IMG/VR virus record: IMGVR_UViG_3300036820_000006
Span: 1 to 64,000 of that record
DNA from: a virus
Reading direction: 5' to 3' (one strand)
DNA length: 64,000 nt
Part shown: piece by piece, positions 1 through 64,000 of the stretch
Layout of the letters: every line of letters starts with the position of its first letter
How positions within the stretch are numbered: position 1 is the stretch's first letter
Notes under the pieces: model-generated
What the model was told of the DNA's origin: nothing
The model's input: only the letters and a program-made list of their open reading frames with translations
The model's database searches: none
Translations under genes and position numbers: made by a program

Positions 1-47
1 ACCTTCATCAGAAGGAGCGCGTTCTTCTTTGCGCGCACGTTTACGCG

Positions 48-239
48 ATGCCATTCAAATCCAAGGCGCAGCAACGCTTCATGTTCGCGGCGGAATCGCG
101 TGGGCAGCTCCCGCGCGGCATGGCAGAGCGCTGGGCGCATGCAACTCCCAGCATCCGTTCACTGCCGCAGCGTGTGAATGCGCGCGCGACTCGCAGCGCC
201 AGTGGTAAGCGCATTAGCATACGAAAAGCGCGAGGCTAA
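48..239 (+). CDS. small basic phage protein (MPFKSKAQQR type)
   Basis: 63-aa Arg/Lys-rich ORF; N-terminal MPFKSKAQQRFMFA resembles a common small phage protein type. Confidence 0.7.
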   Translation: MPFKSKAQQRFMFAAESRGQLPRGMAERWAHATPSIRSLPQRVNARATRSASGKRISIRKARG

Positions 240-244
240 CTCCG

Positions 245-667
245 ATGGCATTCGGTCGTGGCAGTTCCGGCTCCGGTAGCAATCCCAGTAACCGCTCTGG
301 TCTTGGCATGCGCAATTCGGTCAATCTGAATCGTTTCGCGATGCGTTTCGATCCCGTTCGCCGCATCAAGCGCAGGATTACGCGCGCCCCGTTCCGCCTC
401 AATGTGAACAAGCCCGCTAAGCTAAACCTGAACGGTCCCGGAGCTTCCGGTCGCGTTAGCAAGAACAGTTCATTCTCCGCCACTGGCTCCAGCGGTACGC
501 CTTTCACACCCGGCGCGCAACGCGGTGGCGGAGTCGGCTCTCGCGTCAGCGCGACCTCTGGCGGCGGCACCGCAGGCAGCAACTCCAGCGGCGGGCGCAG
601 CTCCGGCAGCCCAGGCTCCGGCAGCTCCGGCAGCAGCTCACCCTTCGGCAGCAATGGAACCTTCTAA
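245..667 (+). CDS. basic Gly/Ser-rich hypothetical protein
   Basis: 140-aa ORF starting 5 nt after the previous stop; low complexity. Confidence 0.6.
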   Translation: MAFGRGSSGSGSNPSNRSGLGMRNSVNLNRFAMRFDPVRRIKRRITRAPFRLNVNKPAKLNLNGPGASGRVSKNSSFSATGSSGTPFTPGAQRGGGVGSRVSATSGGGTAGSNSSGGRSSGSPGSGSSGSSSPFGSNGTF

Positions 668-688
668 CTCACTTCGGCCCAGAAAACC

Positions 689-718
689 TTGACCCATCTC
701 CCCTGTGCTTGCTATTCC
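689..718 (+). promoter_or_regulatory. putative sigma70-like promoter TTGACC-N18-TATTCC
   Basis: Intergenic; TG upstream of the -10; same 18-bp spacing as other promoters in the window. Confidence 0.45.
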
Positions 719-775
719 TTCGCAAGACGCTGCAGCCCCGTGCTTCAGCGGAACATTACTTAGAAGGAGTCTGAG

Positions 776-913
776 ATGGCCCGCGAACACGATGGTGGCA
801 AGCACGAGCACGAGAACAAGCGTGAAGGCAAGCGCGAGATGAAGAAGCACGAAGGCCGCAAGGAAGAGAAGCGGCGCGAGAAGCGTGGCAAGGAGCGCAA
901 GGAGAAGCGCTAG
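776..913 (+). CDS. 45-aa highly charged (K/R/E/H) peptide, not in the ORF track
   Basis: AAGGAG RBS at 764-769; translates MAREHDGGKHEHENKREGKREMKKHEGRKEEKRREKRGKERKEKR. Confidence 0.7.
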   Translation: MAREHDGGKHEHENKREGKREMKKHEGRKEEKRREKRGKERKEKR

Positions 914-994
914 CATCATGTGCTAGCCGCTTCTTATTGCACCACCACCACTACCTCTCCTCCCCCTCCCCACATCGAACGAAGGAGTTCCACT

Positions 995-1222
995 ATGAAG
1001 CACGAAGCAATCGACCGGGGCGACAAGATCGCGCACGACCGTGACCTCGAAGTGAGCTACGGTCGTCACGTTCCTCAGCCTTCAACCGTCAAGGGCCACA
1101 TTGATGCGTTCGGCGAGCTGGCAGGCTCGACCGATTCCGCGATGTCGCTGGTTCCAAAGCGGGACATCACTTTCGATGACTCAATCAACGACAACCGGCA
1201 CAACCAGCCCAAGTCGCACTAA
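995..1222 (+). CDS. hypothetical protein
   Basis: AAGGAG RBS before ATG 995 (start corrected from 920). Confidence 0.7.
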   Translation: MKHEAIDRGDKIAHDRDLEVSYGRHVPQPSTVKGHIDAFGELAGSTDSAMSLVPKRDITFDDSINDNRHNQPKSH

Positions 1223-1323
1223 CCGCGAGGAAGAGTTATCCGCTGCGGCCGACCAGCCCAGCGAACTCTTCCCCCGTGATTGCGGCTTACAACTACGCGC
1301 TCTCGCGCTAGAGAAGCTACTCA

Positions 1324-1803
1324 ATGGCCTCGTCCTCACAAGCCCCGCCGCAAGGTTCCGCGCAGCCCGCCCCGCCTAACTTTTACTCGATGGCTGGCCA
1401 GATGCGCGCTAAGGGTGGGGGCGCGGCAGCAGGGGCTGGCGCGGCAGGCGCGCAACCCGGTCAACAGCCCGGCCAGCAGCAGTCGCAACAGACTCCAGCT
1501 CAAGGCCAAGGCGCTAATCAAGATCGCATGTTCATGCAGGCGGTCACGCAGCTTCTAGACGTTTTCAAAAAGCTCGGCGACATGAAGCCGAACGGCGCGG
1601 ATGTGACCAAGTTCACGCAAGCGATGTCCGATACCGCGCATGAAATGCTCAACTCAGTCTATAAAGGCCCCGGCGCGAAAGCTGGAGGCGGCACACCTGC
1701 CGACTCAACTGGTGACATGGGCGATTCAGCATCAGCCGGGGGGCTGGGTGGTGCGGCAGCTTCGGCGGCTCCTCCGGGCGCTGCGCCGGGCGGCGTCAGC
1801 TAA
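1324..1803 (+). CDS. Q/G/A-rich hypothetical protein of the head module
   Basis: 159-aa ORF upstream of scaffold. Confidence 0.7.
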   Translation: MASSSQAPPQGSAQPAPPNFYSMAGQMRAKGGGAAAGAGAAGAQPGQQPGQQQSQQTPAQGQGANQDRMFMQAVTQLLDVFKKLGDMKPNGADVTKFTQAMSDTAHEMLNSVYKGPGAKAGGGTPADSTGDMGDSASAGGLGGAAASAAPPGAAPGGVS

Positions 1804-1850
1804 AGTATAAAAAGTTCAAAGTATCCAAAGTATAAAAAGTATCCAAAGTA
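1802..1850. repeat. AT-rich imperfect tandem AAAGTAT repeats
   Basis: aaagtataaaaagttcaaagtatccaaagtataaaaagtatccaaagta in a GC-rich context. Confidence 0.7.
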
Positions 1851-1877
1851 ATAATCTGACAAGGGAGACCTACCACG

Positions 1878-2624
1878 ATGCAAGAACTCGAAGAACTTCT
1901 TAACCTGCTCGGCGATGACGCGGCAACTGTACGCGCAGCTTTGGACAAGCACCCGGACGCGAAGCAGCGCGTTGCTGGTGCCGAAACCGTGTTCCGCGCA
2001 TTCGTCGATGGCGATCAGACCGCGCTGGATAATTACACGCGCAACAATCCGCCTGTCGCGCGCCCAGCCGCTACCGATTCTCCCGCGCGTCTCACCGCTG
2101 CGCCCGCCACGCCCGCGCTTGACATGACTGCGCTACTCGATCAACTGGAGCAGCGCCTTGATAAGCGTTACATCCCGGCCGATAAGTTCGAGGAGCGCGC
2201 CACTCAAACCGCTGAATCGCTGCTCACTAAGAAGCAGGGCGATCTGATCGGTAGCGCTATGAAAGGCGCGGACGAAATCTACACCATTCGGGCTTCGCAT
2301 CGTGAAGAGTTCGGCTCGCAGCTCGACGGGGCGAAGTTTGAGGAGTTCCTCAAAGCCAACACTGGCAAATTCGCCAGCATCACCGATGCTTACAACGCGA
2401 TGGTCTCAGACGCGCGTACAGAAGCCAAGATCGCCAAGGGCATCGCTGAAGGCCGCGCCGCGCTTGAAACCACCAACGTGCCCGGCACCTCGCTGCCGAC
2501 TTCAGCTACGCCGCTGGGTATGATGCTGCGCGCGAATAAAGATGCTAACGCTGTAGGGCGTGGCGAACATCTGGATAAAGCTGCAGCGGCGTTTCGCTCG
2601 TTGCAGACGCAGCGCGTGAACTAA
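1878..2624 (+). CDS. putative capsid scaffolding protein
   Basis: Helical charged 248-aa ORF directly upstream of capsid gene; AAGGGAG RBS. Confidence 0.6.
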   Translation: MQELEELLNLLGDDAATVRAALDKHPDAKQRVAGAETVFRAFVDGDQTALDNYTRNNPPVARPAATDSPARLTAAPATPALDMTALLDQLEQRLDKRYIPADKFEERATQTAESLLTKKQGDLIGSAMKGADEIYTIRASHREEFGSQLDGAKFEEFLKANTGKFASITDAYNAMVSDARTEAKIAKGIAEGRAALETTNVPGTSLPTSATPLGMMLRANKDANAVGRGEHLDKAAAAFRSLQTQRVN

Positions 2625-2692
2625 CGCGTATATTCGGGTATATTCACGCATATTCACGGCATCAGCCAACATTTACGCAACAGTTTTCTGGC

Positions 2693-2735
2693 AATGCGCA
2701 GGGTTACCTAACAAGGAACCTTGCGCATTATTTTT
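2693..2735 (+). terminator. intrinsic terminator
   Basis: AATGCGCAGGGTT...AACCTTGCGCATT stem followed by ATTTTT. Confidence 0.6.
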
Positions 2736-2777
2736 GCACGTTCGCACGCCCGATAAAAATTCTGCGCAGGAAAATCA

Positions 2778-2807
2778 TTGACCTATCTCGCCGCTTCCCG
2801 ATAAGAG
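2778..2807 (+). promoter_or_regulatory. putative capsid-gene promoter TTGACC-N18-TAAGAG
   Basis: After the terminator; GAAAA..TTGACC.ATCTC context shared with the 689 promoter. Confidence 0.4.
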
Positions 2808-2876
2808 TTAGCGCAGAAAGGATGCTCCCCAGCACTGCGGTAGGGTTGCTGGCACAACCTTGGAGGAATAACTCTC

Positions 2877-3863
2877 ATGGCCTACACAGGCAACCAGCAG
2901 CTCTATAACGATCTCACCTCGGTCACCTACCAGTACATTCTGCCCACCGTGGAAGATGTGTACTTCAAGGTTTCCACGATCTTTCCGTTCCTGTTCCGGC
3001 CGGGCAACTTCGAAACTTTCTCCGGTACGCAGATTCAGGTACCGATTCAGTACGCGCCACTCAAGGGCGGACCCACGGTAGATGGCGGAACTTTTGATAT
3101 CTCCTACGCGGAAACCGAAACCGCGATGGTGTTCACGCCGAAGGAATACTACACCTCCGTCACTCTCAGCAGGCAGCGCATCGCGCTCAACCAGGGTGAA
3201 GCCGCAGCTATGAGCTACGTGCAGATCAAGATGACCAACTTGTATCAGTCGATGATGCAGTATCTCGCACAAGATACCTTCCGCGATGGTCAGGGTACTG
3301 TCTCGGGCGTGAACGCGCTCGACGGCTTGCTTGCTGCGTGTGACGATGGCACCAACTACCCGCAGTATGGCGGTCTCGCCCGCTCGGGCATCGGCACCGG
3401 CCCCAACGCAGGCATCAATGGCTACTACCAGGCAGTGAATGCGCCGATCAGCGTTCAAATCCTGCAGGCAGCCATCGGTAACGGCTCGTTCGGCAATGTG
3501 CAGCCGAACCTGATGTTCACCACGCAGAACATCTGGGACACTCTCTGGCTGAGAATGTTCCCGGCGCAGCGCATCATGGACGAGGACCCCGGCGTCACCT
3601 CGTTCGGCCCCGCCTCGCTGAAGTTCTACGGCAACAAGCGCATCATGGTTGACCAGTACATCAGCTCTGGCTATGTATTTGGTGTCCGTGATGAGTTCCT
3701 CAAGGCTTACGTAGTCGAGGACCCGCTGTTCCAGTTCGGCTTCACCGGGTTCAAGGAGCTGCCTGACTCAGTTGACGGAGCCGGTCAGACCATGTTCCTC
3801 GGTGACATCGTGTACGCGCAGCCCAGGGTCAGCTTCATCCTCTCGGCCGTGCAGAACACCTAA
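2877..3863 (+). CDS. major capsid protein
   Basis: 328 aa, GGAGG RBS, position after scaffold; SGTQIQVPIQY and SVTLSRQRIALNQGEAA segments resemble podovirus-type HK97-fold capsid proteins. Confidence 0.8.
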   Translation: MAYTGNQQLYNDLTSVTYQYILPTVEDVYFKVSTIFPFLFRPGNFETFSGTQIQVPIQYAPLKGGPTVDGGTFDISYAETETAMVFTPKEYYTSVTLSRQRIALNQGEAAAMSYVQIKMTNLYQSMMQYLAQDTFRDGQGTVSGVNALDGLLAACDDGTNYPQYGGLARSGIGTGPNAGINGYYQAVNAPISVQILQAAIGNGSFGNVQPNLMFTTQNIWDTLWLRMFPAQRIMDEDPGVTSFGPASLKFYGNKRIMVDQYISSGYVFGVRDEFLKAYVVEDPLFQFGFTGFKELPDSVDGAGQTMFLGDIVYAQPRVSFILSAVQNT

Positions 3864-3976
3864 GCAGCAAAGAGGTGGGAGGGGGAGTCCGCAGTCGGGT
3901 CCACTCTCCTTCCACCTCCGTAGTGCAACCGGTCTGGGCCGTCCTAAAGCGCCTGTAGTAAACGGAGGTTCACCTC

Positions 3977-4555
3977 ATGTACACACCTTATGTTCGCATC
4001 TCTACCGGCAACCCCTACACCGTTCTCGACACGGTAGCGCGCAACCCCGTGGGCAGCATCTATTCGCCTCCGGTGAATGAGAGCTTGCCTCTTAGCACGA
4101 AGGGTCTGGGAGCGCAGCCGGTTTACAAGTACGTCTACTACAACTCGACGGCGAATCCTGCGCCTGTGGCCGCGCCTGCTCCGGTTTACTGGACGGATGA
4201 AACATTCACTACAGTTTCTGGAGTGGCGACCGAAGCTTTGTCAGTCACACTAGGCGTGTGCATTGCTGGTTACCTTCTGCCCAATAGCACAGCTATCTCT
4301 GGTCTCACTGCCGCTGAGCTGAATCAGAGCTACTGCTTTATCCAGATCGGTGGTTTGCTTGTTGGAGCGTACGCAGGCGGCTCCGCAGGCGCAGTTGGAG
4401 ATGTCATCTCTGGCGCAGCCACAGGCAACTGGTCTTATACTGCAGCCACTACTGTAGCTGCTACCAACAAAATCCTTGGTATTCAGTTGACTGCACAAGC
4501 AAGTTCTACCTTTGACGTGTTGGTTGGCGGTTACCAGACCTTCTGGGGGAGCTAA
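3977..4555 (+). CDS. putative capsid decoration/cement protein
   Basis: Small-residue beta-rich 192-aa ORF after MCP; GGAGG RBS. Confidence 0.55.
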   Translation: MYTPYVRISTGNPYTVLDTVARNPVGSIYSPPVNESLPLSTKGLGAQPVYKYVYYNSTANPAPVAAPAPVYWTDETFTTVSGVATEALSVTLGVCIAGYLLPNSTAISGLTAAELNQSYCFIQIGGLLVGAYAGGSAGAVGDVISGAATGNWSYTAATTVAATNKILGIQLTAQASSTFDVLVGGYQTFWGS

Positions 4556-4947
4556 TGAGCTGTAATTTTTTCATTCAGAAGTTCACGTTCGAAAGTCAAA
4601 CAGCTTCCATTAGCGCGACCACGTTGTTCACACCAACGTCAGACGGAGACTTCTTAATACAAGTGACTGGAGATATCTTTGGACACGATAGCGGTGGGGA
4701 TACTTCCAGTCTGTCAGGCACAATAGCATGGACTGCCAACGATATTGACTACCAATGGCAGTTGAACATCATAAATACCTATGGAAATGCATCTCCCTTG
4801 AACTATGTATGGGAATCTCAACAAGGGACGTTCACCATTCACGCTAAGGCCGGACAGGCGGTTGCATTGACTACCTCATGGTTTCCCGTGGGTTCTCCTG
4901 TAGGCAGTCAGTATTATGACCTGTACATAACCATTTCTGGCGGCTAA
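4555..4947 (+). CDS. hypothetical beta-rich virion protein
   Basis: TAATG coupling; lower GC than neighbours. Confidence 0.6.
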   Translation: MSCNFFIQKFTFESQTASISATTLFTPTSDGDFLIQVTGDIFGHDSGGDTSSLSGTIAWTANDIDYQWQLNIINTYGNASPLNYVWESQQGTFTIHAKAGQAVALTTSWFPVGSPVGSQYYDLYITISGG

Positions 4948-4960
4948 GGAGAACTAATTT

Positions 4961-5281
4961 ATGTCGATCACTTGGAAAGAAGGCGCTGACACTCGCCAGA
5001 ACATCGGGTTCTCGTGGATTCAACAGGAGAACTTGGCGACTTTCAGCAGCTCGGACTACGTGCTTGGTGGCTATCTGGTCAACCCAGCCGCGTTCGGCTT
5101 TGGCGTGCTGCATGGCTTCACAGTCATCGGTACTAACGGTACGCCCTCGGGCTACTGGTGGAGCTGCAACAAGGTCAACACCACAACTTACTACCTAATG
5201 GCATGGACCGGCGCGAGCCAAGCTTCTGCCAGCACGGATTTCTCCGCGCTCACGCTCAGCATTCTAGGCTACGGTTTCTAA
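4961..5281 (+). CDS. hypothetical virion protein
   Basis: AAGGAG RBS; 106 aa. Confidence 0.65.
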   Translation: MSITWKEGADTRQNIGFSWIQQENLATFSSSDYVLGGYLVNPAAFGFGVLHGFTVIGTNGTPSGYWWSCNKVNTTTYYLMAWTGASQASASTDFSALTLSILGYGF

Positions 5282-5329
5282 TTCAACGTTACCCCAACCT
5301 TGGTCGTGCGCCTGCTCCGCCGCCAAGCC

Positions 5330-5388
5330 GAACCCCAGCCCCGTGTCAGTTCCTTCTCCCTCTGACCTTGGCTGGGGTTCTGGTTTTC
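5330..5388 (+). terminator. hairpin / probable terminator
   Basis: GAACCCCAGCC (5330-5340) pairs with GGCTGGGGTTC (5370-5380), T-rich tail. Confidence 0.45.
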
Positions 5389-5467
5389 TGCTGCGGATAT
5401 GCGGATTCTGATGACTTATCTTGCTGCCTCGCGTTAGAGTGTGCGCGTAACGTTATAGGAGCCTGCC

Positions 5468-6499
5468 ATCCCTGTTGTTCCGCCAGTACCGATTACCAAT
5501 CAAGTATTGCCGAACCCCGGCGTGCTTCCTTATGTACAACAACAAAATTTTGGGCAAATGGTTGGCACAGTATTGTCCAGCAACCCTGCTTATGACTCAG
5601 AGACCGCCAAAGTTTCCTTAAATTCTCATATCCGCAAAATCTACGACCGCCGCACCTGGTACGGCCTGATGGTGCGCGGCCAAATCCAAACTACCGGCTT
5701 CATTCAAGGTGGCCAAGCCACGCTCACTACCAATAGCAAATCTGTCCAAGGTATCAACACAACTTGGACCCCCGCTATTATCGGCATGCAATTCCGCATC
5801 GGCTACAACACGCCGATGTACACCATCACCGGCTTGGATCAAACCGCGCAGGTTATCACGCTAGAACTCCCTTGGGGCGGCGTCAACTACACCGGTGTCG
5901 GCTATATCATCTCGCAGAACTACTTCTCCCCCGGCCCGAATATCAAATATCTCCACACCGCGCGCAATATGATGCAAGCGTGGCGGCTACACCTCGACCT
6001 CAATCAGCAATCACTCGATACTATCGATCCGTGGCGCATGAATACCTTCCAGCCTTGTGCGCTTGCGCAGATGCCGCCTGGCGCGAACGGTCAGTACATG
6101 GTCGAGCTATGGCCTACGCCTGCGATCATCCAAGCGCTACCATTTATCGCGTGCGTACAGCCGCCCAACCTCGTCGCCGATACCGACTCTATTGCCACTT
6201 ATATTCGCACGGACATTCTTGTTAAATTCGGCCAAGCTGACGCCTTGGTGTGGCGTGGCCCTAAACAAAATCCCTACTATGACATGATGGAGTCGCAACG
6301 GTTACGCAACGAGGCTGAGCAGGAGCTACGAGTGCTAGAGAGCAAAGACGAGGACTTGTATCGTCAATCCTTGATTTTTGAATACGAGCAAATGCGCTGG
6401 GCTCCTGATCCTTGGTCATTCGCGAGCGGCATGGGCGGCGCGAATTATGCTATCAATCATGGGATAGCTTCCGGGCCGGGCACCGGCTGGGGCTTCTAG
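5468..6499 (+). CDS. head-tail adaptor / tail tubular protein A-like, probable ATC start
   Basis: AGGAG 6 nt before in-frame ATC 5468; VELWPTP motif and helical C-terminus typical of adaptors. Confidence 0.55.
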   Translation: MPVVPPVPITNQVLPNPGVLPYVQQQNFGQMVGTVLSSNPAYDSETAKVSLNSHIRKIYDRRTWYGLMVRGQIQTTGFIQGGQATLTTNSKSVQGINTTWTPAIIGMQFRIGYNTPMYTITGLDQTAQVITLELPWGGVNYTGVGYIISQNYFSPGPNIKYLHTARNMMQAWRLHLDLNQQSLDTIDPWRMNTFQPCALAQMPPGANGQYMVELWPTPAIIQALPFIACVQPPNLVADTDSIATYIRTDILVKFGQADALVWRGPKQNPYYDMMESQRLRNEAEQELRVLESKDEDLYRQSLIFEYEQMRWAPDPWSFASGMGGANYAINHGIASGPGTGWGF

Positions 6500-6516
6500 G
6501 GAGAAGGAGCTGCGCA

Positions 6517-6999
6517 ATGCCAGCACTATGCACATCCTGCGGTCAGTCATCTGCACGCTACACACTGAAATTCTTCGGGGGTGGCACGCAAACCGTCTGC
6601 CACAAATGTGAACATCCAACTGAACGCCCAGCAGCGGTAGTCGCTAATCTGTTTGCAGGCGACGGTTTGGTGATGCAGCACGCTACCGATGAGCTAGGCA
6701 AACCGCTGCGTGCGACTTCGATGCGCGAGCTGCGCGAGCTGGAGAAGCGTTACCACTTCTCGTCCACCATCGCCGAAACCGACGAAGCCAATTTCAACTG
6801 CCCGCCGCCGCCGCGCATCACTGACCCGTTTGAGCAAATGACCAAGGACGGCAAATGGCTTTACCCTGATGTGGCTGAGCGCATGCTCAAAGAAATGCGC
6901 CAGAATGGCGAGCTGATTGAGCCCAAGCGTGACAAGCTGATCCAGCGCGATCCATTAGCGGAAGCGCGTCGCATGCAAGAGCTGACCGGTAGGCGCTAA
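6517..6999 (+). CDS. zinc-ribbon protein
   Basis: AAGGAG RBS; CTSC...CHKC. Confidence 0.65.
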   Translation: MPALCTSCGQSSARYTLKFFGGGTQTVCHKCEHPTERPAAVVANLFAGDGLVMQHATDELGKPLRATSMRELRELEKRYHFSSTIAETDEANFNCPPPPRITDPFEQMTKDGKWLYPDVAERMLKEMRQNGELIEPKRDKLIQRDPLAEARRMQELTGRR

Positions 7000-7029
7000 G
7001 CCACAACAAATCTACGATCACTAGACGCT

Positions 7030-7061
7030 AGAAAGGGAGAGCATAGTCGCTCTCCCTTTCT
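7030..7061. terminator. bidirectional terminator hairpin
   Basis: Perfect 13-bp stem AGAAAGGGAGAGC/GCTCTCCCTTTCT between convergent genes. Confidence 0.7.
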
Positions 7062-7093
7062 GCTTGCAAGCGTCCGCTTCTTTCAGCTCAGCA

Positions 7094-7657
7094 CTAAGGC
7101 GTAGGCGTCGAAAATTGAACTGCGATGCTTTGCGTCAACTGCTGCGGAGGCACTACACCGTTCACCAGCACGGTGAACTGCTGGTTCCACGTACTGACCG
7201 CGCCATCGCTATCTGTGACAGTGCAGCTCGCCGTGCCGACTACTGCACCGTTGGTGCTTGCAGCCACCGCAGTACACGTTGCGGTCACGCCATCCGAGTT
7301 CAACGTGACTGTAGCGCTGGGATCATTAAAACTGAAGCTGGCATTGCTGACCGTGCCGCCTGACGGCGTTACGCCATCCGCAGCCAGCGGTTGAATGGTG
7401 GCGGTTGAGGTTTGTCCTACATTAAACACGAGTGCGTTGTCGGCCATGATAGAGTCTCCTGTGGAATTGCTGAATTGAATTGCGATTTCGTGGGTGATCG
7501 TGCGGGGTTTGACGTAGCTGAGAATCTCTCGCAAGGTCCAGAGAATCTCTCTGAGTAGCCATACCTCTGATTCGAGCTGAGCAGGAGATGGCAGTGGCTG
7601 TGGTTGTGGCGGTGAATGGTGATGATGGTGTTCATGGCGACCGAACCAATCCAGCAT
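7094..7657 (-). CDS. Ig-like beta protein, opposite strand, with a second in-frame start at 7447
   Basis: GGGAGG RBS before 7657 and AGGAG RBS before ATG 7447; Thr/Val-rich beta pattern. Confidence 0.65.
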   Translation of the reverse strand: MLDWFGRHEHHHHHSPPQPQPLPSPAQLESEVWLLREILWTLREILSYVKPRTITHEIAIQFSNSTGDSIMADNALVFNVGQTSTATIQPLAADGVTPSGGTVSNASFSFNDPSATVTLNSDGVTATCTAVAASTNGAVVGTASCTVTDSDGAVSTWNQQFTVLVNGVVPPQQLTQSIAVQFSTPTP

Positions 7658-7789
7658 CTCGGAGGCCCTCCCTTTGCGTTAGAGCATAGCCTTGCTCCCA
7701 CTTACAACTCAACCATCTTCCGTACATTCGCGTAAAAATATCGACATCAGCCGCCTCTCTCCTGTACGCTACCCGCGCGAGGTTCTCTC

Positions 7790-8167
7790 ATGGCTCAGAA
7801 CAAGCAACAGGCAGCATCCAAGCCCGAGGCAGCATCCAAGCCCGCCATCCGTAGCGCGATGCTCGGAGCGGCGGCGTTCAGTGTCCCGGTCGGCCCCGCT
7901 ACGCTGGACGTATATCACGGTGAAGACCCTGCGCGTCTCTCTCTAGCTACCAAGACCGCCTCGATGTTCCACGATTACACTGATCTCTCTGGTGTCGAAA
8001 CCTCTTGGAACGCCCACCCGGAACAAGAGTACGAGCATCGCGGTCGCATGTCCGCCGCTACCGAATCCGAGGGGGCGCGCTCCCAAGTTCTACTCAACTC
8101 CGGCACCCGGCGAGGTTCGATGACCTTCAATTCTACCTTGCGGCCATCCCGCAGAGGAGACCAGTAA
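7790..8167 (+). CDS. hypothetical protein
   Basis: Preceded by TCGACA-N18-TACGCT (7741-7770) and GAGG. Confidence 0.65.
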   Translation: MAQNKQQAASKPEAASKPAIRSAMLGAAAFSVPVGPATLDVYHGEDPARLSLATKTASMFHDYTDLSGVETSWNAHPEQEYEHRGRMSAATESEGARSQVLLNSGTRRGSMTFNSTLRPSRRGDQ

Positions 8168-8170
8168 CCC

Positions 8171-8731
8171 ATGGCTGATCGTGGCTTTGGCTATCAAGCT
8201 CTTGCCGGTACTCCGCAACCGGCGTTCGGCACTACGCTGGCTAGCGCAACGGTGCTTACTGCTGACCGTTACACCGGCAACACGGACCCGCGTTCAGCGC
8301 CGTCGCAGAGCACCACCACGGTAGGCACCGGGTTCAAGTTCTTCTTCCAGAAGAACGACCGTGTGATGGTCGGCCCCGCGAATGGGCTTGGCCCATGGGA
8401 CTCTGGCATTATTACTACGGTGAATAACTCCACAGGTGCGCTCACGATCAAAGGGCTCGTTACCACTCATGCCTCAGGTGAATGGATCATCCTGTGCGTG
8501 GCTTGTGCCGTGCTCAGCATCCAACCGGGCGGAGCGAACGCAGGCAGCATTTATATCGGCCCCGACATCACGGTTGGCGCGTTGTCGCCTACGCTATTCC
8601 GTGAAATCAACACTTCCTACGGCCCTTATGAGTTAGGATTATCAGCCTCGGGCAACGTCTGGGAGACTCAGGGTTATTGGCTCAACGGCACAGCCGCTGA
8701 CACTTTCCTCGCGGGCATTGTTACGATCTAG
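8171..8731 (+). CDS. hypothetical virion protein
   Basis: AGGAG RBS; Gly/Thr-rich beta composition. Confidence 0.65.
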   Translation: MADRGFGYQALAGTPQPAFGTTLASATVLTADRYTGNTDPRSAPSQSTTTVGTGFKFFFQKNDRVMVGPANGLGPWDSGIITTVNNSTGALTIKGLVTTHASGEWIILCVACAVLSIQPGGANAGSIYIGPDITVGALSPTLFREINTSYGPYELGLSASGNVWETQGYWLNGTAADTFLAGIVTI

Positions 8732-8740
8732 GAGCGCGCT

Positions 8741-9427
8741 GTGGCTACCACTACTGTTGCGCAACTGGGAACAGATACCTCAGCGCGATTGCAGGACCCA
8801 GAATTCATATTCTGGCAGCAAACCTATGAGGTTTGGGGTGGAATCGCGGAAGCACTCAACGAGATGATGCTCATGGTCGCGCGCCCGACCATTCAATTCA
8901 GTACATTGCTCACGCTTACGCCGAACACAGTCTGGCAGCAGCTTCCTAGCAACATGATTGCGATTACTGATATGCGCACGAATAACTATCGGTTGTGGAA
9001 GACATCTCTTTATACGATGGACAAGCTGCTTGCCAGTTGGTCATCGGATTGGACCTGCGACCGCGCCGACCAGCCTCAACGCTGGGGACCGCTGGGCATG
9101 ACTAAGTTCTTTGTGCATCCTGCGCCTATACAACCTATTCAAGTCATTGTCGCAGGTGTATGCAACCCAATCAGCGAACTCTACCCGCCGACCGGCAGCG
9201 AACAATCTCCTTTTCATTCTGAATTCGATGAGGCGCTATCGATGTACTCCGCTGCCTACTGCCGTTTTAAAGACCTTGGTGATGATGCACAGGAAGGATT
9301 TAGACTGTATCAACAATTTTTGGGCTTGGCGCAACGTCTCACCGTACTTGAAGACCGCAAAGACGCGCTCACATTCGCCCAGATGTTTGGTATGCCGGTT
9401 GCGCCCTCGCATGTGACGGCACGTTAG
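8741..9427 (+). CDS. adaptor / tail tubular A-like paralogue
   Basis: QPQRW..FFVHPAP and FDEALSMYSAAYC pattern typical of adaptor proteins; AGGAG RBS. Confidence 0.55.
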   Translation: MATTTVAQLGTDTSARLQDPEFIFWQQTYEVWGGIAEALNEMMLMVARPTIQFSTLLTLTPNTVWQQLPSNMIAITDMRTNNYRLWKTSLYTMDKLLASWSSDWTCDRADQPQRWGPLGMTKFFVHPAPIQPIQVIVAGVCNPISELYPPTGSEQSPFHSEFDEALSMYSAAYCRFKDLGDDAQEGFRLYQQFLGLAQRLTVLEDRKDALTFAQMFGMPVAPSHVTAR

Positions 9428-9496
9428 CCCTAACCACTGAGCAGGCTAACTGTTGTGGGTGATACACTTTTGCACATCTACGGGAGGAGCAGCAGG

Positions 9497-10087
9497 ATGA
9501 TTACAGAGCATGAAGAGGCGATAGAGCCACAACAGGCGCACGTGCAGGCGCAGGCGCAGGCGCACACACCCGCACTTGCACCCGTGCCGCAACAACAGCA
9601 GCCGGAGCCCCCGGACGCCGCTGGCGCACCCAGTGCGCGCGCTCAAGTAAGCAACTATCTGGATACCCCAATCATCACATCAGCAAGCCACGAAGATTCA
9701 CAGAGCGATTCAGAGTCCGCCAACGCCCCTCCCGGTACGGCGGACTCAATTTTTCGTCGATGCTCTTGCATCGGCGTGATGCCGGGGCGTGCCTGCACCC
9801 TCTGCAACAACACCAAATGGATGAAGCGCTGTCCTAACTGTTATGGCGTGGGCGCGGTGTTCCAAAACTCGCGGTCCAGTTACGAGCCGCGCAAAGATCG
9901 CTGCGGGTTCTGCATGGGTCGAGGCTGGATTGCGGCGCGCAGAGAAGAGGTGGCTGCTGCTACCAGCGCCGTGCCTGCTGCCAAGGGAGCTGCAATCCCG
10001 CCGCCTCAGACCCGCCCACGCGATGCCAAGCTGCCGGGCGCTGCGCCGCGCACCACGCGCCAGAATCGCGCCGGGCGCACAAGCTGA
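9497..10087 (+). CDS. DnaJ-type Cys-rich zinc-finger protein
   Basis: CTLC, CPNCYGVG, CGFCMGRG; GGAGGAG RBS before ATG 9497. Confidence 0.7.
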   Translation: MITEHEEAIEPQQAHVQAQAQAHTPALAPVPQQQQPEPPDAAGAPSARAQVSNYLDTPIITSASHEDSQSDSESANAPPGTADSIFRRCSCIGVMPGRACTLCNNTKWMKRCPNCYGVGAVFQNSRSSYEPRKDRCGFCMGRGWIAARREEVAAATSAVPAAKGAAIPPPQTRPRDAKLPGAAPRTTRQNRAGRTS

Positions 10088-10095
10088 CCTTCACG

Positions 10096-10701
10096 ATGTC
10101 CCTCAACCAACGTTTCTCCGCCATTGTCACCGACGAACTTTCGCGCGCTTCCGTGCGCCTGGGCAAGCGCATCCTCCAGCTTTATCTTGCTGATCTCTCA
10201 GCTGCGCGTGCGAAGGAACTTGCTGCCGATTCCGGCTTCCTTGGCGAGCTGGTCGAACGTGCTATTGCCGACGCCTGTGACGCCGCGCGCCTCGCTGGTC
10301 GCGATATCACTAATCCTGCTGCCATCGTTACGCTAGCCAGCACGCATCCCTCTACTGCTACCCGCGACTCGCTCACCGTGCTCGATCATGCAGTGCGTTC
10401 TGCCCCTACACTTCATGGCATATCGCTCTTAGAGGCGGCAGCGGTGCTCAAGCGCCGGTTGGGCCGCGCGGTCGCTCCCGGTTCCATCCGCCTGATGCTG
10501 CGTCGCAACACCGAATTCCACTCTCTAATGGTCCGACGCGGCCGGGTTCAACTGCGCTCGGAGCTGATCGTGGAAAAGCTGGCAGAGCGGCATTCGCAAA
10601 AACTCCCGCCCCTGCCGCCCAAGAAACCTTCCCCCAAGCTCCCTCCTGACGCTATGCTAAGGCGCGCACAGTCGCGACCTGCTTCCAAGCGAGCGCGTTA
10701 G
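10096..10701 (+). CDS. hypothetical, possibly DNA-binding
   Basis: ISLLEAAAVL..SIRLMLRR is HTH-like; basic C-terminus. Confidence 0.5.
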   Translation: MSLNQRFSAIVTDELSRASVRLGKRILQLYLADLSAARAKELAADSGFLGELVERAIADACDAARLAGRDITNPAAIVTLASTHPSTATRDSLTVLDHAVRSAPTLHGISLLEAAAVLKRRLGRAVAPGSIRLMLRRNTEFHSLMVRRGRVQLRSELIVEKLAERHSQKLPPLPPKKPSPKLPPDAMLRRAQSRPASKRAR

Positions 10702-10716
10702 GAGATCACTGCTGCC

Positions 10717-11700
10717 ATGTCTACCACTCCAAATCTCGGCTTACTTCTCTACGCCGCGCACGCATCCCCGTGGGACTCTGGCACTAATGGTAACTGGACC
10801 TTAGTAGATACCTTTGCGGCGACCTGTATTGTGAAATCGCCTTCGGCCGCGCAAATCCTGACCCAGCCCTCAGCCACTTATTTCTCAGTCAACGGGCTGC
10901 AAATTTTCGGCACCACGCCGGTCATTCCGTTTGCGGTCTCAGCCGGGAACTTCTCTGCCGCGCTTTCCATGCCCAGTGTGGGCACCCTCTCCGTTGACTC
11001 CAGCGCAGTTGGCAACGGCGGGGGCACGCTAGTTGCTACTGTTATCAATGCCAAAACCGGCTTCCAGCTCAACGGTGCAGCACCTTCCGGTCACTTTCTC
11101 GTAGGTGATGGCACGCACTATGTCGATTCTGCTTCGCTGCCGGGCGCGCTCTACTATCAGAATGTTGAATCCAATAGCGGCGCAGAAAACCAGCGTGCCG
11201 CGCTCAACTTTACTTCAGGCTTAACGGTTACCGACAACCCTGGCAACAATTCCACCGATGTTGCACTGTCTGACACCGGAGTCACGCCCGGCGCATACAC
11301 TATTGTCAATGCCACAGTTGGCGCGGATGGCCGTCTCACCGCCATTACGAATGGAACTCCTTCTACTTACAACCCCATCGCGCATGATGTAACCGGTTCG
11401 CGGGTGCTCAGCACCGTTTATCAGAACACTACCGGAGGCACGATGCGCGTTTACGGCTATGGCACGACTACCGGCTCAACGGTAGGCAGCACCGAAGCCC
11501 GTATCGGGCCTACAAACACACTCGTTATCACTACTGATACTATCTGGGCCACCACAGAAGGCGCTACCGTAGACACGGGCACTTTAGGATTCGCTTTTGA
11601 AGTTCAGAACAATTGGTACTATGCGGTTTATGCCAACACTTTCACCAATAGCATGGGTTCGGGCGTTACCGGTCTCGGAAAATGGTGGGAGGTTTACTAA
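10717..11700 (+). CDS. tail fibre-like protein (no signal peptide)
   Basis: TTPNLGL N-terminus and GVTPGAYT..TVGADGRLT fibre repeat. Confidence 0.65.
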   Translation: MSTTPNLGLLLYAAHASPWDSGTNGNWTLVDTFAATCIVKSPSAAQILTQPSATYFSVNGLQIFGTTPVIPFAVSAGNFSAALSMPSVGTLSVDSSAVGNGGGTLVATVINAKTGFQLNGAAPSGHFLVGDGTHYVDSASLPGALYYQNVESNSGAENQRAALNFTSGLTVTDNPGNNSTDVALSDTGVTPGAYTIVNATVGADGRLTAITNGTPSTYNPIAHDVTGSRVLSTVYQNTTGGTMRVYGYGTTTGSTVGSTEARIGPTNTLVITTDTIWATTEGATVDTGTLGFAFEVQNNWYYAVYANTFTNSMGSGVTGLGKWWEVY

Positions 11701-11706
11701 GCTCTC

Positions 11707-12939
11707 ATGGCAATTCCCGGCAACGGCGTGCGCAGGGCTGTGGATGTTCTCGCAGAGGTGAGCTTTCATATAGTCGAACCAGTGCTCGACGCTATCATCA
11801 CTGCGACTGGCCCAGCAGGGTTCGGCGATCCTACTTTCGGCTATAACGGCGATTCATCCGATGGCGGCGGTTTTGGATTTGGGTTAGGCGATTACGCTAC
11901 GCTCTCAGTCCCGATAGAGTTCTACCTCTATCCCGGCGCACTCATCGTAGTGGACTATCGCGGGCCGAATGAAGAAGTGGCCGAAGTCACCTCGGTAGAC
12001 TTCCCCAGCAACACTTTTTATGCGACATTCGTTAACTCTCACTCAGCCGGAGAGCGCGTATTCGCGCCGACTTTTCCAACCCAGCAGCCGACCGATCCAC
12101 TGTGGACGCAGGCTGAGATGCTAGGCTACCTCGCCGATGCACAGAATGAGCTCCTAGCGCAGGTTCCAATAGTGTTAGAGCTATTCCCTGACCAGCAATG
12201 GCAGCTTGGCGTTACCACTTATGCGCTTCCAGCTACCGCTATTGAGCTGGAACGGGTCGCGGTGCAGAACAACTCGCTCGATTATGCGCTGAGCACGCTC
12301 ACGCGCACTGCAGGTGTTGTCACTGCCATGACTACTACCCCTACTCCTTTTTCGCCGTTGCTGGCCGTCTATGTAAACGGCGTAGCTGATTCCTCATTCA
12401 ACTCACTCACGCCTGCAAGCTCAGATTGGTTCTCGCTCACTGGCGTTTCAGCAGATGGCTACACGCTGACATGGAATGTACCGTCAACTTACTCAGACGC
12501 TAGCTCTACTGGCGGCACCATCTCACAACTTCTGTATCAGCGTTTGTATGAATCTTCGCAGGACCAGCTTGCAATGCGCGATCCTTACTGGTTCTATAAC
12601 CAAGAATCCGATGTGCCCACGATATTCTATGAAGATCGCACTGGCGTTTATCAGTATGGGGTTGCTCCGCAGCCGCGTGCGGGATTCTATGCGGACTTGA
12701 TTGCCAGCCAGCGTGACAGCACTGCGTTAACGCTGCTAGACGGCTTTGTTGCGCCCGATATTTTCGTCTACGCGATCAAATATAAAACGCTGCAATACGC
12801 GCTCACTAAAGATGGCGAGCAGCGCAGCCCTATGCTGGCACGTTATGCAGGCCAACGCTTTGATATGACTGTCCAGCTCGCACGGCGCTTCCTGCGTAAC
12901 ATGGTAGAGCCTCCACAATCACAAGGTAGACCCGCCTAA
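11707..12939 (+). CDS. adaptor-like protein with inserted beta domains
   Basis: WTQAEMLGYLADAQNEL, YGVAPQP, FVYAIKY...ALTKDGE adaptor-like motifs. Confidence 0.55.
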   Translation: MAIPGNGVRRAVDVLAEVSFHIVEPVLDAIITATGPAGFGDPTFGYNGDSSDGGGFGFGLGDYATLSVPIEFYLYPGALIVVDYRGPNEEVAEVTSVDFPSNTFYATFVNSHSAGERVFAPTFPTQQPTDPLWTQAEMLGYLADAQNELLAQVPIVLELFPDQQWQLGVTTYALPATAIELERVAVQNNSLDYALSTLTRTAGVVTAMTTTPTPFSPLLAVYVNGVADSSFNSLTPASSDWFSLTGVSADGYTLTWNVPSTYSDASSTGGTISQLLYQRLYESSQDQLAMRDPYWFYNQESDVPTIFYEDRTGVYQYGVAPQPRAGFYADLIASQRDSTALTLLDGFVAPDIFVYAIKYKTLQYALTKDGEQRSPMLARYAGQRFDMTVQLARRFLRNMVEPPQSQGRPA

Positions 12940-12949
12940 GGACGCTCTG

Positions 12950-13729
12950 ATGCCGCTACCGCCGAACATTCCGACCCGTCCAGCCCCGGCGCAGCCTAAC
13001 CTGCCGCTGCAGACCACGCAACTCAAGCTTTCTGACCTGCAGGAACCCGGCTTATCCACGCTAAACAACCTTTTCTCATCGATTCAAAATCAGATCACCT
13101 CACTCATTGGCGCAAATGGGCCAACCCCACTCCCTTCAGGCGCGAATATGGGCGGCGCTCCGGTGCAAAACATCGGCGAACCTCAATCTCCGGCCGATGC
13201 AATCTCAAAAGCGCATGCGGAGGCTAATTATTCCGCCACGGCGCTTGCTCCGCAGCTCGAAGCTGGCCAAAATACCGGCCTCAAAACCTATCGCGCACTC
13301 AATTCCAAGCAGCAGCAGGAGAGCTACTCTAATTTTCTCGAAGGTGTGCTTAACACCGCGCCCACTGCGAACACTTCCACTATCACTGGTACCACATCAG
13401 GAGGTTCAGCCGTGGTTTCGGTCTCGGCGGGGTCTCATCTGTTCGTTAGCGGTAATCAGAACTCTTATGTGCAGCGCACGGATACCATTTCGCTCGTTAG
13501 CGGGATGGGAGTTTACTATTACTACCTCAGCAAAGGCTCACAGACATTGGCCATCTCGCAACCTTATGCTGCCGACACCCAAGCGAATCGCACGCAAGCA
13601 AATCAGGATGGTACTGTCATTGTGGGCGTCGCTACTATTGATGGTTCAGGGCTGGTGACTAATCAATCAGCGGCCGGAGCGACTACCCCAGCCACCACTG
13701 GCAACTTCAGGTTGCTTACTCGTCTCTAG
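12950..13729 (+). CDS. putative tail protein
   Basis: NIGEPQSPADAISKAH fibre-neck-like motif; AAGGA RBS. Confidence 0.55.
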   Translation: MPLPPNIPTRPAPAQPNLPLQTTQLKLSDLQEPGLSTLNNLFSSIQNQITSLIGANGPTPLPSGANMGGAPVQNIGEPQSPADAISKAHAEANYSATALAPQLEAGQNTGLKTYRALNSKQQQESYSNFLEGVLNTAPTANTSTITGTTSGGSAVVSVSAGSHLFVSGNQNSYVQRTDTISLVSGMGVYYYYLSKGSQTLAISQPYAADTQANRTQANQDGTVIVGVATIDGSGLVTNQSAAGATTPATTGNFRLLTRL

Positions 13730-13783
13730 CTAGGTTCCTTTTCCTTTACACAGCCCTCCCCTCCGCGCTATTCTGCGCGCGCC

Positions 13784-14101
13784 ATGGCCCTGCGCATTCT
13801 AAAAGCTGACATCGATAGGCTGACTGCGCATATCACCGTGCAGGCCCAAGTCGAGGAGCATCATTCTGACGGCTCAACTACGCTGGGAGCGCCTGAAACC
13901 TTTGGCATCGACCGGGGCTCGCTGGAAGAAATTCATGGTTCCGGCGCTATGACTGAAGCCTCAGTTCACGTAGCGCTCGAACGCTGGCTGGCTGGAATGC
14001 ATGATATCGCGCTGGCTCGTAAACATACCCACGATCACGCCACTGCTGCGGTGAGCAGACTCGCGAAGACCACTCTACAGTTCAGCGAGGGAGCGCGCTA
14101 A
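13784..14101 (+). CDS. hypothetical protein
   Basis: TTTACA-N18-TATTCT promoter (13745-13774) ends 9 nt before ATG. Confidence 0.6.
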   Translation: MALRILKADIDRLTAHITVQAQVEEHHSDGSTTLGAPETFGIDRGSLEEIHGSGAMTEASVHVALERWLAGMHDIALARKHTHDHATAAVSRLAKTTLQFSEGAR

Positions 14102-14102
14102 G

Positions 14103-17100
14103 ATGCCGCAGGATTCCGCTTACCGCTCTATTAGTTACATTTACAAGAGTCGCGGACTAATCGCGCGATATACGATTGACCAAACTCCTGAATTCTATTA
14201 CCTCGATCTGCTCAACTTCTTCGAGATTGCCGAAAACGCTATCGCGCCGCGCTACGGTACCCAGATCATCAATCGCGATCCTGATGGCACTGAATCGGGT
14301 AGCAATTACCTGTTTGACTTTCCAGTCACTACACTAGCCAAATTAACCTACCTCGCACAGCCTTACCGTTATGCCATTACCTCAGATGGCCAAGTGTGGG
14401 TGCGGGCCTCGAATTTGCAAGGCGCGTACACTTCGATCCACACTGGGCTATCCGGCCAGCCTGCGCAATATGTCATTACTAACTGTTTCCAAACGTCGCA
14501 GCCTTACATATTCTTCTACGATCAGGCCGCGTCGATCAAAACGTCAGGCTCGGGCACGCCCTCGCTCACTGGCTTAGACCCCTCAGGCACTACCGCGACG
14601 GCGCTGCCATTCTCTCCATTGCTAACGCTGATCGACAACTTTGGTCCATCCAATTTCTACAACTCGTCCGGGTTCTCCGTAGCATGGGCCTCTGAATCGA
14701 TCACCACGCTCACTGCAGGCAGCCTCTATTTCCCCACCGATTTCCCTGAATACATTGGCGTCGCCAACTCCGCTTCCGGCTATACAGGTGGAACTTATCC
14801 GCTCTCCGGGGGCAACCTTGGTATGGACCTTGGCACCTCGGTCACCGGCACCGGCATAAGCACCTATACCACACCGCCTTTTTTAGGATTTCCCTCAATA
14901 ACGCTGCCGCTAACCTCTAACATCACGCTGGCGGTTACTCTTTCAGCTAAGCTGCTGCTTTACTATGCGCTGGACTTTGCCCTCTGCACGGGGGTTGTAA
15001 ATTTTCAATACTCTATTGACGGCGGCACATCATGGGCTACCTTCTATACCTACGCAGCCTCGCGCGCGACGGTTACCTCCCCTACGGGTAATCCAGCGCC
15101 TGTGGGGCCGATTCTAATCTCCACGCCGGTATCTGGGCTCACTAACTTGGCCAATTTGGAAGTGCGTTTCACAATGACCTTGACTGCGCAAAAGTCTGAG
15201 GTTAATCCCAACTCCACGTTAGCAGGAAACATCGCATCTATCAGCGCAACCACCAACAACTCCGCCGCAGCTGATCCGTTTGATGGCGTGGTTGATGGCA
15301 TGTTGGCAGTATTCAATAACACGTCACTACCGTCGCCCGTGCCCATTGTGAATGTGACCTCTGCCGTACTCAACGGCGGCGTCTATAACAGTCTGATCAT
15401 TATGACTGCGCAGCCACATGGCTACAGCACTGGTTACAATGCAGCAATCTATGGTTCCTCATCTTCGCTGGTGGATGGATTCTATTTCGCGATCACAGTA
15501 AATTCTTCCAACCAGTTCACAGTCAATCTTGCCAATATCGATCCTACAGTCTCTTTTCTCTCGGCAACTGGCGGTGTGTGCTATGCAGGTCCCGGCGCTA
15601 ACACGACCAATCCTTCAACTTGTGTTATCGCGAATCACTACTCCACACCTTACCCTAGCCAATTCTCGGCATGGGGGTTCACACGGCCCCTGCGCGGAAT
15701 CGCGCCTGAGACATTCCCAATCTATTGCTGGGTTGGAACCGTAGCCCAGAACACTACTTCCACCTCTCCAGCGTTAGTCGGCAACACTATCGCGCTCGAC
15801 CTCAGCTTTAATAATCAAGTCACGGATGATGATCTAATCGTTATCACATTGCTGGTCGATAATCCCGCAGCTATAGATAATATTCGGTTGCAGTTTGATG
15901 TACGCGGCAGCCAGTACACCTCTAGCTATTACTACAAAGACATCGCGCCTGCTTATTATCAGCAATCCGTGCAGAATCTTGAAGACGCTTATACAGCTAC
16001 CGAGCAGCAAATCCTCGCAGGCACGTTAGGTATAACCACCCCAGCCACTCCCAACTCGACCACAGCGCAGCTACAACCCGGCAACTTTTCCACCGGCTCC
16101 GGCGCATGGGCTACCGTCTATCTGCGTCGGGGTGACTTCGTGCCTGTTGGCACTGCAGGCCAGCCAGGATTGGATTGGTCCGCAATCACGGGCTGGCAGC
16201 TCGTGATAACCACTAATACAGTCGGCGCAGCCACAGTTGCGGTGAACGGACTATATCTGCAATGGGGTTATGGGCCTAGCTCATTCGCAGGCATTGGTTA
16301 TGATTATCGCTACACGCCATACAATATCAACACCGGCACCGAAGGTAATCCATCACCTGAGCAGAAATTTTCCGAACAGTATGGCTGGCTCGCTTCGCTC
16401 ACGGCTCCGATATTTCTGCGCCAAGCGGTACAGATCACCGGCACATTCTTCGCTGATCCCCAAGTCACACACATTCGTATCTATCGGCGTGGTGGTATCG
16501 TCGCAGCCAATTGGTTCCAAATTGACCAAATCCCGAATATCCCCGGTGGCGGTGTGGACGGTTCCGGCCAGTTCATCTACAAAGATGTCATTTCAGATGA
16601 CGCATTGCTGCAAGGCTATCCTTTAGTGCTTGATAATGATCCGCCGGTCACCTCGTCATTATCGAATCCGCTGCTCACCACACTGGCCACTGCGCCTAGC
16701 TCGCCGGGCCAGTCTATCTATAGCATATTCACGCCGCAGCTTATCAAAGTACAAGCTAGCTCATTTGAGTTCGTGCCGACTCAAGTTATCACCATCGGCA
16801 CCGCGAATAACCTTGAAGTAGTGAATGTGATCTCAGGCGGCACTGGCCAGTTCACAGCGATTCTGCGTTTGCAGCATAATATTGGCGAAAATCTTTACTG
16901 TTATTCGCTGCCTCGCGTTTCATGTAATCTCTGTGCGCTGGCTTATGGCCAAGTTTGGCTGACGGGCGACAAGAATAATCCTCATTATCTTTATTTCAGC
17001 AAGGCATCACTGCCTGAGAATTTCGGCCCGCAAAACTATATGCCGGTGGGTTCACCCAATTACCCGATCACTATCGTGGTGAACTGGCGTGGTACTTTGT

Positions 17101-18284
17101 TTGTCGCTACCACGCAAACTTGGTGGATCATTCCCGGCGCGGCTGCGCGGCCACAGCCCACCGGCTCGATTCATGGCGCAGTTAGCTCGCAAGGGTGGAC
17201 GCAAACCGAAGGCGGCATTATGTATCAAGCTTCGGATGGCCTACGGGAATTCCAAGGTGCGGACGGCGCTTATCTCACACTTCCAGTGGAATTCCTATAT
17301 CGCAACACTGCGCTTACGCCGGTTCCATTGGTGGACCTGACTCAGCTCAGTTCTGTAGTGATGGCTTACTACAACAACTGGGTTTTCACTTCCTATATCT
17401 CGCAGAATTCCGGGCAGCGCTATCGGCTAATCTGTGATCTTGTGAACAACCGACGCTTTCACTACGACGATATCGCCGCGACCGCGATGCTATGGGAGCA
17501 GGACACCAATCAGCTTATCGTCGGCAAGCCGATTTACTTCGAAAACGATCTTTATGGCTATGCTGTAGTACAGGATCAAGTCACTTCACTTGGCAGCGAC
17601 GACTTAGGTTATTTCGGTGGTGTTCTACAGCAGATGCCTATCTACTGCTCAGTTGAGATGCCCTACACCGATCTGAACGCGCCTCACTATCCGAAGCAGT
17701 GGAACGTCGTCGAAGTGGACGTGGTAACGCAAAACCAATCGCTCACTACTGAGCTGCTGTTGGACACCGAACCACCTAGCTCGGTGACGCTCAACCCGAT
17801 CAACACGGGCGCTATGCGATCCAAGGAGCAGCTCAACGTTAACTCCGGCGACGGTACGCAAGCTTACTCGGCATCGATCAAGCACACTATTAGCTCGTCA
17901 GTGTTGGGTGTGATGCTGTTTCAAGACAATATCTATGCCACCCAGCTTGCCGACTACCGCCAATCGCTAGATTCTTATTGGATCAAGTTTGACTATGAAC
18001 AGTCCAAAATCGTGAAGCAAGGTTATTTCGACTACACCTCCACAGCCGATATCACGGTGAACCTTTATGTGGGGGGGATTATGGATCATCCTTATTACTC
18101 GTTCACGCTGCCTGCGGAGCCGCAGCGGCGTGTAGTACGTGAGTTATTCCCCGCATGGAAACCGCGCCTATGGCGCATGGTGATGACGAGTGATGCAGAT
18201 TTCCAGATATGGCGCGCACCTCAGATTGAATGGAAGCCGGTGCGTGAAGGCTCCGGGTTTGCTATATATGAGGTGAAGATGTGA
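14103..18284 (+). CDS. tail nozzle / tubular protein B-like
   Basis: 1393 aa; beta-propeller-like C-terminal half (LYFSK..PENF, HGAVS, YQASDGLREFQG); position before ejection genes. Confidence 0.65.
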   Translation: MPQDSAYRSISYIYKSRGLIARYTIDQTPEFYYLDLLNFFEIAENAIAPRYGTQIINRDPDGTESGSNYLFDFPVTTLAKLTYLAQPYRYAITSDGQVWVRASNLQGAYTSIHTGLSGQPAQYVITNCFQTSQPYIFFYDQAASIKTSGSGTPSLTGLDPSGTTATALPFSPLLTLIDNFGPSNFYNSSGFSVAWASESITTLTAGSLYFPTDFPEYIGVANSASGYTGGTYPLSGGNLGMDLGTSVTGTGISTYTTPPFLGFPSITLPLTSNITLAVTLSAKLLLYYALDFALCTGVVNFQYSIDGGTSWATFYTYAASRATVTSPTGNPAPVGPILISTPVSGLTNLANLEVRFTMTLTAQKSEVNPNSTLAGNIASISATTNNSAAADPFDGVVDGMLAVFNNTSLPSPVPIVNVTSAVLNGGVYNSLIIMTAQPHGYSTGYNAAIYGSSSSLVDGFYFAITVNSSNQFTVNLANIDPTVSFLSATGGVCYAGPGANTTNPSTCVIANHYSTPYPSQFSAWGFTRPLRGIAPETFPIYCWVGTVAQNTTSTSPALVGNTIALDLSFNNQVTDDDLIVITLLVDNPAAIDNIRLQFDVRGSQYTSSYYYKDIAPAYYQQSVQNLEDAYTATEQQILAGTLGITTPATPNSTTAQLQPGNFSTGSGAWATVYLRRGDFVPVGTAGQPGLDWSAITGWQLVITTNTVGAATVAVNGLYLQWGYGPSSFAGIGYDYRYTPYNINTGTEGNPSPEQKFSEQYGWLASLTAPIFLRQAVQITGTFFADPQVTHIRIYRRGGIVAANWFQIDQIPNIPGGGVDGSGQFIYKDVISDDALLQGYPLVLDNDPPVTSSLSNPLLTTLATAPSSPGQSIYSIFTPQLIKVQASSFEFVPTQVITIGTANNLEVVNVISGGTGQFTAILRLQHNIGENLYCYSLPRVSCNLCALAYGQVWLTGDKNNPHYLYFSKASLPENFGPQNYMPVGSPNYPITIVVNWRGTLFVATTQTWWIIPGAAARPQPTGSIHGAVSSQGWTQTEGGIMYQASDGLREFQGADGAYLTLPVEFLYRNTALTPVPLVDLTQLSSVVMAYYNNWVFTSYISQNSGQRYRLICDLVNNRRFHYDDIAATAMLWEQDTNQLIVGKPIYFENDLYGYAVVQDQVTSLGSDDLGYFGGVLQQMPIYCSVEMPYTDLNAPHYPKQWNVVEVDVVTQNQSLTTELLLDTEPPSSVTLNPINTGAMRSKEQLNVNSGDGTQAYSASIKHTISSSVLGVMLFQDNIYATQLADYRQSLDSYWIKFDYEQSKIVKQGYFDYTSTADITVNLYVGGIMDHPYYSFTLPAEPQRRVVRELFPAWKPRLWRMVMTSDADFQIWRAPQIEWKPVREGSGFAIYEVKM

Positions 18285-19195
18285 TTACATCTCAATGGAG
18301 TCCGGAAGAGATAAAAGTTCTGAAAGATACCTATGGGAAGATGAAGGTAGAAGATATTCCTTTACCTAATAGAACTTCGTATGCACGACATTACATGGCG
18401 CATAAGTTAGGGATGAGACATGGTCGTCGTAACCTTTTGCGTAAGACTGCTTGGACTTTAGAGCAAGATAAACTAGTCAGAAATAACTATGGAAAAATCC
18501 CTGCCGGGGAGATATCTAAACTTATAGGTAAGAATGCTCACTGCGTGCATAACAGGGCTATAAAACTTGGTGTCTCGTCCATAGAAAGTAAGAAGCACAG
18601 CTGGGTACGTAGCATTCCTGATCTGTCATTTGGATTTATTGAACGCTACATTACGGGAGAGTCCGCACGAAAGTTAGCTGATGAGATTGGGATTAGCGAA
18701 AGTACCTTCGTTATTCGTCTGAAAGAACAAGGCATTCAACGAAGGACCGTAGCGGAAGAATGCCGGAAGCGGCTTCCTGCCATGCAAAAGATAGTAGCCG
18801 AACAGGCATCTACACTAGCTTGGCGTATACGGCAGAGTGCACATCTGCAAGGTATCTCGGTATCTGAATGGAAAGGTTTCTCCTCTGATCGATCTACCAT
18901 GCTTCATAATATGCCCGAATGGAAGGTGTGGCGTAGAGCCGTATTCACAAGAGATCATTACCGATGCGTACTTTGTGGCGCGGGTTATCGACCGAAACTT
19001 CCTTTAGACCCACATCACATAAAACCTAAAGCTAGGTATCCGGAATTGATGTTTGATGTGGCTAATGGCATTACACTCTGTCGTAGCTGTCATGCACCCA
19101 TGACACGTAAAGAACATTTATTCGAACCTCTGTTCCGCGCTTATCTAATGCCGGTATGGGAGCCCCAAATTAAGACGTACGAAGTAAAACTATAA
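18281..19195 (+). CDS. HNH homing endonuclease
   Basis: VFTRDHYRCVLCG...PHHIKP...NGITLCRSCH; repeated WS/WT-xEE N-terminal units; AT-richer than flanks. Confidence 0.85.
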   Translation: MITSQWSPEEIKVLKDTYGKMKVEDIPLPNRTSYARHYMAHKLGMRHGRRNLLRKTAWTLEQDKLVRNNYGKIPAGEISKLIGKNAHCVHNRAIKLGVSSIESKKHSWVRSIPDLSFGFIERYITGESARKLADEIGISESTFVIRLKEQGIQRRTVAEECRKRLPAMQKIVAEQASTLAWRIRQSAHLQGISVSEWKGFSSDRSTMLHNMPEWKVWRRAVFTRDHYRCVLCGAGYRPKLPLDPHHIKPKARYPELMFDVANGITLCRSCHAPMTRKEHLFEPLFRAYLMPVWEPQIKTYEVKL

Positions 19196-19211
19196 AAAAG
19201 GTGAAACTCTA

Positions 19212-19457
19212 ATGAAAGCTGCTATTGAAACTTCTGTGGCTGAAATTCATATCCCAACTGTGGCGTTTGGTCGGCAAGCTCGAACGCTATTAGCTAAACC
19301 GCGTTGCTGCGCGCATGAGGGAAAATGCTGTAACCTAGTTCGCTTCAGCATCGATGGGGACTATTTTTGCCAGAAACATTCAGACCTCTGGTGGGAATCG
19401 CATTACGTCGAGAATCACCGCGTCTCGCGGGTGGGCAGCCGGAGCTACGATTTTTAG
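19212..19457 (+). CDS. small Cys/His-rich protein
   Basis: AAGGTG RBS; CC..CC..FCQKH. Confidence 0.55.
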   Translation: MKAAIETSVAEIHIPTVAFGRQARTLLAKPRCCAHEGKCCNLVRFSIDGDYFCQKHSDLWWESHYVENHRVSRVGSRSYDF

Positions 19458-19527
19458 TGCTTGCCCTCACAACATCCCTTGATGTATGCTGCGTGCATTC
19501 TCAAGCATTCTCAAGGGGGAATCTCTC

Positions 19528-19821
19528 ATGCAGGTTATCGACGGCGGGCGCGCTCTGGTCGCTCAGCTCAGCCATCAACTTTATTCGTCGCCTACGCAGT
19601 CCGAGATTGAAGACGCGCTTAAGGCAGCGGCGGAACTATTGAACAAACTGGCTGGTGAGATGCTCAGCTCCGGTGACTTTACCGCAGCGAACAATGTCGT
19701 AGGCATGACGATGCAAGCTGCTGCGCTCACTGAGCAGGCGGGCACGCTGCTTAAGCAGCCGAGCGCGATTGCTTCGCCACAGTTCATGGGGCCAGGTGCG
19801 GGTCCGCGCAGGATGAACTAA
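19528..19821 (+). CDS. hypothetical protein
   Basis: AAGGGGG RBS; TTGCCC-N18-TATGCT promoter at 19461-19490. Confidence 0.65.
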   Translation: MQVIDGGRALVAQLSHQLYSSPTQSEIEDALKAAAELLNKLAGEMLSSGDFTAANNVVGMTMQAAALTEQAGTLLKQPSAIASPQFMGPGAGPRRMN

Positions 19822-19833
19822 AGAGGAGTCGCT

Positions 19834-20658
19834 ATGACGCTGGATGAACTCCTCGCCGCGAGCACTGATGAATTTACTGACCCGCTACAGCTGGTGCGCG
19901 ATTCTTGTTACCGCTGGGGCAGTTGCCAGGCGATCCTCTATGACCGCGCTCGCGAGGAGCTTTTCCCACAACCTTATCTCGCTGAGCTTTACCAGCGCGC
20001 ACGCGCTTCAGGCCGCGCTAAGCTGGGCATACTGGAACCGCTGTTTTGCGGGCAGCGGGACCTGAGCTTGGATGCGATTACGAGCTACCTTGCGAGCGTG
20101 CCGCTGGTGGTGTTGGGGGAGTGGCGCGACTGGAACCCGCCCCCCGCCATTAGCGTGGAACGAATCAATGCTTTGGACCCGCAGATACGAGGCATCGTCG
20201 TCGCAGGTCAGATGAGACAGGCTTCATTGACCTCTCCCCACTTCCACCCGCTCGGCTTCTGCTTCCCCGCCCTAATGCCCAACATCGCCGCGCCGCAGCA
20301 TCAGCCCAGCTCGCCTAACTCCTTGTTCGGCGCTTATGCTTTCTTCGCTGAAGCGTGGCGCTCGCCGCAGCAACACGTGCTCACATATCTTGGCGTCAGT
20401 TACCTCTTCTACGAGTTCCGCGCTGCTGCCATCCATGGTGTGCGTTATGCGGACAACCACCTAACCGCACGCTGGATGCGTCAGTTCGGCTTCCGTGACC
20501 TCAGCCCGGCGCTGCCCAGCTATCTCTATCGCTACGCCACCGGGGAGCTTGCCTCCGGCGTAATCTCTTCCTGCCAGCGCGAGGATTTTGCTGACTTACT
20601 TCGGCAGGTGCTGCTAGGCTTGCGCGGAGAATCGGCTGGGAGCGCAGTGCAGCGATAA
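19834..20658 (+). CDS. GNAT-fold protein preceding ejection genes
   Basis: IHGVRYADNHLTARWMRQFGF resembles the GNAT C-terminal motif; podovirus synteny. Confidence 0.55.
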   Translation: MTLDELLAASTDEFTDPLQLVRDSCYRWGSCQAILYDRAREELFPQPYLAELYQRARASGRAKLGILEPLFCGQRDLSLDAITSYLASVPLVVLGEWRDWNPPPAISVERINALDPQIRGIVVAGQMRQASLTSPHFHPLGFCFPALMPNIAAPQHQPSSPNSLFGAYAFFAEAWRSPQQHVLTYLGVSYLFYEFRAAAIHGVRYADNHLTARWMRQFGFRDLSPALPSYLYRYATGELASGVISSCQREDFADLLRQVLLGLRGESAGSAVQR

Positions 20659-20696
20659 TTCGTTGTGCATTGGCCTCCCCTCTAAGGAGGTCGGCA

Positions 20697-21335
20697 GTGG
20701 GCTCGTCAAGCAAAGGCTTATCCAGCGGTGTGACCGGGGGTGAGCAAACCGCCGCGAACCAGCTAGCGTCTATCGGCAGTGCGCAGGCCGGTAATGCCAG
20801 TGCGCTCTTCAATATGGCTTTCCCATCTTTGGGTCAAGCAAATAGTTTTTATTCTTCGCTCGCCACCGGAAATCCGGGAACCATCGCCCGCGCTATCGCG
20901 CCAGCCGCGCAGCAAGTAGATGCCGCTACTGCAGGCGCGCGTCAGAACATCCTCAACAACGCTCCGGCCGGTGGCGAAAAGAACCTCGCGCTCGAACAGG
21001 CTGACGTGAACCAAGGCGCGCAGATAGGCAATCTTGCATCGCAAGGTTACAACAACTCGTTCAACGCGCTGGCGCAGCTAGGCCAAGGTGGTATCGGTCA
21101 GTCCAGCTATCTCGCAGGCACTGGCATCTATGGCACCTCGGCGGGCTCGAACATTCTTAGCAATCTAGGCAATCAACAGATTGAACAAAAAGGTGCCTCA
21201 ATGGGTTCGTTGGGAAGCTTGCTCGGCACTGGGGGCTACCTTGGCGGCGCGGCGCTCGGCGGCGGCGGTGGCGGTGGTAAAGGCGGCAGTGGCGGCGTTC
21301 CGGTTGCGCCACTGGCAATGTTTGGAGGGCTCTAG
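20697..21335 (+). CDS. internal virion/ejection protein 1
   Basis: AAGGAGG RBS before GTG 20697; G/A/Q/N-rich with Gly-rich hydrophobic C-terminus. Confidence 0.6.
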   Translation: MGSSSKGLSSGVTGGEQTAANQLASIGSAQAGNASALFNMAFPSLGQANSFYSSLATGNPGTIARAIAPAAQQVDAATAGARQNILNNAPAGGEKNLALEQADVNQGAQIGNLASQGYNNSFNALAQLGQGGIGQSSYLAGTGIYGTSAGSNILSNLGNQQIEQKGASMGSLGSLLGTGGYLGGAALGGGGGGGKGGSGGVPVAPLAMFGGL

Positions 21336-23434
21336 TGGATCAGACATCACCATTCAATCCGCAGGGGCCGCCCGATCTTGGCGCGCCATCGATGCCTAGC
21401 GTTACTCCTATGCTGCAGGATGCATCTCCAGTTAGCGCTACGCCGTTCGTGCCCACGCCGAACCCAGCGACGGCAGGGCAGAACCCTTATCAACCGTTGC
21501 AGCTGCCACAGCAGGGTATTCCTCCGGCTGAGATGCTAGCGCGCGGCCTGCCGGGAGAGCAACCGATTCAGAACCTCGGCGCGACCTCGCATGGCGGCGC
21601 GGCAGCGTACCTCGGCAACCAGCTCATGCGAGGTTTCATTCAGGGCCGCGCTGAAAACCAGATGAATCAAGCTGCGCAGTTCGCGAAGAATCAAGCTGGG
21701 CAGCAGCTTCTATACGATTCGGCTGCAAAAGATTACTACCGGCTTGCGCAGTCTGGTACTGATCCTAACTCGCCTGAGATGCAGGATGCCCAACAGCGCG
21801 TACAAGCTTCGTGGGACGGTTTGATGGGCCTGTACGGTCAGCATGTAAAGCAACCTAGCGGTAAGAATGCGCAGGGGGCACAGCAGCAGCCGCAGCCGTT
21901 CCCAATGCGGTTGATGAACGCACTGCATGGCGGCGACCCGAATCAGATCATGCCAGTGGTGTATGAAGGTCTGCAGAAGTCCGGGCCTCCAGTGTTTCAC
22001 CAAGCGCAGCCTTATATGACGCCGCAGTATCGCGCACAGGCGGGGCAGCAGCAAGGCACGCAGCAAGCAGCGGGCGAAGCTGGGGCCATTGGAACGCAGG
22101 GTCAGATCGGCACGCAACGGTTGATTGAGGAGCAACGGCAGCTAGAATTGGTCCAGAACCCGAATCCGCAACAACAACAGCGACTCAATGACGTTACCAA
22201 TTATCTGCGTGGATTGCCGGGTGAGGGTAAACAGTTTCTGCCAAAGTTCCAATTGTTCCGTGATTCGCAAGGCAACATCTCGTCGCTCGATGTCACGCGT
22301 GATCCTATTCCACAGGGACTCACGCCGGTTAGCGCGGCCACCTACAATCGCAAACCGTTGCAGGGTTGGGTACAAGTGGGCAAACAAGTCGGCAGCGTCT
22401 TCTATGATCCGTTCACTAATCAACCAGAGATGGGTACGCTTGATTACACTCGACTGCCTCCCCCCAGCGTAGCGCGGCTATTTGGTAGTATGACCAACAC
22501 CACAGGCACAATGGTAGACGCGAACGGAAATCTGCAGAAGTATGGAAAAACTAGCTCTACTCATCCGAATGTTCCATTGAACACCGCGCCGTTACCGGCT
22601 AGGTTCTCTGGCGCACCTCCTGCTACCGGGCCTGCTCCGGTAGGATTGCCACAGCAAGGTGGAGCAGCGGGACCGGCTGGGCCAACAGCAGGGGGCGGCG
22701 GCATTTCTAGCGTGCCCCAGCCTGCAGTTGCTGCCCTAGCTACTCTCACAGGCTTTGGTAACCCCCCTCCCCCACAGGCAAACGGCTCCTCCAACGGCTC
22801 TAATCTCACGCCAGTCGGATATGTTGGCTCGCAAGCTTACAAAGGTCTCATCAAGCAACATGATGCGGCGGTCAAGAATTATAACGATGGAACTGCGCTA
22901 CAGAGCTATGTCATGGGCGGCCCCGGTCAGCAAGGCGGCGGTCTGTTGCAGCAAGCGATGAATGGCGATCACACCGCGCAATATCTGCTGCTACTCAGTT
23001 ACCTCAAAGGCACCGTGGTGCAGCAAGGTTCGAACATCCGGCTCAATAATTCCGAGCTGAACAAGGCCCAAGCGTCGGCGCCATGGCTTTCGCGTATCGA
23101 GGCGCGCTTCGGGCAAGATGGCTATGTGACGCCGGACGGCGTGTCGCTCACGCCGCAGCAGATGCAGACTATGGCTGCAGGCATCCGCAACAAAACTGTA
23201 ACGCAGCAACAGGAGGCGCAGCGCATAGCACAGGAAATGGACGCGCAGAAACAAGCTGACATGGAAGCGGGTGGGTTACACACACGACCCGTTACGCATG
23301 CGGCTCCGGCTCCAGCTCCGGCTGCAAGCGGCGGTCAAAACCAAATTACTGTTGTGGACCCACGAGGCAAATCCCACTACTTCGCAACGCAAGCTCAAGC
23401 TGACCACTTCAAGCAACTTGCTGGAATTCACTAA
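21335..23434 (+). CDS. internal virion/ejection protein 2
   Basis: 699 aa Q/P/G-rich, coupled to neighbours. Confidence 0.6.
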   Translation: MDQTSPFNPQGPPDLGAPSMPSVTPMLQDASPVSATPFVPTPNPATAGQNPYQPLQLPQQGIPPAEMLARGLPGEQPIQNLGATSHGGAAAYLGNQLMRGFIQGRAENQMNQAAQFAKNQAGQQLLYDSAAKDYYRLAQSGTDPNSPEMQDAQQRVQASWDGLMGLYGQHVKQPSGKNAQGAQQQPQPFPMRLMNALHGGDPNQIMPVVYEGLQKSGPPVFHQAQPYMTPQYRAQAGQQQGTQQAAGEAGAIGTQGQIGTQRLIEEQRQLELVQNPNPQQQQRLNDVTNYLRGLPGEGKQFLPKFQLFRDSQGNISSLDVTRDPIPQGLTPVSAATYNRKPLQGWVQVGKQVGSVFYDPFTNQPEMGTLDYTRLPPPSVARLFGSMTNTTGTMVDANGNLQKYGKTSSTHPNVPLNTAPLPARFSGAPPATGPAPVGLPQQGGAAGPAGPTAGGGGISSVPQPAVAALATLTGFGNPPPPQANGSSNGSNLTPVGYVGSQAYKGLIKQHDAAVKNYNDGTALQSYVMGGPGQQGGGLLQQAMNGDHTAQYLLLLSYLKGTVVQQGSNIRLNNSELNKAQASAPWLSRIEARFGQDGYVTPDGVSLTPQQMQTMAAGIRNKTVTQQQEAQRIAQEMDAQKQADMEAGGLHTRPVTHAAPAPAPAASGGQNQITVVDPRGKSHYFATQAQADHFKQLAGIH

Positions 23435-26316
23435 TGGATGGAGCAACTCAACTCGGGGCGTCTGCAGGGGTTGGAACGTCGCCATCGACCGCTGCCCTGC
23501 CTACGCCTGCGCCCGTGGTTGTACCTTCAGCCGCTCCCGCCGCCAGCCCTACTGCCGCAGCGCCTATCGACTATGATGTGCTAGCTCAACAAGCGCGCGG
23601 CGGGGCCGCTCCGTCTACAGCGAGGGCGGGCAATATAGATTACGACGCGCTCGCACAGCAAGCGCGTACCGCACAAGCCACTTCACCGCAGCAACAGGTT
23701 GATCCAATTCGGCAATCGCTCACCGCCAACCCCAAAGGTGAAGGCATCTATCAGATGAAGAACGGCGCGGGCGGTTCGCTCGCTGTCCCCTTCAGCAACG
23801 TTGAAGCAATGCCGGATTTCCGCAACAATTTTGACAATGAGCAAGAAGCCGAGCGTTACCTCAAAGATAAATCTGCGGTGACACCGGGCTTCATCCACTC
23901 GACATTCAACGCCATCACTAAACCGATTCAGAACTACGCCGACCAAAAACTCGCCCAGTACACTTCTCCGCTTACTCCCGAGCGTAGACAGCAGCTTGCT
24001 CAGAACGGCTTCAAGACGGGTGATCTGAGGGCAGCTGACTTTATGCAAGGCACACTCAACGGCATCGGCGAGATGCTCAACCATCCAATCCAAACTGTGA
24101 GCGGCACAGTTGATAGCCTAGATAATCTTGCCGACTATATTCAGCAGAAACTGGTACCTACCGGTCTGTGGTCTCCTGCGGAACAAAAAGATGTGCCCAA
24201 AGGCGCTGCTGCCTTCACGCAGATGATACAAAAAATGGAGCAGCAGTATAAAAATAAGCCGCCATACTTCCTTGGCCAAATGCTAGGCCAAGCCATACTC
24301 GCCCATGGAGCTGGGGAAGCGTTCACACCAGTTGCGGGCGCGATCAAAGCCGCGCCGGAATATACTTCCGCCGCCGCCAACACTATGGCGAAGGAACTCA
24401 CGGGTGTGCGTCCACATATCGCGCAGCAGATGGTGGAAGACACCATGGATACGAATCAAGCTGCGCAGCAAACTGCTGCCGCTGAGAATGTGACCAACGC
24501 GCAGCAACATTCTGAACAGGTGCAAAGCGCATTGCAAGATACGCAGCAAGCTGAGGACCTGCACGCTAACGCCCAGCGCACCGCCCAGTCGGATCAACAA
24601 GCTGCTCATCAACAACAGGTATCCGATATCAATGATAAGAATCAGCTAGTACAGGACCAACATGCTGCCAAAGCTCAACGCATCCAAGCCAACAATGACA
24701 CTCTGCAGCAGCAGATCACGCAGCGCCAAGGTTTAGAGCAGCAGTATTCCGATGCCACCGATCAGTATTACCAAAAAGAAGGTGAAGTTCGCACAGCCGC
24801 CAAAGCTACTGAGAATCAGGCATGGGCACCATGGCATGCAGCCATGGACGATGTTCCAGTGGATTCTGATCGCATTATGCAGCCGTTGCAAAAGATATTC
24901 AAGAATTCGCCCGAGGCCAAACGAGCGCTCGCACAGCTTCAACCTGACCCGGAAGATGTTGGGGAGCAAGCTGCCAACGATCCGCAGGTGCAGCATTATC
25001 TGCAAGGGCGGCAGCAGGTAATGCAACAGCTATTCCCTAAAGGTGCTCAAGATTACGAAGGTCTGTCACCGATGCAACAAGATCAAGTGAACTCGATCAT
25101 GCGCAGCGGTGGCATGGAGCCGCCAGCGCTCGACTTTGATCCTGAAGATGGTGGCCAGATGACAGTGGGACAGATTCAACGTGCCAAGTCCATCCTTGGC
25201 CAGAAACTAATGAAGAATCAATACGAAGGTTACATAAAGGGGGAGATGCAGAAGGTCTATAACGTGCTCGACAACACGGTGAAAGCCGCGTCCGACGAGA
25301 ACGACATGGGCGACACCTATTCGGCGGCGAAGCAAGCGACTCAAAAGTTCAATCAGGCATTCGGTCGGGAGCGTCCGCGCATTATGACGCAGGACGAGCT
25401 GCGCATGAAACAAGCCAATCCTCAAGCTTACGCGCAACGCTTGCAGGATGAAAAGCTCGCTGCAGTAAGCTACCACGATCCCGAACTGGCGGATTCGTAT
25501 CGTAACGTGCAGCAGATGCGTCAGCAGCTCAGCGACACGCCTGAAGTCGAGCAGTTGCAGAAGAAGATTAAACCAGTGCCCGCGCCGCCCTCAGTGGGTG
25601 ACATTCGCCCTGGTATGGCGCTGCAGGAACACCCACCTGCGCCAGAGCCGGTACAGCTTCCTCAACCTAATCGTGCGCCAGTGCCCAATCGACCGGAAGA
25701 GGTTCAGCCCGAAGTTACTCAAGTGGGCACTGATGATCTAATGCAGAAGAATCGCGATACCTATACCCAAGCTGTGCGCTCGTTGCGTAACCGTGGCATC
25801 TGGTATGGCGCGGCGCTGCCTTGGCTCTGGGTTGTGCGCGACGTGATGCACGGCAACATCGAAGGCGCGGCTGGATCGGCCGTTGGTGCAGCGGTCTCTT
25901 CAGTTGGCAGTATCGTAGGGCTGACCAAGCTTTCCGATTGGATGGAGAAGCCCGAAGTTCGCGACTGGGTAGCTCGGCCGAATGAGCGCCAGATGCAGGA
26001 ATTCAACAAGCTCCCGCCAGAGCAGCGCAAAGTTATCGCTAGCGGCTTCGACAATATGTGGAAGGTTGCGAAGATGAAATCTATCGCGGGCAAACCGTTC
26101 AAAATTAGCCCGCTGCTGCTTGGTTTTATCGCTGCGAATCGACCGAAGAGTGGCGCAGAATTAGACGCGATCAAACAGAAAGCTCTGACTGAAATGGGCC
26201 AAGCAGGGGTCTCCTCGGAGCCTGATCCTGCCGAGGGTGTGGGAGCAGCAGCATCTCCTGCTGACATAATCGGTACGGGCCAACCGTCTGCCACTGCAGG
26301 AGCGCCGCCACAATGA
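23434..26316 (+). CDS. internal virion/ejection protein 3
   Basis: 960 aa, IDYDxLAQQAR repeats, coiled-coil, hydrophobic segments near C-terminus. Confidence 0.6.
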   Translation: MDGATQLGASAGVGTSPSTAALPTPAPVVVPSAAPAASPTAAAPIDYDVLAQQARGGAAPSTARAGNIDYDALAQQARTAQATSPQQQVDPIRQSLTANPKGEGIYQMKNGAGGSLAVPFSNVEAMPDFRNNFDNEQEAERYLKDKSAVTPGFIHSTFNAITKPIQNYADQKLAQYTSPLTPERRQQLAQNGFKTGDLRAADFMQGTLNGIGEMLNHPIQTVSGTVDSLDNLADYIQQKLVPTGLWSPAEQKDVPKGAAAFTQMIQKMEQQYKNKPPYFLGQMLGQAILAHGAGEAFTPVAGAIKAAPEYTSAAANTMAKELTGVRPHIAQQMVEDTMDTNQAAQQTAAAENVTNAQQHSEQVQSALQDTQQAEDLHANAQRTAQSDQQAAHQQQVSDINDKNQLVQDQHAAKAQRIQANNDTLQQQITQRQGLEQQYSDATDQYYQKEGEVRTAAKATENQAWAPWHAAMDDVPVDSDRIMQPLQKIFKNSPEAKRALAQLQPDPEDVGEQAANDPQVQHYLQGRQQVMQQLFPKGAQDYEGLSPMQQDQVNSIMRSGGMEPPALDFDPEDGGQMTVGQIQRAKSILGQKLMKNQYEGYIKGEMQKVYNVLDNTVKAASDENDMGDTYSAAKQATQKFNQAFGRERPRIMTQDELRMKQANPQAYAQRLQDEKLAAVSYHDPELADSYRNVQQMRQQLSDTPEVEQLQKKIKPVPAPPSVGDIRPGMALQEHPPAPEPVQLPQPNRAPVPNRPEEVQPEVTQVGTDDLMQKNRDTYTQAVRSLRNRGIWYGAALPWLWVVRDVMHGNIEGAAGSAVGAAVSSVGSIVGLTKLSDWMEKPEVRDWVARPNERQMQEFNKLPPEQRKVIASGFDNMWKVAKMKSIAGKPFKISPLLLGFIAANRPKSGAELDAIKQKALTEMGQAGVSSEPDPAEGVGAAASPADIIGTGQPSATAGAPPQ

Positions 26317-26519
26317 AGCTCGCACAGATTACCGATGATTTGGCGATTCAACCGCACAAAGTCACTGCAGTGAAACGTATTAGTGCACGCAAGACCGCGA
26401 TTTTCTGCTCCGGCCAATCTGCGCAGGATGGTAATTTTCTTGTGTTCAAACCTTATGGTGAGGTAATGGATATATTGCAGGAAGCGTTAGTAGATGAGGA
26501 GGCTCGATATGTCCGCTGA
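26313..26519 (+). CDS. hypothetical protein
   Basis: ATGA overlap with upstream gene. Confidence 0.6.
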   Translation: MKLAQITDDLAIQPHKVTAVKRISARKTAIFCSGQSAQDGNFLVFKPYGEVMDILQEALVDEEARYVR

Positions 26520-26718
26520 CAAATCTGATGCACACTGGATGGAAAAAGCATTCGCCAACGCTCACCACCAGCTCAGACGAAAAACTCATACAAAGCCTGG
26601 GCAAAATATCTCCGCCCGCGCGCTCAAGCGGGAATCTGGGGCGAAATCGCTGAAAACGCGCCGCCAAGCGAACTTGGCGATGACGGCGCGGAAGATGAAC
26701 GCTCGACGAGGCAAGTAG
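26509..26718 (+). CDS. small basic phage protein
   Basis: GAGGAGG RBS; RRQANLAMT motif. Confidence 0.65.
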   Translation: MSADKSDAHWMEKAFANAHHQLRRKTHTKPGQNISARALKRESGAKSLKTRRQANLAMTARKMNARRGK

Positions 26719-27091
26719 CAACTGCGCTAGCCTCGCGCATCTGTCGCCACAGCGCTTCACCTCTAATAGTGCGCGCAGGCTCAGGCAACTGCGCCACTCG
26801 CTCCAGCTCTTGCTCCCACGCCTCAGCAAACGTAGGAGGCTCACCTGCGCCGTTCATCAATCGCCATAGAATAGCTTGCCGGTCAAATCTGACCTGTTCA
26901 CATTTGCCGGTCTTCAATCCTATTATTAGCTGCCGCACGGCCCACGCGCTGAATTGAGGGCCTGCTGCAGCGTCATCCTTAGCAACCGGTACGCCTAGCC
27001 TGCGCGCCAGTCGCGCTACATCACCTCGCTTCACACCCAGCAGCTCGCTAACATCTTGCACCGTGAATAGAGGTTTATCTTCCGCGCGCAT
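26624..27091 (-). CDS. MerR/excisionase-like HTH protein
   Basis: FTVQDVSELLGVKRGDVARLARRLG. Confidence 0.6.
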   Translation of the reverse strand: MRAEDKPLFTVQDVSELLGVKRGDVARLARRLGVPVAKDDAAAGPQFSAWAVRQLIIGLKTGKCEQVRFDRQAILWRLMNGAGEPPTFAEAWEQELERVAQLPEPARTIRGEALWRQMREASAVATCLVERSSSAPSSPSSLGGAFSAISPQIPA

Positions 27092-27114
27092 AGCGTTACT
27101 ATAGCGTTACTATA
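27091..27114. repeat. 11-bp direct repeat TAGCGTTACTA x2 between divergent genes
   Basis: tagcgttactatagcgttactata fills the 28-bp intergenic gap. Confidence 0.7.
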
Positions 27115-27119
27115 ACGCC

Positions 27120-27380
27120 ATGGCACAACGCCAGATTCCGATTCCCGAATCTTCGAACCTGCAGTCGGTCGTCTACGATGACGAGGCGATGGAGCTTATT
27201 GTGGTCTTTCATGGGGTCAGTGGTGGGAAAGCTAAATCGCCTAAATATGCAAACGCCACCTACCTTTTCAAATCTGTCCCTTCTAACGTGGTCGATGGCC
27301 TCGCGACCTCTGGCCTGCGTGCCACGGACTACTTCCGCAGCAACATCTATCGACAGTACATACATGAGCGGATTAGCTGA
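27120..27380 (+). CDS. KTSC domain protein
   Basis: SSNLQSVVYD..LIVVF..YLFKSVP..YFRSNI. Confidence 0.8.
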   Translation: MAQRQIPIPESSNLQSVVYDDEAMELIVVFHGVSGGKAKSPKYANATYLFKSVPSNVVDGLATSGLRATDYFRSNIYRQYIHERIS

Positions 27381-27444
27381 TGAATTAGCTGCTCTAGCTC
27401 AGATTTCATAGCCTTACTCTCCGCTCTGGTGCTACGCTCCGCGC

Positions 27445-28338
27445 GTGTCCACCTTAGCGCAGGCAGTATCTAACTCGGCACCTTCTCTGTTAGCCGCTCA
27501 AGTGGCTGAACAGGCGCGCATCCAGGCTCCGCTTCATTCTGCAACTGCGCTTGCTAATGCGCTTGCTGAAATTTCTTCTGAGCCTGAAGGCGAAATCATA
27601 GCGCCTGCCTCTGCCGCCGCTACCGCTGCCCTGCGCGCACTCGCCGACCGCTTCTCCCGCGCTGTCGATCACATGCGGGTCGCCGCTTGTGAGCTGGCCT
27701 ACTGTGGCTACCGGCTGCAACAAGCTGCTGACTGGACTTCGTTAGGCTATCGCGATGAGATGGATTTTGCTTCCGCGCATGGCCTCAGCGATTCCACATG
27801 GCGCACCTACACCAAGCTTGGCGGCAGGCTCCAACACCTTGATCTCGCAGAGATGCAGGGCCTTACGCTAGCTGCCGCCAACCAAATCGTTCGCGTGAAC
27901 TGCGCGATCTGGGATGAATATCCATGGGTCGAGGAAGCCAAGCTGCTCAACGCGCGTGAATTCGCGATGCTGGTCGCCGACCGCAATCAGAAAGCGGCTG
28001 CGCTGCCCGCCGCGCTTGCCGCACCTCAACGCGCTGAACCGCGCATCCCGCTGGACGTGAATATCCCAGCGTCGCAGCAGCGCGTTATCAAGCAACAACT
28101 GGAAACAATTCGCAAACGTGAACACTTACCCACTGCTGCTGATGCGCTTACTAGCGCGCTATCCGCTGCTGAGCAATTCGCTGAACTCTCCGTAGTCGCG
28201 ACCGAACTCACCGCGTTGCCAGCTAGCTCGCCCCACGCGCGGACGCTGCTCGGTCAAATCCTCAGCACCCTTGGAGGGATGCCTGATGCCGCATTACAAG
28301 AAAAGGTTCCGTCTGCCCACGCCCTCGCCCGCGACTAG
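27445..28338 (+). CDS. hypothetical helical protein, possibly leaderless
   Basis: TGcTACGCT extended -10 ends 6 nt before GTG. Confidence 0.6.
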   Translation: MSTLAQAVSNSAPSLLAAQVAEQARIQAPLHSATALANALAEISSEPEGEIIAPASAAATAALRALADRFSRAVDHMRVAACELAYCGYRLQQAADWTSLGYRDEMDFASAHGLSDSTWRTYTKLGGRLQHLDLAEMQGLTLAAANQIVRVNCAIWDEYPWVEEAKLLNAREFAMLVADRNQKAAALPAALAAPQRAEPRIPLDVNIPASQQRVIKQQLETIRKREHLPTAADALTSALSAAEQFAELSVVATELTALPASSPHARTLLGQILSTLGGMPDAALQEKVPSAHALARD

Positions 28339-28675
28339 GAGATTCATTGATGGACGCGAAGTTTGTTTCAATAATCCGGCCGGACGAGCGGAATATGAGC
28401 ACCGCAAACAGTTCTTGTGGGAGCAGCAGGGAGGTGATTGCGCCTACTGCCGCTGCAGAATGTCCCTCTCTCAATGCCGCCTCACCGGAGGCGATTGGCA
28501 GCCTCGGCAGCAACTCCGTGACGACCGCATTTATGACGAATGCGGCCGACAGATTAACTACCTCGTGCATAAAGATTGCCTGCGACCATGGCACGAACGT
28601 GAGCAAGAGTGCGCAGCGGCAGATGTCGCAGCGGCTGCGACGGTGGCTAACTTATCCGATTCTGTTCTTGCTTAG
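28286..28675 (+). CDS. degenerate HNH-like zinc protein
   Basis: GGAGG RBS; LWEQQGGDCAYC...NYLVHKDC. Confidence 0.6.
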   Translation: MPHYKKRFRLPTPSPATRRFIDGREVCFNNPAGRAEYEHRKQFLWEQQGGDCAYCRCRMSLSQCRLTGGDWQPRQQLRDDRIYDECGRQINYLVHKDCLRPWHEREQECAAADVAAAATVANLSDSVLA

Positions 28676-31600
28676 CTTCGCGCTAACGGCTGTGGCCTCG
28701 GCGCAAGCTTCCAATCTCGGTACAATCTCCGGCCAGGTGATGACCACTTATGGCACCCCAGCGCAGAACGTGCCGGTGCGTGTGTGCGCGATCACCGCGA
28801 TAGGTGTGCCCTGCTCGACTGCGGGCGTGACTTTATATTCCGATGCCAACCTGACGCATGCCATTAGCAACCCAATCTCCACCGATCAGTATGGGAATTA
28901 TGCAGCGTTCACCGTCAATGGCGTTTATCTAGTACAAGTAACGCCGCAGGTTGGGTTGACTTATGCTTATTATGATGCAACCGGTGCGGGCAGTGGTGGT
29001 GGCAGCGGCTGCCAGACCATCTCCAATGGCGGGGACTGTGTATCGAACGATCCGAGCGTGAGCCAAGATATCGCACAACCGACGAATACAGAGTTCTCGG
29101 TTGATTTCCCCGATGCTAACGGACAAGAGAATCAATTCAATCTCAATCAATTCAATGAGGAGACCTTCGACGCGGAGTTCAATGACGTGCTTCTCTACTC
29201 AAATTTTCAACCGATGGATATTGAGAGCGCTGCAGGCGGATTTCTTGGTGCATTTGACAATTTACCGGTGCAGTTCTCGTGGGATGCCAGCGGAAACGTA
29301 CTTAGTGGTGCAGGTAGACCTTCGATTGCAGTCAATTTTGAAGACCCATATCCGGGATGGAATATCCCGCATCCCGGTACTTTACAGACTGCCGCCGCAG
29401 AAGGGTTAGTGATCGAAAGCAATTCTCCAGTCCAAGAGGGAATGGCAATTTCAGCAAGCACTGGCCATTCTTACACGCTGTTCCCCGATTATGTAACCAC
29501 TCAAGCCATCGTGATTCAGGGCACGTTAGGACTATCTCAGAGTGTTATTGGCACATATGGAACGGGATGGTCGCAATCCGCTACGGCTACCGCAGGTGAA
29601 CTTGATTCGGTGGGATATACGGGCAACATCAACAATGTGTGCGGAGCCGATCCATGCACTTATGTCGCGCCAGACTTCACGTGGTCGGCAACACCAGTTT
29701 CATTTTCGGATTGCAATATAAACGTGGCCTGTACCGGTGTCAGTCCTAGCACTGATGGGACACCGAAGATCAATTATCAACACGCTTACACAATGTTAAC
29801 AATCTCTGGGTCTTCCTGTGCCAGTGGTGCATTCAATGGCACATGGGCTGCTTATGAATTATATTCAACACCCACTGCACCTACAGTACCTCAATCAGCC
29901 CTCTCAATTTGGGGAACGAGCATAACGGCCACATGTCCATCTGACCGTCCCACATTTACGTGGACTCCAGTGCTAGGTGCATACGGCGAACAGGTGCAGT
30001 TTATCGACGCGACTAATGGTGGTTTCAACACGCTAATGCTTCCAGCAAGCGCACCCGTCAGCAGCCAAATTACGGGATCGCTAGGCGCGAAACTCCCAAT
30101 TGGATATACCCCATCCTTGCAGATGTGGGTGGGCCGCACGGATGGCACTGGCAACACCATCACTATCACGCCTTGGCCTGGTGACACCATCAACGGTTCG
30201 GCGGGGGCTTACACTCTCTCAGTGCCGCAATACGGTGTCGTGCATTTCCTCTCGGATGGAATCCACAACTGGTATGCAGAAGGCGGCGGAGGAGGTTCTG
30301 GGCTGACGGGCCTCATGGGCGACTGCCTAGCGGGCGATGACTCATCGGCCTGCACAGTGCGCATGGTTCACGCGCTCAACGGAGCGAAAACACTAACCAT
30401 CGACTCTGCAAATTCTGCAGGCACCCCTCTGGCGCTGTACTACAACGACACCGCTACTGACATCGCCTACTCAACCTATGAAGACCCGACTATAGGGCAA
30501 CAGCCCAGCGGGCCTCCGTGGCTCCCGACCCCAGCGCCGGTATTTGAATTGGACAATCTAAATACAGGCTTCGGCGGCTTCTTATTGGAGCACTCCAAGA
30601 TATTTCCCAATCTAGGATTGAATTTCTTGGACGATAACCCCGACGCCAATCCAATCTCGGGCACAATCGGGGGTAGCTTCTGGTTTGAGGATGCAACATT
30701 CCTCGATTCCCAAACTACCGGGACGCAGCATTACATTGGGCTACTCACTGCTACCGGGAATGAAGATGATAACGTAGAAATCATTGCTGGCGGTGAAACG
30801 AACGGCCAAACAAATTTTGGAGAACAACGCACAGCACAGCTTCAATTTCCGCGTGAAGTCAACATTACGGGGTTGTTTGCTAGCGGGTCTTTTTCCGTAG
30901 ATCACATCAACATATCAGGCGGCGACGTACCGTGTACCTCCAACACACTCGACTTCTCCGTTAGCGCAACACTCAAGAAGATTCCCGCCTGCACGATCAA
31001 TACGATTATTCCCCCATTTGACGCTGACGACGTTTTTCTCAATTCATCAGCCATTGTTTATATGTATGCTGATGGCGCTTTCACCACGACGAATGCGGGT
31101 AACATCGTCTCTGCTCCATTGACGGCGGTTCCGGGCCAACTTTACATGGCTCTCTACTACGGTGGCACAGGGGGTTACTTCCACACCTCGCCGGGCGTGT
31201 GGCGCATCTACCCGGTGGGCGGAACAGGCAGTAGCGTAACCTGGCCAACATCTACCGACCTCGTTATCAGTAACGGCACAAACTCCCCCGCTGGACTCGC
31301 CGAGGTGGACAGCGACTGTGTTGTGGGTTCGGGCGGAGCGTGGGTAGCTGGTCCCTGCTCAGGAACGGGAAGTGGAACAAATGTGAGCGTCAACGGTGGC
31401 GGCACGCTGGCGACGGCTAACCTGAACGGAACGACCCCCACAGCAGGAACCAACGGCATCAACGTGACGTGGCAGGTCAGCAGCACGAACGTGAGCGCGG
31501 AGATTGTGGGCGATGGGAACGCGGCGCATTTCCTGAACGGGACGGGTGCCTTCTCTACACCGAGCGGAGGCATGGTCTACCCTGGCGCGGGGATCGCGAA

Positions 31601-33458
31601 CTCCACCGGCAGCGCCTGGGGCACGAGCTACACGGTGGGCAACTCCGGTACCGACATTCCGCAGCTTTCGAGTGGCTTGCTGAACGCGTCGATCCTGCCG
31701 CTGGCGACAACGGGAGCGTTCGGCGCGGTGAAGCCTGACGGAACGACGATCACCATTTCTGCGGGAGTGATTAGCGCGGTTGGTGGAGGAAGCGGCCTGC
31801 CCTGCTCGGGCACCTGCACGGCGGGAGTGTTACCACTCTTCGGCTCAGGCGGAACCTCGATTACAAACTCGCTGCTGGATTATGGCGTGACCACCGCGAG
31901 CACGTTCACCTTCGGCGCGGGCGTGGATATCAACTCCACATCTGACCCTTCACAGATTGGACTGACCTACAACACAGGTCATGCGCCAACTGTCGGCGGT
32001 GCGACCACTGCCACCTACGCCGTCAACTCTTCCGGGCAGGCGATTGTAGCGGATGGAAGCGGAGCATACTCGCGACCCTGCACAGTTGCGAACTTCAGTT
32101 CGATCTGTAGCGGCGGGGGTGGATCAGGTGCGGGCCTCATAACCTACTCTGGCCCCTCTCTCAGCCTGAGTGGAACGCAGTACTTCCCCATTGGTGGCGG
32201 CGGAGCAGCGAGCGCAACCGAAGCGAACGTCGATCTGGACTCTCCGGCGGCGGCGACGATCCAGAACTTCTCTGTGCAGATGAGCGCGGCTCCCGGAGCG
32301 GGGAACTCAGTCGCCTATACGTGGCGCAAAAATGCCAGCAGTACGACCCTGACCTGCACCATCAGCGGAGCCTCAGCAACATCCTGCTCAGACACGACGC
32401 ACTCGTTTACGGTAGCGGCGGCAGACCTGATGACGATTCAGGCAGTGACTACGGGCACAATCGTCGGCACGCCTACGGTGGTCATGGGTACGCAGTTTGG
32501 GATTGCAGTCTCTGCGGGCGTGACATCTTTTACCGGTGATGGCACAGTGTTGAGCAACTCGGCTTCAACGGGAGCGGTCACTGCAACTCTAACCAGCGCA
32601 GGATCCCATACAGTCCTCGCTAACCTGACAGGCTCCAGCGCGTCTCCGACGTATACGGCAACGCAAGGCACCGACTCCTCACTTTTGACTTCCGGTACTG
32701 TTTCCGGCACGGCTGCAACGCTCTGCACGGATGCAAATGGCGGAGCGACGACGGTTGGATGTACGAGCGGAGGTTCGAGTGGACCGACCTTCAAGGGGGC
32801 GGTCTATACGCCTGCTACCAGTTCGTCTACGACGGCTGCTACTACGCCTTCGCTTGCCGGAGTGAGCAGCAGCGATTTGCTGATCGTTTTCTGTCGGTCT
32901 TTATTTGGGAACACAGTAACGATTACGTCGTCGCCATCAGAAACGTGGAACACGCTTTCGTCCGTTGGGTCTAACCCAACGGCGACCGTGCAGATGGCAT
33001 GGGCAATTGCTGGAAGCGCGGCGTCGCATACGGTTACATGCACGCAGAGTGGAACCGGGACATTCCAGTCAGCCATGCTTCTGGACTACAGCGGGACTGG
33101 AACTTCACTCAACACCAGCGTCAACAATAGCGGCACTTCCAGCGGCGTTCAATTCCCATTCAACGCGGGGACGGGTGGCACCTATTCAGCAGCTACAACA
33201 GCTTCAACCTCGCAACGTACGCTGATTGTTTTCTGCAACGCGGTCGGCGATCTCAAGCCGTACTACGCCGGATATATCGACGGAATACACGCGAATCTTA
33301 GAGTCGTTGACGGCCCCGGAACCGGCACGGGATCGACTACGAGTTCCAGCGCATGTGAAGACATCGTAACCACGACGGCTGTCAATCCTTTGACAGCAAA
33401 CTTCGGATTCAATAGCAACTCCGGCTTCGCCAACACGCTCGCAGCCTTCAACTATTAG
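28623..33458 (+). CDS. large Cys-rich fibre/adhesin-like protein with signal peptide
   Basis: MSQRLRRWLTYPILFLLSFALTAVASA|Q; G/S/T-rich modules joined by poly-Gly; ATTGAFGAVKPDGTTITISAGVIS fibre motif. Confidence 0.7.
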   Translation: MSQRLRRWLTYPILFLLSFALTAVASAQASNLGTISGQVMTTYGTPAQNVPVRVCAITAIGVPCSTAGVTLYSDANLTHAISNPISTDQYGNYAAFTVNGVYLVQVTPQVGLTYAYYDATGAGSGGGSGCQTISNGGDCVSNDPSVSQDIAQPTNTEFSVDFPDANGQENQFNLNQFNEETFDAEFNDVLLYSNFQPMDIESAAGGFLGAFDNLPVQFSWDASGNVLSGAGRPSIAVNFEDPYPGWNIPHPGTLQTAAAEGLVIESNSPVQEGMAISASTGHSYTLFPDYVTTQAIVIQGTLGLSQSVIGTYGTGWSQSATATAGELDSVGYTGNINNVCGADPCTYVAPDFTWSATPVSFSDCNINVACTGVSPSTDGTPKINYQHAYTMLTISGSSCASGAFNGTWAAYELYSTPTAPTVPQSALSIWGTSITATCPSDRPTFTWTPVLGAYGEQVQFIDATNGGFNTLMLPASAPVSSQITGSLGAKLPIGYTPSLQMWVGRTDGTGNTITITPWPGDTINGSAGAYTLSVPQYGVVHFLSDGIHNWYAEGGGGGSGLTGLMGDCLAGDDSSACTVRMVHALNGAKTLTIDSANSAGTPLALYYNDTATDIAYSTYEDPTIGQQPSGPPWLPTPAPVFELDNLNTGFGGFLLEHSKIFPNLGLNFLDDNPDANPISGTIGGSFWFEDATFLDSQTTGTQHYIGLLTATGNEDDNVEIIAGGETNGQTNFGEQRTAQLQFPREVNITGLFASGSFSVDHINISGGDVPCTSNTLDFSVSATLKKIPACTINTIIPPFDADDVFLNSSAIVYMYADGAFTTTNAGNIVSAPLTAVPGQLYMALYYGGTGGYFHTSPGVWRIYPVGGTGSSVTWPTSTDLVISNGTNSPAGLAEVDSDCVVGSGGAWVAGPCSGTGSGTNVSVNGGGTLATANLNGTTPTAGTNGINVTWQVSSTNVSAEIVGDGNAAHFLNGTGAFSTPSGGMVYPGAGIANSTGSAWGTSYTVGNSGTDIPQLSSGLLNASILPLATTGAFGAVKPDGTTITISAGVISAVGGGSGLPCSGTCTAGVLPLFGSGGTSITNSLLDYGVTTASTFTFGAGVDINSTSDPSQIGLTYNTGHAPTVGGATTATYAVNSSGQAIVADGSGAYSRPCTVANFSSICSGGGGSGAGLITYSGPSLSLSGTQYFPIGGGGAASATEANVDLDSPAAATIQNFSVQMSAAPGAGNSVAYTWRKNASSTTLTCTISGASATSCSDTTHSFTVAAADLMTIQAVTTGTIVGTPTVVMGTQFGIAVSAGVTSFTGDGTVLSNSASTGAVTATLTSAGSHTVLANLTGSSASPTYTATQGTDSSLLTSGTVSGTAATLCTDANGGATTVGCTSGGSSGPTFKGAVYTPATSSSTTAATTPSLAGVSSSDLLIVFCRSLFGNTVTITSSPSETWNTLSSVGSNPTATVQMAWAIAGSAASHTVTCTQSGTGTFQSAMLLDYSGTGTSLNTSVNNSGTSSGVQFPFNAGTGGTYSAATTASTSQRTLIVFCNAVGDLKPYYAGYIDGIHANLRVVDGPGTGTGSTTSSSACEDIVTTTAVNPLTANFGFNSNSGFANTLAAFNY

Positions 33459-33466
33459 TGAACACT

Positions 33467-34693
33467 ATGAAGCGTATCCTTTCCATCCTCGCGCTCTTCC
33501 CGCTGGCCCTGCCCGCGCAAACCATCAACTACACCCCTGTGCGCTACACGGTTGCGATCTCCTCTGACGGCGGTGTCACCTATTCGCCGCTCACCAGCGC
33601 CTCCGGCATCGGCTCGGTTACCTACACGCCGCCTTATTTCGTGCCGATGTGTTCAAACGATGGCGGGGCTACCTATTCGCAATGCTCATTCTCGGGTGGC
33701 GGTGGCTCAGTGTCACTGACATCACCCAACTCCACACTGAGTTTGAGTCCGTCACCGATCGTTGGTACGGGAACATTGGATTTGAACCTGACCCACGCGA
33801 ACATCTGGACCGGATCGCAAACCTTCTCCAACGGCGGCGGCACGCCCGACACCGTGCAGGCCTACAACGATGGCACCGCAGGCGAGGGAGTATTTTTCAA
33901 CACAGGCGGTGCGCAAAAGGGCGGAGTCATGGACAATGCGGGGTCCTTGAATTGGACGAGCTTTGACACGGGCGGAAATTTCAGCCTCTGCACTACGGCC
34001 GATTGCGCGGCAGCAGATTTGGATATTGATTACATAGCCACGGGCAGCGGTTTCTGGAAAGTAAATCCGATTGGATCGGGAACGACGTTAGTGCTTGGAG
34101 CGTTTGGCCAGTCGATCAACGTGAATGGCGTTTATGTAGGCGGAGCAAACAGTGGAGTCACTGGAGCGATTACAAGCGTTGATGGTGACACAGGAAACAC
34201 ATCTTTGTCTGACACTGTGCATGTCAACTTAAGTATCGGCACCGCCAGTTCGCACACTGCAGAACTAACTGCAGAAGTCAGTGGAGTGGCGCTCCCCTAC
34301 ATCACAGGATCAACACAGTGCTTGCATGTCAGCACCGCAGGGCTCATCAGTGGATCTGGTGCGGATTGCGGTGGAGGCACGGCGAACATCGTCGCTTCGG
34401 CCGAGGTGGTTAGTTTCTCCGCTACGCCGACATTTTCCATCGCCTTCAACGTCTCGCGCATCGTGCTCACCGGAAACATCACCTCTTTCACCTTGGGAGC
34501 CGGAGCTGACGGCCAGAGCAAAACTCTGTGCTTCAAGCAGGGCAGCGGAGCCTACACCGTGTCACCGCCCAGCGCCGTTCATGGGTTCTTCACTCTCGGC
34601 ACGATTAGCGGCGACTGGAATTGCCAAGCCTTTACCTACGACAACACCGATTCCATCTGGCTCGCCTCGACTACAGGAGTTATCAACCAGTGA
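33467..34693 (+). CDS. fibre-like protein with signal peptide
   Basis: MKRILSILALFPLALPA|Q; LNLTHANIWTGSQTF fibre motif. Confidence 0.7.
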   Translation: MKRILSILALFPLALPAQTINYTPVRYTVAISSDGGVTYSPLTSASGIGSVTYTPPYFVPMCSNDGGATYSQCSFSGGGGSVSLTSPNSTLSLSPSPIVGTGTLDLNLTHANIWTGSQTFSNGGGTPDTVQAYNDGTAGEGVFFNTGGAQKGGVMDNAGSLNWTSFDTGGNFSLCTTADCAAADLDIDYIATGSGFWKVNPIGSGTTLVLGAFGQSINVNGVYVGGANSGVTGAITSVDGDTGNTSLSDTVHVNLSIGTASSHTAELTAEVSGVALPYITGSTQCLHVSTAGLISGSGADCGGGTANIVASAEVVSFSATPTFSIAFNVSRIVLTGNITSFTLGAGADGQSKTLCFKQGSGAYTVSPPSAVHGFFTLGTISGDWNCQAFTYDNTDSIWLASTTGVINQ

Positions 34694-36738
34694 AAAAGCT
34701 CATCACAGTTCTCTCTTTTCTATGCTGCCTGAGTCTTTCTGCGCAGACCGTCAACGGCGTAGCCAATCAGAGCATATCCGGTCCCACTCTCACAGCACCC
34801 GGAGTCGGAGCGGCTGCGGCTGGCGATACGGGAAGTCCTTATGCGACTATCGCGAACGGTCTAATCAAGGCCAATCAGTTCACGTTCAGCGACGGGACCA
34901 ACGGATGGTGCGCCGCCCCCTTCTACTGCGGCCTCGCTCCAAGCTCCGGTCCCGTCGCTTATCAGATGTATGGCGCGGACGCGATCCTGACCATGCTGGC
35001 CTTCCCTGGCCGCTTCCAGGCGGCTGACTTTCTCAACCTGGTGAACAAGTTTGTAGGCGCGAAGAACACAAACGGCAGTGCAACCTATCCGGTTGGCGAC
35101 TTTCCGGAGGTCGTCAAGCAGGACGGAACGGCTGGCCAGTTCTGCTCCGGGAACGATCTCTATTGTCACTATGCAACCGGCGACGGTCGCATATCGGTTC
35201 CGCTCGCCCTCTACCTCTACTGGAAGCGCACCGGCGATCTGGCGCCGTATAGGGCGAACGTCGCAGCCATCATCACGGCACTGGCGATTCCGCCGCGCAA
35301 CGGCACTACGGGATGCATCACGATTGTGGCCGGGCAGGAAGACATCCCTGGTATCGGCTATCTCGAACAGATGCGCCCGATCGGCGATGTGGCCGATGCG
35401 AGTGTGTGGATGGCCTACGACTACGAGGCGCTGTATCTGATGGCGACCGCGGCCGGTGACACCTCCAACGCCAGCATCTTCAACACGCAATTCACGAGCC
35501 TGCAAACCTGCGTCACGACGACGCTGACCGACGGCTCGACCAAGATGCTGTGGTTCGCGAACGGTGCCCAGATGCACGAGCTGGACATTGTGGACTCGAC
35601 CCTTGCGGCGTATCCGTTGCTGGGCAGCAGCGTCGGGCCGCTGCTTTCGGGCACGCAAATCACAGCGATAGGCACCTGGCTCGACTCGAATTATTCGAGT
35701 CTGGTTGACACCCAGGGGTACGCAAAGATGGTCAACGCCTGTGACGTGGTGGGGAAGATTCCCTCGGGCGGGGGAGCCCCTTACACCTCCGACGGCACAA
35801 CGACAACCAGCTATCAGTGTGCTTTCTGGGCTACGTTCGGCGGGTATTTTGCCGATATTCTGAGCCCCGTCGACTTAGCTTCGGCGCAGTCATATATGGC
35901 CGCATTCCTCAACGGCATGTCGCCCGGCGTCGAGCACTATAACAGCGGAACTCCGGCCCTCGGCAACGCTCCATTGCTGATTACGGCAGGGCAGTCGATT
36001 CGCCTAGCCAGCGAGCTTATCCCGATGGACGTTCCGCCAATTACGACCGTGCTGTGCGCCGCCGACGGTTTCGGGCGCTGCACAAATTATTTGCCTGGAG
36101 ACGTCAACGTCGGCAACTTTCACGACCCGGCGGTGCCCATTCCGTTTCTGCTGAAGCAGACAGGGACCTACGCCTACTCCGGCTTCAACACGATTGACGC
36201 CTATCTTTTTCCGAATGCGGCCAACGGGGCAACGCTCGGTATGGCTCTGGGCACGGCAATCTCCAGCAACAACGTTCTTTATTTATCGTTCCACCCCAAC
36301 GGTTCGGGATCGACAAGCAACTTTGGCAGCCTTGACCTCTGGGGACATAACAACGAACTCACGTGGTGGCCATCCGGAGATGTTGGTGTCGGGGGTGCGT
36401 CAACTGACCAGAACAAACTCTTCTGGGTTGGATCGACGGCTCAGTTCAATGTCGATGCGAGCGGCAACGCGGCCACCTCCGGCACGATGGGCGCAGCGGC
36501 TTATAACCAGCACGCCGCCAGCAATACAGGGGGTACCTGCACGATGTCCTCCGGGACTTCCTGCACGATCACCTTGGGTCATACCTATACGACGCCTGTC
36601 TGTATTGTGACCCAACAGAGCGGCACGCTGACCGGCGGTGTAGTGGGTTGCACGGTTTCAGGAACGACAGTCACCATCACCGCCGCCACGTCGAATTCAG
36701 AGGCGTGGGGGGCGTTCGTGTTCGGAAATCCCAACTAA
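34690..36738 (+). CDS. exported six-hairpin glycosidase-like protein with fibre-like C-terminus
   Basis: GTGA overlap; MKKLITVLSFLCCLSLSA|Q; YLYWKRTGD motif of (alpha/alpha)6 glycosidases. Confidence 0.6.
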   Translation: MKKLITVLSFLCCLSLSAQTVNGVANQSISGPTLTAPGVGAAAAGDTGSPYATIANGLIKANQFTFSDGTNGWCAAPFYCGLAPSSGPVAYQMYGADAILTMLAFPGRFQAADFLNLVNKFVGAKNTNGSATYPVGDFPEVVKQDGTAGQFCSGNDLYCHYATGDGRISVPLALYLYWKRTGDLAPYRANVAAIITALAIPPRNGTTGCITIVAGQEDIPGIGYLEQMRPIGDVADASVWMAYDYEALYLMATAAGDTSNASIFNTQFTSLQTCVTTTLTDGSTKMLWFANGAQMHELDIVDSTLAAYPLLGSSVGPLLSGTQITAIGTWLDSNYSSLVDTQGYAKMVNACDVVGKIPSGGGAPYTSDGTTTTSYQCAFWATFGGYFADILSPVDLASAQSYMAAFLNGMSPGVEHYNSGTPALGNAPLLITAGQSIRLASELIPMDVPPITTVLCAADGFGRCTNYLPGDVNVGNFHDPAVPIPFLLKQTGTYAYSGFNTIDAYLFPNAANGATLGMALGTAISSNNVLYLSFHPNGSGSTSNFGSLDLWGHNNELTWWPSGDVGVGGASTDQNKLFWVGSTAQFNVDASGNAATSGTMGAAAYNQHAASNTGGTCTMSSGTSCTITLGHTYTTPVCIVTQQSGTLTGGVVGCTVSGTTVTITAATSNSEAWGAFVFGNPN

Positions 36739-36759
36739 TTTTAGGCGAAGGAAACCACA

Positions 36760-39700
36760 ATGGGCGTAGGAGACATTCTCGGAGAAACCAGCAAGAGGCT
36801 AAGAATAGCCGCATCTCTTCTTCTGCTCTCGTTCATTCTCTTCCCGCTCGCCCTCTTCGCGCAGACGGTTCAGACCTTCGCGGTGCCGGCGGCTATAAGC
36901 GTCCCCGTGGATACCGTGCAGACCTGCAAAGCCATCGTGAACGGCTCTCTCAATCAGGCAGTGACGTGGAGTTCAACAGGAGGGATGTTGAGCGCGGGGC
37001 AAGATCCCAACACCGAAGGCATCACCTCCGCGAGCACGGGGACCTTCACGCTGACAGCAACCTCCGTTGCCGATGGGACGAAGACCGCGAGCTGCGTGGT
37101 TACCTTCACCGGCGATCCGTCCGTAGCGACAACCTATCCGCGGCTGATTCTTCCCGCCAGTCAAGTCGCTACCATGCAGGCCAAGGGGTTGACCAGCAAT
37201 CCTCTGTACTCCGCGATCTTTACTCCAGCACAAGCTGCGTATACAGCCGACTCGGCGATCTGGACGTTTTCGACGTGGAGCGGATCGGCCTGCACCGGAG
37301 GGTCGGGACCAAGCTCGGACCAGAGCCAGAACTTCGTGGAGAACGACGCCTTCTGGATGGCGCAAGTCGCGCTGATGGATAACAGTTCCAGCAACCGGAA
37401 CCAGTACGGCTGCCCAGCGCACGATGTCTTCATGACCAACATTGAATACGCCATCAATGGTGAGTTCAAGGTCGATGGAAACCGCATGTCGGGGAGCGCA
37501 GACCAGTTCGCGTTGACCGCCGACCTACTGCTGGGCGGAGGCTATCTCAGTTCCGCCGATCAGGCTGTAGTGCGAAACTTCCTCGCCGTGGTTGCGTACG
37601 ACCAGGTGAACTCCTTCTATGGCTCAGAGGGGGTTATTGGAAGCTACAACAGCGCGACGCAGTTCACGAATTTCGGGGATAGCAGCTACGTCTTCATGCG
37701 CGCCATGGGGAACAACTACACGCAGTCGCGCATGTTGATCCTCACGGCGGCGGCGCTTCAGTTCGACGACAACACGAGCGCCGACCCGCTGATGCCCACT
37801 GGGGGCGTAGTGAGCGCGCCGCCGCAAAATCAAGGCAGCACATGGACGGTAGGAGAGCAGTTCACCATAGGCTCCGGCGCGGCGGTGGGGCAATGCACCG
37901 CAGTATCGGGCGGCGCCTGCACGGCAACGGAAGTCATTACTGCCTCGACCGGGTATAACAACACCTCGAATCCCCTCAGCACAACAGCGACTTCGGGCAG
38001 CGGAACCGGCTTGACGGTGAATATCGTGGCGCTCAACACCTGCGGCGCGGCGCGAGGGACCTTATGCCCGGACGGCAGCGGGGGCGACCTGCACGCCTAT
38101 TGGGGCTACATGACCGGCGCGATGCTATACAAATACTGGGCCAACGAAGAAGACCCCGGCATCACGCAGCAGGCCTACAACGCCGCATACGCCAACCTGC
38201 CGTCCAATCCTTCATGTAGCACGGAGTGGGGCGGGACGGCCCCCTGCATGGGCAGCAGCCAAGGCGGGGAGGCAAGCGAGGGAACATTTTACGGCAATGC
38301 CTTCGCCGGATTTATTCAGACAGCGATTGCGATTCAGAATGCCGGGTACTTCAACCCGTCGCTGTACGGCCCGCAGATGAGCGCGCTGACTTCCAGCTAC
38401 AACGATCAGCGCATACTCGCCGATTACACGGCTATGACGGGGATGAGCGGACTTCAGGCCGAGCCTGCTCGTTGGAACTTCCTCACCAACGGCGATTCGG
38501 ACAACAATTACGTCTACCCAGCCAGCTACAGCACCGAATCGACGATGTTGATGGACGACTACCTTAGCGGAAGAACCGACCGCGCGAACAATCTGGAGTG
38601 GATTGTATTGAACAGCGCGTGGGGCGGGGCGGATGGAACCCATAGCTGCACGATGGGACCGTGCGGGTTCATCAACTCTCTCGCCGATCCTTTTGGCGAA
38701 GCGACGCTGCCGGACATCTTCATCGCGTTGCCAGCGGGTAACCCGGTGACCGTAAATCCTCCCACCGACCCGCGTGCGACGCTTCCGACCGACTGGTACG
38801 ACATCGGCAATCAGCATATCGCCGTGCGGGATAACGGTTGGGCCACGGGAACGGGAACGATCTTCTCCACCTATTGCACCAACACCCACATCGACCACGA
38901 ACACGGGTTTTGCGGAGGCTTTGATGTGTACTCGAACGGCGAGTACATCGCAAAAGGCCGGACGGAGTTCAACGACTACAACGATGCGATGAGCGCCGCG
39001 ATGTACAAGCAGACCGCTCCGGCGTTGCAATTCCCCGGCCAGACGACCTGCACCGTGAATCCTTCGTCAAACTTCTGTTCCTATTGGGAGGGGTTCACTT
39101 TCGGAGGGGAGATGTGGCACGGAACGCAAGGCGGAGTGGCCACGCTGCTGCATTCGGACTCGCCGGTCTACGTGGCCTCGACCGCCGACGACACAGTTCT
39201 CAACACGGGAGCCGCCACCAACAGCCACTACTCCCCATTCAATCAAACATCCCTGCGGTCTACCTCGCAAATCTATCTGCGCGGATCGCAACAGGTCATC
39301 ACCTACAACCGGGTCGCCACCGGGACGAATTCGTGGAACAAGTCGAACTTCTTCGTCACGACCGGAGCGCCGACGATCAGTGGCGGGACGGCGACGTGGC
39401 TGACCCGCTCGGGAACGCAGAAGGCCGCGTGGACACCTTTGCTCCCTGCCGGTGCGACGTTCACCAACGCCAGGTTGCCGCAGTATGTGACCATCACCGC
39501 CGCGCATTCCACACTGAACAGCGGCTCAACAATGCAGGCAACCTGCACGGTGACCTACGCGGACGGCTCGACGGCTGACGTATCGTCCCTGACGGGCTGG
39601 GCTGGGAATTTGACGTGGACGGTCGATACTCCGACCGTTGCCACCGTGGCATCGGCGGGCTTGATTACGCCGGTTGCGGCGGGCAGCTTCAATCTGCGCT

Positions 39701-40239
39701 GCGGCTGGCTGGGCGTGTATGGCAACGCCCCAATCACCATCACCTCCGGCTCGTCCAGTGGGACGACAAACGTTGTCGGCGACCAAGACCAGCTTGACGA
39801 CTGGGAGCCGTACACATTGGTCCAGGTTGATGCTGGGAACGCCACGAGCACGAACTTCCTCTCCGTATTGCAGTGGGGAGCGTCCAGCTTCACTCCTGCG
39901 ACGGCAACGGCGGTCACTTCGAGTTCGGGCCAGACCTTCGACGGCACTCTGGTGGGTACGACGCTGGCCATGTTCATGCGCGTTCCTGCTACGTTCACCG
40001 GCGTGACTTTCCCAGCCTCCAGCGCCACAACGCTGTACGTGGCGGACCTAACCCCGAACACGAGCTACACGGTTTCGGGCGCAGGGACTCCGGGTTCCTG
40101 CACAACCGATCCGGCTGGGGTATGCACCTTCTCTGCCACCGGGACAGGCAACATCAGCGTCAGTCCCGGTGGCGTGGCCGCACCGCCAGTCAATTTAACT
40201 GGGACTATCAGCATTACAGGAAGCGCGGTTATCCGATGA
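36760..40239 (+). CDS. exported Ig-like + heparinase II/III-like (polysaccharide lyase-like) protein
   Basis: Signal ending ALFA|Q; two Ig-like segments (VTWSSTGG; LTWTVDTPTVATVASAGLIT); DHEHGFCGGFDVYSNGEYI. Confidence 0.6.
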   Translation: MGVGDILGETSKRLRIAASLLLLSFILFPLALFAQTVQTFAVPAAISVPVDTVQTCKAIVNGSLNQAVTWSSTGGMLSAGQDPNTEGITSASTGTFTLTATSVADGTKTASCVVTFTGDPSVATTYPRLILPASQVATMQAKGLTSNPLYSAIFTPAQAAYTADSAIWTFSTWSGSACTGGSGPSSDQSQNFVENDAFWMAQVALMDNSSSNRNQYGCPAHDVFMTNIEYAINGEFKVDGNRMSGSADQFALTADLLLGGGYLSSADQAVVRNFLAVVAYDQVNSFYGSEGVIGSYNSATQFTNFGDSSYVFMRAMGNNYTQSRMLILTAAALQFDDNTSADPLMPTGGVVSAPPQNQGSTWTVGEQFTIGSGAAVGQCTAVSGGACTATEVITASTGYNNTSNPLSTTATSGSGTGLTVNIVALNTCGAARGTLCPDGSGGDLHAYWGYMTGAMLYKYWANEEDPGITQQAYNAAYANLPSNPSCSTEWGGTAPCMGSSQGGEASEGTFYGNAFAGFIQTAIAIQNAGYFNPSLYGPQMSALTSSYNDQRILADYTAMTGMSGLQAEPARWNFLTNGDSDNNYVYPASYSTESTMLMDDYLSGRTDRANNLEWIVLNSAWGGADGTHSCTMGPCGFINSLADPFGEATLPDIFIALPAGNPVTVNPPTDPRATLPTDWYDIGNQHIAVRDNGWATGTGTIFSTYCTNTHIDHEHGFCGGFDVYSNGEYIAKGRTEFNDYNDAMSAAMYKQTAPALQFPGQTTCTVNPSSNFCSYWEGFTFGGEMWHGTQGGVATLLHSDSPVYVASTADDTVLNTGAATNSHYSPFNQTSLRSTSQIYLRGSQQVITYNRVATGTNSWNKSNFFVTTGAPTISGGTATWLTRSGTQKAAWTPLLPAGATFTNARLPQYVTITAAHSTLNSGSTMQATCTVTYADGSTADVSSLTGWAGNLTWTVDTPTVATVASAGLITPVAAGSFNLRCGWLGVYGNAPITITSGSSSGTTNVVGDQDQLDDWEPYTLVQVDAGNATSTNFLSVLQWGASSFTPATATAVTSSSGQTFDGTLVGTTLAMFMRVPATFTGVTFPASSATTLYVADLTPNTSYTVSGAGTPGSCTTDPAGVCTFSATGTGNISVSPGGVAAPPVNLTGTISITGSAVIR

Positions 40240-40835
40240 GAGCTACGCTGCTCCTGCTCGCGTTGCAGTCGGTCGCATTGACATGGACGCCTTCTCCAAC
40301 CCCCGGAGCAGTATCGAGCGTCTATCGCATCGGAGATGCGTGTCCTTCAACTATTACAGGCGGTATCCAGCTTGCTAGCGGACTTACTGGGGCAACATTC
40401 ATCGATACCACCCCGGTTGCAGGCTCAACCTATAGCTACTACCTGACCGCCATCGCACCGGGCTATGCCACTTCACCTCCATCTAATTGTGTTACGGAGT
40501 CGATACCTAACCCAGCCCCGCCGCCCCCGCCGCCGCCACCGCCAGCACTCACGCCTGCCCTGCTCACAATTGGCGTTTCAGCCTCAAACGTAAATATGAG
40601 TAAAGTTTCCGTAGCGGTCAAAGCTGCCACTGGAAAAGTTGTGCCTCAAGGTACCGTTACATGGACCATACAAGGCACCACTATTTTCACCACCACACTC
40701 ACTCGGCAAGGCCAGACTTCCGCCTCAATATGCACCATGTTGATGCAGTTTTTGCCGGTCACTATTACATATTCCGGCAGCAGCACCTTTGCCCCATCTA
40801 CAATTACGCTGCCTGCTACAGGTTACAGAAATTGA
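40236..40835 (+). CDS. Fn3-like + Ig-like protein with poly-Pro linker
   Basis: ATGA overlap; hydrophobic N-terminus; VALTW..FIDT..YSYYLTA..PPSN; PQGTVTW..TYSGSSTF. Confidence 0.65.
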   Translation: MRATLLLLALQSVALTWTPSPTPGAVSSVYRIGDACPSTITGGIQLASGLTGATFIDTTPVAGSTYSYYLTAIAPGYATSPPSNCVTESIPNPAPPPPPPPPPALTPALLTIGVSASNVNMSKVSVAVKAATGKVVPQGTVTWTIQGTTIFTTTLTRQGQTSASICTMLMQFLPVTITYSGSSTFAPSTITLPATGYRN

Positions 40836-40943
40836 TTGTGTTAGCTCCATAGGGCGCTTTAAAGTGATTGCGCACCTTAGGGTATCTAACCTCAGGAAAT
40901 CCGACCCTCGAAGACGGTGCATCCTAAGGAGGAAAGTGGGCCA

Positions 40944-41276
40944 ATGCCGCCAGAGGGGTCAGCATTCATGCAAGCTAAGATCGATGGACTGGAAAAAGTG
41001 GTAGCAGGATTGTCGGCTACGATGGAAGCCAATCACAGGCAGAATCGTGGGGATATCCATCGATTGTTCGACAATCAACAGACCATCGCTGACTCAATTC
41101 GTGTAGGGTTAGATCATATCGCAGATAAAATTAGTATTCGCTGCGATGGAATTGAGAGCGATGTTATGGACTTAAGATTGAAGTGGGCACGCGCTACGGG
41201 CTACTCAGCAGCGGTAGCTGGATTATGCGCGCTGCTGTTCGAACTTATCAAATTGGGGATAGATCACATTCGATGA
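40944..41276 (+). CDS. coiled-coil protein with C-terminal TM (holin/XhlA-like)
   Basis: AAGGAGG RBS; C-terminal AAVAGLCALLFELI; precedes endolysin. Confidence 0.55.
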   Translation: MPPEGSAFMQAKIDGLEKVVAGLSATMEANHRQNRGDIHRLFDNQQTIADSIRVGLDHIADKISIRCDGIESDVMDLRLKWARATGYSAAVAGLCALLFELIKLGIDHIR

Positions 41277-41719
41277 ACAGTCATGCTGATTACGCGCTTC
41301 TCGCCTTATGTTTGTGGAAAGAAGATCGTTCTGGAGGAAACACTGGTATGACTGCTGTGGCCTGCGTAGTGCGCAACCGGGCCACACGTAATCACACCAC
41401 TTATTATGAGGAGCTAACTGAGCCTGAGCAATTCTCCTCACTAACCGCCAAAGGCGACCCGGAGCTGACGGTATTCCCCAAGCCGAACGACATCTGGTGG
41501 CAGGCAGCACAGCTTATCGCGGGCAATGTGGTCGATGGCAACGTGGCTGACATCACCGGAGGGGCGACGATGTATTATGCGCCCCGAGGGCTGGGGCCGA
41601 CCACTAAAACATTTACGCCACCTGGTGGCCAGCTGGTGCCGTTTCCTGAGGACTGGAATGCAACCGTGCTCACTTACACTGTAACCATAGGCGGACAACT
41701 CTTCTTTCGGCCGAATTAG
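41273..41719 (+). CDS. SleB/Hydrolase_2 cell-wall hydrolase (endolysin)
   Basis: LALCLWKEDR..GMTAVACVVRNR..QFSS..DITGGATMYY..IGGQLFF. Confidence 0.85.
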   Translation: MNSHADYALLALCLWKEDRSGGNTGMTAVACVVRNRATRNHTTYYEELTEPEQFSSLTAKGDPELTVFPKPNDIWWQAAQLIAGNVVDGNVADITGGATMYYAPRGLGPTTKTFTPPGGQLVPFPEDWNATVLTYTVTIGGQLFFRPN

Positions 41720-41760
41720 CCCCTGAAAACTCTTTACTCACCTCTGGCTTGCATGCTCTC

Positions 41761-42105
41761 ATGCGGGCCATGAGCAAAGCATGGACATCATTGCAGACGT
41801 GGCTGAGCAAGCATTCCATCAGTTCCAAAACGATAGCCTCTGTATGGCTGTTTATCGTAGCGATGTTCTATGCAGAGCCAAGCTTCCGCGAATATGTAAA
41901 GCAGGCTTATACCCACCTACCGCTCTGGCTGCACGGTTTTATTGCGGGGGTGGTTCTGCCCGCGTGCTTGTTCTGGAAGACGTGGAAGACGGTGCGGGAG
42001 ACTCCAACAGCTTCAGTAGCGCGAACGGCCTCAGCGACTAGCTCAGCGAACAGCTCGGCGGCTAACTCATTCGGTTCTTCAGGCCCACTCAATCTCAACC
42101 AGTAA
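41761..42105 (+). CDS. putative holin
   Basis: Two hydrophobic helices; two Met starts (41761, 41770) separated by an Arg; after endolysin. Confidence 0.55.
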   Translation: MRAMSKAWTSLQTWLSKHSISSKTIASVWLFIVAMFYAEPSFREYVKQAYTHLPLWLHGFIAGVVLPACLFWKTWKTVRETPTASVARTASATSSANSSAANSFGSSGPLNLNQ

Positions 42106-42119
42106 GGGAGAAGGCAGCA

Positions 42120-42704
42120 ATGAAACAACTCACGCTCACGCTCAAGCCTAAGTCCAAGCTCGACCGCAGGTGCTTCCTCAAACTCACAGGCACGGCTGCG
42201 GCAATCACTGTGATACCTAGCTCGCTGCTGCTCTCTGGCTGCAATTCCGAATCCATCGTGCAGGGCCTCAACATCGTGCTTCAGTCGGCCGAAGGCATTC
42301 TCAACGTGCTTGCGCCCGGTGATCCATGGGCTGCGGATTTCCAGCAAGCGGTAGCCGCGCTGCAGCAGGCCGAGGCGGCATGGCAAGGCGGCGGCGCGAT
42401 CAACATTATCGTGTCGGCGCTGAACACGCTGGAAGCGGTCACTGCTGTGGTTCCGTTCACCGCGCCTTATTCTGCATTGATCGACATTCTCGTGGCTGGA
42501 ATTGAATCAGTGCTGCTGCTGATTCAGAACCAGAATCCATCAGTGTCGGTCGCAGCGGCCGCGACTGCGCACCCGAATCCGCACGAGGGCAAATATCATC
42601 TGGGCAGGCCACATGCATTTCAGACCCCGGTGGGCGTTTACCGCAAGGCATGGAATGATGCCGTGAAAGCGAACCCCGTGCTGGCGGCGGCTAAGCTGCA
42701 GTAG
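42120..42704 (+). CDS. Tat-signal lipoprotein (spanin candidate)
   Basis: DRRCFLK twin-arginine motif and LSG|C lipobox. Confidence 0.7.
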   Translation: MKQLTLTLKPKSKLDRRCFLKLTGTAAAITVIPSSLLLSGCNSESIVQGLNIVLQSAEGILNVLAPGDPWAADFQQAVAALQQAEAAWQGGGAINIIVSALNTLEAVTAVVPFTAPYSALIDILVAGIESVLLLIQNQNPSVSVAAAATAHPNPHEGKYHLGRPHAFQTPVGVYRKAWNDAVKANPVLAAAKLQ

Positions 42705-42764
42705 GAGCTAGGAGCTGGGAGCTAGGAGCTGGGAGCTGGGAGCTGGGAGCTAGGAGCTGGGAGC
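42702..42764 (+). repeat. 9 tandem TRGGAGC heptamers
   Basis: Counted directly; fills the intergenic gap up to 5 nt before ATG 42770. Confidence 0.95.
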
Positions 42765-42769
42765 TGGCT

Positions 42770-43579
42770 ATGGCATTGAAGCGACTTTACACTGCTCTAC
42801 GCGATTCACTTGATCCGCGTGATAGAGTGCTGCCTCAACCCGCATCTCTTATGTCACCTTTGCCTACTGTGCCTAATGTGAGCTTAGCGCAATGGCTGGG
42901 GACTGTGAAGGACCAAGGAGCTACCGGGAGCTGCACGGCGCAAGCAGGCACGGGCATTTTAGAATGGCATTACAACCGCTTTAAATCTCAATCTCTGGCA
43001 TTCTCACCACAATTCCTGTATCGTGCCGAGCGGATTGTTGAGGGCGATGTCACGATGGATGGCGGCGCACAGTCTCGCACTATGATGAAAGTGCTGTGCC
43101 AGTATGGGACCTGTTTAGAAAGTAGCGATCCTTACAATGGGAATACCGGTTGGCAGCAGCCTACTACTCTAGCGCAACTAGCAGAAGCGCGTGGCTATCG
43201 CATGGGCGCTTATCATCGCGTCAGTGATCTTGAAACATTGAAAGGCGTGCTCAGGTCCGGTTATGTGTCCTCACTCGCTATTGAGGTTTACGAAAGCTTT
43301 GAGACGCAGCTGGTAGCGGAAACCGGTACTGTGCCAGTACCCGCTAAAAGTGAGCAGTTCCTTGGCGGCCATGAGGTTTATTGCTATGGCTATGACGATG
43401 TGCGCAGCGTGCTGCTATGCCGAAATTCGTGGGGACTGGACTGGGGCGCGGCTGGAGACTTCACTCTTCCGTATGGCTATTGGTCAGCGGGCTATGTGAT
43501 GGATTCGTGGTGCTGTCATTTTGGGTCTCCTTGGAAGCTAGCGCCGTCGCTAGCGAACCTACCCAACCAGCACCCATAG
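42770..43579 (+). CDS. papain-family (C1) cysteine peptidase
   Basis: VKDQGATGSCTA (Gln, Cys), GGHEVYCYGY (His), RNSWGLDWG (Asn). Confidence 0.9.
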   Translation: MALKRLYTALRDSLDPRDRVLPQPASLMSPLPTVPNVSLAQWLGTVKDQGATGSCTAQAGTGILEWHYNRFKSQSLAFSPQFLYRAERIVEGDVTMDGGAQSRTMMKVLCQYGTCLESSDPYNGNTGWQQPTTLAQLAEARGYRMGAYHRVSDLETLKGVLRSGYVSSLAIEVYESFETQLVAETGTVPVPAKSEQFLGGHEVYCYGYDDVRSVLLCRNSWGLDWGAAGDFTLPYGYWSAGYVMDSWCCHFGSPWKLAPSLANLPNQHP

Positions 43580-43859
43580 CTAACTTATCTATCTCCTGTG
43601 CAGGCATGCTCTGGCTCACTGCTTTCGCAGCAGCATCAGCTTTCATACGTGACAACCATTGCTGAGCCGCTTTGATGACGCACGCATCGCTGCAAGCATC
43701 GGTGGCCAGTATGCGGTTATAATGATAGCCATGAGGCTCCGCACCCTCCCATGGCACCACCTCAAAGCCAACTCCAGTTGAATAAACAGTGAACCAGTGA
43801 TTAGTTTCTTTCTTGATGGCATCGCAGATGCCACAAAATGTGGTTGGTTTGGTTGGCAT
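43461..43859 (-). CDS. zinc-binding hypothetical protein
   Basis: AAGGAG RBS; CGIC...ACSDAC. Confidence 0.6.
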   Translation of the reverse strand: MPTKPTTFCGICDAIKKETNHWFTVYSTGVGFEVVPWEGAEPHGYHYNRILATDACSDACVIKAAQQWLSRMKADAAAKAVSQSMPAQEIDKLAMGAGWVGSLATALASKETQNDSTTNPSHSPLTNSHTEE

Positions 43860-43902
43860 GGCAACTCCTTTTGGTTTATTTAAATTAGATAGAATCGCTC
43901 AC

Positions 43903-44127
43903 TTAGTGGGCCTCCGATTTGGCCTTAGGTTTATAGGAATGCGCAGGAATTAGGCGGCTGACAATGAGCGCAAACGTTGCAAGCAGGAGCGCACATTGAC
44001 CTCCAGTAGACAGCGGCAAGCCGACCTCGAACCATGCTGACCCGGCGAACCAAATGAAGGCCACCATGCTCATACAAACCCCACTGACTACAAGCACCAT
44101 TCCAATCGCTAGCAGTATCTTCTTCAT
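43903..44127 (-). CDS. small membrane protein
   Basis: Two hydrophobic segments. Confidence 0.55.
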   Translation of the reverse strand: MKKILLAIGMVLVVSGVCMSMVAFIWFAGSAWFEVGLPLSTGGQCALLLATFALIVSRLIPAHSYKPKAKSEAH

Positions 44128-44177
44128 TCCTCATCTCCTCGCTCACCGGTTTTGAAATTCAGGGAAAAGCGGCTTGT

Positions 44178-44378
44178 CTACCTTTCGACTATTTCCCAGT
44201 CATCGGCAAGTAGGTCGAAGCCGTCTAGAATGTGCTCGCCACCGTCAGCGCATCCGATGGCGAGGAAGAACCACGGCACTCCACTCGACATCCAGACCTT
44301 GCCAGCATACTTAGCACGCTGCACCGAATGGCCATCTTTGCACCATTCCACCGCTTGTCTAATATCCGCCATTCTCAA
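44178..44378 (-). CDS. DUF2829 / Tad2-like protein
   Basis: IRQAVEWCKDGHSVQR...DLLADDWEIV. Confidence 0.65.
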   Translation of the reverse strand: MRMADIRQAVEWCKDGHSVQRAKYAGKVWMSSGVPWFFLAIGCADGGEHILDGFDLLADDWEIVER

Positions 44379-44394
44379 CCGCCTCTTTCTGTTT

Positions 44395-44598
44395 TCAATC
44401 TGACTTAGGTCTACCGTCTACAGGCAGGGCGCGTCCTTGTCGCTCTACTACGCGGCGCACTAAATCCAACATGCTAAGTACATCTTCAACGTCCTCGCGC
44501 GAGAAGGTTCCCCCAATGTCAATAGAGACCGATCCAGCAGTGAATCCCGTAGACTTGACGCCCGCTCGCACAATGAATAGTTCTGGCATCTCGCTCAC
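44395..44598 (-). CDS. hypothetical protein
   Basis: Overlap-coupled ORF with GGAGG RBS. Confidence 0.55.
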   Translation of the reverse strand: MSEMPELFIVRAGVKSTGFTAGSVSIDIGGTFSREDVEDVLSMLDLVRRVVERQGRALPVDGRPKSD

Positions 44599-44819
44599 TT
44601 CATCCCTCCTGATGCAGCCCCGCCCTTGGGTTCAGGGGGTTTTGCGGCGATTTCGGGTGGAGTGTCGAGAAAGCACACCAATAGGAGACCAATCGTGCTG
44701 AGCACTATGCAGGTAAAAGCTCCAACAGCCGAGTCCCACTTGTGGATTCCAGCTTCATACCCGCATGCCCACTCGCTAACAAACGTGATGATGAGCAAAT
44801 AAACCCACAAAGCTCTCAT
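44595..44819 (-). CDS. small membrane protein
   Basis: Two hydrophobic segments; overlap-coupled. Confidence 0.55.
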   Translation of the reverse strand: MRALWVYLLIITFVSEWACGYEAGIHKWDSAVGAFTCIVLSTIGLLLVCFLDTPPEIAAKPPEPKGGAASGGMK

Positions 44820-45721
44820 TTCCGGCCGCCTTGATCTGTATTCCCCTGAGACTGAACCGAATCACGTTTCACAATCTTGCCGCAGCGGATGCAAGTGCGC
44901 GTTAGATCGCCGGATGCATTGGATACTGCCACTCCGCCACATACGCACCGTGGCCATACATCTGGATTCCCCTGAGACTGAACTTCACGGAGACGGGAGA
45001 GCACTGCCCTCAAGGCAGCATTCCAAGCTGATCGCCAAAGGATGTTGCTCGTCTCATCTCCTAAACTGTTGATGATCCTCTCTAGCTCTTCCTCTACTAG
45101 AAGGGGCTTGGAGGGGGGAGCGAGTTTGGCTTCGGCGGCTTCGGCACGGGCATTACGCCAAGTGCCTAGAACATCCGTTCCGCGTAAGCCTATCTCGAAT
45201 AGATGCACCGCCTGTTTCATGATCCATTTTGTGTGCGAAGCCCGCTCCGTATCCCGTTCCTTCTCTGCCTGTGCCAGCGACTCGTTCGCTGCCTGGAGTT
45301 GGGCCACCAACTCAGCCACTTCGGTATCCCGGGCATAGTACCCCCGCCTTGCTCCAGCTACAAAAATCTCGTCTGGTTCCTGACCGCCTCCATCGTCGAT
45401 GCACACTTGCCGAAGCCATTCGTTGAATCCTGAAGGCTTAGGCACGGCAGGAGCATTTCTACAGCCTTCTGTGGTGCAGAAGGGTTTGGGCGGCGCGAAG
45501 TTTGGATATCCGCACTGGTCGCATTCAGGCAATTCAGCCGAATTTGCCGATTTCAAGGCTGGTAGCTCAGGGGCGCACCCTTTGGGTTCAGGCATTGGAC
45601 TTCTCCTCTGGCTTGGCTTCTGATGCCCACGCGAGGATGCCAAGGAGATTACCCCAGCACTGCCGACACAATTTCCACGCCAATCCTTTGCGCCGGTACG
45701 CTCGATTGCAACCACCGTCAT
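44816..45721 (-). CDS. mosaic coiled-coil/zinc-finger accessory protein (start uncertain, possibly MPEPKG)
   Basis: CDQC..C..C and CVC..CIRC motifs; repeated VQSQGN. Confidence 0.55.
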   Translation of the reverse strand: MTVVAIERTGAKDWRGNCVGSAGVISLASSRGHQKPSQRRSPMPEPKGCAPELPALKSANSAELPECDQCGYPNFAPPKPFCTTEGCRNAPAVPKPSGFNEWLRQVCIDDGGGQEPDEIFVAGARRGYYARDTEVAELVAQLQAANESLAQAEKERDTERASHTKWIMKQAVHLFEIGLRGTDVLGTWRNARAEAAEAKLAPPSKPLLVEEELERIINSLGDETSNILWRSAWNAALRAVLSRLREVQSQGNPDVWPRCVCGGVAVSNASGDLTRTCIRCGKIVKRDSVQSQGNTDQGGRK

Positions 45722-45912
45722 TGCATTTCATTTACTTTTCCTCCTCATCTGGTAGGGCTGCTGGGCTACATCCATACAGCCCAATCCATTACGCCTTGTC
45801 GATACTAGTTTTGAAAATGTCAAGATGTTCCCGAAACTGGGCCGAAGTAATTCGGCTGTCGCGCAAATCGGCTAATTCCATCAGTAATATGAGGACTTCT
45901 GAGAATAGCTGT

Positions 45913-46680
45913 TTAGTCTTGGGGTCCATTTGATTCACCTCCTCCCTCGCGCGGTTCCTGTGGGCCGAGAGCGGCTACTTCGGGAATTGGCGGAAGCTTA
46001 TCGAGGTCTAAGCCATACTTCGCGGCTATCGTCTCATTCATCTTTCGCAACTGTTCGTCCTTGAAGTCAGGCAGGCGTCCGTTTTCAGCCTGTTCCCCGG
46101 ATGGGGGCGCGGGAATAGTTTTATTCCACTGGGCGCAAATCCAATCGGCCACCTCTGAGTCTTCACATTCCGCGATGGTATGGCCATTGGCAAAGACGGC
46201 GAACCCGTCGGATTGAAAAGTTCCGTTGATCGCAAGCCCGTAACTCGCTCGACCGGGATACATCTTGTGAGCCTGATGGTCATCACTCAGGGCCGCAGCT
46301 TCGGGACCAAGCTTGATTTCCGCTTGCTGCAACCGTTTCCGAAGATCATTGCAAATCTCAATCTGAGACTGAAGCGCAACTTGAAGGTCGCGATAGGAAC
46401 CGCAGTGAAGCGCAATATCAGCTTCTCGTGCATCGGCGAAATCCTTCAATTTAGCCGGGTCCACAGGTTGCAGGGCCGCAGCTTCGGGTGTGCTGGCCGG
46501 GTATGAAATAGATGGGTCAGCGAGGTAGCTTTCGCATAGGCAATAACAGCAACCTCTAGAACCGTCCGATTTCATATTGCAGCAATGCGCCACTCTTGTG
46601 TGATGGCACACATCACAAGGCACTAAATCTTCAAATGTGGGTACGCGCCCCACTTGCTTTCCCCCTTCTGCGCTGTTCAT
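45913..46680 (-). CDS. mosaic accessory protein
   Basis: Cys cluster; modules separated by PE(A/V)AAL. Confidence 0.55.
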   Translation of the reverse strand: MNSAEGGKQVGRVPTFEDLVPCDVCHHTRVAHCCNMKSDGSRGCCYCLCESYLADPSISYPASTPEAAALQPVDPAKLKDFADAREADIALHCGSYRDLQVALQSQIEICNDLRKRLQQAEIKLGPEAAALSDDHQAHKMYPGRASYGLAINGTFQSDGFAVFANGHTIAECEDSEVADWICAQWNKTIPAPPSGEQAENGRLPDFKDEQLRKMNETIAAKYGLDLDKLPPIPEVAALGPQEPREGGGESNGPQD

Positions 46681-47039
46681 AAGGTCTCCTTCGCACGCAA
46701 TAGACGATCTATCTCAGCAGCAATAAGAGCGCCCGCTTTGGCGAGATTGCGAATAGGATCGGGTGAAGGTTTCCACCACTTCTCGTCCCACGGCCACCAG
46801 CCCTCGTTGTCGGCTCCGGGCACCTCATGGTCACTTACAATCTCCAGTGCGTGGGCGGCATAGGTAACCGCAGCTCCGATCATCTCTCCCGTGATGTGCT
46901 CGTCGTCGTGCTCCGGCGTCCATCCTTCGGCGCATATCTGTCGTCTACGCTCTGCTGCGATAAGTTCAGCACCATCCATCGTCATCTCCAATTTCTCCTG
47001 CTCTCCTACATTCCGGGGTACAGAGGGGTCAAAAGTCAT
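46677..47039 (-). CDS. conserved phage protein (IAAERRRQ...WWKP...AEIDRL type)
   Basis: Recognisable widespread phage family pattern; function not assigned. Confidence 0.75.
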   Translation of the reverse strand: MTFDPSVPRNVGEQEKLEMTMDGAELIAAERRRQICAEGWTPEHDDEHITGEMIGAAVTYAAHALEIVSDHEVPGADNEGWWPWDEKWWKPSPDPIRNLAKAGALIAAEIDRLLRAKETL

Positions 47040-47071
47040 AGGTGCTCTCCTCTGAAATCAGAACTACGGCC

Positions 47072-47377
47072 CTACTTGGGGTCAGGTTTGACGGGCATAC
47101 CGAGGCGTTCCCTCAACTCGTCTTTGTCAATATCTGCACACGCTTTTCGATATTCCGCATCGGTAAGCCATAGCAGCCAGTCGGGCCAACCCTTCAGCTT
47201 GCCAGAGCCATACTTCCAGTCATGAATCCACTCAGAGAATGTCCGTCGCCTGAAGCATCTCTCTAGCAACCGAACGCCCATAAGAATCACTACGTCGGGC
47301 GCATTCAACTCAATCAGCCGTTTCAGCCGGTCTCTCCTGATTCCATAGAGACTCCGTTCCACTATCAACTTACTCAT
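47072..47377 (-). CDS. hypothetical protein
   Basis: AAGGAG RBS. Confidence 0.6.
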   Translation of the reverse strand: MSKLIVERSLYGIRRDRLKRLIELNAPDVVILMGVRLLERCFRRRTFSEWIHDWKYGSGKLKGWPDWLLWLTDAEYRKACADIDKDELRERLGMPVKPDPK

Positions 47378-47690
47378 GGCTTTCTCCTTTCGGTGCGCTG
47401 AGGGCGTCGTAGCGGCGGATTATGGGGGCAGCCTTACTTTGCGCTTCCCTAAACTCGCCCATCGTAATTACATCTTGATATCCCCTCAGCGCTTCTACGG
47501 CTTCGCGGAGGAGGTCAGGCTTGACCACATCAGAGGCGGCTTCTCAAGCGTCTAACAATGGAATCATTACGAGTTGCGGATGAACGCAGATCGTGCGGTT
47601 CTCACTAGAAGCAGATGTCACTCCCTTGCGCAATGCTGTTATCAGCTCCGGTGACAACTCGGGCCGCTGGTCCTGCTTTCCATCACTCAT
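47374..47690 (-). pseudogene. disrupted small gene
   Basis: ATG 47690 with GAGGTG RBS; MSDGKQ...LLDA, then in-frame TGA, continuing EAASDVVKPDLLREAVEALRG and an apparent later frameshift. Confidence 0.4.
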
Positions 47691-47693
47691 GGC

Positions 47694-48053
47694 TCACCTT
47701 CTTTCCCGATGAGACTTTCTGGCGTTCAAGTGTTGCGCGCAGAAATCGCGACGGGATGCGAAGATGAACGAATCCGTCCTTGAAAGAGTTGTGACCCACC
47801 TCGGTCGGCAGTCCATGCGTGCGCACAACACCTTCATGCCGAGCCTGCCCGCTGCCAGCGTGAGCGCGTTCTTGATGCTCATGGGCGGAATGAAAACTTC
47901 CTTGGTCTGAGGATCATAATGCAAATGCTCACGCCATGTGCGCTTGCGATAAGCATCGTAAGATTCTTGGTCTTCCTTTTCGGTTTCGTGGTAACGAGAC
48001 TGCGAATAAGGTGATACTCCTTCAAGCTCGACGGTTGCGATGCGAACGGACAT
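47694..48053 (-). pseudogene. RAMP/Cas7-like protein, truncated after about 75 codons
   Basis: VELEGVSPYSQSR and VFIPPMSIKNAL match RAMP beta1 and helix motifs; no C-terminal Gly-rich loop; sequence after LGMKV (~47828) reads better in another frame. Confidence 0.6.
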
Positions 48054-48090
48054 TGAAATTCTCCCTTGGATTTGAGTTTGAGTTATGAAA

Positions 48091-48270
48091 ACGTTACGTT
48101 ACATTACATCAAGCAGCGCGAAGTTGAGACACGATGCAGCACGCAGCAGAACGTTACAGGACGCAACGTAGCGCTGCACTGTGATGCCCCATGACGCGTT
48201 GCGAAACGACGCCCAACAGCACAGAATGCTGCGACATGCGGCGTTACGTAGCGACACGGAACGTTACGCA
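48091..48270 (-). ncRNA. 5-nt-period CGY-NN array 1 (36 units), putative guide RNA
   Basis: On + strand 19/36 units start RCG and the other 17 differ at one position; register unbroken. Confidence 0.8.
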
Positions 48271-48284
48271 ATCTCTAGCAAGCT

Positions 48285-48791
48285 TTACTCTTGAATGGCC
48301 TTGGACCCGAAAAGTTTCAGTGTCTCATCCATCGGCAGTGGACGAGTACGATTGCCAACCGCATCAGCGATCACCTTCTGCGTGCGCTCAGTAGCGCCCT
48401 TCTGGATGAACTGCAGAATCGTCAGCGAGGTATTGTGTTGCAGCTTTGACTGTGCGCTGAGCGAGTCGTAATCGACTGCCTGCAACCGGCGCGATGCACG
48501 CTTGGCTGCCTTGCTGAGCTTGCGCAAGTCCGCAGTGCTTAGACTGGGAACTTCTTCATTGGGCACTAGCCGTACGCCTCGGCCCCAGTCCACCACAAAC
48601 ACCATGCCTTGTTCACTGAGCAGCTTATTAGTTGATGTGGTAAGGACGTTGCGTCGATGCCGCACATCACACCCACACAGGGCGTTCAGCTCGGTATACG
48701 TTACGGTCTCTCCCGGTTTGGCCTCGGCAAGCCGACGCAGAGCGATAGTAGTCTCAACCGCGAGATTACCCTTGATTGGAATATACGGCAT
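48285..48791 (-). CDS. winged-helix-like protein between arrays
   Basis: AAGGGAG RBS; PGETVTYTELNALCG...GRGVRL. Confidence 0.7.
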   Translation of the reverse strand: MPYIPIKGNLAVETTIALRRLAEAKPGETVTYTELNALCGCDVRHRRNVLTTSTNKLLSEQGMVFVVDWGRGVRLVPNEEVPSLSTADLRKLSKAAKRASRRLQAVDYDSLSAQSKLQHNTSLTILQFIQKGATERTQKVIADAVGNRTRPLPMDETLKLFGSKAIQE

Positions 48792-48821
48792 TCAGAATCT
48801 CCCTTTCTGATGATGCCAGTA

Positions 48822-48921
48822 ACAGTTCGGTACGGTACGTCACGTGACATGAAGGTGCGTTACGGGACATCACCTCACGGGACGGGACGATGCGGCGCGT
48901 AACAAAAAGATATGCAACATT
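48822..48921 (-). ncRNA. 5-nt-period CGY-NN array 2 (20 units)
   Basis: 10/20 RCG, rest one mismatch; begins just downstream of a - strand promoter. Confidence 0.75.
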
Positions 48922-48934
48922 CACGCCATCTACC

Positions 48935-48964
48935 GTTATACACATATAGCCACGAATCTGTCAA
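48935..48964 (-). promoter_or_regulatory. promoter TTGACA-N18-TATAAC
   Basis: TGTCAA 48959-48964 and GTTATA 48935-48940 on +; 9-bp inverted repeat overlaps it. Confidence 0.75.
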
Positions 48965-48991
48965 CATATATGTGTGTACCAAATCGATGCT

Positions 48992-51900
48992 CTAAAATTT
49001 GACCTCCTGCAGCTCCGCCATGTTCGGCCCGCAGGCACATTCAATGCCCACTACCAGACCCTCTGGAGCGAGCTGTGGATGCACCAGCACATTACTCGGC
49101 CTACCGAACACGTCGCTGATATCATGCAACATCTGCGCACGCAAGCCTACTGGATAACAGAGCAGAATGCTGTCGTGAATCGTGTTGCACAGGCCGTAGC
49201 GCTCAGCCAACCCTTCACGATCTAGCGCTTTCAACCGCTCACGCAGGTCGCCGTGCGCCTCGCTCTGCACTCTGAATGCCATGGCGGCGTTGAACTGCTC
49301 GCCAGGTTTCCAGCTGCCTTTACCATCGGGCACGTAGACCTCGTAAAACCATCGCAACATTCCGTAGCGGTTCTTTAGCATGCCCTGCCGGTGCGCCTCT
49401 TCGCACACGTTGCGCTGCCATACGAACACCTTTGGGAACAGACGCTCAATAACAGTGCGGAACTCTCTAGCCTGCTTCAATGAGGCGAAATGTTCACGGT
49501 TCATTTCGTAAAGATGTGGCGGCATCAACCCCAACGCAATGCCAAGAATACTCGGCTTGGCCTGCCGGTCACGCACGGCTTTATAACGCTCATTGGACCT
49601 GAACCAGCGAAAGCGATCCATCAGCTCGTCGTCAGGTAGCGCGAACAGCTTATCCGCATCCGGCAGGCGCAGAAAGTTCCACGCCACAAAGCTGTGCATG
49701 TCCAGCCGTGCCATACGGCAGTTATGTGACAAGAATCCCTCCGCGATAAATGTTTTAGTACTCGTACCTAGTGCCACGACAGGATGATTTCCTATAGACT
49801 CAATTTTCAAAATCTTGGCGTCATGCGCAAGTTTTCCAAACACGTTCATGCCTTCTAGCCTAGACAAGCACTTAGGTAATAATCGCTTTGGTCTAAATTG
49901 CCCCAGCGCACGTATACCCGCGAATGGCTGCCCCACAAACCTAAATGTACGGCAATCTCGTTGGGGATTGTTAGCACTGTCCCCAAGGCTATAACCATAT
50001 TTAGCTAACATACTTGCTACCGAGTCCGCGATAATCCCAGGTCTCTGTGCGAAACTTAGCTGGCACCCATTACTAAGGGACCCCTCCCCATCCAAAATTC
50101 CGGCAATATATCCTTGATCCCATAGATCAGCACTCTTCCATGGCGGGGTAAACGTGCTCAAGTACATACCCGTAGCTAATTCATCAGCCCTGCGCCAGCT
50201 TACTCGTTGCTTAGTATCAAACTTAGCTAGCCATGTGTGTTCTATGCTGCATGTAACAACGCCTTGGTCAGTGGTAATGCGCACACACGGACGTTCAATA
50301 TAATCCACGGACTCAATTACGGATTTACGTAGCTTGCGTTTGCCCTCTATCGGAAACTCATCGAATCCCCAAAGTACCTCTCCCTCTCGCAGGTCTATGG
50401 CACGTCTCCATTGCAGGTCGGCCGTCAGAATACGAGTATCTGGGGCCACACAATAAGACTCATCTTCAGCTAAGAACCCTGTAATAAGGACATGATAACT
50501 TTTCAAATCCCAGTTCGCCAGCTCATACCCCGCTGGCGCTTCGATCATACTTTTTATAGCCTTACCCAACTTACCGTGGGCAGGGTAAGTTTGCGTAGAT
50601 GGATTGCGCGCACTTAGCTGTCCAGTCGCGGGCGCGAAGGTAAAAGTGGTGTGTACTCGGCCGTCGGCGTGCGGTTTGAACCCGTCAACATAAGTGCTCG
50701 ACATCTTTCCCATCTCACGGCATTCAATCACCTTCGTATAAAAGTCATCCTTGTGCCTAACTGCGAGACGTTCTAGCTCTTTTTTGTTGGTGGTGTCACT
50801 GCCTTTCTTGCGATCTTTGGGAATCTTATGCCCACGCACCCGCATATAATTCATCAGTTGCGGCGATGAGTTTGGTGAGAATTCATACACACGGCACCAG
50901 CGTGCAACCCCGGCAGTCTGTGTGCCAAGCTGCTCATCAAATACCTGCTGGCCAAACTGGCGCACATCAAAATAGAAGCGCTCACCCGGTTCCTCGACGC
51001 CATCTTCATCCGTGGTCGGCGGGTCCTCGAACATGCGCGCGCGGATCACCGCTATCTCGTCGGCAGTTACATTGCTATAACGATTAAGGTAAGCATTCTT
51101 GGCGGACTCGGTTAGCGCTTTCTTTGTCTGCTTGCCTTCCACCACCGGAATCCGAGTCGGCGTGATCTCTTCTAGCAGCTCTTTGACGCGAGGGGGCACT
51201 CCGGCATAACCATCCTTCGGCGTGATCTTTCTGGCGTCGGCGGGGAACCTGGCATCCAGCTCTAGCAGCAGCTCCGCACGCGTAGCATCAAACTGCGCGC
51301 CTAGCGCCAGCCTACGCTCATTATTAATCGGCAGGCCCCGCTGCTCCATTTTGGCTAGAATTGGCCGCACTGCTTCGACTTGGTTCTCATAGCCGACAGC
51401 GGCGCGCGCAGGCTGCGGGTCATACCATATCCCGCGATCTACCATAGTGCGGTACGAGACTGAATGAATACGCTGTGTCGCGTCCACGTCTACGCAGCCG
51501 TAGAACTCCAGATTGGTGCCGTTCAAATGCTTCCAGGGGAACGGGAACTGCGCATAGCTAGCAGCGAACTGCAGATGCGCGGGCAAATCCGGCTGCATAA
51601 AGTGGAACTGTTGTAAGGTATCGTGTACCGGCCCGGCAAGTTCGAGATAGGTGGCATTGCCGAAATCGCGCTGGCCGACCGCGCGCAGAACTTTCAAATC
51701 GAATAAATTGTAATTATGCCCCAGCTTCGGCAGCGGCAGTTTCAGCAGCCATCTTGTCGCTTGAATAAAAGGCTGCTTCCACGGCATCGCAATAGCTTGG
51801 CCTGGCGCGACGCTGAACTGACTTAGCCTAATCTGCGTATCGGTGAATCCATCCGTTGCGTCTTCATCTAGCGATGCCGATTCAAAAGTTTCGATATCGT

Positions 51901-52693
51901 GTGCCAGCGCGGTTAGTACGTGCTCAGCGGTACCGGGAATGCTGGCCAGCCACGCATCTGAACGCGCTTTTACATCGCGGCAGAAATCGTCCAACTGAAT
52001 AAGTGTTGGATGCAAGGTGTAATTTAGGTGGTTCTGTTGCAGCCACGCTGCTACTGCTTCAGCATCGTTATCCTGCAGCATGTCCAGAATAAAACTTTTA
52101 TCTTTACCGTAACGCACGTTGACCGCGCGTTGAATATCTCGCGCCAGCACGCCGGTGAGATGAATCGCGCCTCGGCGCAGGAAACTAGGATGATATGTAG
52201 GCACCACCAGAAGTTCGCAGCCTGCTGCTTCGCAGAACTCTGGCAGCGCGCGAAACACATAACCGCGCATATGGCTAATAGTGCGCTTTTCGCCCGAGAT
52301 GCCCGTCAAAGTGCGGAACGGAATGCCGCCAAGCGCCACTACAGTGCGCGGCTTGAACTTGCGAAAGAATTCCAATAGATTAGGCTGGCACTGATTGATG
52401 ACGGAGAACTCATAGTTAGTTCCAGCTAGCGCGTTCCCAAATGGTCTGCAGCGCAACGTATTCGAGATTGCGAACTGGTCGCGGGAGAATCCCAGCCGAC
52501 GCAGCGTGCGCTCTAAGACAGCTCCAGCTGGTGCGTATTTGACAAAAGGAGTTAGTTCACGCGCCTCGTTTTCTCCGCTGGCCTCGCCAATGAGAGCAAC
52601 GCCTAAGCTGCAGCTTCCTTCTGGCTGGGAGAAGTCAGTGCCAGCATTGTATAGATAGCAATTTCTACAGCTATCTGGCTTACTCCTGACCAC
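48992..52693 (-). CDS. family A DNA polymerase with N-terminal family-4 UDG-like domain and intein
   Basis: UDG: IGEASGENE, NTLRCRP, TYHPS; exo: HDIET, GHN..FDL, YGCVD; pol: ATGQLSARNP, DLKSYH, AKPSILG, IHDS. Confidence 0.9.
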   Translation of the reverse strand: MVRSKPDSCRNCYLYNAGTDFSQPEGSCSLGVALIGEASGENEARELTPFVKYAPAGAVLERTLRRLGFSRDQFAISNTLRCRPFGNALAGTNYEFSVINQCQPNLLEFFRKFKPRTVVALGGIPFRTLTGISGEKRTISHMRGYVFRALPEFCEAAGCELLVVPTYHPSFLRRGAIHLTGVLARDIQRAVNVRYGKDKSFILDMLQDNDAEAVAAWLQQNHLNYTLHPTLIQLDDFCRDVKARSDAWLASIPGTAEHVLTALAHDIETFESASLDEDATDGFTDTQIRLSQFSVAPGQAIAMPWKQPFIQATRWLLKLPLPKLGHNYNLFDLKVLRAVGQRDFGNATYLELAGPVHDTLQQFHFMQPDLPAHLQFAASYAQFPFPWKHLNGTNLEFYGCVDVDATQRIHSVSYRTMVDRGIWYDPQPARAAVGYENQVEAVRPILAKMEQRGLPINNERRLALGAQFDATRAELLLELDARFPADARKITPKDGYAGVPPRVKELLEEITPTRIPVVEGKQTKKALTESAKNAYLNRYSNVTADEIAVIRARMFEDPPTTDEDGVEEPGERFYFDVRQFGQQVFDEQLGTQTAGVARWCRVYEFSPNSSPQLMNYMRVRGHKIPKDRKKGSDTTNKKELERLAVRHKDDFYTKVIECREMGKMSSTYVDGFKPHADGRVHTTFTFAPATGQLSARNPSTQTYPAHGKLGKAIKSMIEAPAGYELANWDLKSYHVLITGFLAEDESYCVAPDTRILTADLQWRRAIDLREGEVLWGFDEFPIEGKRKLRKSVIESVDYIERPCVRITTDQGVVTCSIEHTWLAKFDTKQRVSWRRADELATGMYLSTFTPPWKSADLWDQGYIAGILDGEGSLSNGCQLSFAQRPGIIADSVASMLAKYGYSLGDSANNPQRDCRTFRFVGQPFAGIRALGQFRPKRLLPKCLSRLEGMNVFGKLAHDAKILKIESIGNHPVVALGTSTKTFIAEGFLSHNCRMARLDMHSFVAWNFLRLPDADKLFALPDDELMDRFRWFRSNERYKAVRDRQAKPSILGIALGLMPPHLYEMNREHFASLKQAREFRTVIERLFPKVFVWQRNVCEEAHRQGMLKNRYGMLRWFYEVYVPDGKGSWKPGEQFNAAMAFRVQSEAHGDLRERLKALDREGLAERYGLCNTIHDSILLCYPVGLRAQMLHDISDVFGRPSNVLVHPQLAPEGLVVGIECACGPNMAELQEVKF
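49721..50452 (-). mobile_element. intein (244 aa) with LAGLIDADG motif
   Basis: CVAPDTRIL...FIAEGFLSHN|C; YIAGILDGEG; lower GC. Confidence 0.9.
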
Positions 52694-52874
52694 TCTTCTG
52701 CTCCTCTCGCTGCTTCCTGCGCAGCTTCTTCCACTGGCGTGCCGTCATGCCTGCAGGCTTCTTTGGTTGCGCGCGTGTGACCGGCAAGAAGCGCCCTGGA
52801 TGCAGAGGATCAGGACGGTTGTAGAGAGTCCGTATGCGAGTTGGTTCAAGTTGATCTTTCTTCTCTATAGCCAC
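52680..52874 (-). CDS. small basic protein
   Basis: Overlaps both neighbours; MTARQWKKLRRK. Confidence 0.55.
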   Translation of the reverse strand: MAIEKKDQLEPTRIRTLYNRPDPLHPGRFLPVTRAQPKKPAGMTARQWKKLRRKQREEQKSGQE

Positions 52875-54313
52875 GGCAGCACTCTGGGATCGATCTTACA
52901 TTTGCGAGCCAGAGTATCCTTATCGCCTACCAAGCGCAACCCTTGCAGTGTTCTGCACCGCGATAGCGAGACATAGAGCATGGCTGGAGAGCCGAACATC
53001 CAACTACGAAAGTCAATCTGGCACCGGTCGAGCGATAAGCCTTGGATTTTATGCACAGTGCTCGCATACGCCAACCGGATAGGATAATACTCGATCTGCC
53101 CGATCACGTACCTCCTGACGCGGCCGCGATAGTGAACCTTCGCGATATAGCGACCGTCATCTGACTCTTTGGCTATGCTCTGCTCCACTGTTTCGTTCGG
53201 GCGCTCGCCTAGCTCCACACCGCGCACAATCGTCGGCACGTATACGATCTGCTTATTGCGTACCAGTTCAATCGCAATTACCCACTTGTTATCGCTGCCG
53301 ACTTGTTCAATCCCGAGTACATGCCCGCAATCACCATTCGCATACTCCAGCACGCCTGGTGAGCTATAGTTATTCGCTAGCAGCATCACATAAGCACCTT
53401 CACGCAGCACAGTCTGGTCGGGAATGTTCTTCCATTCAGAACGCTGCTTGCCCCAGCGGCGCGATGGCAGCAGCATCTTACGACCGCGAATGCGATCCAA
53501 CGCTAGCTGATTAGCGCGATCTACTTCGGCGTTCTGGCTGAGGATAGTAGTGCCATCAAAATCGCGATCAGTCATGTTGAAGAATTCAACCGAGGATGCA
53601 AGCAGGCTAGCGCATTCAGACCCGTTGCCTCGCCGCGCATGGTTGAGCGCCGACAGGAACTCAGCATCGCCTTGCCGCCACACTTTTGTGAGCCGGGTAA
53701 TGTTGTTGCCGAATCTGAGCCAACTACGCGCGTCGAAAGCCCATGGAGTTTTGGCTCGTGCTACTTTGCGCCCGCTAGAACTGCGTTCTGGAATGCTGGG
53801 GAGCTGGCAGAAATCACCACAGAGCACTAATCCTAAGGGTTCTTCCCCATCCTTAGTGTTCTGGTTCACATCATCGAACACATGCACAATCACATCTAGT
53901 TGTTCACAGGAAATCATGCTGATTTCGTCAATCACCACGTTACGGTAACCTTCGCGGCGCAGACTATGAAGCTTGTACTGCGCTGAACGTTTGAGGTAAG
54001 CATCGCGCAGTGAATCGGTATCGAAGTAGCCGAGCAGTGAGTGGATCGTGGTGGTGTTGAGGTTGACCGCCGAGATGCCGGTGCTCGCGCTCAGCACGGC
54101 ATAGCAAGGGTCCTCGGCGATGCGCTGCTTCAGCGTGAACGTCTTGCCAGTGCCCGCTGAACCGCAGAGGAACGAGCAAGGAGTTTCTAGTGAGCGCTGG
54201 GGCAACGGCTCCAACGCGGATTCACTTTCCTCGTCTATATATACAGGCTCGTCGGCCAGGGGCTCGTCGCCCAGCTCATCTAGCGCATCCAGCTCATCAT
54301 CGTAAACACTCAT
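52865..54313 (-). CDS. PIF1-family (SF1B) DNA helicase
   Basis: GSAGTGKT, IDEISM, GDFCQLP, LAYASTVHKIQGLSL, YVSLSR. Confidence 0.9.
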   Translation of the reverse strand: MSVYDDELDALDELGDEPLADEPVYIDEESESALEPLPQRSLETPCSFLCGSAGTGKTFTLKQRIAEDPCYAVLSASTGISAVNLNTTTIHSLLGYFDTDSLRDAYLKRSAQYKLHSLRREGYRNVVIDEISMISCEQLDVIVHVFDDVNQNTKDGEEPLGLVLCGDFCQLPSIPERSSSGRKVARAKTPWAFDARSWLRFGNNITRLTKVWRQGDAEFLSALNHARRGNGSECASLLASSVEFFNMTDRDFDGTTILSQNAEVDRANQLALDRIRGRKMLLPSRRWGKQRSEWKNIPDQTVLREGAYVMLLANNYSSPGVLEYANGDCGHVLGIEQVGSDNKWVIAIELVRNKQIVYVPTIVRGVELGERPNETVEQSIAKESDDGRYIAKVHYRGRVRRYVIGQIEYYPIRLAYASTVHKIQGLSLDRCQIDFRSWMFGSPAMLYVSLSRCRTLQGLRLVGDKDTLARKCKIDPRVLPWL

Positions 54314-54579
54314 GGGAAACTCGTTTCATCATCTATAGGCAGGCTGGGTTCAACCGCTACCGCTGCTACCTGTTCAAACATCTCCAGCGCACGCTCATCC
54401 GCTGCATCGCTCAGCATCTGAGCAGAGGTCTGTGGGCGTAGATTCTCGCTGGCGAAGAACTCTTCCCACTGAGCACGCTCACGCACATCCAACTGTTTGA
54501 GGAACCAAGCTTGCTTAGCGCTGACTGCATTATGCTCTGCTGTGCCTAAAATTTGAAGATTATCTGGGTGGGGGTTCAA
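54310..54579 (-). CDS. hypothetical protein
   Basis: ATGA overlap with helicase. Confidence 0.5.
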   Translation of the reverse strand: MNPHPDNLQILGTAEHNAVSAKQAWFLKQLDVRERAQWEEFFASENLRPQTSAQMLSDAADERALEMFEQVAAVAVEPSLPIDDETSFP

Positions 54580-54839
54580 GCGGTTGCGGTCTAAGTGGTG
54601 GATTACAACATCGTGTTCGAGTGCCCGTGGACCGAACTTAGCTAAATGCCACTAGCCGGTGAACGCGCATGCCGCGTAGAGGACCCGCACTCAGAACCAA
54701 GTACCCTTTTGAATCAATGGTAGTGCCGTCTCCCAGCTCGAACTTGCCTTTGCTGCCGCGTTCTTGGGGCATTACGTTTGAGCGCCCTTCAGAGAGTTAG
54801 AAGCCCCGGCAGAGTATCCGACTGCCGGGGCCATTTATG

Positions 54840-54918
54840 TGCGAACCGAGGGGATCGAACCCTCGACATCACGATTACAATTCGTGCGCTCTATCCACTG
54901 AGCTAGGTTCAAGTTCGC
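54840..54918 (-). tRNA. tRNA-Thr(TGT)-like, 6-nt duplication in 5' acceptor strand, no encoded CCA
   Basis: TAGCTCAGTGGATAGAGC D arm; CACGA-ATTGTAA-TCGTG; GAGGGTTCGATCCCCTC T arm. Confidence 0.65.
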
Positions 54919-54949
54919 GGTTGTCAGTGCTCCACAGCACCGAACATAG

Positions 54950-55092
54950 TTGGCTCTGTCTAATCACGCTGCTCTACCACTGAGCTACTCCCCCTCAGGG
55001 CAGCGAACGTATCTTTGAGTGAGGTCAGAGATCGCATTCGCTGCTTGGAGGGGAAGAAGGGATTCGAACCCCCGACCACGCTTTTTGGGCCT
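54950..55092 (-). ncRNA. permuted tRNA-like RNA (YrlA/Y RNA-like)
   Basis: Order is T arm, 3' acceptor + CCA, hairpin, 5' acceptor, D arm; acceptor strands pair 7/7. Confidence 0.6.
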
Positions 55093-55314
55093 TCTACTCT
55101 GTGCTGCTTCTGCTGCCGCATCAGTCTCTTGGGTGATAGCCTTAGTCTGCGCTCGCGGTACATGGCCGAGAGACTTCCTTTAGCTTGATCCCTGAGTCTG
55201 AGCCTTGAGTTACCCCTCGCGGGGTCACCCAAACTTGGGAAATGCTGGCGGGACAGATTTACGACCTTGCCTCTTACCTCTCGGAACGGTCATGCGAGCG
55301 GCCAGCATCGAATT

Positions 55315-55390
55315 TGGTTGCGGGGGCTGGACTTGAACCAGCGACCTTGTGGTTATGAGCCACCTGTTCTACCAACTGAACTACCCCGCC
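55315..55390 (-). tRNA. tRNA-Met(CAT), initiator-like
   Basis: 76 nt cloverleaf, CTCATAA loop, unpaired G1:A72, encoded CCA. Confidence 0.9.
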
Positions 55391-55443
55391 TTGGTGGACC
55401 GGTTTGGCTCCCGCCGCCCCAGCCCGAAAACTTTAGCGCTATC

Positions 55444-56213
55444 TTACTTCTCCTGCAGGGGCTTGAACAGCCAGCCATAAATCGCCGCGCCGACTGCCGT
55501 GCCCTTCGGGTCCTCAATCGTCTGCTCATTAGCCCGCGAGCGCGCTTTCTGCACAGCGCGAATCAGTTGTTCTGAGCGATCCATCAGCTCGGCCTTCTTA
55601 GCGGGCGTAATCAAGCTCGACCACTCCTGTTCCAGAATTGTGCCCACAGCTACATCTTTGGTGACCAGTGTAAACTTGCGCTGGATGCTTATCAGTAGCA
55701 GGTGCTAACGTCAGCGGCTCCTGTACTTTCTGCGTGCGCGTCTTGGTGACCTCTCTGGCCTTGAACACATGCGCGCCTTTAGCGCTATCATGCGTGAAGC
55801 CCTTAGCCGGGTCCAGAGTAGGAATCGAGCGCACTAAGTCTTGCGCCTCCTTTTAGGCGCTTCTCCAGTTGCAGCAGGAACGTTGCAGGCGCGTCCTTTA
55901 GGACTACAGCATCATCTTCCAGTACCACGTCCGACTTGGCATGCGTGTTTGCCATGTCGATGTTGTAAGCCGCATCCAGCGAGCGGTCTAAAATCTTGCT
56001 GATCCATTCCACCTCGTCGGTTACGGTAGATTGGATATCTGATTGCGCCTCGGTCTTGGGCAGCGCGCCTTCATCGTTCGGCGTGAACGTGACGCGCTTC
56101 TCCTCAAACAGGTGGCGCTTACCAGCGAACGTCGCCTGCAGATCAGTACGCGTCTTCTGCGCCTGACCGCTGAGGTTGTTATTGGTTGCGAGTAGCTCGT
56201 GAAGCTTTGCCAT
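55444..56213 (-). pseudogene. MAKLHELLA-type conserved protein split by two +1 frameshifts
   Basis: Removing one base at 55851-55854 and one at 55672-55674 joins three ORF pieces into one reading frame. Confidence 0.7.
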
Positions 56214-56245
56214 TAGACGATCTCCCTTAGATGTGGACGATGCTC

Positions 56246-56275
56246 AATGTAGCATGTGGTAGTGAACGGTGTCAA
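56246..56275 (-). promoter_or_regulatory. promoter TTGACA-N18-TACATT with TG extension
   Basis: Directly upstream of RBS and ATG 56213. Confidence 0.65.
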
Positions 56276-56282
56276 GTAGCCG

Positions 56283-56639
56283 TTAGATCAGCATAAGAAA
56301 TTCATCATCGCGGTTGTCGTTCAGCGTAACGGTGTCGTCATCCATCAAAGCTAGCGCTGCCAGCGCGCGGTCGAATTTTTCCAAACAGGGCTTATTCGGC
56401 GTATCTGGATAACAAGGCATTTTCAGGCCGCGATAATCCAGTAGCTCCGTAATATCTTCGATTTTGCTAGCCGTCTTAGCTCGTGCGGTAAACTTCTCTG
56501 CAGTCTCTACTACGCGCTTCTGCCACTTCTCGAAACCTAGGAGTGACGCGGCTACCGCTTTGATGTGGTCCTTCTCAGCCTCAGCGCGCTTCTTCTGAAT
56601 CGCCGCGATCAGCCTCACTTTATTCACTTTCACGTTCAT
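56283..56639 (-). CDS. hypothetical helical protein
   Basis: AGGGAG RBS before ATG 56639. Confidence 0.65.
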   Translation of the reverse strand: MNVKVNKVRLIAAIQKKRAEAEKDHIKAVAASLLGFEKWQKRVVETAEKFTARAKTASKIEDITELLDYRGLKMPCYPDTPNKPCLEKFDRALAALALMDDDTVTLNDNRDDEFLMLI

Positions 56640-56756
56640 TGCAATCTCCCTATCCACTAATGAATTTTCTACGGAGTAGAACCAGAAGGGAAGCCTCACC
56701 CCGCGCAACACGCGTCCATTCATGTTGCCTGTGAGGCTTCCCCCAGTTGGCCCAGC

Positions 56757-56809
<53 letters not shown>

Positions 56810-57001
56810 ATTGTTCTGGCTGAGAAGGGGCACCCACTCAGCCAGATTTGGAGGGACGATACGCGGTTAGCCAAGCTGTGGGTAAGGGCGGCTCACAGCT
56901 TTTGCTCGTACTCGCGTTCGTCCCATGACGAGTAGAAGGTGTGTAGGGGGAGAGCACCGAGAACTTAGAAAATAACTAAGCGCTCTCCTCCAAGTTTGGA
57001 A

Positions 57002-57076
57002 CCGTTACGCTACGAAACTATGCGGGACTGTAAGATATGGGACAATGCGCCACGTCGAGTTACGCGGCGGCACGAT
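57002..57076 (-). ncRNA. 5-nt-period CGY-NN array 3 (15 units)
   Basis: 8/15 RCG, rest one mismatch; starts 2 nt after the SSB-like stop and is followed by a hairpin (56947-56991). Confidence 0.7.
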
Positions 57077-57078
57077 AG

Positions 57079-57834
57079 TTACTTCTTCGGAAAATATCCG
57101 ACGACGACAGCCTGCGCCCGCATCGCAACGTCACCGAGCTTGCCCGGCACTGTGATTTCCGGCACGCGCTTACCGTCACGTTCTGGAAACCGGTGCATCC
57201 CTTTCACGCGCTTCGGCAAACGCTCGCCGCGCTCTTTGTAAAGTTCCACAGTGTCCTGATCGGGCTGACCTTCCCATGAAGTTTCGATTTCGAGCGTGGG
57301 CTCGCTGGCCAGCGTCTTCTGGAACAATTCTTTCAACTGACCCGCACTCATATTGCTAGGCACCTTCACGCCGAGGCATTGCAGAATTCTGACCATCGCA
57401 ATTCCGCCATTTCTCGCCGTCCGGCTATCGACGAAGCGATCAAAAACCGGAATATTATCGAACTTCCCACTGGGGTCCTGAATGCGGCACTCCAGCGCCG
57501 TGCTCACATACAGCTTCGGCTTACCATTCGCCAGAAAAACAGGCTTTCCCGGCGCGCCCTTGCTGTAGTCCATGTCCTGCTTCACGGCGAACAGCACTTC
57601 CTTGCCGTCAGCATCCTTGACGTTCAACTGTTTTAGCTTGGCAGTGTAACGGCCATCCGGCACGGGCGGCGGGAACTCGTATGGGTTGGCGCTGGCATCG
57701 AACTCCAGCGATTCTTCCAGCAGCGAGGGATCGTTCAGGTCCACTGACACGATTTGTTGGTCATCGGCGGCGCTGTCAGTGGACACACTACCAGCGGTCT
57801 CGTCGGCGTAGATAGGTTGAGCGAAATCAGTCAT
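57079..57834 (-). CDS. putative single-stranded DNA-binding protein (DUF669-like)
   Basis: PPVPDGRYTAKL motif; next to AAA_24 ATPase. Confidence 0.55.
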   Translation of the reverse strand: MTDFAQPIYADETAGSVSTDSAADDQQIVSVDLNDPSLLEESLEFDASANPYEFPPPVPDGRYTAKLKQLNVKDADGKEVLFAVKQDMDYSKGAPGKPVFLANGKPKLYVSTALECRIQDPSGKFDNIPVFDRFVDSRTARNGGIAMVRILQCLGVKVPSNMSAGQLKELFQKTLASEPTLEIETSWEGQPDQDTVELYKERGERLPKRVKGMHRFPERDGKRVPEITVPGKLGDVAMRAQAVVVGYFPKK

Positions 57835-57900
57835 GCGAAAACTCCTTTTAGTGTCGAGATGCTTAGAGGATTTGAGTTACCAGATGGGTGGTTTTAGGTG

Positions 57901-58185
57901 CTAAACGTGTATCGTGGGGTGCTGCTGCGCGTTGTGCTGCGCGCTGTGCTGAGTCTGCTGCGCGCCCTGCCCATTGTTCCGGGCATCATCGTACAACTGG
58001 CGCAGCTCCCGCGACAGGTACTTCGCGAGCGAACGCTCGTCCGCTGCGGCCTTCTTCGAGAAGAACTCATGCACCTCGCTGGGTAGCGAGATGGTTACAG
58101 TGTTAGTGTCGGCAGCGACGGCAGCAGGCTTCTGCTGACCGGTCTGCGTTTTTGTTGCGTCTGCTACGTCTGCTACGTCTGCCAT
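57901..58185 (-). CDS. ribbon-helix-helix (Arc-like) regulator
   Basis: VTISLPSEVHEFFSKKAAADERSLAKYL. Confidence 0.7.
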   Translation of the reverse strand: MADVADVADATKTQTGQQKPAAVAADTNTVTISLPSEVHEFFSKKAAADERSLAKYLSRELRQLYDDARNNGQGAQQTQHSAQHNAQQHPTIHV

Positions 58186-58205
58186 AATGCTCTCCCTTTT
58201 GCTGC

Positions 58206-59219
58206 TTACTTTGCTGCAGCCACGGCCTGCTGGCCTCGGCCGAACTTCTGGTCAATCGCTGCGCGCCACTTTGCTACTTCATCACCTTGCTCTGCGTTTA
58301 GCGCGTCAATTGTTTGCAAATAAATGTCTAAGCCATGCTCAGTGGTTGGTTCGTAGTAACCGCCAGGAAATTTCTTCATCAGTTCTGCTACTTTCTCCGG
58401 CGCGACGCGAGGTTTAGCTGGGAACATAATCCCAGTAGAGGGATCGGGATGCTTGACGAAGTAAGTGCGCACCTTGGTATCCACCATGGTGGAGTCCACG
58501 AGCTTCTTTGCATCCTTGGGATCGGGAACCTGCACCACAGTTTCGACTGGGTAGCCTTCGCTGTGCAGGCAATCGCCTACCCAGCTGGGCACCAACGCGG
58601 TCGCTTTCTTGCCCGCGATCTGCGGGCCATAGATAGTAGAGCGGTCATCCTCTTCAGTGCGCGATTCGAGCGCAGTGAACAATACATACTCACAGGGCAG
58701 AGAGCTGAAGTTAGTTACGAGTGAGTAGAGAGTGTTCTGCACGAAGCCGTAGTGAGCTTTGGAGTTCCCAGCAAAAGTTTCGTTCACCACCTGCCCATCT
58801 ACAATCACGCGCTGTGTAAACGGCGACGTAGCTTCCTCTCCGGTTTTGATCTGCTTGTCGGCAAGATGCCGCATCAATGCTTGGCTAATGCTGGTCAAGC
58901 CTTCCACAATCATGCCGCCCCACTGTGACCAGTCCACCCTGCGCAGGTTCACTTTAGTTGCTTCACTCGCGCTCACATCCTCCGGCCAGTAGCCTTGACT
59001 CACGCGCCGCAGCACCGGCAGCGGAATCTCCATGTTGCCTCGATACGCTTGTACAACTCCCGCTCTGATCTCTGGGTCCAGCGGTGCCCACCCGCCGCCG
59101 TCCATTGAAAACAACAAAGTTCCTTTTCCGGTTTTCTGATAGATGTAGCGGGCGAAATGTTTGGCTGCAGTGGTTTTGAAAACCCCCGAAGCCCCGTAGT
59201 TTATGCCGGTGCGCGCCAT
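58206..59219 (-). CDS. AAA_24 / Sak4-like ATPase
   Basis: YGASGVFKTT, IVEGLTS, YGPQIAGKKAT. Confidence 0.75.
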   Translation of the reverse strand: MARTGINYGASGVFKTTAAKHFARYIYQKTGKGTLLFSMDGGGWAPLDPEIRAGVVQAYRGNMEIPLPVLRRVSQGYWPEDVSASEATKVNLRRVDWSQWGGMIVEGLTSISQALMRHLADKQIKTGEEATSPFTQRVIVDGQVVNETFAGNSKAHYGFVQNTLYSLVTNFSSLPCEYVLFTALESRTEEDDRSTIYGPQIAGKKATALVPSWVGDCLHSEGYPVETVVQVPDPKDAKKLVDSTMVDTKVRTYFVKHPDPSTGIMFPAKPRVAPEKVAELMKKFPGGYYEPTTEHGLDIYLQTIDALNAEQGDEVAKWRAAIDQKFGRGQQAVAAAK

Positions 59220-59221
59220 CT

Positions 59222-59482
59222 CTAAGCTGCCTTCCGCTTTTTTGTTCGTTGGGCTATCGCGCGGGATTTCTGACGCGCCTCAAACTCAGCTTTGTGCTCA
59301 GCAATGTAAGCTTCGGCAGCATGCTCTAACCAGTCACGCATTACCCAGCCTCGATGACGCGCTTCCTTCTCGCCACGAAACGAAATGATGTCGCGTGTAC
59401 TTTTTCTAAGCTTCACGTGCTCAGCGGTAAGTGGATCGTTCTGGGCCTGTTCGGGGTCAATATATCCGAAACTTTTGGGCAT
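59222..59482 (-). CDS. small RHH-like protein
   Basis: AAGGAG RBS; MRDWLEHAAEAYI helix. Confidence 0.55.
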   Translation of the reverse strand: MPKSFGYIDPEQAQNDPLTAEHVKLRKSTRDIISFRGEKEARHRGWVMRDWLEHAAEAYIAEHKAEFEARQKSRAIAQRTKKRKAA

Positions 59483-59803
59483 GGTGTTAGTCTCCTTTGT
59501 TGCGAGGCGCGGGCGGCGTTTGACGGCGTTGGCCGCAGCTTATATTTGCCAGCCTATTGCGGTTATTGCCCCTTGGTGCGAGTGCGAGTGCGAGTTAGGG
59601 TGAGATTTTGCTTCAAATGCTGATCTACGCAAGCTACTACCTGCGCTACAGTGCGCAGCGATGCGACGCGTTCGAAGCTGGTTCGCGGTTGGTTCGTAGC
59701 TAGTGTGGAAGCTATCATGGCGGATGCTGTCTTGGATGTAAGAGATGTTGTACCACTTTGCTGCACGGTCGTCAACGATAAAATGGAGCAGCCGGGACGC
59801 GGG

Positions 59804-60112
59804 TTAGTTGGGGATTTCCACAATGCGCTCACCTTCACCCTTCTTGGCCTGCAGAATGCCACTTTGCGCTGGGCTTAGCGCTTGATTCATGGCATCCTTG
59901 GCCTCCGCGAAGCCATAAGCGCAACCGGAGGCGAAGGCACGCGCGATCTCGTAGCGCGCTATCGCAGGAGTCAGCTCGCGGCCATTGAGCTGCGCCTCGC
60001 GCACATCGCAGTAAGGCCGCATTCCGTTTTTGCCTTCTTCTAGCGCTTGCTGGTAATCGTCAGTGGCATAGCTATCGATGTTTGTGAGCTGGTCTTTTTG
60101 GCTATCGGTCAT
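59804..60112 (-). CDS. hypothetical protein
   Basis: GGGGAGG RBS before ATG 60112. Confidence 0.6.
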   Translation of the reverse strand: MTDSQKDQLTNIDSYATDDYQQALEEGKNGMRPYCDVREAQLNGRELTPAIARYEIARAFASGCAYGFAEAKDAMNQALSPAQSGILQAKKGEGERIVEIPN

Positions 60113-61919
60113 GTGCAGCCTCCCCGGTTTCGACTGGATGGTTAGGAATTCTGATCTGGAACAGTTCCGAGCGTTCAGGATGCTCCCGCAAATCAGTTCC
60201 ACTACCACTATAACACACGAGAAAATACGAACATCTACCTGGATAAGAGCAGGCCGAGCGGGTCTGCGCGAACCGTTTGTTCAATTCAGAGCGGAACTGC
60301 GCGGGGTTGTTTTGTACTGCTTGCACAGCAGCCACGTCCGCAGCGATCTGGACTTCAATCGCTTCCAGCTGTTCGAGCATATCGCGCATGTCATCCGAAT
60401 TGCGCATGACAGCAATAGGCGGGATAAACTGCGCTGCCAACGGGTCGAGCGCATAACCGGCTGCGTCGTAAGCGTCGGGCTGGATATCACCTTTATCCAG
60501 CAAGTCGACCCACTCGGCGATGGGCATGTAGCGCCATACTGGAGCTTTCTTCCACGCCTGCCAGCTGAGACGATGCTCTTTGCCCGTGAGGTCGCAGGTG
60601 ACATAGCTATGCGCCCACTTGCGGTCCTCAGCCGTGATGCCGTCCATTTTGTAAGCGCGCACTAGCGGCGAGGAGTTGACGTAGCGCCCTGGTTGAACGA
60701 GGTCGTTCTTATCTTGCTCGCGGCGGCCTTTGATGAGGTATTCATAGCGCACGCCGAGGATGCGGGGAGGTTCGGGGAGGCTGGTGAGGAACTCCTGTGT
60801 AGATTCCGTCACCAACTCTCGTACTTCGGCTAATGTATCTTTGCGTTCATCTTGGATGAGCCTCCAAGCTTCAGCCATGCGCCGCTCCACATCCACCGCT
60901 TCACTCAGCCCCTGCATATCCACCTCCGCGTCCATCGCGCGGCGGCGATCCCACTGGCCGGTAGTTTTATAGCTGAGCAGATATAGATCATTGGTAGCGC
61001 GCTCCAACAGCAGGCCGTCATGGCGAGAAGCGAACCATAGCTCGGCCGGTTCTCCTGTGAAGCTCTCAGGCAGCTCGGCTAACCGCCAACTCCCCTCGCG
61101 CTCTACCTCCAATACCTCGAACTGTTCGAGCAGCGGGCGCAGCCTCCGGCGCGCATACGCACGCACCATCGCTTCAACCAGCGCGGCTAGCTCCAGCTTC
61201 AGGTAGTCATCAATGCCGCTTTCATTCTGCTGCACCTTGATTTGGATTTCGTTCAGGCGCTCGTCATCTTCTGCCGCCACACGCTTAGATGACTCAGGAT
61301 AGACAGGATAGATGGGTGCGCCGAAGTCCAGAGAAGCTGCAATAGGTATGGGCCAAGACATGCTAGTATCCCGATGCCCCATCGGCGGCTCAGGCGGCAA
61401 CCCCGCGTCCACCTCGTCGAACGAAACTATAATCGCCGACTCTTCTATCCTCGGCGCGGTCGGTCGAGCAGCGCTATCGCCGCCAGTGCCCACATTACCA
61501 GCGATACCGCCCACACTATTGGCATCCAGCGCTCCCTGTTCCAACGTGTCCAACTCTACGCCGTGCTCGGTAGCGGCAGCAAGATCGGCGAGAGCTGCGG
61601 CGACGGCGGCGTCTTCTATTAGACGCGCATCAGTCAACTGATATGATCCGCATTCGACCTCAAACAACGTTGCTAGCTTCTGTTCTAACGACAGGGGGAT
61701 TCCATCGGAGCCGAAATTTAGCGTGCTAATTCTGTTCTGTCCTTCGCGTAGCAATACTTCCAACCCTGTGTGAACCGCGCCACCAATCACCAAATGGATC
61801 GACTTGCGCACCGGCACAATCCCGCGTTTGGATTCGCCTGCGTGATATTCCAAATACCTCGCGCGACGGCAACGCAGATAAGCCTGATAGCGCGAACGGT
61901 CCACATAAATGCGCTTCAA
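60102..61919 (-). CDS. PD-(D/E)XK (Cas4/RecB-like) exonuclease with insertions
   Basis: RCRRARYLEY, GGAVHTGLE, SRHDGLL..LSYKTT, C-terminal CSYPGRCSYFLVC. Confidence 0.75.
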   Translation of the reverse strand: MKRIYVDRSRYQAYLRCRRARYLEYHAGESKRGIVPVRKSIHLVIGGAVHTGLEVLLREGQNRISTLNFGSDGIPLSLEQKLATLFEVECGSYQLTDARLIEDAAVAAALADLAAATEHGVELDTLEQGALDANSVGGIAGNVGTGGDSAARPTAPRIEESAIIVSFDEVDAGLPPEPPMGHRDTSMSWPIPIAASLDFGAPIYPVYPESSKRVAAEDDERLNEIQIKVQQNESGIDDYLKLELAALVEAMVRAYARRRLRPLLEQFEVLEVEREGSWRLAELPESFTGEPAELWFASRHDGLLLERATNDLYLLSYKTTGQWDRRRAMDAEVDMQGLSEAVDVERRMAEAWRLIQDERKDTLAEVRELVTESTQEFLTSLPEPPRILGVRYEYLIKGRREQDKNDLVQPGRYVNSSPLVRAYKMDGITAEDRKWAHSYVTCDLTGKEHRLSWQAWKKAPVWRYMPIAEWVDLLDKGDIQPDAYDAAGYALDPLAAQFIPPIAVMRNSDDMRDMLEQLEAIEVQIAADVAAVQAVQNNPAQFRSELNKRFAQTRSACSYPGRCSYFLVCYSGSGTDLREHPERSELFQIRIPNHPVETGEAAHDR

Positions 61920-62647
61920 TCGTCACCTCTTGGCGCATCATCATCATCTTCCGGTGTATCGCTCTCAGGCACCCGTTTCGTAAGCGTGTCCTCTTTGGTG
62001 AGATTGTCCAAGCCGCTGAAGATATCGCTTAGCTTCAGCCCGACAAGCACCGGGTCGGTTGCCTCAGCAGCGGGCTCAACGGCAGGCTCTACTGCGACGC
62101 GCGTTTCTGGGATTCGCTTACCCTCTAACCGATCCTGCATAACCGCTTCTGTGCGCGCATATTGCTCAGCAGTGTTCGCCATTACGCAGCGTGGGCAATA
62201 TGAGTGGTAATATTCGTGATCTTTGCAATGCGCTGCTTGTGCTAAACCCGCGCCCAGCCCTGCCGCGCCCAGCCCTGCGTTATCCAAAAGGGAAGAAGCA
62301 AACCCAGCCCCCAGCGCATTCCCCGGCTCCTGTCCCGACAGCGTTTCCCCAGCTGGAGCAGAAGACTGAGGCTCTCTCACTCCCCCGCCTTTCCCGCCTA
62401 ACTCCAGACCTGCACTGTCGCGACGCTCATGCGCACCCATGTTCGCTTCTCCCCCAGCGCTATACGCTAACAGACCCTTCCTGTGCCAGTCAACACCTTT
62501 TTCCACAGCGCGATACCGTGTTAGTTTGAGCTTGACTTTCCACCACGGTACTTCAGGATGGCGTTCTCGTTTGCTGCCGCTACCGTTCGTTGCCAATGGG
62601 AAGGAGCACAGCATACACCTCACACCACCCTGCTGCATAGACCTCAC
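61916..62647 (-). CDS. hypothetical protein, start uncertain
   Basis: 3' part with CKDH..CPRC overlaps next gene start; 5' part low quality. Confidence 0.4.
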   Translation of the reverse strand: MRSMQQGGVRCMLCSFPLATNGSGSKRERHPEVPWWKVKLKLTRYRAVEKGVDWHRKGLLAYSAGGEANMGAHERRDSAGLELGGKGGGVREPQSSAPAGETLSGQEPGNALGAGFASSLLDNAGLGAAGLGAGLAQAAHCKDHEYYHSYCPRCVMANTAEQYARTEAVMQDRLEGKRIPETRVAVEPAVEPAAEATDPVLVGLKLSDIFSGLDNLTKEDTLTKRVPESDTPEDDDDAPRGDD

Positions 62648-62826
62648 TGGGAACCCTGTCGAGAACTCCGCTGGCCCCCCCCCCCCCTAGTTATGTTTTT
62701 AGCTCGCTCTAACCCCACATTTTATGACTGGAAAAATGTAGCTTTTCCCGCCCGCCCTGACTACACTTCACCTCACCTTCGTGGCTCACGAAAAGGCCGT
62801 ACCAGATACGCCAAGGACGCCTAAGA

Positions 62827-63975
62827 ATGTTTAACAACGATGATGACCTTGTGGACCCTCTGCTCGTAGCAGAGGATGACGAACCTGGTACAGACCCCAT
62901 CGCCCAACCTACCTCAGAAGATTTAGACGAAATTGGCGTAGACGTGCTGCCTCGGCCGGAGCGCGATCCGCTATGGCTGCGCGACGCTAGCTTCCAGATG
63001 CCTCCGAATCCGCCAGTGCCGGGCTTGTTTACCCGCTGCAGTATCAACTTGCTGATCGGCCCGACTTTCGTAGGCAAAACAGTGCTAGCGCTCACCCAAC
63101 TGGATCACTACACCGCTACAGGTCAGTTTCTTGGCTACCAGTTGCCCCAGGGCGCATCGCCGGATGCTTGTGCAGCCATCGTGGCCACTCAGGGTCTCAG
63201 TTCGTTCCATGGGCTGCTGCGCAGTTTGCGGCTGCCCGCAATCACCAGCCCCGTCAAGTTCCCAATAGAAGAGTGGGAGATGCGCACCAGCGAGACCATG
63301 ACGGAGGGGTTGGTGCGCCTATGGAAGAAGATGTCCCGGCTGGCTCAGCAACCGATTAGATTGCTCTATGTTGAGGGGTTCCAGAACCTGCTCGAAAACG
63401 GCAAGCTCAACGACCCGCGCTCAGTGCAGGAATTTTATACCAAGCTTCGTCAGTTCTGCGCAGAGTATCGCGTCACCATTTTGGGCAGTGTGCCTCAGGG
63501 CAAGATGCGGAAGGGTGAGAGCTATGCACTAGTCGGTGAACGCGTTTACGGGTCGGTGGCGTGGGCTAACGAGGCTGATACGGTGATCGGCATGGAGCAG
63601 CTTATGGTGCATCTGCCGGTCGAGCTGCGGCCGAGCTTTCGCAAGATCACTATTCAGGTGCGTGGAGTCGGCACTGAGATTCGCTGGGTGGACTTCAACG
63701 ACCGGGGCAGGCTGGAGGTGATCGACCGAGCTAAAGAGCTAGCGACTGAAAATCCAACGTTCGCAATGCTGGACCGGATTCTGGGGCAGGCGCTCCCCGG
63801 CTCGGAATGGTCGCGCGAGGAATTGTTCGAATGGGCAGAACGCACTGACGTGGACGTGTCCATGCGCTCCATGGAGCGCTGGATTGCCTCGCGCTGCGAC
63901 ACTTCATTGAGTCTGCTGGTGAAGGTTGGTACGGGGCCGCGCAATCGGCGTTATAAGAAACCCTTTACGAACTAG
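62827..63975 (+). CDS. AAA_25 / RepA-like replicative helicase
   Basis: LLIGPTFVGKT, YVEGFQ, YGSVAWANEAD; C-terminal wHTH-like segment. Confidence 0.75.
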   Translation: MFNNDDDLVDPLLVAEDDEPGTDPIAQPTSEDLDEIGVDVLPRPERDPLWLRDASFQMPPNPPVPGLFTRCSINLLIGPTFVGKTVLALTQLDHYTATGQFLGYQLPQGASPDACAAIVATQGLSSFHGLLRSLRLPAITSPVKFPIEEWEMRTSETMTEGLVRLWKKMSRLAQQPIRLLYVEGFQNLLENGKLNDPRSVQEFYTKLRQFCAEYRVTILGSVPQGKMRKGESYALVGERVYGSVAWANEADTVIGMEQLMVHLPVELRPSFRKITIQVRGVGTEIRWVDFNDRGRLEVIDRAKELATENPTFAMLDRILGQALPGSEWSREELFEWAERTDVDVSMRSMERWIASRCDTSLSLLVKVGTGPRNRRYKKPFTN

Positions 63976-64000
63976 CTCGGAAAGGCTTAGGGTGTCACTT

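Follow-up and report, generated by a model that had tools for sequence, protein, structure and literature searches.

A five-gene cassette ahead of the lysis genes of a soil phage encodes leader-bearing proteins, some of them fibre-like, that may be exported and join virions at lysis

Background

Classical tail fibres and tailspikes carry no signal peptide, and they fold and assemble in the cytoplasm. Five consecutive phage genes whose products appear to begin with signal peptides (leaders) raise the question of whether such proteins are exported from the infected cell, and whether they could then still become part of a virion. The window analysed here is a stretch of 64,000 nucleotides, positions 1 to 64,000 of IMG/VR record IMGVR_UViG_3300036820_000006, whose source is a complete 99-kb soil phage, probably with an Acidobacteriota host. 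An initial annotation had described the five genes, here called G1 to G5, as fibre-like, and had placed them between the tail and lysis genes.

Results

Layout of the cassette and gene starts

The phage has a DTR genome of 99 kb with 137 ORFs. G1-G5 (28623-40835) take up 12 kb of it and form one tight operon that continues into the lysis genes:

G1: 28623..33458, + strand, 1611 aa; ATG start read from the DNA at 28623
G2: 33467..34693, + strand, 408 aa; ATG start read from the DNA at 33467
G3: 34690..36738, + strand, 682 aa; GTG start at 34690, sharing GTGA with the G2 stop
G4: 36760..40239, + strand, 1159 aa; ATG start read from the DNA at 36760
G5: 40236..40835, + strand, 199 aa; ATG start at 40236, sharing ATGA with the G4 stop
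Small Cys/His-rich ORF: 28271..28675, + strand; shares 53 nt with the start of G1, read in a different frame
Lysis cassette: 40917..42704, + strand; same operon as G1-G5
Coiled-coil protein with C-terminal membrane helix: 40917-41276, + strand; read from the translation
Hydrolase_2 endolysin without leader: 41270-41719, + strand; Pfam PF07486
Two-helix membrane protein: 41749-42105, + strand; read from the translation
Lipoprotein with Tat signal and lipobox: 42120-42704, + strand; read from the translation

Intergenic gaps range from -7 to 81 nt, the last being the distance between G5 and the first lysis gene, and G1-G5 are translationally coupled into the lysis cassette. The endolysin has no leader, so lysis needs holin holes, which would let particles and periplasm mix. 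The lysis side of the placement proposed initially thus holds; on the other side, the genes upstream of G1 (about 4-26.5 kb) belong to the structural module by position only, and between them and G1 lie 2 kb that include an HTH-like gene on the minus strand. None of the structural-module genes could be recognised as encoding a tail protein, so the phage may have other receptor-binding proteins that lack leaders.

Two of the five public gene calls for G1-G5 miss or bury the leader: the public G1 start lies 92 codons upstream of the corrected one, and the public G3 call (P0006) begins at an internal Met and loses the leader. Homology reaches upstream of that Met, residues 15-92 of G3 aligning at 60%. 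The small ORF at 28271..28675 is kept upstream of the only G1 relative, P0041, in which one continuous frame encodes the Cys/His-rich domain, the leader and the N-domain.

Leaders

All 137 ORFs of the 99-kb genome were scored with our own heuristic scan for n-, h- and c-regions. Our description of a Sec type-I leader was a positive n-region, an uncharged h-region of some 7-15 residues that may also be longer, small residues at -3 and -1, and no lipobox Cys. The predicted leaders, with cleavage marked by an arrow, are:

G1: residues 1-27, MSQRLRRWLTYPILFLLSFALTAVASA↓Q, cleavage ASA↓Q
G2: residues 1-17, MKRILSILALFPLALPA↓Q, cleavage LPA↓Q, with Pro at -2
G3: residues 1-18, MKKLITVLSFLCCLSLSA↓Q, cleavage LSA↓Q
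G4: residues 1-34, ...RLRIAASLLLLSFILFPLALFA↓Q, cleavage LFA↓Q
G5: residues 1-14, MRATLLLLALQSVA↓LTW, cleavage SVA↓L, short and weak

G1, G3 and G4 have all of these features, G2 combines them with the Pro at -2, and G5 is short (14 aa). The h-region spans 14-15 residues in G1-G3 and 19 in G4. The combination of a charged n-region with A↓Q and an h-region 14-19 residues long was confined to leader genes of the cassette, and the remaining hydrophobic N-termini among the 137 ORFs resemble membrane anchors. The initial count of five signal peptides is therefore borne out for four textbook Sec type-I leaders ending A↓Q, and for the short leader of G5 through its homologue in L002, which has a clear one (MKLFFIIIMQVAILATG↓QTP). 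The +1 residue is Gln in G1-G4 and Leu in G5, but Gln in the G5 homologue.

Leaders are kept by all full-length homologues, their sequences drifting while the mature N-termini stay constant. Those of G3 carry them in 9/9 cases (P0007-P0015), as do the full-length G4 homologues P0025 and P0026. Among cluster representatives of the G2 C-terminal domain, 114/149 have a leader, 90 of these with Gln at +1, and the mature N-terminus of G2 (QTINYTP...) is invariant while the leaders vary. Four of five host leaders within the examined loci also end before Gln. Gln at +1 can cyclise to pyroglutamate. In two Terriglobia genomes searched with PF05096, no type-I glutaminyl cyclase was found, and the host of this phage is itself only probable.

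Cysteine pairing

Mature G1, G2, G3 and G4 contain 28, 8, 14 and 20 Cys, all even numbers, the 28 of G1 forming 14 sequential pairs. Gaps of at most 20 residues account for 26/35 distances within sequential pairs vs 2/31 between pairs. Random placement of Cys in 20,000 trials gave a mean of 11.1 and a maximum of 21, so that 0/20,000 matched the observed 26, and the short-range Cys pairs noticed at the outset were confirmed. Pairing of this kind points to an oxidising compartment. Cys makes up 0-0.7% of MCP and of the other large proteins checked in the structural module; among ORFs of at least 300 aa in 69 related viral loci, the median is 1.87% in leader-bearing ones vs 0.60%.

Export of G1-G5 is well supported as a prediction from sequence. 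Because the leaders are conserved, the mature N-terminus is fixed and the Cys are even in number, sequentially paired and lacking in the structural proteins checked, the proposal of exported, disulfide-bonded proteins gains strong support. We infer actual export, cleavage and disulfide formation from these features and, above all, it is incorporation into virions that has to be inferred.

Fibre-type proteins G1 and G2

The description of all five genes as fibre-like stood for two. In G2 the leader and a conserved mature N-module (QTINYTP...PMCS...SQC) are followed by a shaft modelled with low confidence and by a beta-sandwich tip at the C-terminus (about 305-408); the AF2 model is confident at residues 310-408 only (pLDDT 97). 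In VIA the top matches of the tip include the tailspike of Acinetobacter phage Solidus (Z 8.6) and CBA120 TSP4 (Z 7.7), the leading Z values of 8.6/8.3/7.7 all belonging to phage fibre or spike proteins, and all six of the best matches with solved structures come from phages, being tail or capsid spike, baseplate or fibre-related proteins. BFVD gave 268 matches, several of them named fibre or minor tail proteins, with an rmsd of 1.8 Å over 105-108 residues. As modelled, the G2 C-terminus has a phage-fibre tip fold. It had no Pfam match to the T9SS sorting profiles Por_Secre_tail and CHU_C. In some relatives the G2 C-terminal domain is non-terminal.

In G1 the leader precedes a conserved N-terminal beta domain (about 90 aa); a long body rich in Gly, Ser and Thr follows, and a further module forms the C-terminus. 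No sequence match was found in Pfam, PHROG or PDB, and G1 appears fibre-like by composition and mosaicism only. Residues 13-116 are 59% identical to P0041, whose body beyond differs, and the C-terminus (1387-1610) resembles those of the G3 homologues P0012 and P0014. N- and C-modules are shuffled among homologues of G1, G2 and G3 and proteins of loci L002, L003 and L007, which resembles receptor-binding proteins and thus supports a fibre character. The N-termini of G1-G5 had no Pfam or PHROG match and showed no known virion-docking domain.

Enzyme-like and Ig-like proteins G3, G4 and G5

G4 comprises the leader, an Ig-like domain, an alpha/alpha toroid plus beta-sandwich lyase, a Pfam Big_2 domain (residues 910-977) and a C-terminal beta-sandwich. 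Its AF2 model (pLDDT 72.8) led in a Foldseek search of PDB to heparinase II (3e7j/2fut, E 6e-15; for 3e7j 6.4e-15, TM target 0.60), followed by PL15/PL17 alginate lyases. There was no match to Pfam PF07940 (Hepar_II_III_C) at E<=0.1, and Atlas leads reached only 0.81-0.84. On this model, G4 is a heparinase-II-like polysaccharide lyase of bacterial type, in the sense of working like one and not of belonging to the family. Its homologues carry a leader or a lipobox, and the closest bacterial ones, tandem copies of 52% identity in an EPS locus of a Terriglobia genome, are themselves of secreted type. Since chromosomal relatives of this bacterial-type secreted lyase carry leaders, that of G4 could be simply inherited. 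The fold is rare in BFVD.

In G3 the leader is followed by a conserved core that looks like an enzyme (about 50-460) and by a beta-rich C-terminus with paired Cys; G3 is probably a glycan-cutting enzyme. In an Edaphobacter prophage a leader-bearing G3 homologue (L001:9164-11584) directly follows the gene of the central tail fibre J (phrog_31, E 2e-102), and thus fills the side-fibre slot. G5 is a small Ig-like protein with a short leader, in which a poly-Pro linker joins a domain that looks Fn3-like by eye to an Ig-like one; Pfam gave weak Big_3_5/Big_1 matches, and the homologue in L002 is 45% identical with a leader ending G↓Q.

Spread among phages

At least three consecutive leader-bearing genes occur in 19/69 related viral contigs, and L002 is syntenic with five in a run. 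The G2 C-terminal domain occurs in 272 clusters. The G2 family is found in 70 IMG/VR contigs and in none of the 201 Terriglobia genomes searched, which indicates that it is phage-borne and not chromosomal. In L010, a separate T7-gp17-N-like adaptor without a leader adjoins the leader-bearing protein.

Discussion

The reading that we prefer, with a probability of roughly 0.55, is that the cassette encodes late proteins exported via Sec, and that its fibre-type members join the virion at lysis. G1-G5 would be exported through the host Sec pathway as late phage proteins, signal peptidase I cutting four of the five before Gln, as is usual for secreted proteins of the host lineage, and G5 before Leu. 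Periplasmic oxidation would give them many short sequential disulfides. Co-transcription with the holin/endolysin cassette would let the pool of these proteins in the periplasm fill up before the inner membrane gives way, and cytoplasmic particles would then meet the periplasmic proteins. G1 and G2 would dock via their conserved mature N-terminal modules; G4, as an EPS lyase, and probably G3 would dock too or be released free to clear host exopolysaccharide. Counting against a place in the virion, in a diderm a leader takes a protein only to the periplasm. By analogy, attachment at lysis is suggested by the G3 homologue in the prophage fibre slot and by proteins of Cellulophaga phage phi18:3 annotated from MS/MS.

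The same export could serve a secreted toolkit of EPS lyase, glycanase and lectin-like fibres that never enters the particle. Freed from the periplasm at lysis, its members would loosen the exopolysaccharide matrix of the host, destroy receptors carried by debris and help progeny to spread; soluble depolymerases of this free kind are well known. G4 fits this role as a monomer-type lyase whose fold is rare among viral proteins and whose closest bacterial copies are secreted from an EPS biosynthesis locus, as does the failure to find a docking domain in G1-G5, and about 5% of soil prophage CAZymes have signal peptides (PMC13507307). However, G2 is without an enzyme domain, and a fibre tip joined to a conserved mature N-module makes little sense in a free protein. 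Together with the side-fibre slot occupied by the G3 homologue, the leader-bearing equivalents detected in phi18:3 virions and the module mosaicism in the style of receptor-binding proteins, this makes the toolkit a less likely explanation.

Alternatively, the exported proteins might decorate infected or lysogenic cells, modifying or masking the envelope for superinfection exclusion or adhesion in the manner of lambda Lom/Bor and P. gingivalis phage proteins, which would suit the prophage position after J, a classic moron site. Five leader-plus-Gln genes of unknown function in P. gingivalis prophages have been proposed as host-surface modifiers (PMC10367356). However, the coupling of a 12-kb cassette into lysis genes implies, from gene layout, late and not lysogenic expression, and fibre and lyase folds suit attacking a cell surface rather than masking it, so that we regard this role as improbable. 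G1-G5 might also not be exported during infection at all: Sec could be saturated or blocked late and the hydrophobic N-terminus have another role, precursors joining particles in the cytoplasm, or the starts could be mis-assigned. The public starts of G1 and G3 fit the latter, as does the hydrophobic segment of P0041, which is internal to a longer open frame. Against this stand the homology of G3 upstream of the internal Met, the classic n/h/c leaders with h-regions in G1-G3 (unlike the 19 residues of G4) too short for a membrane anchor, the Cys pairing and the conservation of the leader in more than 100 clusters; we hold absence of export to be highly improbable.

Returning to export followed by virion attachment, very probably the host-recognition gear of this phage folds in the periplasm and not in the cytoplasm. 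More tentatively, at slightly short of even odds, there may be a widespread, undescribed route in tailed phages by which Sec-made, periplasm-disulfide-bonded fibres and depolymerases are mounted when the holin opens the inner membrane; we found no papers describing an export route for phage fibres. In the textbook picture, tailed phages are assembled entirely in the cytoplasm. If the proposed route exists, an Acidobacteriota phage would finish assembling its virions outside that compartment, and the shared grammar would extend this to many phages of Bacteroidota and other soil phages. Periplasmic routing would give phages disulfide bonding and perhaps other envelope modifications, and hence hardy extracellular fibres, would tie export to lysis timing, and would turn secretion components into host factors for phage production. 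Biotechnological expression of such depolymerases or fibres would need periplasmic or oxidising conditions. Furthermore, annotation pipelines mis-handle leader-bearing phage genes, and a signal peptide is no ground for excluding phage origin or a virion role. The theme of leader-bearing fibres would extend to Acidobacteriota, a phylum prominent in soils for which hardly any phages have been characterised.

Comparison with known systems

Classical fibres and tailspikes (lambda Stf, T7 gp17, P22 gp9, CBA120 TSP1-4) are likewise products of late genes adjoining lysis genes, and share with the cassette a conserved N-module, swapped distal modules and glycan cutting or binding; domains similar to the modelled tip of G2 are present in the Solidus tailspike and in CBA120 TSP4. 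Unlike them, G1-G5 have leaders and paired Cys, and G4 is predicted to have a toroid lyase fold in place of the trimeric beta-helix of classical tailspikes. Its modelled core shares the alpha/alpha toroid plus beta-sandwich architecture of heparinase II and PL15-PL17 alginate lyases, but G4 has extra Ig-like domains, is phage-encoded and lies within a fibre cassette. Its bacterial homologues, which are secreted and belong to an EPS locus, recall AlgL and other lyases of EPS operons. The mosaic adhesive trimer (MAT) fibres of Bdellovibrio are reportedly phage-fibre-like and act outside the cytoplasm, but are encoded by a predatory bacterium and not by a phage.

The Q-rule, by which Sec/SPI leaders are cut before Gln, has been described as Bacteroidetes-specific (PMC5837995); G1-G4 resemble its substrates in leader and cleavage site, with Acidobacteriota as the likely host here. 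The Q-rule genes of P. gingivalis phages likewise copy the host secretion grammar, but are not fibre-like.

The closest layout is that of Cellulophaga phages phi18:3 (KC821620) and phi46:3 (KC821622), both Pachyviridae. In phi18:3, gp085-087 are annotated as structural from 'experimental MS/MS proteomics', each with a leader ending in S or A before Gln; MS/MS on purified particles may also detect co-purifying proteins. The source paper, Holmfeldt et al. 2013, lies outside the literature covered, in which we found no discussion of these leaders. The proteins have no detectable sequence similarity to G1-G5, and differ from them in having few Cys (0-4) and a Bacteroidota host. In phi46:3, five leader proteins (gp079-gp083) follow one another ahead of the lysis genes, and RefSeq names several leader proteins of the two phages pectate lyase or tail fibre. 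Both phages thus share with the cassette a run of three to five large leader proteins just 5' of the lysis genes.

Genome and gene organization

The record is a complete virus of 99,275 bp with direct terminal repeats (CheckV 100%), and the window covers its first 64 kb. The starts of five neighbouring late genes, G1 to G5, were set by reading the DNA around each start, and their positions are listed here with those of the genes recognised elsewhere:

2877-3863, major head protein (phrog_9953)
28623-33458, G1, ATG start
33467-34693, G2, ATG start
34690-36738, G3, GTG start, overlapping the G2 stop as GTGA
36760-40239, G4, ATG start
40236-40835, G5, ATG start, overlapping the G4 stop as ATGA
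minus strand, UDG-PolA fusion and PIF1 helicase
genome 89468-91726 and 96614-98503, large terminase (TerL) and portal, recognised by search near the right end, beyond the window

The intergenic gaps from G1 to G5 are, in order, 8, -4, 21 and -4 nt, and 81 nt after G5 comes a membrane protein, followed by a leaderless Hydrolase_2 endolysin, a two-helix membrane protein and a lipoprotein, so that the five genes and the lysis cassette form one tight unit. The lipoprotein (42120-42704), which has a twin-arginine-type motif (RRCFLKL) and then a lipobox (LLSGC), may be a Tat-exported outer spanin. Directly 3' of the lysis genes lies a papain-family cysteine protease without a leader (42770-43579; Peptidase_C1, E 7e-14).

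Most of the structural-module genes between 4 and 26.5 kb were without any match, the head protein and one 'structural protein' family being the only ones recognised upstream, and tblastn of G2, G4, the MCP and a 1393-aa protein against 50,697 GenBank phage records gave no match. Phage-encoded DsbA, thioredoxin and signal peptidase were looked for and none was found. At 26624-27380, between the structural module and the exported cassette, there is an HTH-like gene on the minus strand together with a small KTSC-like ORF, both recognised by eye; a KTSC gene is also present upstream of the leader-bearing cluster in the Cellulophaga phage phi46:3. The polymerase fusion is a single 1233-aa ORF (48992-52693) made of a uracil-DNA glycosylase domain and a family A DNA polymerase, and a glycosyltransferase (phrog_2170) and a methyltransferase (phrog_8156) are located between the large terminase and the portal (genome 93347-95625, equal to L072:9347-11625).

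Leaders and cysteine pairs

Leaders, that is, predicted Sec type-I signal peptides, were called by our own heuristic judgement. The initial annotation had assigned signal peptides to all five genes, and for G1 to G4 this holds: each has a basic n-region and an uncharged hydrophobic stretch of 14-19 residues, ending in ASA↓Q, LPA↓Q, LSA↓Q and LFA↓Q respectively (arrow, predicted cleavage). G5 departs from the pattern, with a shorter leader of 14 residues that ends SVA↓L; in the related viral contig L002 the leader of its homologue is clear and terminates in G↓Q. In a heuristic scan of all ORFs this combination of features occurred in no other gene of the genome, the remaining hydrophobic N-termini being anchor-like. 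Two of the leaders are hidden by the public gene calls, and would consequently be missed by automated annotation: the call of G3 (590 aa) begins at an internal Met and loses the leader (window 34690-34965), and that of G1 (1702 aa) is 92 codons too long and buries it (window 28347-28622). The longer G3 is the correct one, because homology extends upstream of the internal Met.

Leaders are kept in relatives. They are present in all nine metagenomic homologues of G3, nearly all ending A↓Q, and in both full-length homologues of G4, a chromosomal G4 homologue having a lipobox. Cluster representatives with the G2 C-terminal domain have a leader in 114 of 149 cases, with Gln at +1 in 90, and the remainder look like fragments. 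Furthermore, within the G2 N-terminal family the leader sequence varies freely, and the first mature residues (QTINYTPP.Y...) and one cysteine pair are conserved.

The mature proteins contain 28, 8, 14 and 20 cysteines, every count even, arranged in sequential short pairs. Gaps of at most 20 residues account for 26 of 35 within pairs versus 2 of 31 between pairs, and 20,000 random placements gave a mean of 11.1 short gaps and never reached 26, which bears out the many short-range cysteine pairs described earlier. Cysteine makes up 0-0.7% of the head protein and of the other large proteins checked in the structural module. All five cassette proteins are rich in Gly, Ser and Thr, and the Bacteroidota-type O-glycosylation sequon D[ST][AILVMT] showed no enrichment. 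Three lines of sequence evidence thus argue that the leaders of G1 to G5 are real: they are kept in relatives, they evolve like cleaved leaders, and the mature proteins look extracytoplasmic.

Distribution in phages and hosts

Members of the G2 domain family were found in 70 IMG/VR contigs, and searches of 201 Terriglobia genomes and of the 50,697 GenBank phage records yielded none. ORFs carrying this domain in viral contigs have a leader in 49 of 68 cases, consecutive runs of three to five leader-bearing genes occur at 19 of 69 viral loci, and among ORFs of at least 300 aa at these loci the leader-bearing ones have three times the cysteine content of the others. Contig L002 is syntenic with the cassette, with a head gene, five leader genes sharing modules with G2 and G4, the G5 homologue, and the coiled-coil membrane protein that also follows G5 in our phage. 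An Edaphobacter MAG has a leader-bearing G3 homologue directly 3' of minor tail proteins and a central tail fibre J (phrog_31, E 2e-102), the place taken by the side fibre in a lambda-like prophage. In another related contig a 276-aa leaderless protein that begins with a tail-fibre adaptor domain like that of T7 gp17 (L010:5430-6260), two genes upstream of a leader-bearing fibre, is a candidate cytoplasmic docking partner.

In the Terriglobia loci examined the leaders of host genes also end before Gln, in 4 of 5 cases, and the phage therefore appears to copy the secretion grammar of its host; the Q-rule has been described as specific to Bacteroidetes (PMC5837995).

Predicted nature of the five proteins

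Pfam and PHROG searches gave essentially no match for G1, G2, G3 and G5, and PDB sequence searches with G1, G4 and a G3-family profile gave nothing useful. The leader of G1 is followed by a conserved N-domain (about 90 residues) that it shares, at 59% identity, with one relative whose body is then quite different, and G3 homologues have the C-terminal module of G1 as well. A small Cys/His-rich ORF (28271-28675; HNH-like by eye, with no Pfam match) runs 53 nt past the G1 start in a different frame. P0041, the only G1 relative, carries this domain in one reading frame with its leader and N-domain, possibly through a fusion, through a frameshift or because the gene call reads through.

A model of G2 from 70 sequences was confident only for the last 100 residues (pLDDT 97), the shaft not being resolved as a monomer. 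By fold this tip matches the tailspike of Acinetobacter phage Solidus (Z 8.6) and CBA120 TSP4 (Z 7.7), as well as a baseplate protein from a Klebsiella phage and a capsid spike from a Pseudomonas phage, and it had 268 matches in BFVD, several named fibre or minor tail proteins. A T9SS sorting signal at the G2 C-terminus was rejected as the leading idea, given the lack of a profile match and the phage-spike fold found instead.

The conserved core of G3 spans about 400 residues; the Atlas gave no usable fold match for it, and a six-hairpin fold is one candidate. G5 is a small Ig-like protein. In the G4 model (23 homologues, pLDDT 72.8) the leader helix is followed by an Ig-like domain, by an alpha/alpha toroid combined with a beta-sandwich, and then by a Big_2 domain and a C-terminal sandwich. 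Foldseek placed heparinase II first (E 6e-15), then PL15/PL17 alginate lyases and other glycosaminoglycan lyases, a fold that is rare among viral models. G4 failed the Pfam profile test for the lyase family, and we consequently describe it as working like these lyases and not as a family member. Relatives of G4 occurred in 4 genomes of a sample of 201 from the class of an Edaphobacter MAG. The closest, at 52% identity, are two tandem copies in a Terriglobia genome, one with a leader ending A↓Q (G146:C2:1382761-1388640, locus L081), surrounded by what appears by eye to be an EPS biosynthesis locus, with glycosyltransferases, a UDP-GlcNAc 2-epimerase, and Wzx- and Wzy-like proteins. The modelled lyase fold and these tandem relatives make G4 most probably a host-derived exopolysaccharide lyase, and suggest that the phage gene stems from an EPS locus. 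Of the five fibre-like genes originally proposed, only G1 and G2 keep that description; the cassette comprises these two fibre-like proteins, two probable glycan-cutters (G3 and G4) and one small partner (G5).

Discussion

We put the probability that G1 to G5 are exported at roughly 0.85. In the mechanism proposed, the five genes would be transcribed late, together with the lysis genes, and their products would pass through Sec and lose their leaders to SPase I, with the cut before Gln in four of the five. DsbA-type oxidation would pair consecutive cysteines while the chain emerges, and a pool of the five proteins would build up in the periplasm. As the endolysin has no leader, holin holes would be required, and these would let particles and periplasm mix. 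The conserved mature N-terminal modules could then dock G1 and G2, and G3 and G4 would act on EPS, either bound or free.

The main rival explanation accepts no docking at all, all five proteins being set free as enzymes. The fold and ancestry of G4 speak for this rival, and the fibre-like construction of G2 and the position of the G3 homologue in the prophage speak against it.

Cultured Cellulophaga phages, whose hosts are Bacteroidota, bear on the same question. In phi18:3, gp085, gp086 and gp087 each have a leader ending S↓Q or A↓Q, and their record annotation reads 'structural protein, annotation based on experimental MS/MS proteomics analysis', so that fibre or lyase proteins with leaders have been detected in particles of cultured tailed phages. 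Phage phi46:3 has five consecutive leader-bearing genes, to which RefSeq gives the names pectate lyase, tail fibre or virion structural protein, with the lysis genes next; the order of an exported cassette and then lysis genes is thus common to these phages and ours. However, sequence similarity with G1 to G5 is undetectable, and the precedent is therefore by analogy only. We judge the chances of virion attachment of at least the fibre-type members to be evenly balanced.

In the literature searched we found no description of Sec-routed tail fibres or of tail fibres with signal peptides. The publications that come closest concern Q-rule genes in P. gingivalis phages, which are unexplained (PMC10367356), and a survey in which 5% of soil prophage CAZymes have signal peptides (PMC13507307). 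What the present case contributes is a likely Acidobacteriota host, cysteine pairing that is very clear, and a putative EPS-locus origin for the lyase.

What the first reader, a model, noticed from the sequence alone, without database searches (positions are those of the whole stretch)
47694..48975. Operon of 5-nt-period CGY-NN arrays, a wHTH gene and a RAMP/Cas7-like gene: candidate non-contiguous RNA-guided system
Seen: on the - strand, promoter TTGACA-N18-TATAAC, then array 2 (20 pentamers), wHTH gene, array 1 (36 pentamers) and a RAMP-like gene. Every pentamer is CGY or one mismatch from it plus a freely varying dinucleotide, and the register is never broken. This is neither a CRISPR repeat-spacer array nor a simple microsatellite. 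Knowledge (recalled, not verified here): phage VIPR systems pair a RAMP-like protein with GGY/NN repeat RNAs whose NN pairs specify a gapped DNA target. Inference: this is a CGY variant of such a system, with one protein subunit per pentamer, plus an accessory wHTH protein.
Basis: partly seen in the sequence, partly recalled or inferred. Interest (0 to 1): 0.95.

Follow-up and report, generated by a model that had tools for sequence, protein, structure and literature searches.

The report
Phage VIPR locus with broken effector
This is a real example of the VIPR RNA-guided DNA-silencing system described in 2026, in a complete 99-kb phage: its five-base-repeat guide arrays use CGY instead of GGY, its own effector gene is cut short, and one guide spells the catalytic motif of the ImmA/IrrE proteases that rival prophages carry.

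Summary
On the - strand there are a 20-unit array (48822-48921) and a 36-unit array (48091-48270) of NN-CGY pentamers. The register is never broken, and no unit is more than one mismatch from CGY.

- Full-length ~190-aa homologues of the downstream ORF match the solved SUSP1 Vipr protein (profile E 1.8e-9; hhalign 97.6%) and fold as Cas7-type RAMPs.
- 90 of 108 homologous loci carry period-5 arrays within 1 kb, against 0 of 466 control chunks.
- The 168-aa gene is a conserved winged-helix-like accessory gene (vap).

Corrections and additions:
- The window's vipr keeps only codons 1-79. The thumb and G-loop are gone, and the complete genome holds no second copy.
- Three more arrays exist, one of them in the window at 57002-57076.
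- Under the published 1-nt-skip rule, units 19-32 of array 1 read QRFTIAHELGHYLL. The 10-codon core matches at least 107 viral contigs, all in frame; five sampled genes are Peptidase_M78 (ImmA/IrrE).
- Across the family, CGY versus GGY tracks two Vipr residues.

Orphan vrRNAs on vipr-null phages are also in print. This scan has logged VIPR-type loci in many other genomes. Verdict: new member of a known kind.

The parts
48935..48964 (-). Promoter-like element TTGACA-N18-TATAAC, about 15 nt upstream of array 2
   Evidence: Read from the sequence. It is one of only two such matches in the 99-kb genome. The consensus scan did not call it. Its function is untested.
48822..48921 (-). Array 2: 20 NN-CGY pentamers (candidate vrRNA). 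It ends in ACCGT ACCGA ACTGT, about 30 nt before the vap start codon.
   Evidence: 10 perfect units, 10 one-off, none worse. No target was found.
48285..48791 (-). vap: 168-aa Vipr-accessory protein with an N-terminal winged-helix-like domain and a helical C-terminal half. The gene is intact.
   Evidence: Homologues lie beside vipr on the same strand in 42 non-identical related loci. The AF2 model has pLDDT 92.9 with an H-b-H-H-b-b topology. VIA-align gives Z 7.5 to the PurR wHTH domain and Z 7.1 to ScpB. hhalign against SUSP1 Vap1 gives probability 52%, E 1.5e-4. There is no Pfam hit.
48181..48270 (-). Array 1, units 1-18: the 5' guide or guides, target unknown
   Evidence: Matches to ImmA genes fall to background beyond unit 19. 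A 20-base pattern from this part gave 0 hits in viral contigs.
48111..48180 (-). Array 1, units 19-32: a 14-unit guide. Reverse-complemented and read as NNx codons, its NN dinucleotides spell [Q/H]R[F/L]T[I/M]A[H/Q][E/D][L/F]G[H/Q]YLL, the HEXXH motif of ImmA/IrrE (Peptidase_M78).
   Evidence: The best hits match 13 contiguous NN. All five sampled genes are Pfam PF06114. Five other 20-base patterns gave 0 hits.
48091..48110 (-). Array 1, units 33-36 (GATGT AATGT AACGT AACGT): repeated 3'-terminal units followed by TTTT, probably a non-guide 3' end
   Evidence: Natural ImmA matches stop before these units. Repeated identical terminal pentamers followed by a T-run also close arrays in related loci L012, L018 and L048.
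47817..48053 (-). vipr remnant: codons 1-79 of a Vipr-family RAMP gene
   Evidence: It is up to 77% identical to the N-termini of 187-196-aa homologues. Every match stops at query residue 74-79. The family profile covers only positions 2-76 of 189 in the whole genome.
47694..47816 (-). Forty unrelated codons plus the stop, fused to the vipr remnant. This replaces the roughly 110 codons that encode the thumb and G-loop.
   Evidence: No similarity to any Vipr homologue in the alignment or in the other frames.
57002..57076 (-). A third NN-CGY array (15 units) in the window. It is intergenic, directly after the 251-aa ORF 57079-57834, and is followed by a hairpin.
   Evidence: A 20-base pattern from it gave 0 hits. 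Two further arrays lie outside the window, at genome 68542-68646 (-) and 84386-84505 (+).

Best explanation
The region is a VIPR locus (Viral Interference Programmable Repeat) of a subclade whose guide RNAs repeat CGY/NN rather than GGY/NN. It lies in a complete 99,275-bp phage genome.

In an intact relative, each roughly 190-aa Vipr protomer would bind one pentamer. It would bury the CGY triplet and present the NN pair. The filament would then bind double-stranded DNA whose sequence reads NNx NNx and so on (the 1-nt-skip rule) and silence transcription, with the winged-helix-like Vap as helper.

In this phage a deletion or rearrangement has cut vipr after codon 79. The thumb and glycine-rich loop that hold the RNA are gone, and the genome has no second copy. 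vap and five arrays (116 units in all) are still intact.

One guide (48111-48180) reads codon positions 1-2 of QRFTIAHELGHYLL, the zinc-binding motif of ImmA/IrrE metallopeptidases. In known elements such as ICEBs1 these cleave the immunity repressor. The phage has no such gene. The lineage's guides are therefore aimed at rival temperate elements, most likely to keep them from being induced.

As it stands, the locus is either a recently inactivated system or a set of orphan guides that need a CGY-type Vipr supplied by another element.

Basis of each step:
- Shown here: homology, fold, arrays, truncation, motif match.
- Taken from the preprints on the SUSP1 system: filament, skip rule, silencing.
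- Inferred: the biological aim, and whether the arrays still act.
For: - Profiles of full-length homologues hit PDB 36pp_D 'SUSP1 Vipr protein' at E 7.3e-6 and 1.8e-9. hhalign against the SUSP1 gene gives 97.6%, E 4e-12, over 143 columns.
- The AF2 model of a homologue has pLDDT 89.6. Its top Foldseek hits are all Cas7, Csm3 or Cmr4, at E about 1e-8.
- 90 of 108 homologous loci carry a period-5 array within 1 kb, against 0 of 466 control chunks.
- vap homologues sit beside vipr in 42 loci.
- Truncation. No other Vipr-like ORF lies next to the other arrays.
- G000 is a complete virus record with terminal repeats.
- ImmA guide. The phage's own genome has no Peptidase_M78 gene and no self-target.
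- The closest intact relative, L059, has a homologous guide directly upstream of vipr, with 10 of 14 NN identical.
- Published mechanism: 10.64898/2026.04.26.720920.720927 and 10.64898/2026.10.15.759431.
Against: - No RNA data exist, so the strand, the ends and the processing of the arrays are inferred.
- Only one of roughly seven guides could be decoded.
- The full 28-base ImmA pattern has no exact match in viral contigs. The best hits match 13 of 14 NN, and they come from unrelated environments, so the true target element is unknown.
- The variant guide of the relative L059 found no match.
- The truncation rests on a single metagenome assembly.
- No conserved 3' tail or pseudoknot like that of SUSP1 vrRNAs was seen.
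- The skip rule and the silencing mode were shown for GGY-type systems, not for CGY-type ones.
Confidence: 0.8

Rival explanations
1. The arrays are still in use. This vipr-null phage loads its orphan vrRNAs onto a CGY-type Vipr made by a resident prophage, satellite or co-infecting phage, as published for SUSP1-family phages and satellites. It keeps vap because Vap is still useful.
For: - Solo vrRNAs on 346 vipr-null Enterobacteriaceae phages, and working satellite-borne solo vrRNAs, are reported in 10.64898/2026.10.15.759431.
- Here all 116 units in five arrays keep register, with none more than one mismatch from CGY.
- vap is full length.
- A promoter-like element is kept.
Against: - If the deletion is recent, intact arrays say nothing about selection. 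No close relatives were available to test conservation.
- The published vipr-null phages lost vap1 as well, whereas this one kept vap.
- None of the guides matches vipr, vap or the arrays of 137 related loci, so the anti-VIPR targeting seen in SUSP1 relatives is not seen here.
Confidence: 0.35
2. The truncation is an assembly or consensus artefact (a chimeric junction or a minority deletion variant), and the real phage carries an intact, self-sufficient VIPR operon.
For: - The record is a single metagenome-assembled genome.
- The remaining 79 codons show no stop or frameshift and are up to 77% identical to homologues.
- Everything else in the locus is intact.
Against: - The contig is complete with terminal repeats.
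- The sequence after the junction runs on into a normal-looking next gene.
- The missing 3' half of vipr is nowhere in the genome.
- Natural vipr deletions are documented in other phages.
Confidence: 0.15
3. The 119-aa ORF is itself an active mini-effector, so the operon works as it stands.
For: It is an open frame with a Shine-Dalgarno-like GGGAG upstream.
Against: - It lacks every element that contacts RNA in SUSP1 Vipr: the thumb (R138 equivalent) and the G-loop (D177/W178/R179 equivalents).
- Its last 40 residues match nothing.
- All 350 detectable relatives align only to its residues 1-103 at most, typically 1-76.
Confidence: 0.03
4. The period-5 tracts are not guide RNAs. They are DNA-level or 5'-UTR repeats, for example binding sites for the winged-helix protein or translational control elements.
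For: At least four of the five arrays lie just upstream of a ribosome-binding site and start codon, on the coding strand.
Against: - The arrays co-occur with Vipr genes across more than 90 unrelated loci.
- The identity of the first repeat base tracks two Vipr residues.
- One array decodes to a conserved foreign coding motif under the published rule.
Confidence: 0.03

Closest known systems
VIPR systems (Vipr + vap + vrRNA), experimental reference type II of Escherichia phage SUSP1 (bioRxiv 10.64898/2026.04.26.720920 and .720927)
   Same: - A phage-borne, minimal locus of a small single-RRM RAMP, a DNA-binding-type accessory gene and intergenic pentamer arrays with two free positions.
- No CRISPR array.
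- The Vipr family is homologous to SUSP1 Vipr.
- One guide fits the 1-nt-skip rule, with the skipped base at the codon wobble position.
   Different: - The repeat is CGY (C 77%, T 16% at the first position), not GGY. The Methods of the first preprint list YNNNG-type variants, which this fits, but I could not see their logos.
- Only 22% identity to SUSP1 Vipr.
- The residues that read GG in SUSP1 are replaced across the family: D177 to R, W178 to F, R138 to F or Y.
- No pseudoknot tail was detected.
- The gene order is vap then vipr.
- Arrays sit at four separate places in the genome.
- vipr is truncated here.
- The VIPR type (I-VII) could not be assigned, because the figures and tables are not held.
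VIPR-null phages and satellites with solo/orphan vrRNAs (bioRxiv 10.64898/2026.10.15.759431)
   Same: - A phage that cannot make Vipr but still carries vrRNA arrays.
- A guide that reads codon positions 1-2 of invariant residues of a rival element's key gene.
   Different: - Those phages are SUSP1 relatives of Enterobacteriaceae. They lost vipr and vap1 together and keep one or two vrRNAs.
- Here vipr is cut in the middle, vap is kept and five arrays remain, in an unrelated uncultured phage.
- The target is ImmA/IrrE rather than a recombinase, vipr or vrRNAs.
Class 1 CRISPR backbone RAMPs (Cas7, Csm3, Cmr4; type VII Cas7)
   Same: Same fold. The best structural matches of the family model are type VII Cas7 and Csm3, at Foldseek E about 1e-8 and TM about 0.55-0.6. 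Both have a glycine-rich loop and one subunit per fixed RNA step.
   Different: - No CRISPR repeat-spacer array.
- No other cas genes were seen in the locus or beside the other arrays.
- The step is 5 nt with 3 bases buried, rather than 6 nt with 1 flipped.
- The target is gapped double-stranded DNA.

Membership tests
VIPR system | A Vipr protein homologous to characterised Vipr | tested here: met
   The family profile against PDB 36pp_D (SUSP1 Vipr) gives E 1.8e-9. hhalign against the SUSP1 gene gives 97.6%, E 4e-12. The window's own copy holds only residues 1-79 of this family.
VIPR system | RAMP fold with thumb and glycine-rich loop in the locus's own effector | tested here: not met
   The family model has the fold and the G-loop motif GxGRFRPxxxGFYGRF. 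The window's gene ends before both elements, and the genome has no other copy. The locus is therefore a VIPR locus with a broken effector.
VIPR system | vrRNA arrays: tandem pentamers with a conserved trinucleotide (GGY or a related consensus) alternating with a hypervariable NN | tested here: met
   There are 116 units in five arrays, and every unit is CGY or one mismatch from it. The NN positions carry 0.03-0.5 bit. CGY fits the YNNNG form named in the preprint's Methods.
VIPR system | Arrays flank vipr in independent homologues | tested here: met
   90 of 108 loci, against 0 of 466 control chunks. Examples are shown.
VIPR system | Adjacent accessory gene (vap), typically a predicted DNA binder | tested here: met
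   Whether it is specifically vap1 is inconclusive (hhalign 52%).
VIPR system | Guides match natural targets by the 1-nt-skip rule, with skipped bases at wobble positions | tested here: met
   Met for one guide only (units 19-32 of array 1). The other guides remain undeciphered.
VIPR system | Conserved structured 3' tail on each vrRNA | tested here: inconclusive
   No Rfam match and no shared tail sequence among the five arrays. Most arrays in this clade end in two or three identical pentamers plus a T-run.
VIPR system | vrRNAs are expressed and co-purify with Vipr; the complex binds and silences DNA | not testable with these tools
   This needs RNA sequencing, pull-down and reporter assays.
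CRISPR-Cas (class 1) | Repeat-spacer array | tested here: not met
   No tandem or spaced repeat of CRISPR type in 46500-50000.
CRISPR-Cas (class 1) | Additional cas genes | tested here: inconclusive
   The neighbours scanned have no Pfam or PHROG cas annotation. The rest of the genome was not searched for cas genes.

The most novel reading that the evidence does not exclude
A phage outside the Enterobacteriaceae/SUSP1 group has lost its own Vipr but keeps vap and five CGY-type guide arrays, which it loads onto a rival's or resident element's Vipr. At least one guide is a broad-spectrum guide against the invariant HEXXH codons of ImmA/IrrE anti-repressor proteases. It would lock resident prophages or satellites in the repressed state during infection. 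In addition, the G-to-C switch at repeat position 1 is set by two Vipr residues (V/F versus L/Y). That would make CGY and GGY systems orthogonal, so that guides can only be hijacked within a type.
Probability: 0.25. Interest if true: 0.65.

Novelty: new member of a known kind. Interest (0 to 1): 0.45.

Why it matters
VIPR was first described in 2026 and nearly all experiments are on one E. coli phage. This locus adds four things.
- It is a clean natural example of the CGY repeat form, with a testable pair of protein residues that track C versus G at the first repeat base. That is a lead for making orthogonal Vipr and guide sets.
- It is a second, independent lineage in which the effector gene is lost while the guides stay. 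This bears on the idea that guides are traded or hijacked between elements.
- It gives a target class (the ImmA/IrrE catalytic motif) that does not appear in word searches of the main texts of preprints 1 and 3. It fits the published logic of reading only codon positions 1-2 of residues the rival cannot change.
- It shows vrRNA arrays scattered at four places in one phage genome.

None of this changes the picture of what VIPR is.

Tried and rejected
The long contigs of the closest homologues (P0003, P0005, P0008) could not be fetched, so no near relative of this phage with an intact vipr could be compared at the junction.
- DNA and protein searches of the annotated phage collection gave nothing close. 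There was no DNA match, only a 27% Vipr match in Pseudomonas phage LESphi2, and no vap match.
- Self-targeting was rejected. No array matches the phage's own genome better than shuffled guides do.
- Anti-VIPR targeting was rejected for the sampled data. No guide matches 137 related VIPR loci above shuffles.
- An idea that the 5' half of array 1 targets an XRE-type HTH (…TQAELTR…) found no support.
- A 23-of-28-base hit of array 2 in L219 was a single hit with no readable frame, and I treated it as chance.
- Exact-pattern scans for array 2, array 84, array 57 and the L059 variant guide each found nothing. The full 28-base ImmA pattern also found nothing.
- A second, divergent Vipr next to the other arrays was rejected.
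- The genome search cannot draw relatives for a virus record, so host genomes were not scanned for the target.
- A GGY-like run at 62245-62314 is only a 15-nt duplication, probably coding.
- No supplementary tables of the preprints are held, so the VIPR type and the authors' own list of loci could not be checked.

Full report
**What is in the sequence**

All genes of the region read on the - strand. In order they are:
- the end of a 1233-aa intein-containing DNA polymerase gene (48992-52693);
- a promoter-like TTGACA-N18-TATAAC (48935-48964);
- array 2 (48822-48921);
- a 168-aa ORF (48285-48791);
- array 1 (48091-48270);
- a 119-aa ORF (47694-48053).

Array 1 is 36 pentamers in one unbroken register: 19 are NN-CGY and 17 are one mismatch away, none worse. 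The fifth position is a pyrimidine in 36 of 36. Array 2 is 20 pentamers, 10 perfect and 10 one-off.

The three CGY positions carry about 1 bit each, and the two N positions almost none. A period-5 G-pyrimidine scan of the 64-kb window reaches 10 of 12 or more only here and only on the - strand, whereas shuffles reach 9 at most. A period of 5 cannot be coding. Tandem Repeats Finder sees nothing, because 40% of the positions vary.

**What the proteins are**

Neither ORF has a Pfam hit. The 119-aa ORF finds proteins of 187-196 aa, but only through its first 74-79 residues. In the alignment its remaining 40 residues match nothing. The homologues go on to GKGxKTY, DGxxGSGxRV and a C-terminal GxGRFRPxxxGFYGRF.

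Evidence that this family is Vipr:
- A profile of 16 full-length homologues hits one solved structure, 36pp_D 'SUSP1 Vipr protein', at E 7.3e-6. A 45-sequence profile hits it at E 1.8e-9.
- hhalign against the SUSP1 gene from the phage record gives 97.6% probability, E 4e-12, over 143 columns at 22% identity.
- An AlphaFold model of a homologue (pLDDT 89.6) finds only Cas7-type RAMPs at the top of the PDB: type VII Cas7, Csm3 and Cmr4, at E about 1e-8.

Homologues of the 168-aa protein lie beside vipr, on the same strand, in 42 non-identical related loci, sometimes before and sometimes after it. Its model (pLDDT 92.9) has an N-terminal H-b-H-H-b-b winged-helix topology. This matches PurR, ScpB, BirA and OmpR-type DNA-binding domains at middling scores (Z 6.3-7.5; Foldseek E 0.01 or weaker). 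The C-terminal half is helical. Its profile aligns weakly with SUSP1 Vap1 (52%, E 1.5e-4). It is a vap gene. Calling it vap1 would go beyond the evidence.

**Do relatives carry the arrays?**

Yes. Of 108 loci with a full-length homologue and enough flank, 90 have a period-5 run (9 of 10 or better) within 1 kb of vipr. None of 466 2-kb chunks of unrelated viral loci do. Printed examples show vrRNA-like units of 12-17 pentamers that end in two or three identical pentamers and a T-run. The repeat is CGC-NN in L012, GGC-NN in L018 and CGT-NN in L048.

**The known system**

VIPR was described in bioRxiv 10.64898/2026.04.26.720920 as Vipr plus vap plus vrRNAs of 9-16 GGY/NN repeats. The NN pairs read double-stranded DNA with one base skipped per unit, and binding silences transcription. 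Its Methods mention alternative repeats NNNGG, YNNNG and NNNNG; CGY-NN is Y-NN-C-G and fits YNNNG.

The structural companion paper shows one protomer per repeat. In SUSP1, G1 is read by H17 and D177, G2 by R138 and W178, and Y3 by R179 among others.

A third preprint (10.64898/2026.10.15.759431) reports 346 vipr-null phages that keep solo vrRNAs. It also reports guides that read only codon positions 1-2 of invariant residues.

The kind of system, the orphan-guide situation and the targeting logic are therefore all in print. This scan has also logged VIPR-type loci in many other genomes.

**What is particular here: a broken effector**

The window is part of a complete virus record of 99,275 bp with terminal repeats. 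The Vipr profile finds a single match in it, covering positions 2-76 of 189. The thumb and G-loop are absent, and the ORFs next to the other arrays are not Vipr-like. vap is full length. I cannot exclude an assembly artefact and put it at about 15%.

**What is particular here: more arrays**

The genome holds five arrays with 116 units in all. The third (57002-57076, - strand) is in the window. Two more lie at genome 68542-68646 (-) and 84386-84505 (+). All are intergenic and on the strand of the flanking genes. At least four of them end shortly before a ribosome-binding site.

**What is particular here: a decoded guide**

Units 19-32 (48111-48180), reverse-complemented and read as NNx, give CAx CGx TTx ACx ATx GCx CAx GAx TTx GGx CAx TAx CTx CTx. 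This reads [Q/H]R[F/L]T[I/M]A[H/Q][E/D][L/F]G[H/Q]YLL.

- Every match is in frame as RFT[I/M]AHE[L/F]GH.
- The best hits match 13 contiguous NN, and matching drops to background outside the 14 units.
- Five sampled genes are all Pfam Peptidase_M78, the IrrE/ImmA family.
- Five other 20-base patterns built the same way found nothing, so chance expectation is below one hit.
- The phage has no Peptidase_M78 gene and no self-target.

The full 28 bases have no exact match, so the real target element is not in hand. The closest intact relative (L059, metagenome contig) has a homologous 17-unit array directly upstream of its vipr, with 10 of 14 guide NN the same. Array 1 is therefore best read as two guides, with the break at unit 18/19. 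The other guides remain undeciphered.

**What is particular here: C versus G at the first repeat base**

I compared 59 non-identical Vipr loci that have at least 12 scored units.
- Proteins with V in LF-V-P and F in K-x-F-P have GGY or G-rich mixed repeats.
- Proteins with L or M and Y (or M) have CGY, with G at 4% or less in most.
- Three of the four L…M loci (L004, L089, L125) break this pattern, with G at 8-79%.
- Among the 36 loci with a pure G-type or C-type repeat, the two alignment columns separate the types perfectly.

The window's nearest homologues are of the L…Y class, in line with its arrays. On a quick, weakly resolved tree the label needs about 7 changes, and well-supported branches force at least 2. 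Shared descent still explains much of the association.

Both HMMER and hhalign place the F/Y column opposite SUSP1 R138, the thumb residue that holds G2. D177, W178 and R179 correspond to R, F and R in the whole family. That the two residues set the specificity is an inference to be tested, not a result.

**How it most likely works**

In intact relatives the CGY-type Vipr should polymerise on each array transcript, one protomer per pentamer. It would bury the CGY triplet and expose the NN pair, then bind DNA reading NNx and block transcription, helped by Vap. This is taken from the SUSP1 work, not shown here.

The ImmA guide suggests the aim. In known elements such as ICEBs1, ImmA-type proteases cleave the immunity repressor and so trigger induction. 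Silencing them would keep resident elements quiet during infection. This parallels the published silencing of a satellite's excision recombinase.

In this phage the effector is gone. Either the system died recently, or the guides depend on a Vipr made by another element, as published for SUSP1 relatives. I cannot separate these readings.

**Verdict**

It is a new member of a known kind, with three modest leads: the CGY residue pair, the ImmA target, and a second lineage of effector-less guide carriers.

Noticed in passing
window 57002-57076 (- strand); also genome 68542-68646 (-) and 84386-84505 (+), outside the window: Three further NN-CGY arrays of 15, 21 and 24 units lie far from the vipr/vap locus. 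Each is intergenic and on the strand of its neighbours. Their targets are unknown.
   Followed up: partly
window 48060-48095, 48795-48825, 56985-57002; genome about 68520-68545 and 84506-84530: Four of the five arrays are followed within a few bases by (A/T)TCCA(A/C) and then a GGAG-type ribosome-binding site. This may be ordinary leader sequence or part of the RNA's 3' end.
   Followed up: no
L012:2660-3000, L018:3560-3700, L048:3553-4360 and the window arrays: In this Vipr clade most vrRNA units end in two or three identical pentamers (for example CAACG x3, GCAAG x3, ATCGC x3, AACGT x2), usually followed by a T-run. No structured tail of the SUSP1 kind is evident.
   Followed up: partly
L008:3591-3670, and loci L007, L010, L017: Some related loci show the G-pyrimidine period-5 signal only on the strand opposite vipr. 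These are either inverted arrays or a side effect of GC-palindromic SGC repeats.
   Followed up: no
window 48992-52693 (- strand): A 1233-aa family-A DNA polymerase gene lies directly upstream of the locus. It has an N-terminal uracil-DNA-glycosylase-like region and an intein-like insertion. These features are read by eye from the translation and were also noted by other readers.
   Followed up: no
genome 83454-83882 (+), outside the window: An HNH endonuclease gene (phrog_99, E 4e-21) lies about 500 bp upstream of the 84386-84505 array.
   Followed up: no
L004, L016, L074, L097 and other 'mixed' loci: Many V…F-type Vipr loci use both GGY and CGY units within the same arrays (G 44-80%, C 15-44%). 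L…Y-type loci almost never use G. Tolerance at repeat position 1 therefore looks one-sided.
   Followed up: partly

Follow-up and report, generated by a model that had tools for sequence, protein, structure and literature searches.

The locus considered here lies in a complete virus record of 99,275 bp with terminal repeats (IMG/VR record IMGVR_UViG_3300036820_000006), of which the first 64 kb, referred to below as the window, were analyzed as one stretch of 64,000 nucleotides. The sequencing runs that contain this phage are all soil metagenomes, and INPHARED contains no phage that is similar to it at the DNA level. Within the window, the minus strand carries a cassette that consists, in order, of a possible promoter, an array of pentamer repeats (array 2), a gene resembling the vap accessory genes, a second and longer array (array 1), and the remnant of a vipr gene. 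This cassette is a VIPR locus. In VIPR silencing systems, which were described in 2026, a small Cas7-like protein termed Vipr polymerizes on vrRNAs made of GGY/NN pentamers, and the NN dinucleotides pair with double-stranded DNA in such a way that every third base of the target, usually the wobble base, is skipped (bioRxiv 10.64898/2026.04.26.720920). The natural targets of these systems are found in competing phages and are often regulators of the lysis-lysogeny switch (bioRxiv 10.64898/2026.04.26.720920). The published description also includes related repeat consensuses, such as YNNNG. The features of the locus and the further arrays of the phage are collected in Table 1.

Table 1. Features of the VIPR locus and of the additional arrays (positions are those of the window unless marked as genome positions)
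Feature	Position	Strand	Remark
Possible promoter, TTGACA (48964->48959), 18-nt spacer, TATAAC (48940->48935)	48935..48964	-	Read from sequence
Array 2, 17 clear NN+CGY units (48901->48817) and about 4 weaker units upstream	48817..48921	-	Upstream of the vap-like gene
Accessory gene (vap-like, ORF168), 168 aa, N-terminal winged helix and helical domain	48285..48791	-	
Array 1, first guide (units 1-15)	48196..48270	-	
Array 1, likely junction between guides, in phase, degenerate triplets, units 16-18 (GT-CAT, GG-GGC, AT-CAC)	48181..48195	-	
Array 1, guide 2, variable part (units 19-32)	48111..48180	-	Match profile bounded exactly by these units
Constant 3' vrRNA end, units 33-36 (GA-TGT, AA-TGT, AA-CGT, AA-CGT), then TTT 48090-48088	48091..48110	-	
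vipr remnant, first 74-75 codons (beta-1, helix-1) of the Cas7-like family	47829..48053	-	
Unrelated 45-codon tail of ORF119, replacing the thumb and G-loop half of Vipr	47694..47828	-	
Array 4, 22 phased units, stopping just before a ribosome-binding site	genome 68646-68537	-	Outside the window
Array 3, 24 phased NN+CGY units, then a GC-rich hairpin and T run (terminator-like)	genome 84386-84505	+	

Array 1 comprises 36 NN+CGY units that run from 48270 to 48091 on the minus strand, which is the coding strand of all genes flanking the array, and their phase is unbroken throughout. Read on the plus strand, positions 48111-48180 resolve into 14 phased pentamers, each composed of a purine-rich triplet and then two free bases: aag-ca, gcg-cg, aag-tt, gag-ac, acg-at, gca-gc, acg-ca, gca-ga, acg-tt, aca-gg, acg-ca, acg-ta, gcg-ct, and gca-ct. 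A preliminary description of this DNA had listed the 14 plus-strand dinucleotides as ca cg tt ac at gc ca ga tt gg ca ta ct ct, and this list is exactly right. The 14 pentamers are units 19-32 of the array, and in RNA sense their dinucleotides read AG AG TA TG CC AA TC TG GC AT GT AA CG TG. Judging from their degenerate triplets, units 16-18 look like a junction between two guides. The last units of the array have counterparts in related loci, whose arrays share the end pattern AA-xGY AA-xGY AA-xG followed by a run of T. No pseudoknot-like tail was seen at the arrays, and Rfam gave no match; the clade shares a short constant end.

Within the 64-kb window, phased triplets at a stringency of at least 10 out of 12 occur at just two places, which are arrays 1 and 2. 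Array 3 lies outside the window, 36 kb from the vipr stump. Taken together, the four arrays of the phage contain 99 units in perfect 5-nt phase. Their triplets have C in 77%, G in 84%, and Y in 98% of units, and the two NN positions have values of 1.84 and 1.97 bits. Many units of array 4 share the dinucleotide AT, which results in a low information content for this array. The arrays are located in the 5' leaders of genes, near ribosome-binding sites. A weaker tract of nine units was also observed at genome positions 65779-65828. A 217-aa protein encoded near array 4 was considered as a second, divergent RAMP protein; it gave no RAMP signal and a poor Atlas model.

The gene downstream of array 1, ORF119 (47694-48053, minus strand), is the N-terminus of a family of 187-191 aa proteins. 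Nineteen homologues were found, 17 of which are 187-195 aa long, and the closest intact homologues are on contigs of 101 kb and 69 kb. A search of JGI metagenome contigs with the Vipr N-terminus returned only relatives at 58% identity or less. The family is encoded at 55 IMG/VR loci, and phased pentamer arrays accompany it at 51 of them, flanking the gene in the loci that were read. A structural model of the family (pLDDT 85) matches Cas7/Csm3 subunits with an E value of 5e-8. The family profile also matches the deposited SUSP1 Vipr chain 36pp_D (E 5e-6) and a protein of Pseudomonas phage LESphi2 (98% hhalign probability). LESphi2 (vB_Pae_LESphi2, OQ594955.1) is a cultured phage of P. aeruginosa, and its 194-aa Vipr homologue is annotated as hypothetical; three GGC-NN arrays with structured tails lie upstream of this gene, which is found about 1.2 kb downstream of cI in the same direction. 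In the phage studied here, arrays with a conserved triplet and hypervariable NN, namely arrays 1 and 2, adjoin the vipr remnant directly. Of Vipr itself, which in its full form is a minimal RAMP with an RRM core, a thumb, and a glycine-rich loop, the locus encodes residues 1-74 only.

The homology of ORF119 to the vipr family ends after residue 74, at position 47829. Neither the half of the protein that carries the thumb and G-loop (GLGRFRP..GFYGRF) nor a second copy of vipr was found in the 99-kb genome by tblastn or by a family HMM in six frames. A frameshifted but complete vipr was considered and ruled out, as the C-terminal half is present in no frame. The truncation reflects sequence that was truly deleted or replaced, with 47828/47829 as the breakpoint, because a 23.8-kb contig from the probable source soil run crosses this point with zero differences, and because the contig of a relative from a second soil run matches down to 47829 and then diverges into codons for QGKGQKTYAQ, which is intact family sequence. 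In this relative, whose contigs cover 47968-48350, array 1 is nearly identical but is shorter by two units on either side, and 20 nt are inserted after 48267. The guide formed by units 19-32 has one change, GG to TG at 48159; this change comes from a single contig with a depth of 3. It has been reported that substitutions in the thumb (R138) and in the G-loop (D177) abolish silencing (bioRxiv 10.64898/2026.04.26.720927). By analogy, the vipr stump cannot serve as a working effector, because the thumb and G-loop residues that the structural preprint finds to be essential belong to the missing half. Both soil runs, including the probable source, also contain short, low-depth contigs (at 47868-47900) with a more distant vipr homologue (..CLSEAAKFLS..), and other VIPR-bearing phages therefore co-occur with this phage.

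The accessory gene between the two arrays is intact, and at 23 of the 55 related loci a homologue of its product, ORF168, is encoded next to vipr; JGI metagenome contigs contained no relatives of ORF168. The predicted structure of ORF168 (pLDDT 86) has weak fold matches only, of the wHTH/GntR type, with a best E value of 0.012, and all of these matches are DNA-binding regulators. On the basis of this model, ORF168 fits a vap-type accessory protein with a DNA-interaction fold, such as accompanies Vipr in the published systems. Pfam searches with ORF119, ORF168, and ten proteins encoded near the arrays gave sub-threshold matches at most. Upstream of array 2, the TTGACA/TATAAC pair is a possible promoter. 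A consensus scan for promoters and terminators called no promoter; the pair was left uncalled because the scan accepts only -10 hexamers whose sixth base is T.

The second guide of array 1 can be decoded. Its dinucleotides are antisense to the first two positions of codons for [QH]RFT[IM]AHE[FL]GHYLL when one base is skipped after each pair. The preliminary description had proposed that the dinucleotides, read as codon positions 1 and 2, spell [QH]R[FL]T[IM]A[HQ][DE][FL]G[HQ]YLL, the HEXXH core of ImmA/IrrE metallopeptidases, and had suggested a gapped pattern search with which this could be checked. Such a search was run, and the decoding was borne out by in-frame matches in Peptidase_M78 genes. 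For the 10-unit core, in which one base is skipped after each pair across the codons of RFTIAHELGH, IMG/VR yields more than 107 exact matches, a number that is a lower bound. The same core read backward has no match in IMG/VR, nor does the core with a 2-nt skip, and exact matches are likewise lacking for 10-unit cores taken from three further guides, namely units 1-15 of array 1, array 2, and array 3. The ImmA spelling is not due to chance, because more than 107 core matches stand against none in the backward, 2-nt-skip, and other-guide controls.

In IMG/VR, the exact 14-unit pattern has no match, and the best viral sites agree with the guide at 27 of 28 letters. In a set of 185,579 species genomes, four sites match all 14 units exactly (28/28), and they are found in unrelated taxa: Aurantimonas manganoxydans, a Proteobacteria MAG, a Fibrobacterota MAG, and the cyanobacterium Pantanalinema. 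Ten of 401 Alphaproteobacteria genomes contain a site with at most three mismatches, while the backward control yields none. Every match is in frame and skips the third position of each codon, and the ORFs read R[QKE]RFTIAHE[FL]GHY. The exact and near-exact in-frame gapped matches are confined to Peptidase_M78 genes. Four target proteins were searched against Pfam, and all are Peptidase_M78 (PF06114) proteins with E values from 2.5e-22 to 4.4e-19, in which the sites cover the HEXXH motif. In addition, the match ends exactly at the edges of units 19-32, and neither units 16-18 nor units 33-36 match the targets. Read together, these observations make it very probable that this stretch of array 1 is a VIPR-type guide, the sequence of which has been shaped by selection to pair with the HEXXH codons of immA.

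It could be argued that the pentamer tract is instead an RNA leader to which a protein binds, or a DNA iteron, and that its agreement with ImmA is accidental. The position of the arrays in 5' leaders near ribosome-binding sites is what would be expected of such an element. However, this explanation is extremely improbable given the empty controls, the four exact 28-letter gapped matches, and the presence of such arrays beside the Vipr family at 51 of 55 loci. A TRAP-like RNA-binding site, which would likewise have a 5-nt period, was dropped as a candidate in view of the link to the Vipr family and the code match.

The noncontiguous code with its skip on the wobble position is thus seen at this locus, in silico, for one guide. 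It had been predicted that recognition would ignore wobble positions, and this holds in silico: the skipped base is the wobble position, and third bases vary freely among the core matches. The 110 core matches listed comprise 85 different 41-nt sequences and 16 protein clusters, and almost every skipped position shows each of the four bases. On this comparison of sequences, changes at the wobble base would give no escape. It was also expected that several paralogues could be hit by the same guide. To count as a natural target by the published criterion, a site must agree with the guide at 80% or more of the NN letters (bioRxiv 10.64898/2026.04.26.720920). Among 30 M78 loci sampled from 61 Alphaproteobacteria, seven match at 23 or more of 28 letters, whereas the backward control never exceeds 19, which is in agreement, in silico, with this expectation. 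The guide is placed on the most constrained codons of the protein family, where a synonymous change would offer no escape and where substitutions at the bases that pair would in most cases affect the catalytic motif. The wobble-skipping code itself is an already published property of VIPR and not a new principle.

ImmA is the anti-repressor protease that prophages and other mobile elements need for waking, and the ImmR-ImmA module is found in ICEBs1 and in many prophages. At the two target loci where the neighboring genes were checked, the matched gene lies on another mobile element, directly behind an XRE-type HTH (HTH_3) gene with a slight overlap; this order of XRE and M78 genes is the ImmR-ImmA arrangement. 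The targets resemble the classic module in their HEXXH M78 domain and, where neighbors were checked, in the position behind the XRE HTH repressor gene. They differ from it in that the best-matching targets belong to a proteobacterial subfamily of about 300 aa with an extra C-terminal domain. This is the dominant target family, and its copies on proteobacterial plasmids are annotated as ImmA/IrrE metallo-endopeptidases, often beside an HTH regulator. An anti-repressor role for the best-matching targets is suggested by their family and gene order.

Peptidases of the M78 family also regulate other processes, and the guide might be aimed at regulators of host anti-phage defense or stress (CapP-type or IrrE-type), in which case silencing would blunt immunity. 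The matched catalytic motif is common to the whole subfamily, as the seven of 30 M78 loci that pass 23/28 illustrate, and members of the best-matching family of about 300 aa are not limited to viral contigs but are also encoded by plasmids and chromosomes. Nevertheless, this purpose appears unlikely. The two target genes that were checked are translationally coupled to an XRE HTH gene, no defense genes lie beside these two loci, and most core matches come from viral contigs, which fits the published preference for lysis-lysogeny regulators. ImmR-ImmA modules are favored over defense regulators as targets because of the gene order at the two annotated loci.

The preliminary description had seen no ImmA-type gene in the window and had placed the target in the host or in a competing element. 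The observation extends to the entire phage, which has neither an M78 gene nor a self-target, and the target must therefore be located elsewhere. The ImmA-core guide is present in none of the 55 related VIPR loci, and no guide of the phage matches a vipr locus. The other guides (array 1 units 1-15 and arrays 2, 3, and 4) gave nothing above the shuffle background in ImmA-bearing loci, VIPR loci, and the phage's own genome. Array 1 units 1-15 and arrays 2 and 3 also have no match with three or fewer mismatches in the four genomes that contain perfect ImmA sites.

A mechanism can be proposed by extension from the published systems. A minus-strand transcript would begin upstream of array 2 and run across both the vap-like gene and array 1. 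In the RNP that would then form, one Vipr protomer would occupy each CGY triplet and present the two bases that follow. The 14 presented dinucleotides could then pair with double-stranded DNA, with two bases read and one skipped, and the binding site would be the sense strand of the codons for Q-R-F-T-I-A-H-E-[FL]-G-H-Y-L-L in genes of ImmA/IrrE-type metallopeptidases. Binding would presumably act as a roadblock to transcription of immA, and the resident element would then be unable to cleave its repressor or to wake up while the phage grows. Since the wobble base is skipped and the catalytic motif is what is read, one guide could cover many variants, and escape would be costly. In the present genome, vipr is truncated, and the guide built for immA would therefore need Vipr in trans, from a co-infecting relative, or it would be a recent relic.

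The last of these possibilities is less likely than not, but it deserves appreciable weight, somewhat more than the use of a Vipr supplied in trans. The cassette may have been inactivated when the 3' half of vipr was deleted, so that the arrays are unused and have simply not yet decayed. The cut at 47828/47829, the absence of the missing half from the genome, the published requirement for thumb and G-loop residues in silencing, and the failure to find targets for the other guides are all consistent with a dead locus. On the other hand, the 99 units keep their perfect 5-nt phase with Y at the third triplet position in 98%, and the vap-like gene is intact. Moreover, VIPR-null phages that keep working solo guides have been documented (bioRxiv 10.64898/2026.10.15.759431).

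These phages offer a model for the alternative, in which the guides and the vap-like gene are kept so that the guides load onto the Vipr of co-infecting or resident relatives and redirect the effector of a rival to immA. Solo vrRNAs are known from phages that lack vipr and are active from satellites (bioRxiv 10.64898/2026.10.15.759431). A second vipr homologue, present as low-depth fragments in these soil runs, would be a potential source of such an effector, and the arrays have remained intact despite the truncated vipr. Like the solo vrRNAs of VIPR-null phages and satellites, the arrays described here are guide arrays without a working Vipr. [quoted passage not shown] Here, in contrast, a vipr stump and the vap-like gene remain, vipr loci are matched by none of the guides, and the one guide that could be decoded is directed at immA. 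The phage is without a Vipr of functional length, yet it retains a 74-codon stump that a tblastn-based caller would still score. With these differences, a strategy of this kind is possible but doubtful for the present phage. A broader form of the same idea is rather improbable: the Vipr-less phage would keep its four or more intact arrays and accessory gene so as to exploit Vipr made by co-infecting relatives, and its family-wide ImmA guide could lock the induction switch of about a quarter of ImmA-type genes at once (7/30, in the alphaproteobacterial sample), in a wide range of unrelated prophages, ICEs, and plasmids.

Among the described systems, the locus is closest to the type II VIPR of Escherichia phage SUSP1 and of the Pseudomonas fulva prophage clade, which consists of Vipr, vap1, and vrRNAs (bioRxiv 10.64898/2026.04.26.720920 and 10.64898/2026.04.26.720927). 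Both have a phage-borne family of small Cas7-like proteins, and the profile of the family found here is similar to SUSP1 Vipr. In both, pentamers with a fixed triplet and free NN lie upstream and downstream of genes, and an accessory gene of the DNA-binding type is present. Both also share the one-base skip on the wobble position, targets that are lysis-lysogeny regulators of other elements, and the lack of self-targets. The differences are distinct as well. The triplet here is CGY (C 77%) rather than GGY, and the arrays end in a short run of AA units and Ts without a SUSP1-like pseudoknot tail. In addition, array 1 joins two guides in 36 uninterrupted units, further arrays are found 20 and 36 kb away, and vipr is truncated. 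A more distant likeness exists to the Cas7 backbone of Class 1 CRISPR systems, with which Vipr shares the RAMP fold, the use of one protomer per guide repeat unit, and a thumb that periodically breaks the duplex of guide and target. Unlike Class 1 CRISPR, the locus has neither a repeat-spacer array nor adaptation genes, its period is 5 nt and not 6 nt, and recognition of double-stranded DNA is gapped.

The VIPR system has already been published together with its code and its preference for lysis-lysogeny regulators, and the locus is a clean natural example of this logic. What is new is a clade with CGY-type repeats and a minimal 3' end, together with an intermediate state in which vipr is reduced to a stump. 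The locus also adds the ImmA anti-repressor protease as a class of target. A genome in which vipr is truncated, and in which the vap-like gene and the guides are intact, bears on the origin of VIPR-null phages with solo guides.

Two further features of the window were observed. A 1233-aa DNA polymerase is encoded at 48992-52693 on the minus strand, in which an N-terminal domain of the UDG superfamily is fused to a family A polymerase. Residues 747-997 of this protein resemble, at 36% identity, a segment that is annotated as "terminase" in many mycobacteriophages, and they may be an inserted intein or homing element. Finally, nine tandem GGAGCTG heptamers (91% matches) are found at 42704-42767, between two plus-strand ORFs near the end of the structural module.

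Follow-up and report, generated by a model that had tools for sequence, protein, structure and literature searches.

The window analyzed here is a stretch of 64,000 nucleotides belonging to a complete virus record of 99,275 bp with direct terminal repeats and a G+C content of 55.5%, which represents an uncultured phage. The only clue to its host is a set of megablast matches of 36-72 nt to Pseudomonas phages, and no sister phage was found with peptide patterns of a 251-aa protein against IMG/VR or with a Sak4-like protein by tblastn against cultured phages. Three places in the window, and five in the 99,275-bp genome, reached the threshold of our array scan (arrays A to E). The third of these, array C, is found in the following context:

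57002-57076, minus strand: array C, guide region of a candidate solo vrRNA, 15 NN-CGY pentamers (75 bases) in phase
56949-57001, minus strand: 3′ flank of array C, candidate vrRNA tail or 3′ end, with the junction UUCCAAACUUGGAGG followed by a 10-bp hairpin (56949-56988)
57079-57834, minus strand: 251-aa gene directly upstream of array C, DUF669-like and possibly SSB-like

The initial annotation had described a 15-unit array of the same grammar as its neighbors, beginning 2 nt after a stop codon and followed by a hairpin, and all of these elements were reproduced, as was the dinucleotide series. Each unit is RCG-NN on the plus strand and NN-CGY on the minus strand, where the surrounding genes lie. 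Read on the latter strand, the dinucleotides are, in order, at gc cg aa ga gg at cc at ac cc at tt ag aa, and all four bases are used at the NN positions. The triplet is exactly CGY in 8 of the 15 units, has G at position 2 followed by Y in 11, and has Y at position 3 in 14. Degenerate triplets occupy units 7-10 and 12 (TGT, CAT, CTT, AGT, and AGT), and the resulting exact-triplet conformity (0.53) sits at about the tenth percentile (0.54) of the arrays of related loci. The periodicity of array C is far beyond chance: its 15-unit CGY score is 38/45, whereas that strand reaches at most 29 elsewhere than in the arrays, and 100 first-order Markov simulations of the 64-kb window reach at most 33/45 on both strands.

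These features recall VIPR, a CRISPR-like DNA silencer of phages first described in 2026 (bioRxiv 10.64898/2026.04.26.720920). The published guide, or vrRNA, consists of 9-16 GGY/NN pentamers in tandem, to which a filament of Vipr (a minimal RAMP protein resembling Cas7) binds, and the NN dinucleotides pair with double-stranded DNA (dsDNA) while every third target base is skipped, with no PAM and with either strand targetable (bioRxiv 10.64898/2026.04.26.720920 and.720927). Variant consensus types (NNNGG, YNNNG, and NNNNG) and staggered arrays are also mentioned (bioRxiv 10.64898/2026.04.26.720920,.720927, and 10.64898/2026.10.15.759431). A vrRNA is recognized by at least 4 (typically 9-16) units of a triplet plus a hypervariable NN in unbroken register, and this is the arrangement found in array C. 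Its consensus is CGY and not the published GGY, which fits the “related consensus/YNNNG” variants of the papers.

On the 3′ side of array C, the 10-bp hairpin at 56949-56988 (minus strand) has a predicted fold of −21.6 kcal/mol for 81 nt (z score, −2.2) and is not followed by a U-tract. Neither a sigma-70 promoter nor an intrinsic terminator was detected around array C, including between the 251-aa gene and the array. A junction of the form AA-CGN/UUYCA is common to arrays A, C, and E, and a short UCCA-N(1-7)-GGAG motif occurs after arrays A, C, D, and E (window positions 48054-48090 and 56989-57001; genome positions 68520-68535 and 84505-84530). The GGAG that follows arrays A and D is also the ribosome-binding site of the next ORF, and the one that follows arrays C and E opens a hairpin. 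A pseudoknot tail similar to that of SUSP1 is not evident after array C, where only the short shared junction and the hairpin were seen. Since arrays A and E as well as those of relatives end alike, the 3′-most unit of array C (aa) is probably a conserved handle rather than part of the guide. Farther downstream, between the array C hairpin and the next gene, a hexamer repeat, (CAGCGA) x 4.8, lies at 56750-56815 of the window inside a long inverted repeat (CTAAGCAGCGA...TCGCTGCTTAG).

Array C starts 2 nt past the stop codon (57079-57081) of the ORF at 57079-57834 on the minus strand, and it probably rides on the transcript of this 251-aa gene. The gene product had been called SSB-like. This remains a lead only for a protein that has no Pfam or PHROG match, is placed near DUF669 phage proteins in a protein atlas (score of 0.92, likewise a lead only), and is encoded next to a Sak4-like gene.

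The truncated vipr gene, vap, and the other arrays

The four remaining arrays and the two genes associated with them are distributed as follows, the coordinates of arrays D and E being those of the genome:

47694-48053, minus strand: truncated vipr, 119-aa ORF, codons 1-75 homologous to a Vipr family of about 190 aa, remaining 44 unrelated
48089-48283, minus strand: array A, between vap and vipr, about 36 NN-CGY units
48285-48791, minus strand: vap candidate, 168 aa, intact ORF
48815-48924, minus strand: array B, upstream of vap, about 20 NN-CGY units
68530-68649, minus strand: array D, in the rest of the genome, same CGY pentamer grammar
84378-84517, plus strand: array E, in the rest of the genome, same CGY pentamer grammar

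According to profile comparison and structure prediction, the family of the 119-aa ORF is the Cas7-like Vipr family. Its profile matches PDB chain 36pp_D, “SUSP1 Vipr protein,” with an E value of 1.6e-5 over the C-terminal half only, and an AlphaFold (AF2) model of one homologue (pLDDT of 87.8) retrieves Cas7 (RAMP) subunits of type VII and type III systems in Foldseek (E value of 4e-8). Homologues of the ORF are 187-195 aa long. In the phage, homology ends at residue 75 (position 47826), with profile positions 2-76 of 189 aligned to 47826-48053, and the N-terminal part is 72-77% identical to its homologues, without a stop codon. The thumb, the glycine-rich G-loop, and the C-terminal GLGRFRP..GRF motif are all missing, and it is this region of the family that gives the match to the solved SUSP1 Vipr. 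We considered a frameshift as the cause of the short ORF and rejected it, as the C-terminal part is absent in any frame. Neither the missing part nor a second copy of vipr was found in the 99-kb genome by tblastn in any frame or by a profile search of six-frame ORFs. The 44-residue tail of the ORF is not shared by two other short forms found in the databases. Given this truncation and the lack of another copy, the five arrays, array C included, have no cognate protein in the phage, and the guide can work only with a Vipr from another element. The N-terminal part being still 72-77% identical and free of stop codons, the loss would be recent at most.

The 168-aa ORF has a weak match to phrog_5926. 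Because its homologues adjoin vipr in 23 related loci, where both gene orders occur, we identify it as the accessory gene vap. With a 100-kb record, G403, the phage has in common only vipr, vap, and a single weakly matching ORF. In the same region of the window, a 1,233-aa DNA polymerase-like ORF (48992-52693, minus strand) appears to contain an insertion, running from C-V-A-P-D-T-R-I-L-T to about S-H-N-C, that resembles an intein.

In all five arrays, CGY is on the strand of the flanking genes, as it is in relatives. Together, the arrays total about 110 units over 36 kb, with a perfect 5-nt phase across 15-36 units. Of their units, 90-100% have Y at position 3 and 73-87% have G-Y, as seen in the arrays of relatives with an intact Vipr, and as a set the arrays do not look eroded. 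What appears to be new at this locus, as read from the sequence, is that vipr has been shortened to codons 1-75 of about 190, with vap and all five arrays still in place.

Arrays beside Vipr-family genes and the one-base-skip reading

Period-5 arrays lie on the same strand beside a Vipr-family gene in 50 of 55 IMG/VR loci. The triplet is GGC in some of these loci and CGC or CGT in others, and some arrays are 4-5 kb away from vipr. To examine the skip rule, all arrays were masked in 57 loci, and the arrays of relatives were decoded under skips of 0 to 3 nt. Seven 10-unit windows with a match of at least 19/20 were obtained under the 1-nt skip, compared to none under skips of 0, 2, or 3. In the clearest case, units 1-13 of a CGC array in one locus (L046:10558-10625, plus strand) match another (L040:10051-10090, plus strand) in wobble alignment, with all 13 units perfect. 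This guide spells the codons for F-R-P-R-N-N-G-Y-Y-G-R-F-E (FRPRNNGYYGRFE), the conserved 3′ end of vipr in L040, and L008, a third locus, matches 19/20 at this motif of the vipr 3′ end. From these sequences, we interpret the L046 array as a guide against the VIPR system of a rival phage, namely, L040 vipr. Guides against the vipr of rivals have been published for SUSP1 relatives (bioRxiv 10.64898/2026.10.15.759431).

This decoding within the clade indicates that CGY arrays are vrRNAs and that the 1-nt-skip reading is legitimate here, with the reservation that the skip rule and the filament model are established for GGY systems and that for this clade they rest on one clear guide-target pair. 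As an independent confirmation of the one-base-skip code within the clade, the pair appears to be a modest added point.

In another related locus (L048:10590-12300, plus strand), 15 or more short vrRNAs follow one another, each with about 10-12 CGT units. Each of them ends in a fixed handle, AG-AGC-AG-AGC-AGGUAUUU, which makes this locus far more punctuated than the long arrays of the phage studied here.

Searches for a target of array C

The initial annotation had read array C as a second guide of the same grammar, in which two bases are read and the wobble base is skipped, and had proposed that it is directed against a Panacea (DUF4065/SocA) antitoxin gene. The guide reading and the skip rule held up, the latter through the verification within the clade described above, and the proposed target did not. 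A 12-unit regular expression derived from the array gave no exact match in viral, genome, or metagenome contig collections, and no match with up to 3 mismatches in 401 Gammaproteobacteria genomes, where the reversed control also gave none. Against ten real Panacea loci, the 12 units reached at best 15/24, below the mean of 15.8 for shuffled guides, and 498 of 500 shuffles were equal or better. With the full 15-unit guide, the best match in these loci was 19/30 (shuffled mean, 18.7; 272 of 500 shuffles equal or better).

The Panacea motif behind this proposal is itself roughly right, real N termini reading ..G..(I/V)(T/S)x(L/M)K(L/V)QKL, and it is the match of the array to this motif that does not hold. 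The decoded peptide does end in I-T-P-M, and 1 of the 10 sampled Panacea proteins has L-T-P-M-K-V-Q-K-L. However, array C shares only T-P-M with that N terminus, and the units that follow (tt ag aa) do not encode K-L-Q-K and thus depart where the domain is most conserved. Furthermore, the phage has no Panacea gene. With ten loci below the mean of shuffled guides and no match in three collections and 401 genomes, a guide aimed at the 5′ end of a Panacea antitoxin gene is very unlikely, and this is the outcome that the initial annotation had named as refuting its proposal. It had also been argued that the opposite orientation of this guide favors dsDNA over mRNA as the target. A dsDNA target is supported by the VIPR papers and not by array C, since the orientation argument is left without a second data point once the Panacea target fails.

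The searches for any other target could detect only sites with 9-12 consecutive exact units or with no more than 3 mismatches, so that sites with scattered mismatches would escape. The criterion for a natural target in the VIPR papers is a match of at least 80% of the NN bases, and natural guides have no self-targets (bioRxiv 10.64898/2026.04.26.720920 and.720927). No target at this level was found for array C in any collection searched, the best match anywhere being 23/30. Exact 9-unit seeds (units 1-9, 2-10, 4-12, 5-13, and 7-15) were searched in IMG/VR. The 12 seed loci were in unrelated genes and were rejected as targets, their best full-length match of 23/30 being what an 18-base seed plus chance gives. 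Examples are a basic protein of 72 aa containing I-A-R-K-E-G-I-P-M, an ORF of 573 aa that runs off the end of its locus, and an out-of-frame site in a large fiber-like gene. These results imply that IMG/VR holds no site with at least 10 consecutive perfect units. The 10-unit seed 3-12 was absent from metagenome contigs, and five large related virus records had no match to array C with up to 3 mismatches.

The possibility that array C regulates the phage's own genes was discarded, as its best match in its own genome was 19/30, which is the chance level (157 of 200 shuffles equal or better). The same applies to alleles of the neighboring genes, for which no match above chance was present anywhere in the genome. 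The lack of a self-target above chance agrees with what the papers report for natural guides. Among 10-unit subwindows of array C, the best self-match was 14/20, not above that of any of 200 shuffled guides (mean, 15.1), and this low value may hint at avoidance of self-matches. The vipr and vap genes of relatives were likewise dismissed as targets of array C, with a best match of 20/30 among 57 VIPR loci, and 12-unit windows of arrays A, B, D, and E reached at most 19/24 in the vipr/vap loci of relatives. About a third to a half of the published vrRNAs have no identifiable target (bioRxiv VIPR papers), so a blank for array C is not unusual.

Interpretation of array C and comparison with known systems

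Based on its anatomy, its strand, and its kinship with the arrays that flank Vipr in 50 of 55 loci, we consider array C to be a stand-alone (solo) vrRNA gene of a CGY-type VIPR system, with a probability of about three in four. The array would be transcribed on the minus strand, probably as a 3′ extension of the mRNA of the 251-aa gene, and the RNA would be trimmed or end near the UUCCA..GGAG junction and the hairpin. By analogy with the SUSP1 and Pseudomonas fulva complexes, one Vipr protomer would bind each CGY triplet, leaving 13-15 free dinucleotides to pair with a dsDNA site of the form NNxNNx..., at which transcription would be silenced. A phage or prophage with VIPR in the same cell would supply the Vipr, as has been described for VIPR-null phages and satellites; failing this, the array would be a recent relic. 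Even if the solo vrRNA reading is right, there is roughly one chance in three that array C is now inert.

Array C might be a decaying, nonfunctional relic, one of several dispersed leftovers that have been drifting since Vipr was lost, and the truncation of vipr at codon 75 with no second copy, the failure of every search to find a target, and the degenerate middle triplets with their low exact-triplet conformity are all in line with such decay. Evidence against drift is the perfect 5-nt phase kept by 5 of 5 arrays over 15-36 units, in which 90-100% of units have Y as the third base, a level typical of relatives with an intact Vipr. In addition, vap is intact, the N terminus of vipr is 72-77% identical to its homologues and lacks a stop codon, so that the loss is recent at most, and VIPR-null phages are reported to keep working solo vrRNAs, which use a Vipr made by another element (bioRxiv 10.64898/2026.10.15.759431). 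We therefore regard the relic explanation as possible but doubtful.

A different view would be that array C is not a guide at all and that it serves as a periodic binding site in a 3′ untranslated region for another oligomeric RNA- or DNA-binding protein. TRAP binds triplets spaced 5 nt apart, and the 5-nt spacing of the conserved triplet, along with the lack of a target and of an intact Vipr, would suit a protein of this kind. Yet arrays of this grammar lie beside the Vipr gene in 50 of 55 loci, the free dinucleotides of an array in the clade spell a target gene under the skip rule, and no TRAP-like gene was noticed, which makes this explanation very unlikely. A TRAP-like site with a 5-nt period and DNA iterons were both dropped given the link to Vipr and the decoding within the clade.

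Returning to the solo vrRNA reading, one could imagine that the phage discarded its own Vipr and keeps vap and five arrays to commandeer the Vipr filaments of VIPR-positive rivals, phages or prophages, that share its cell, and that the retained 75-residue N-terminal fragment caps or poisons these filaments. We offer this as speculation that is probably wrong. If it were true, the “guns for hire” idea, so far limited to SUSP1 relatives and satellites, would extend to a distant CGY clade, with the truncated protein as an extra weapon.

Taken alone, array C is one more orphan VIPR guide, and the antidefense target proposed for it is not real. The idea that it is a guide is right and already in print; the new points are the truncated vipr and the confirmation of the skip code within the clade. 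The value of the locus lies in the clean case that it offers of a clade distant from the characterized SUSP1 and P. fulva systems, with CGY units and with guides scattered in a 99-kb uncultured phage. If these guides are active, they must use the protein of another element, and what has been published on guide-only elements would have to be broadened. The pairing of the L046 guide with the 3′ end of L040 vipr lends independent support to the one-base-skip code outside type II systems.

The closest parallel is with the solo vrRNAs found on satellites and on phages that lost vipr, i.e., VIPR-null phages and F5 satellites (bioRxiv 10.64898/2026.10.15.759431). As in those elements, a guide array with a 5-nt triplet-plus-NN grammar lies in a phage genome apart from or without a working vipr, and the use of another element's Vipr is presumed. 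The published solo-vrRNA phages are relatives of SUSP1 from Enterobacteriaceae, with GGY units, a clean 1,114-bp vipr-vap1 deletion, and one or two solo guides, whereas this phage has CGY units, retains vap, has a vipr that breaks off after codon 75, and carries about 110 units in five arrays over 36 kb. Targets were identified for the published solo vrRNAs (vipr, satellites, and other vrRNAs), while none was found for this phage.

The locus also resembles the type II VIPR systems of Escherichia phage SUSP1 and of a P. fulva prophage (bioRxiv 10.64898/2026.04.26.720920 and.720927) in its RAMP-like Vipr, with a sequence match to the SUSP1 protein, in its small accessory gene of the DNA-binding type, in its vrRNAs on the gene strand (9-16 pentamers in those systems), and in the wobble-aligned skipping of one base. 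It differs from them in that the triplet begins with C instead of G, in line with the YNNNG alternative, that no pseudoknot tail is evident, that the arrays lie embedded among genes, some of them being long and without punctuation, and that the protein is only distantly related (E value of 1.6e-5, C-terminal half). In a broader context, the Cas7-like backbone fold (Foldseek E value of 4e-8), the assignment of one protomer to each RNA segment of fixed length, and the periodically unpaired guide bases are reminiscent of the crRNA-Cas7 filaments of class 1 CRISPR systems. Unlike these, the phage lacks repeat-spacer arrays, cas genes, and an adaptation module, and VIPR pairing involves two bases in every five of the guide and two in every three of the target.
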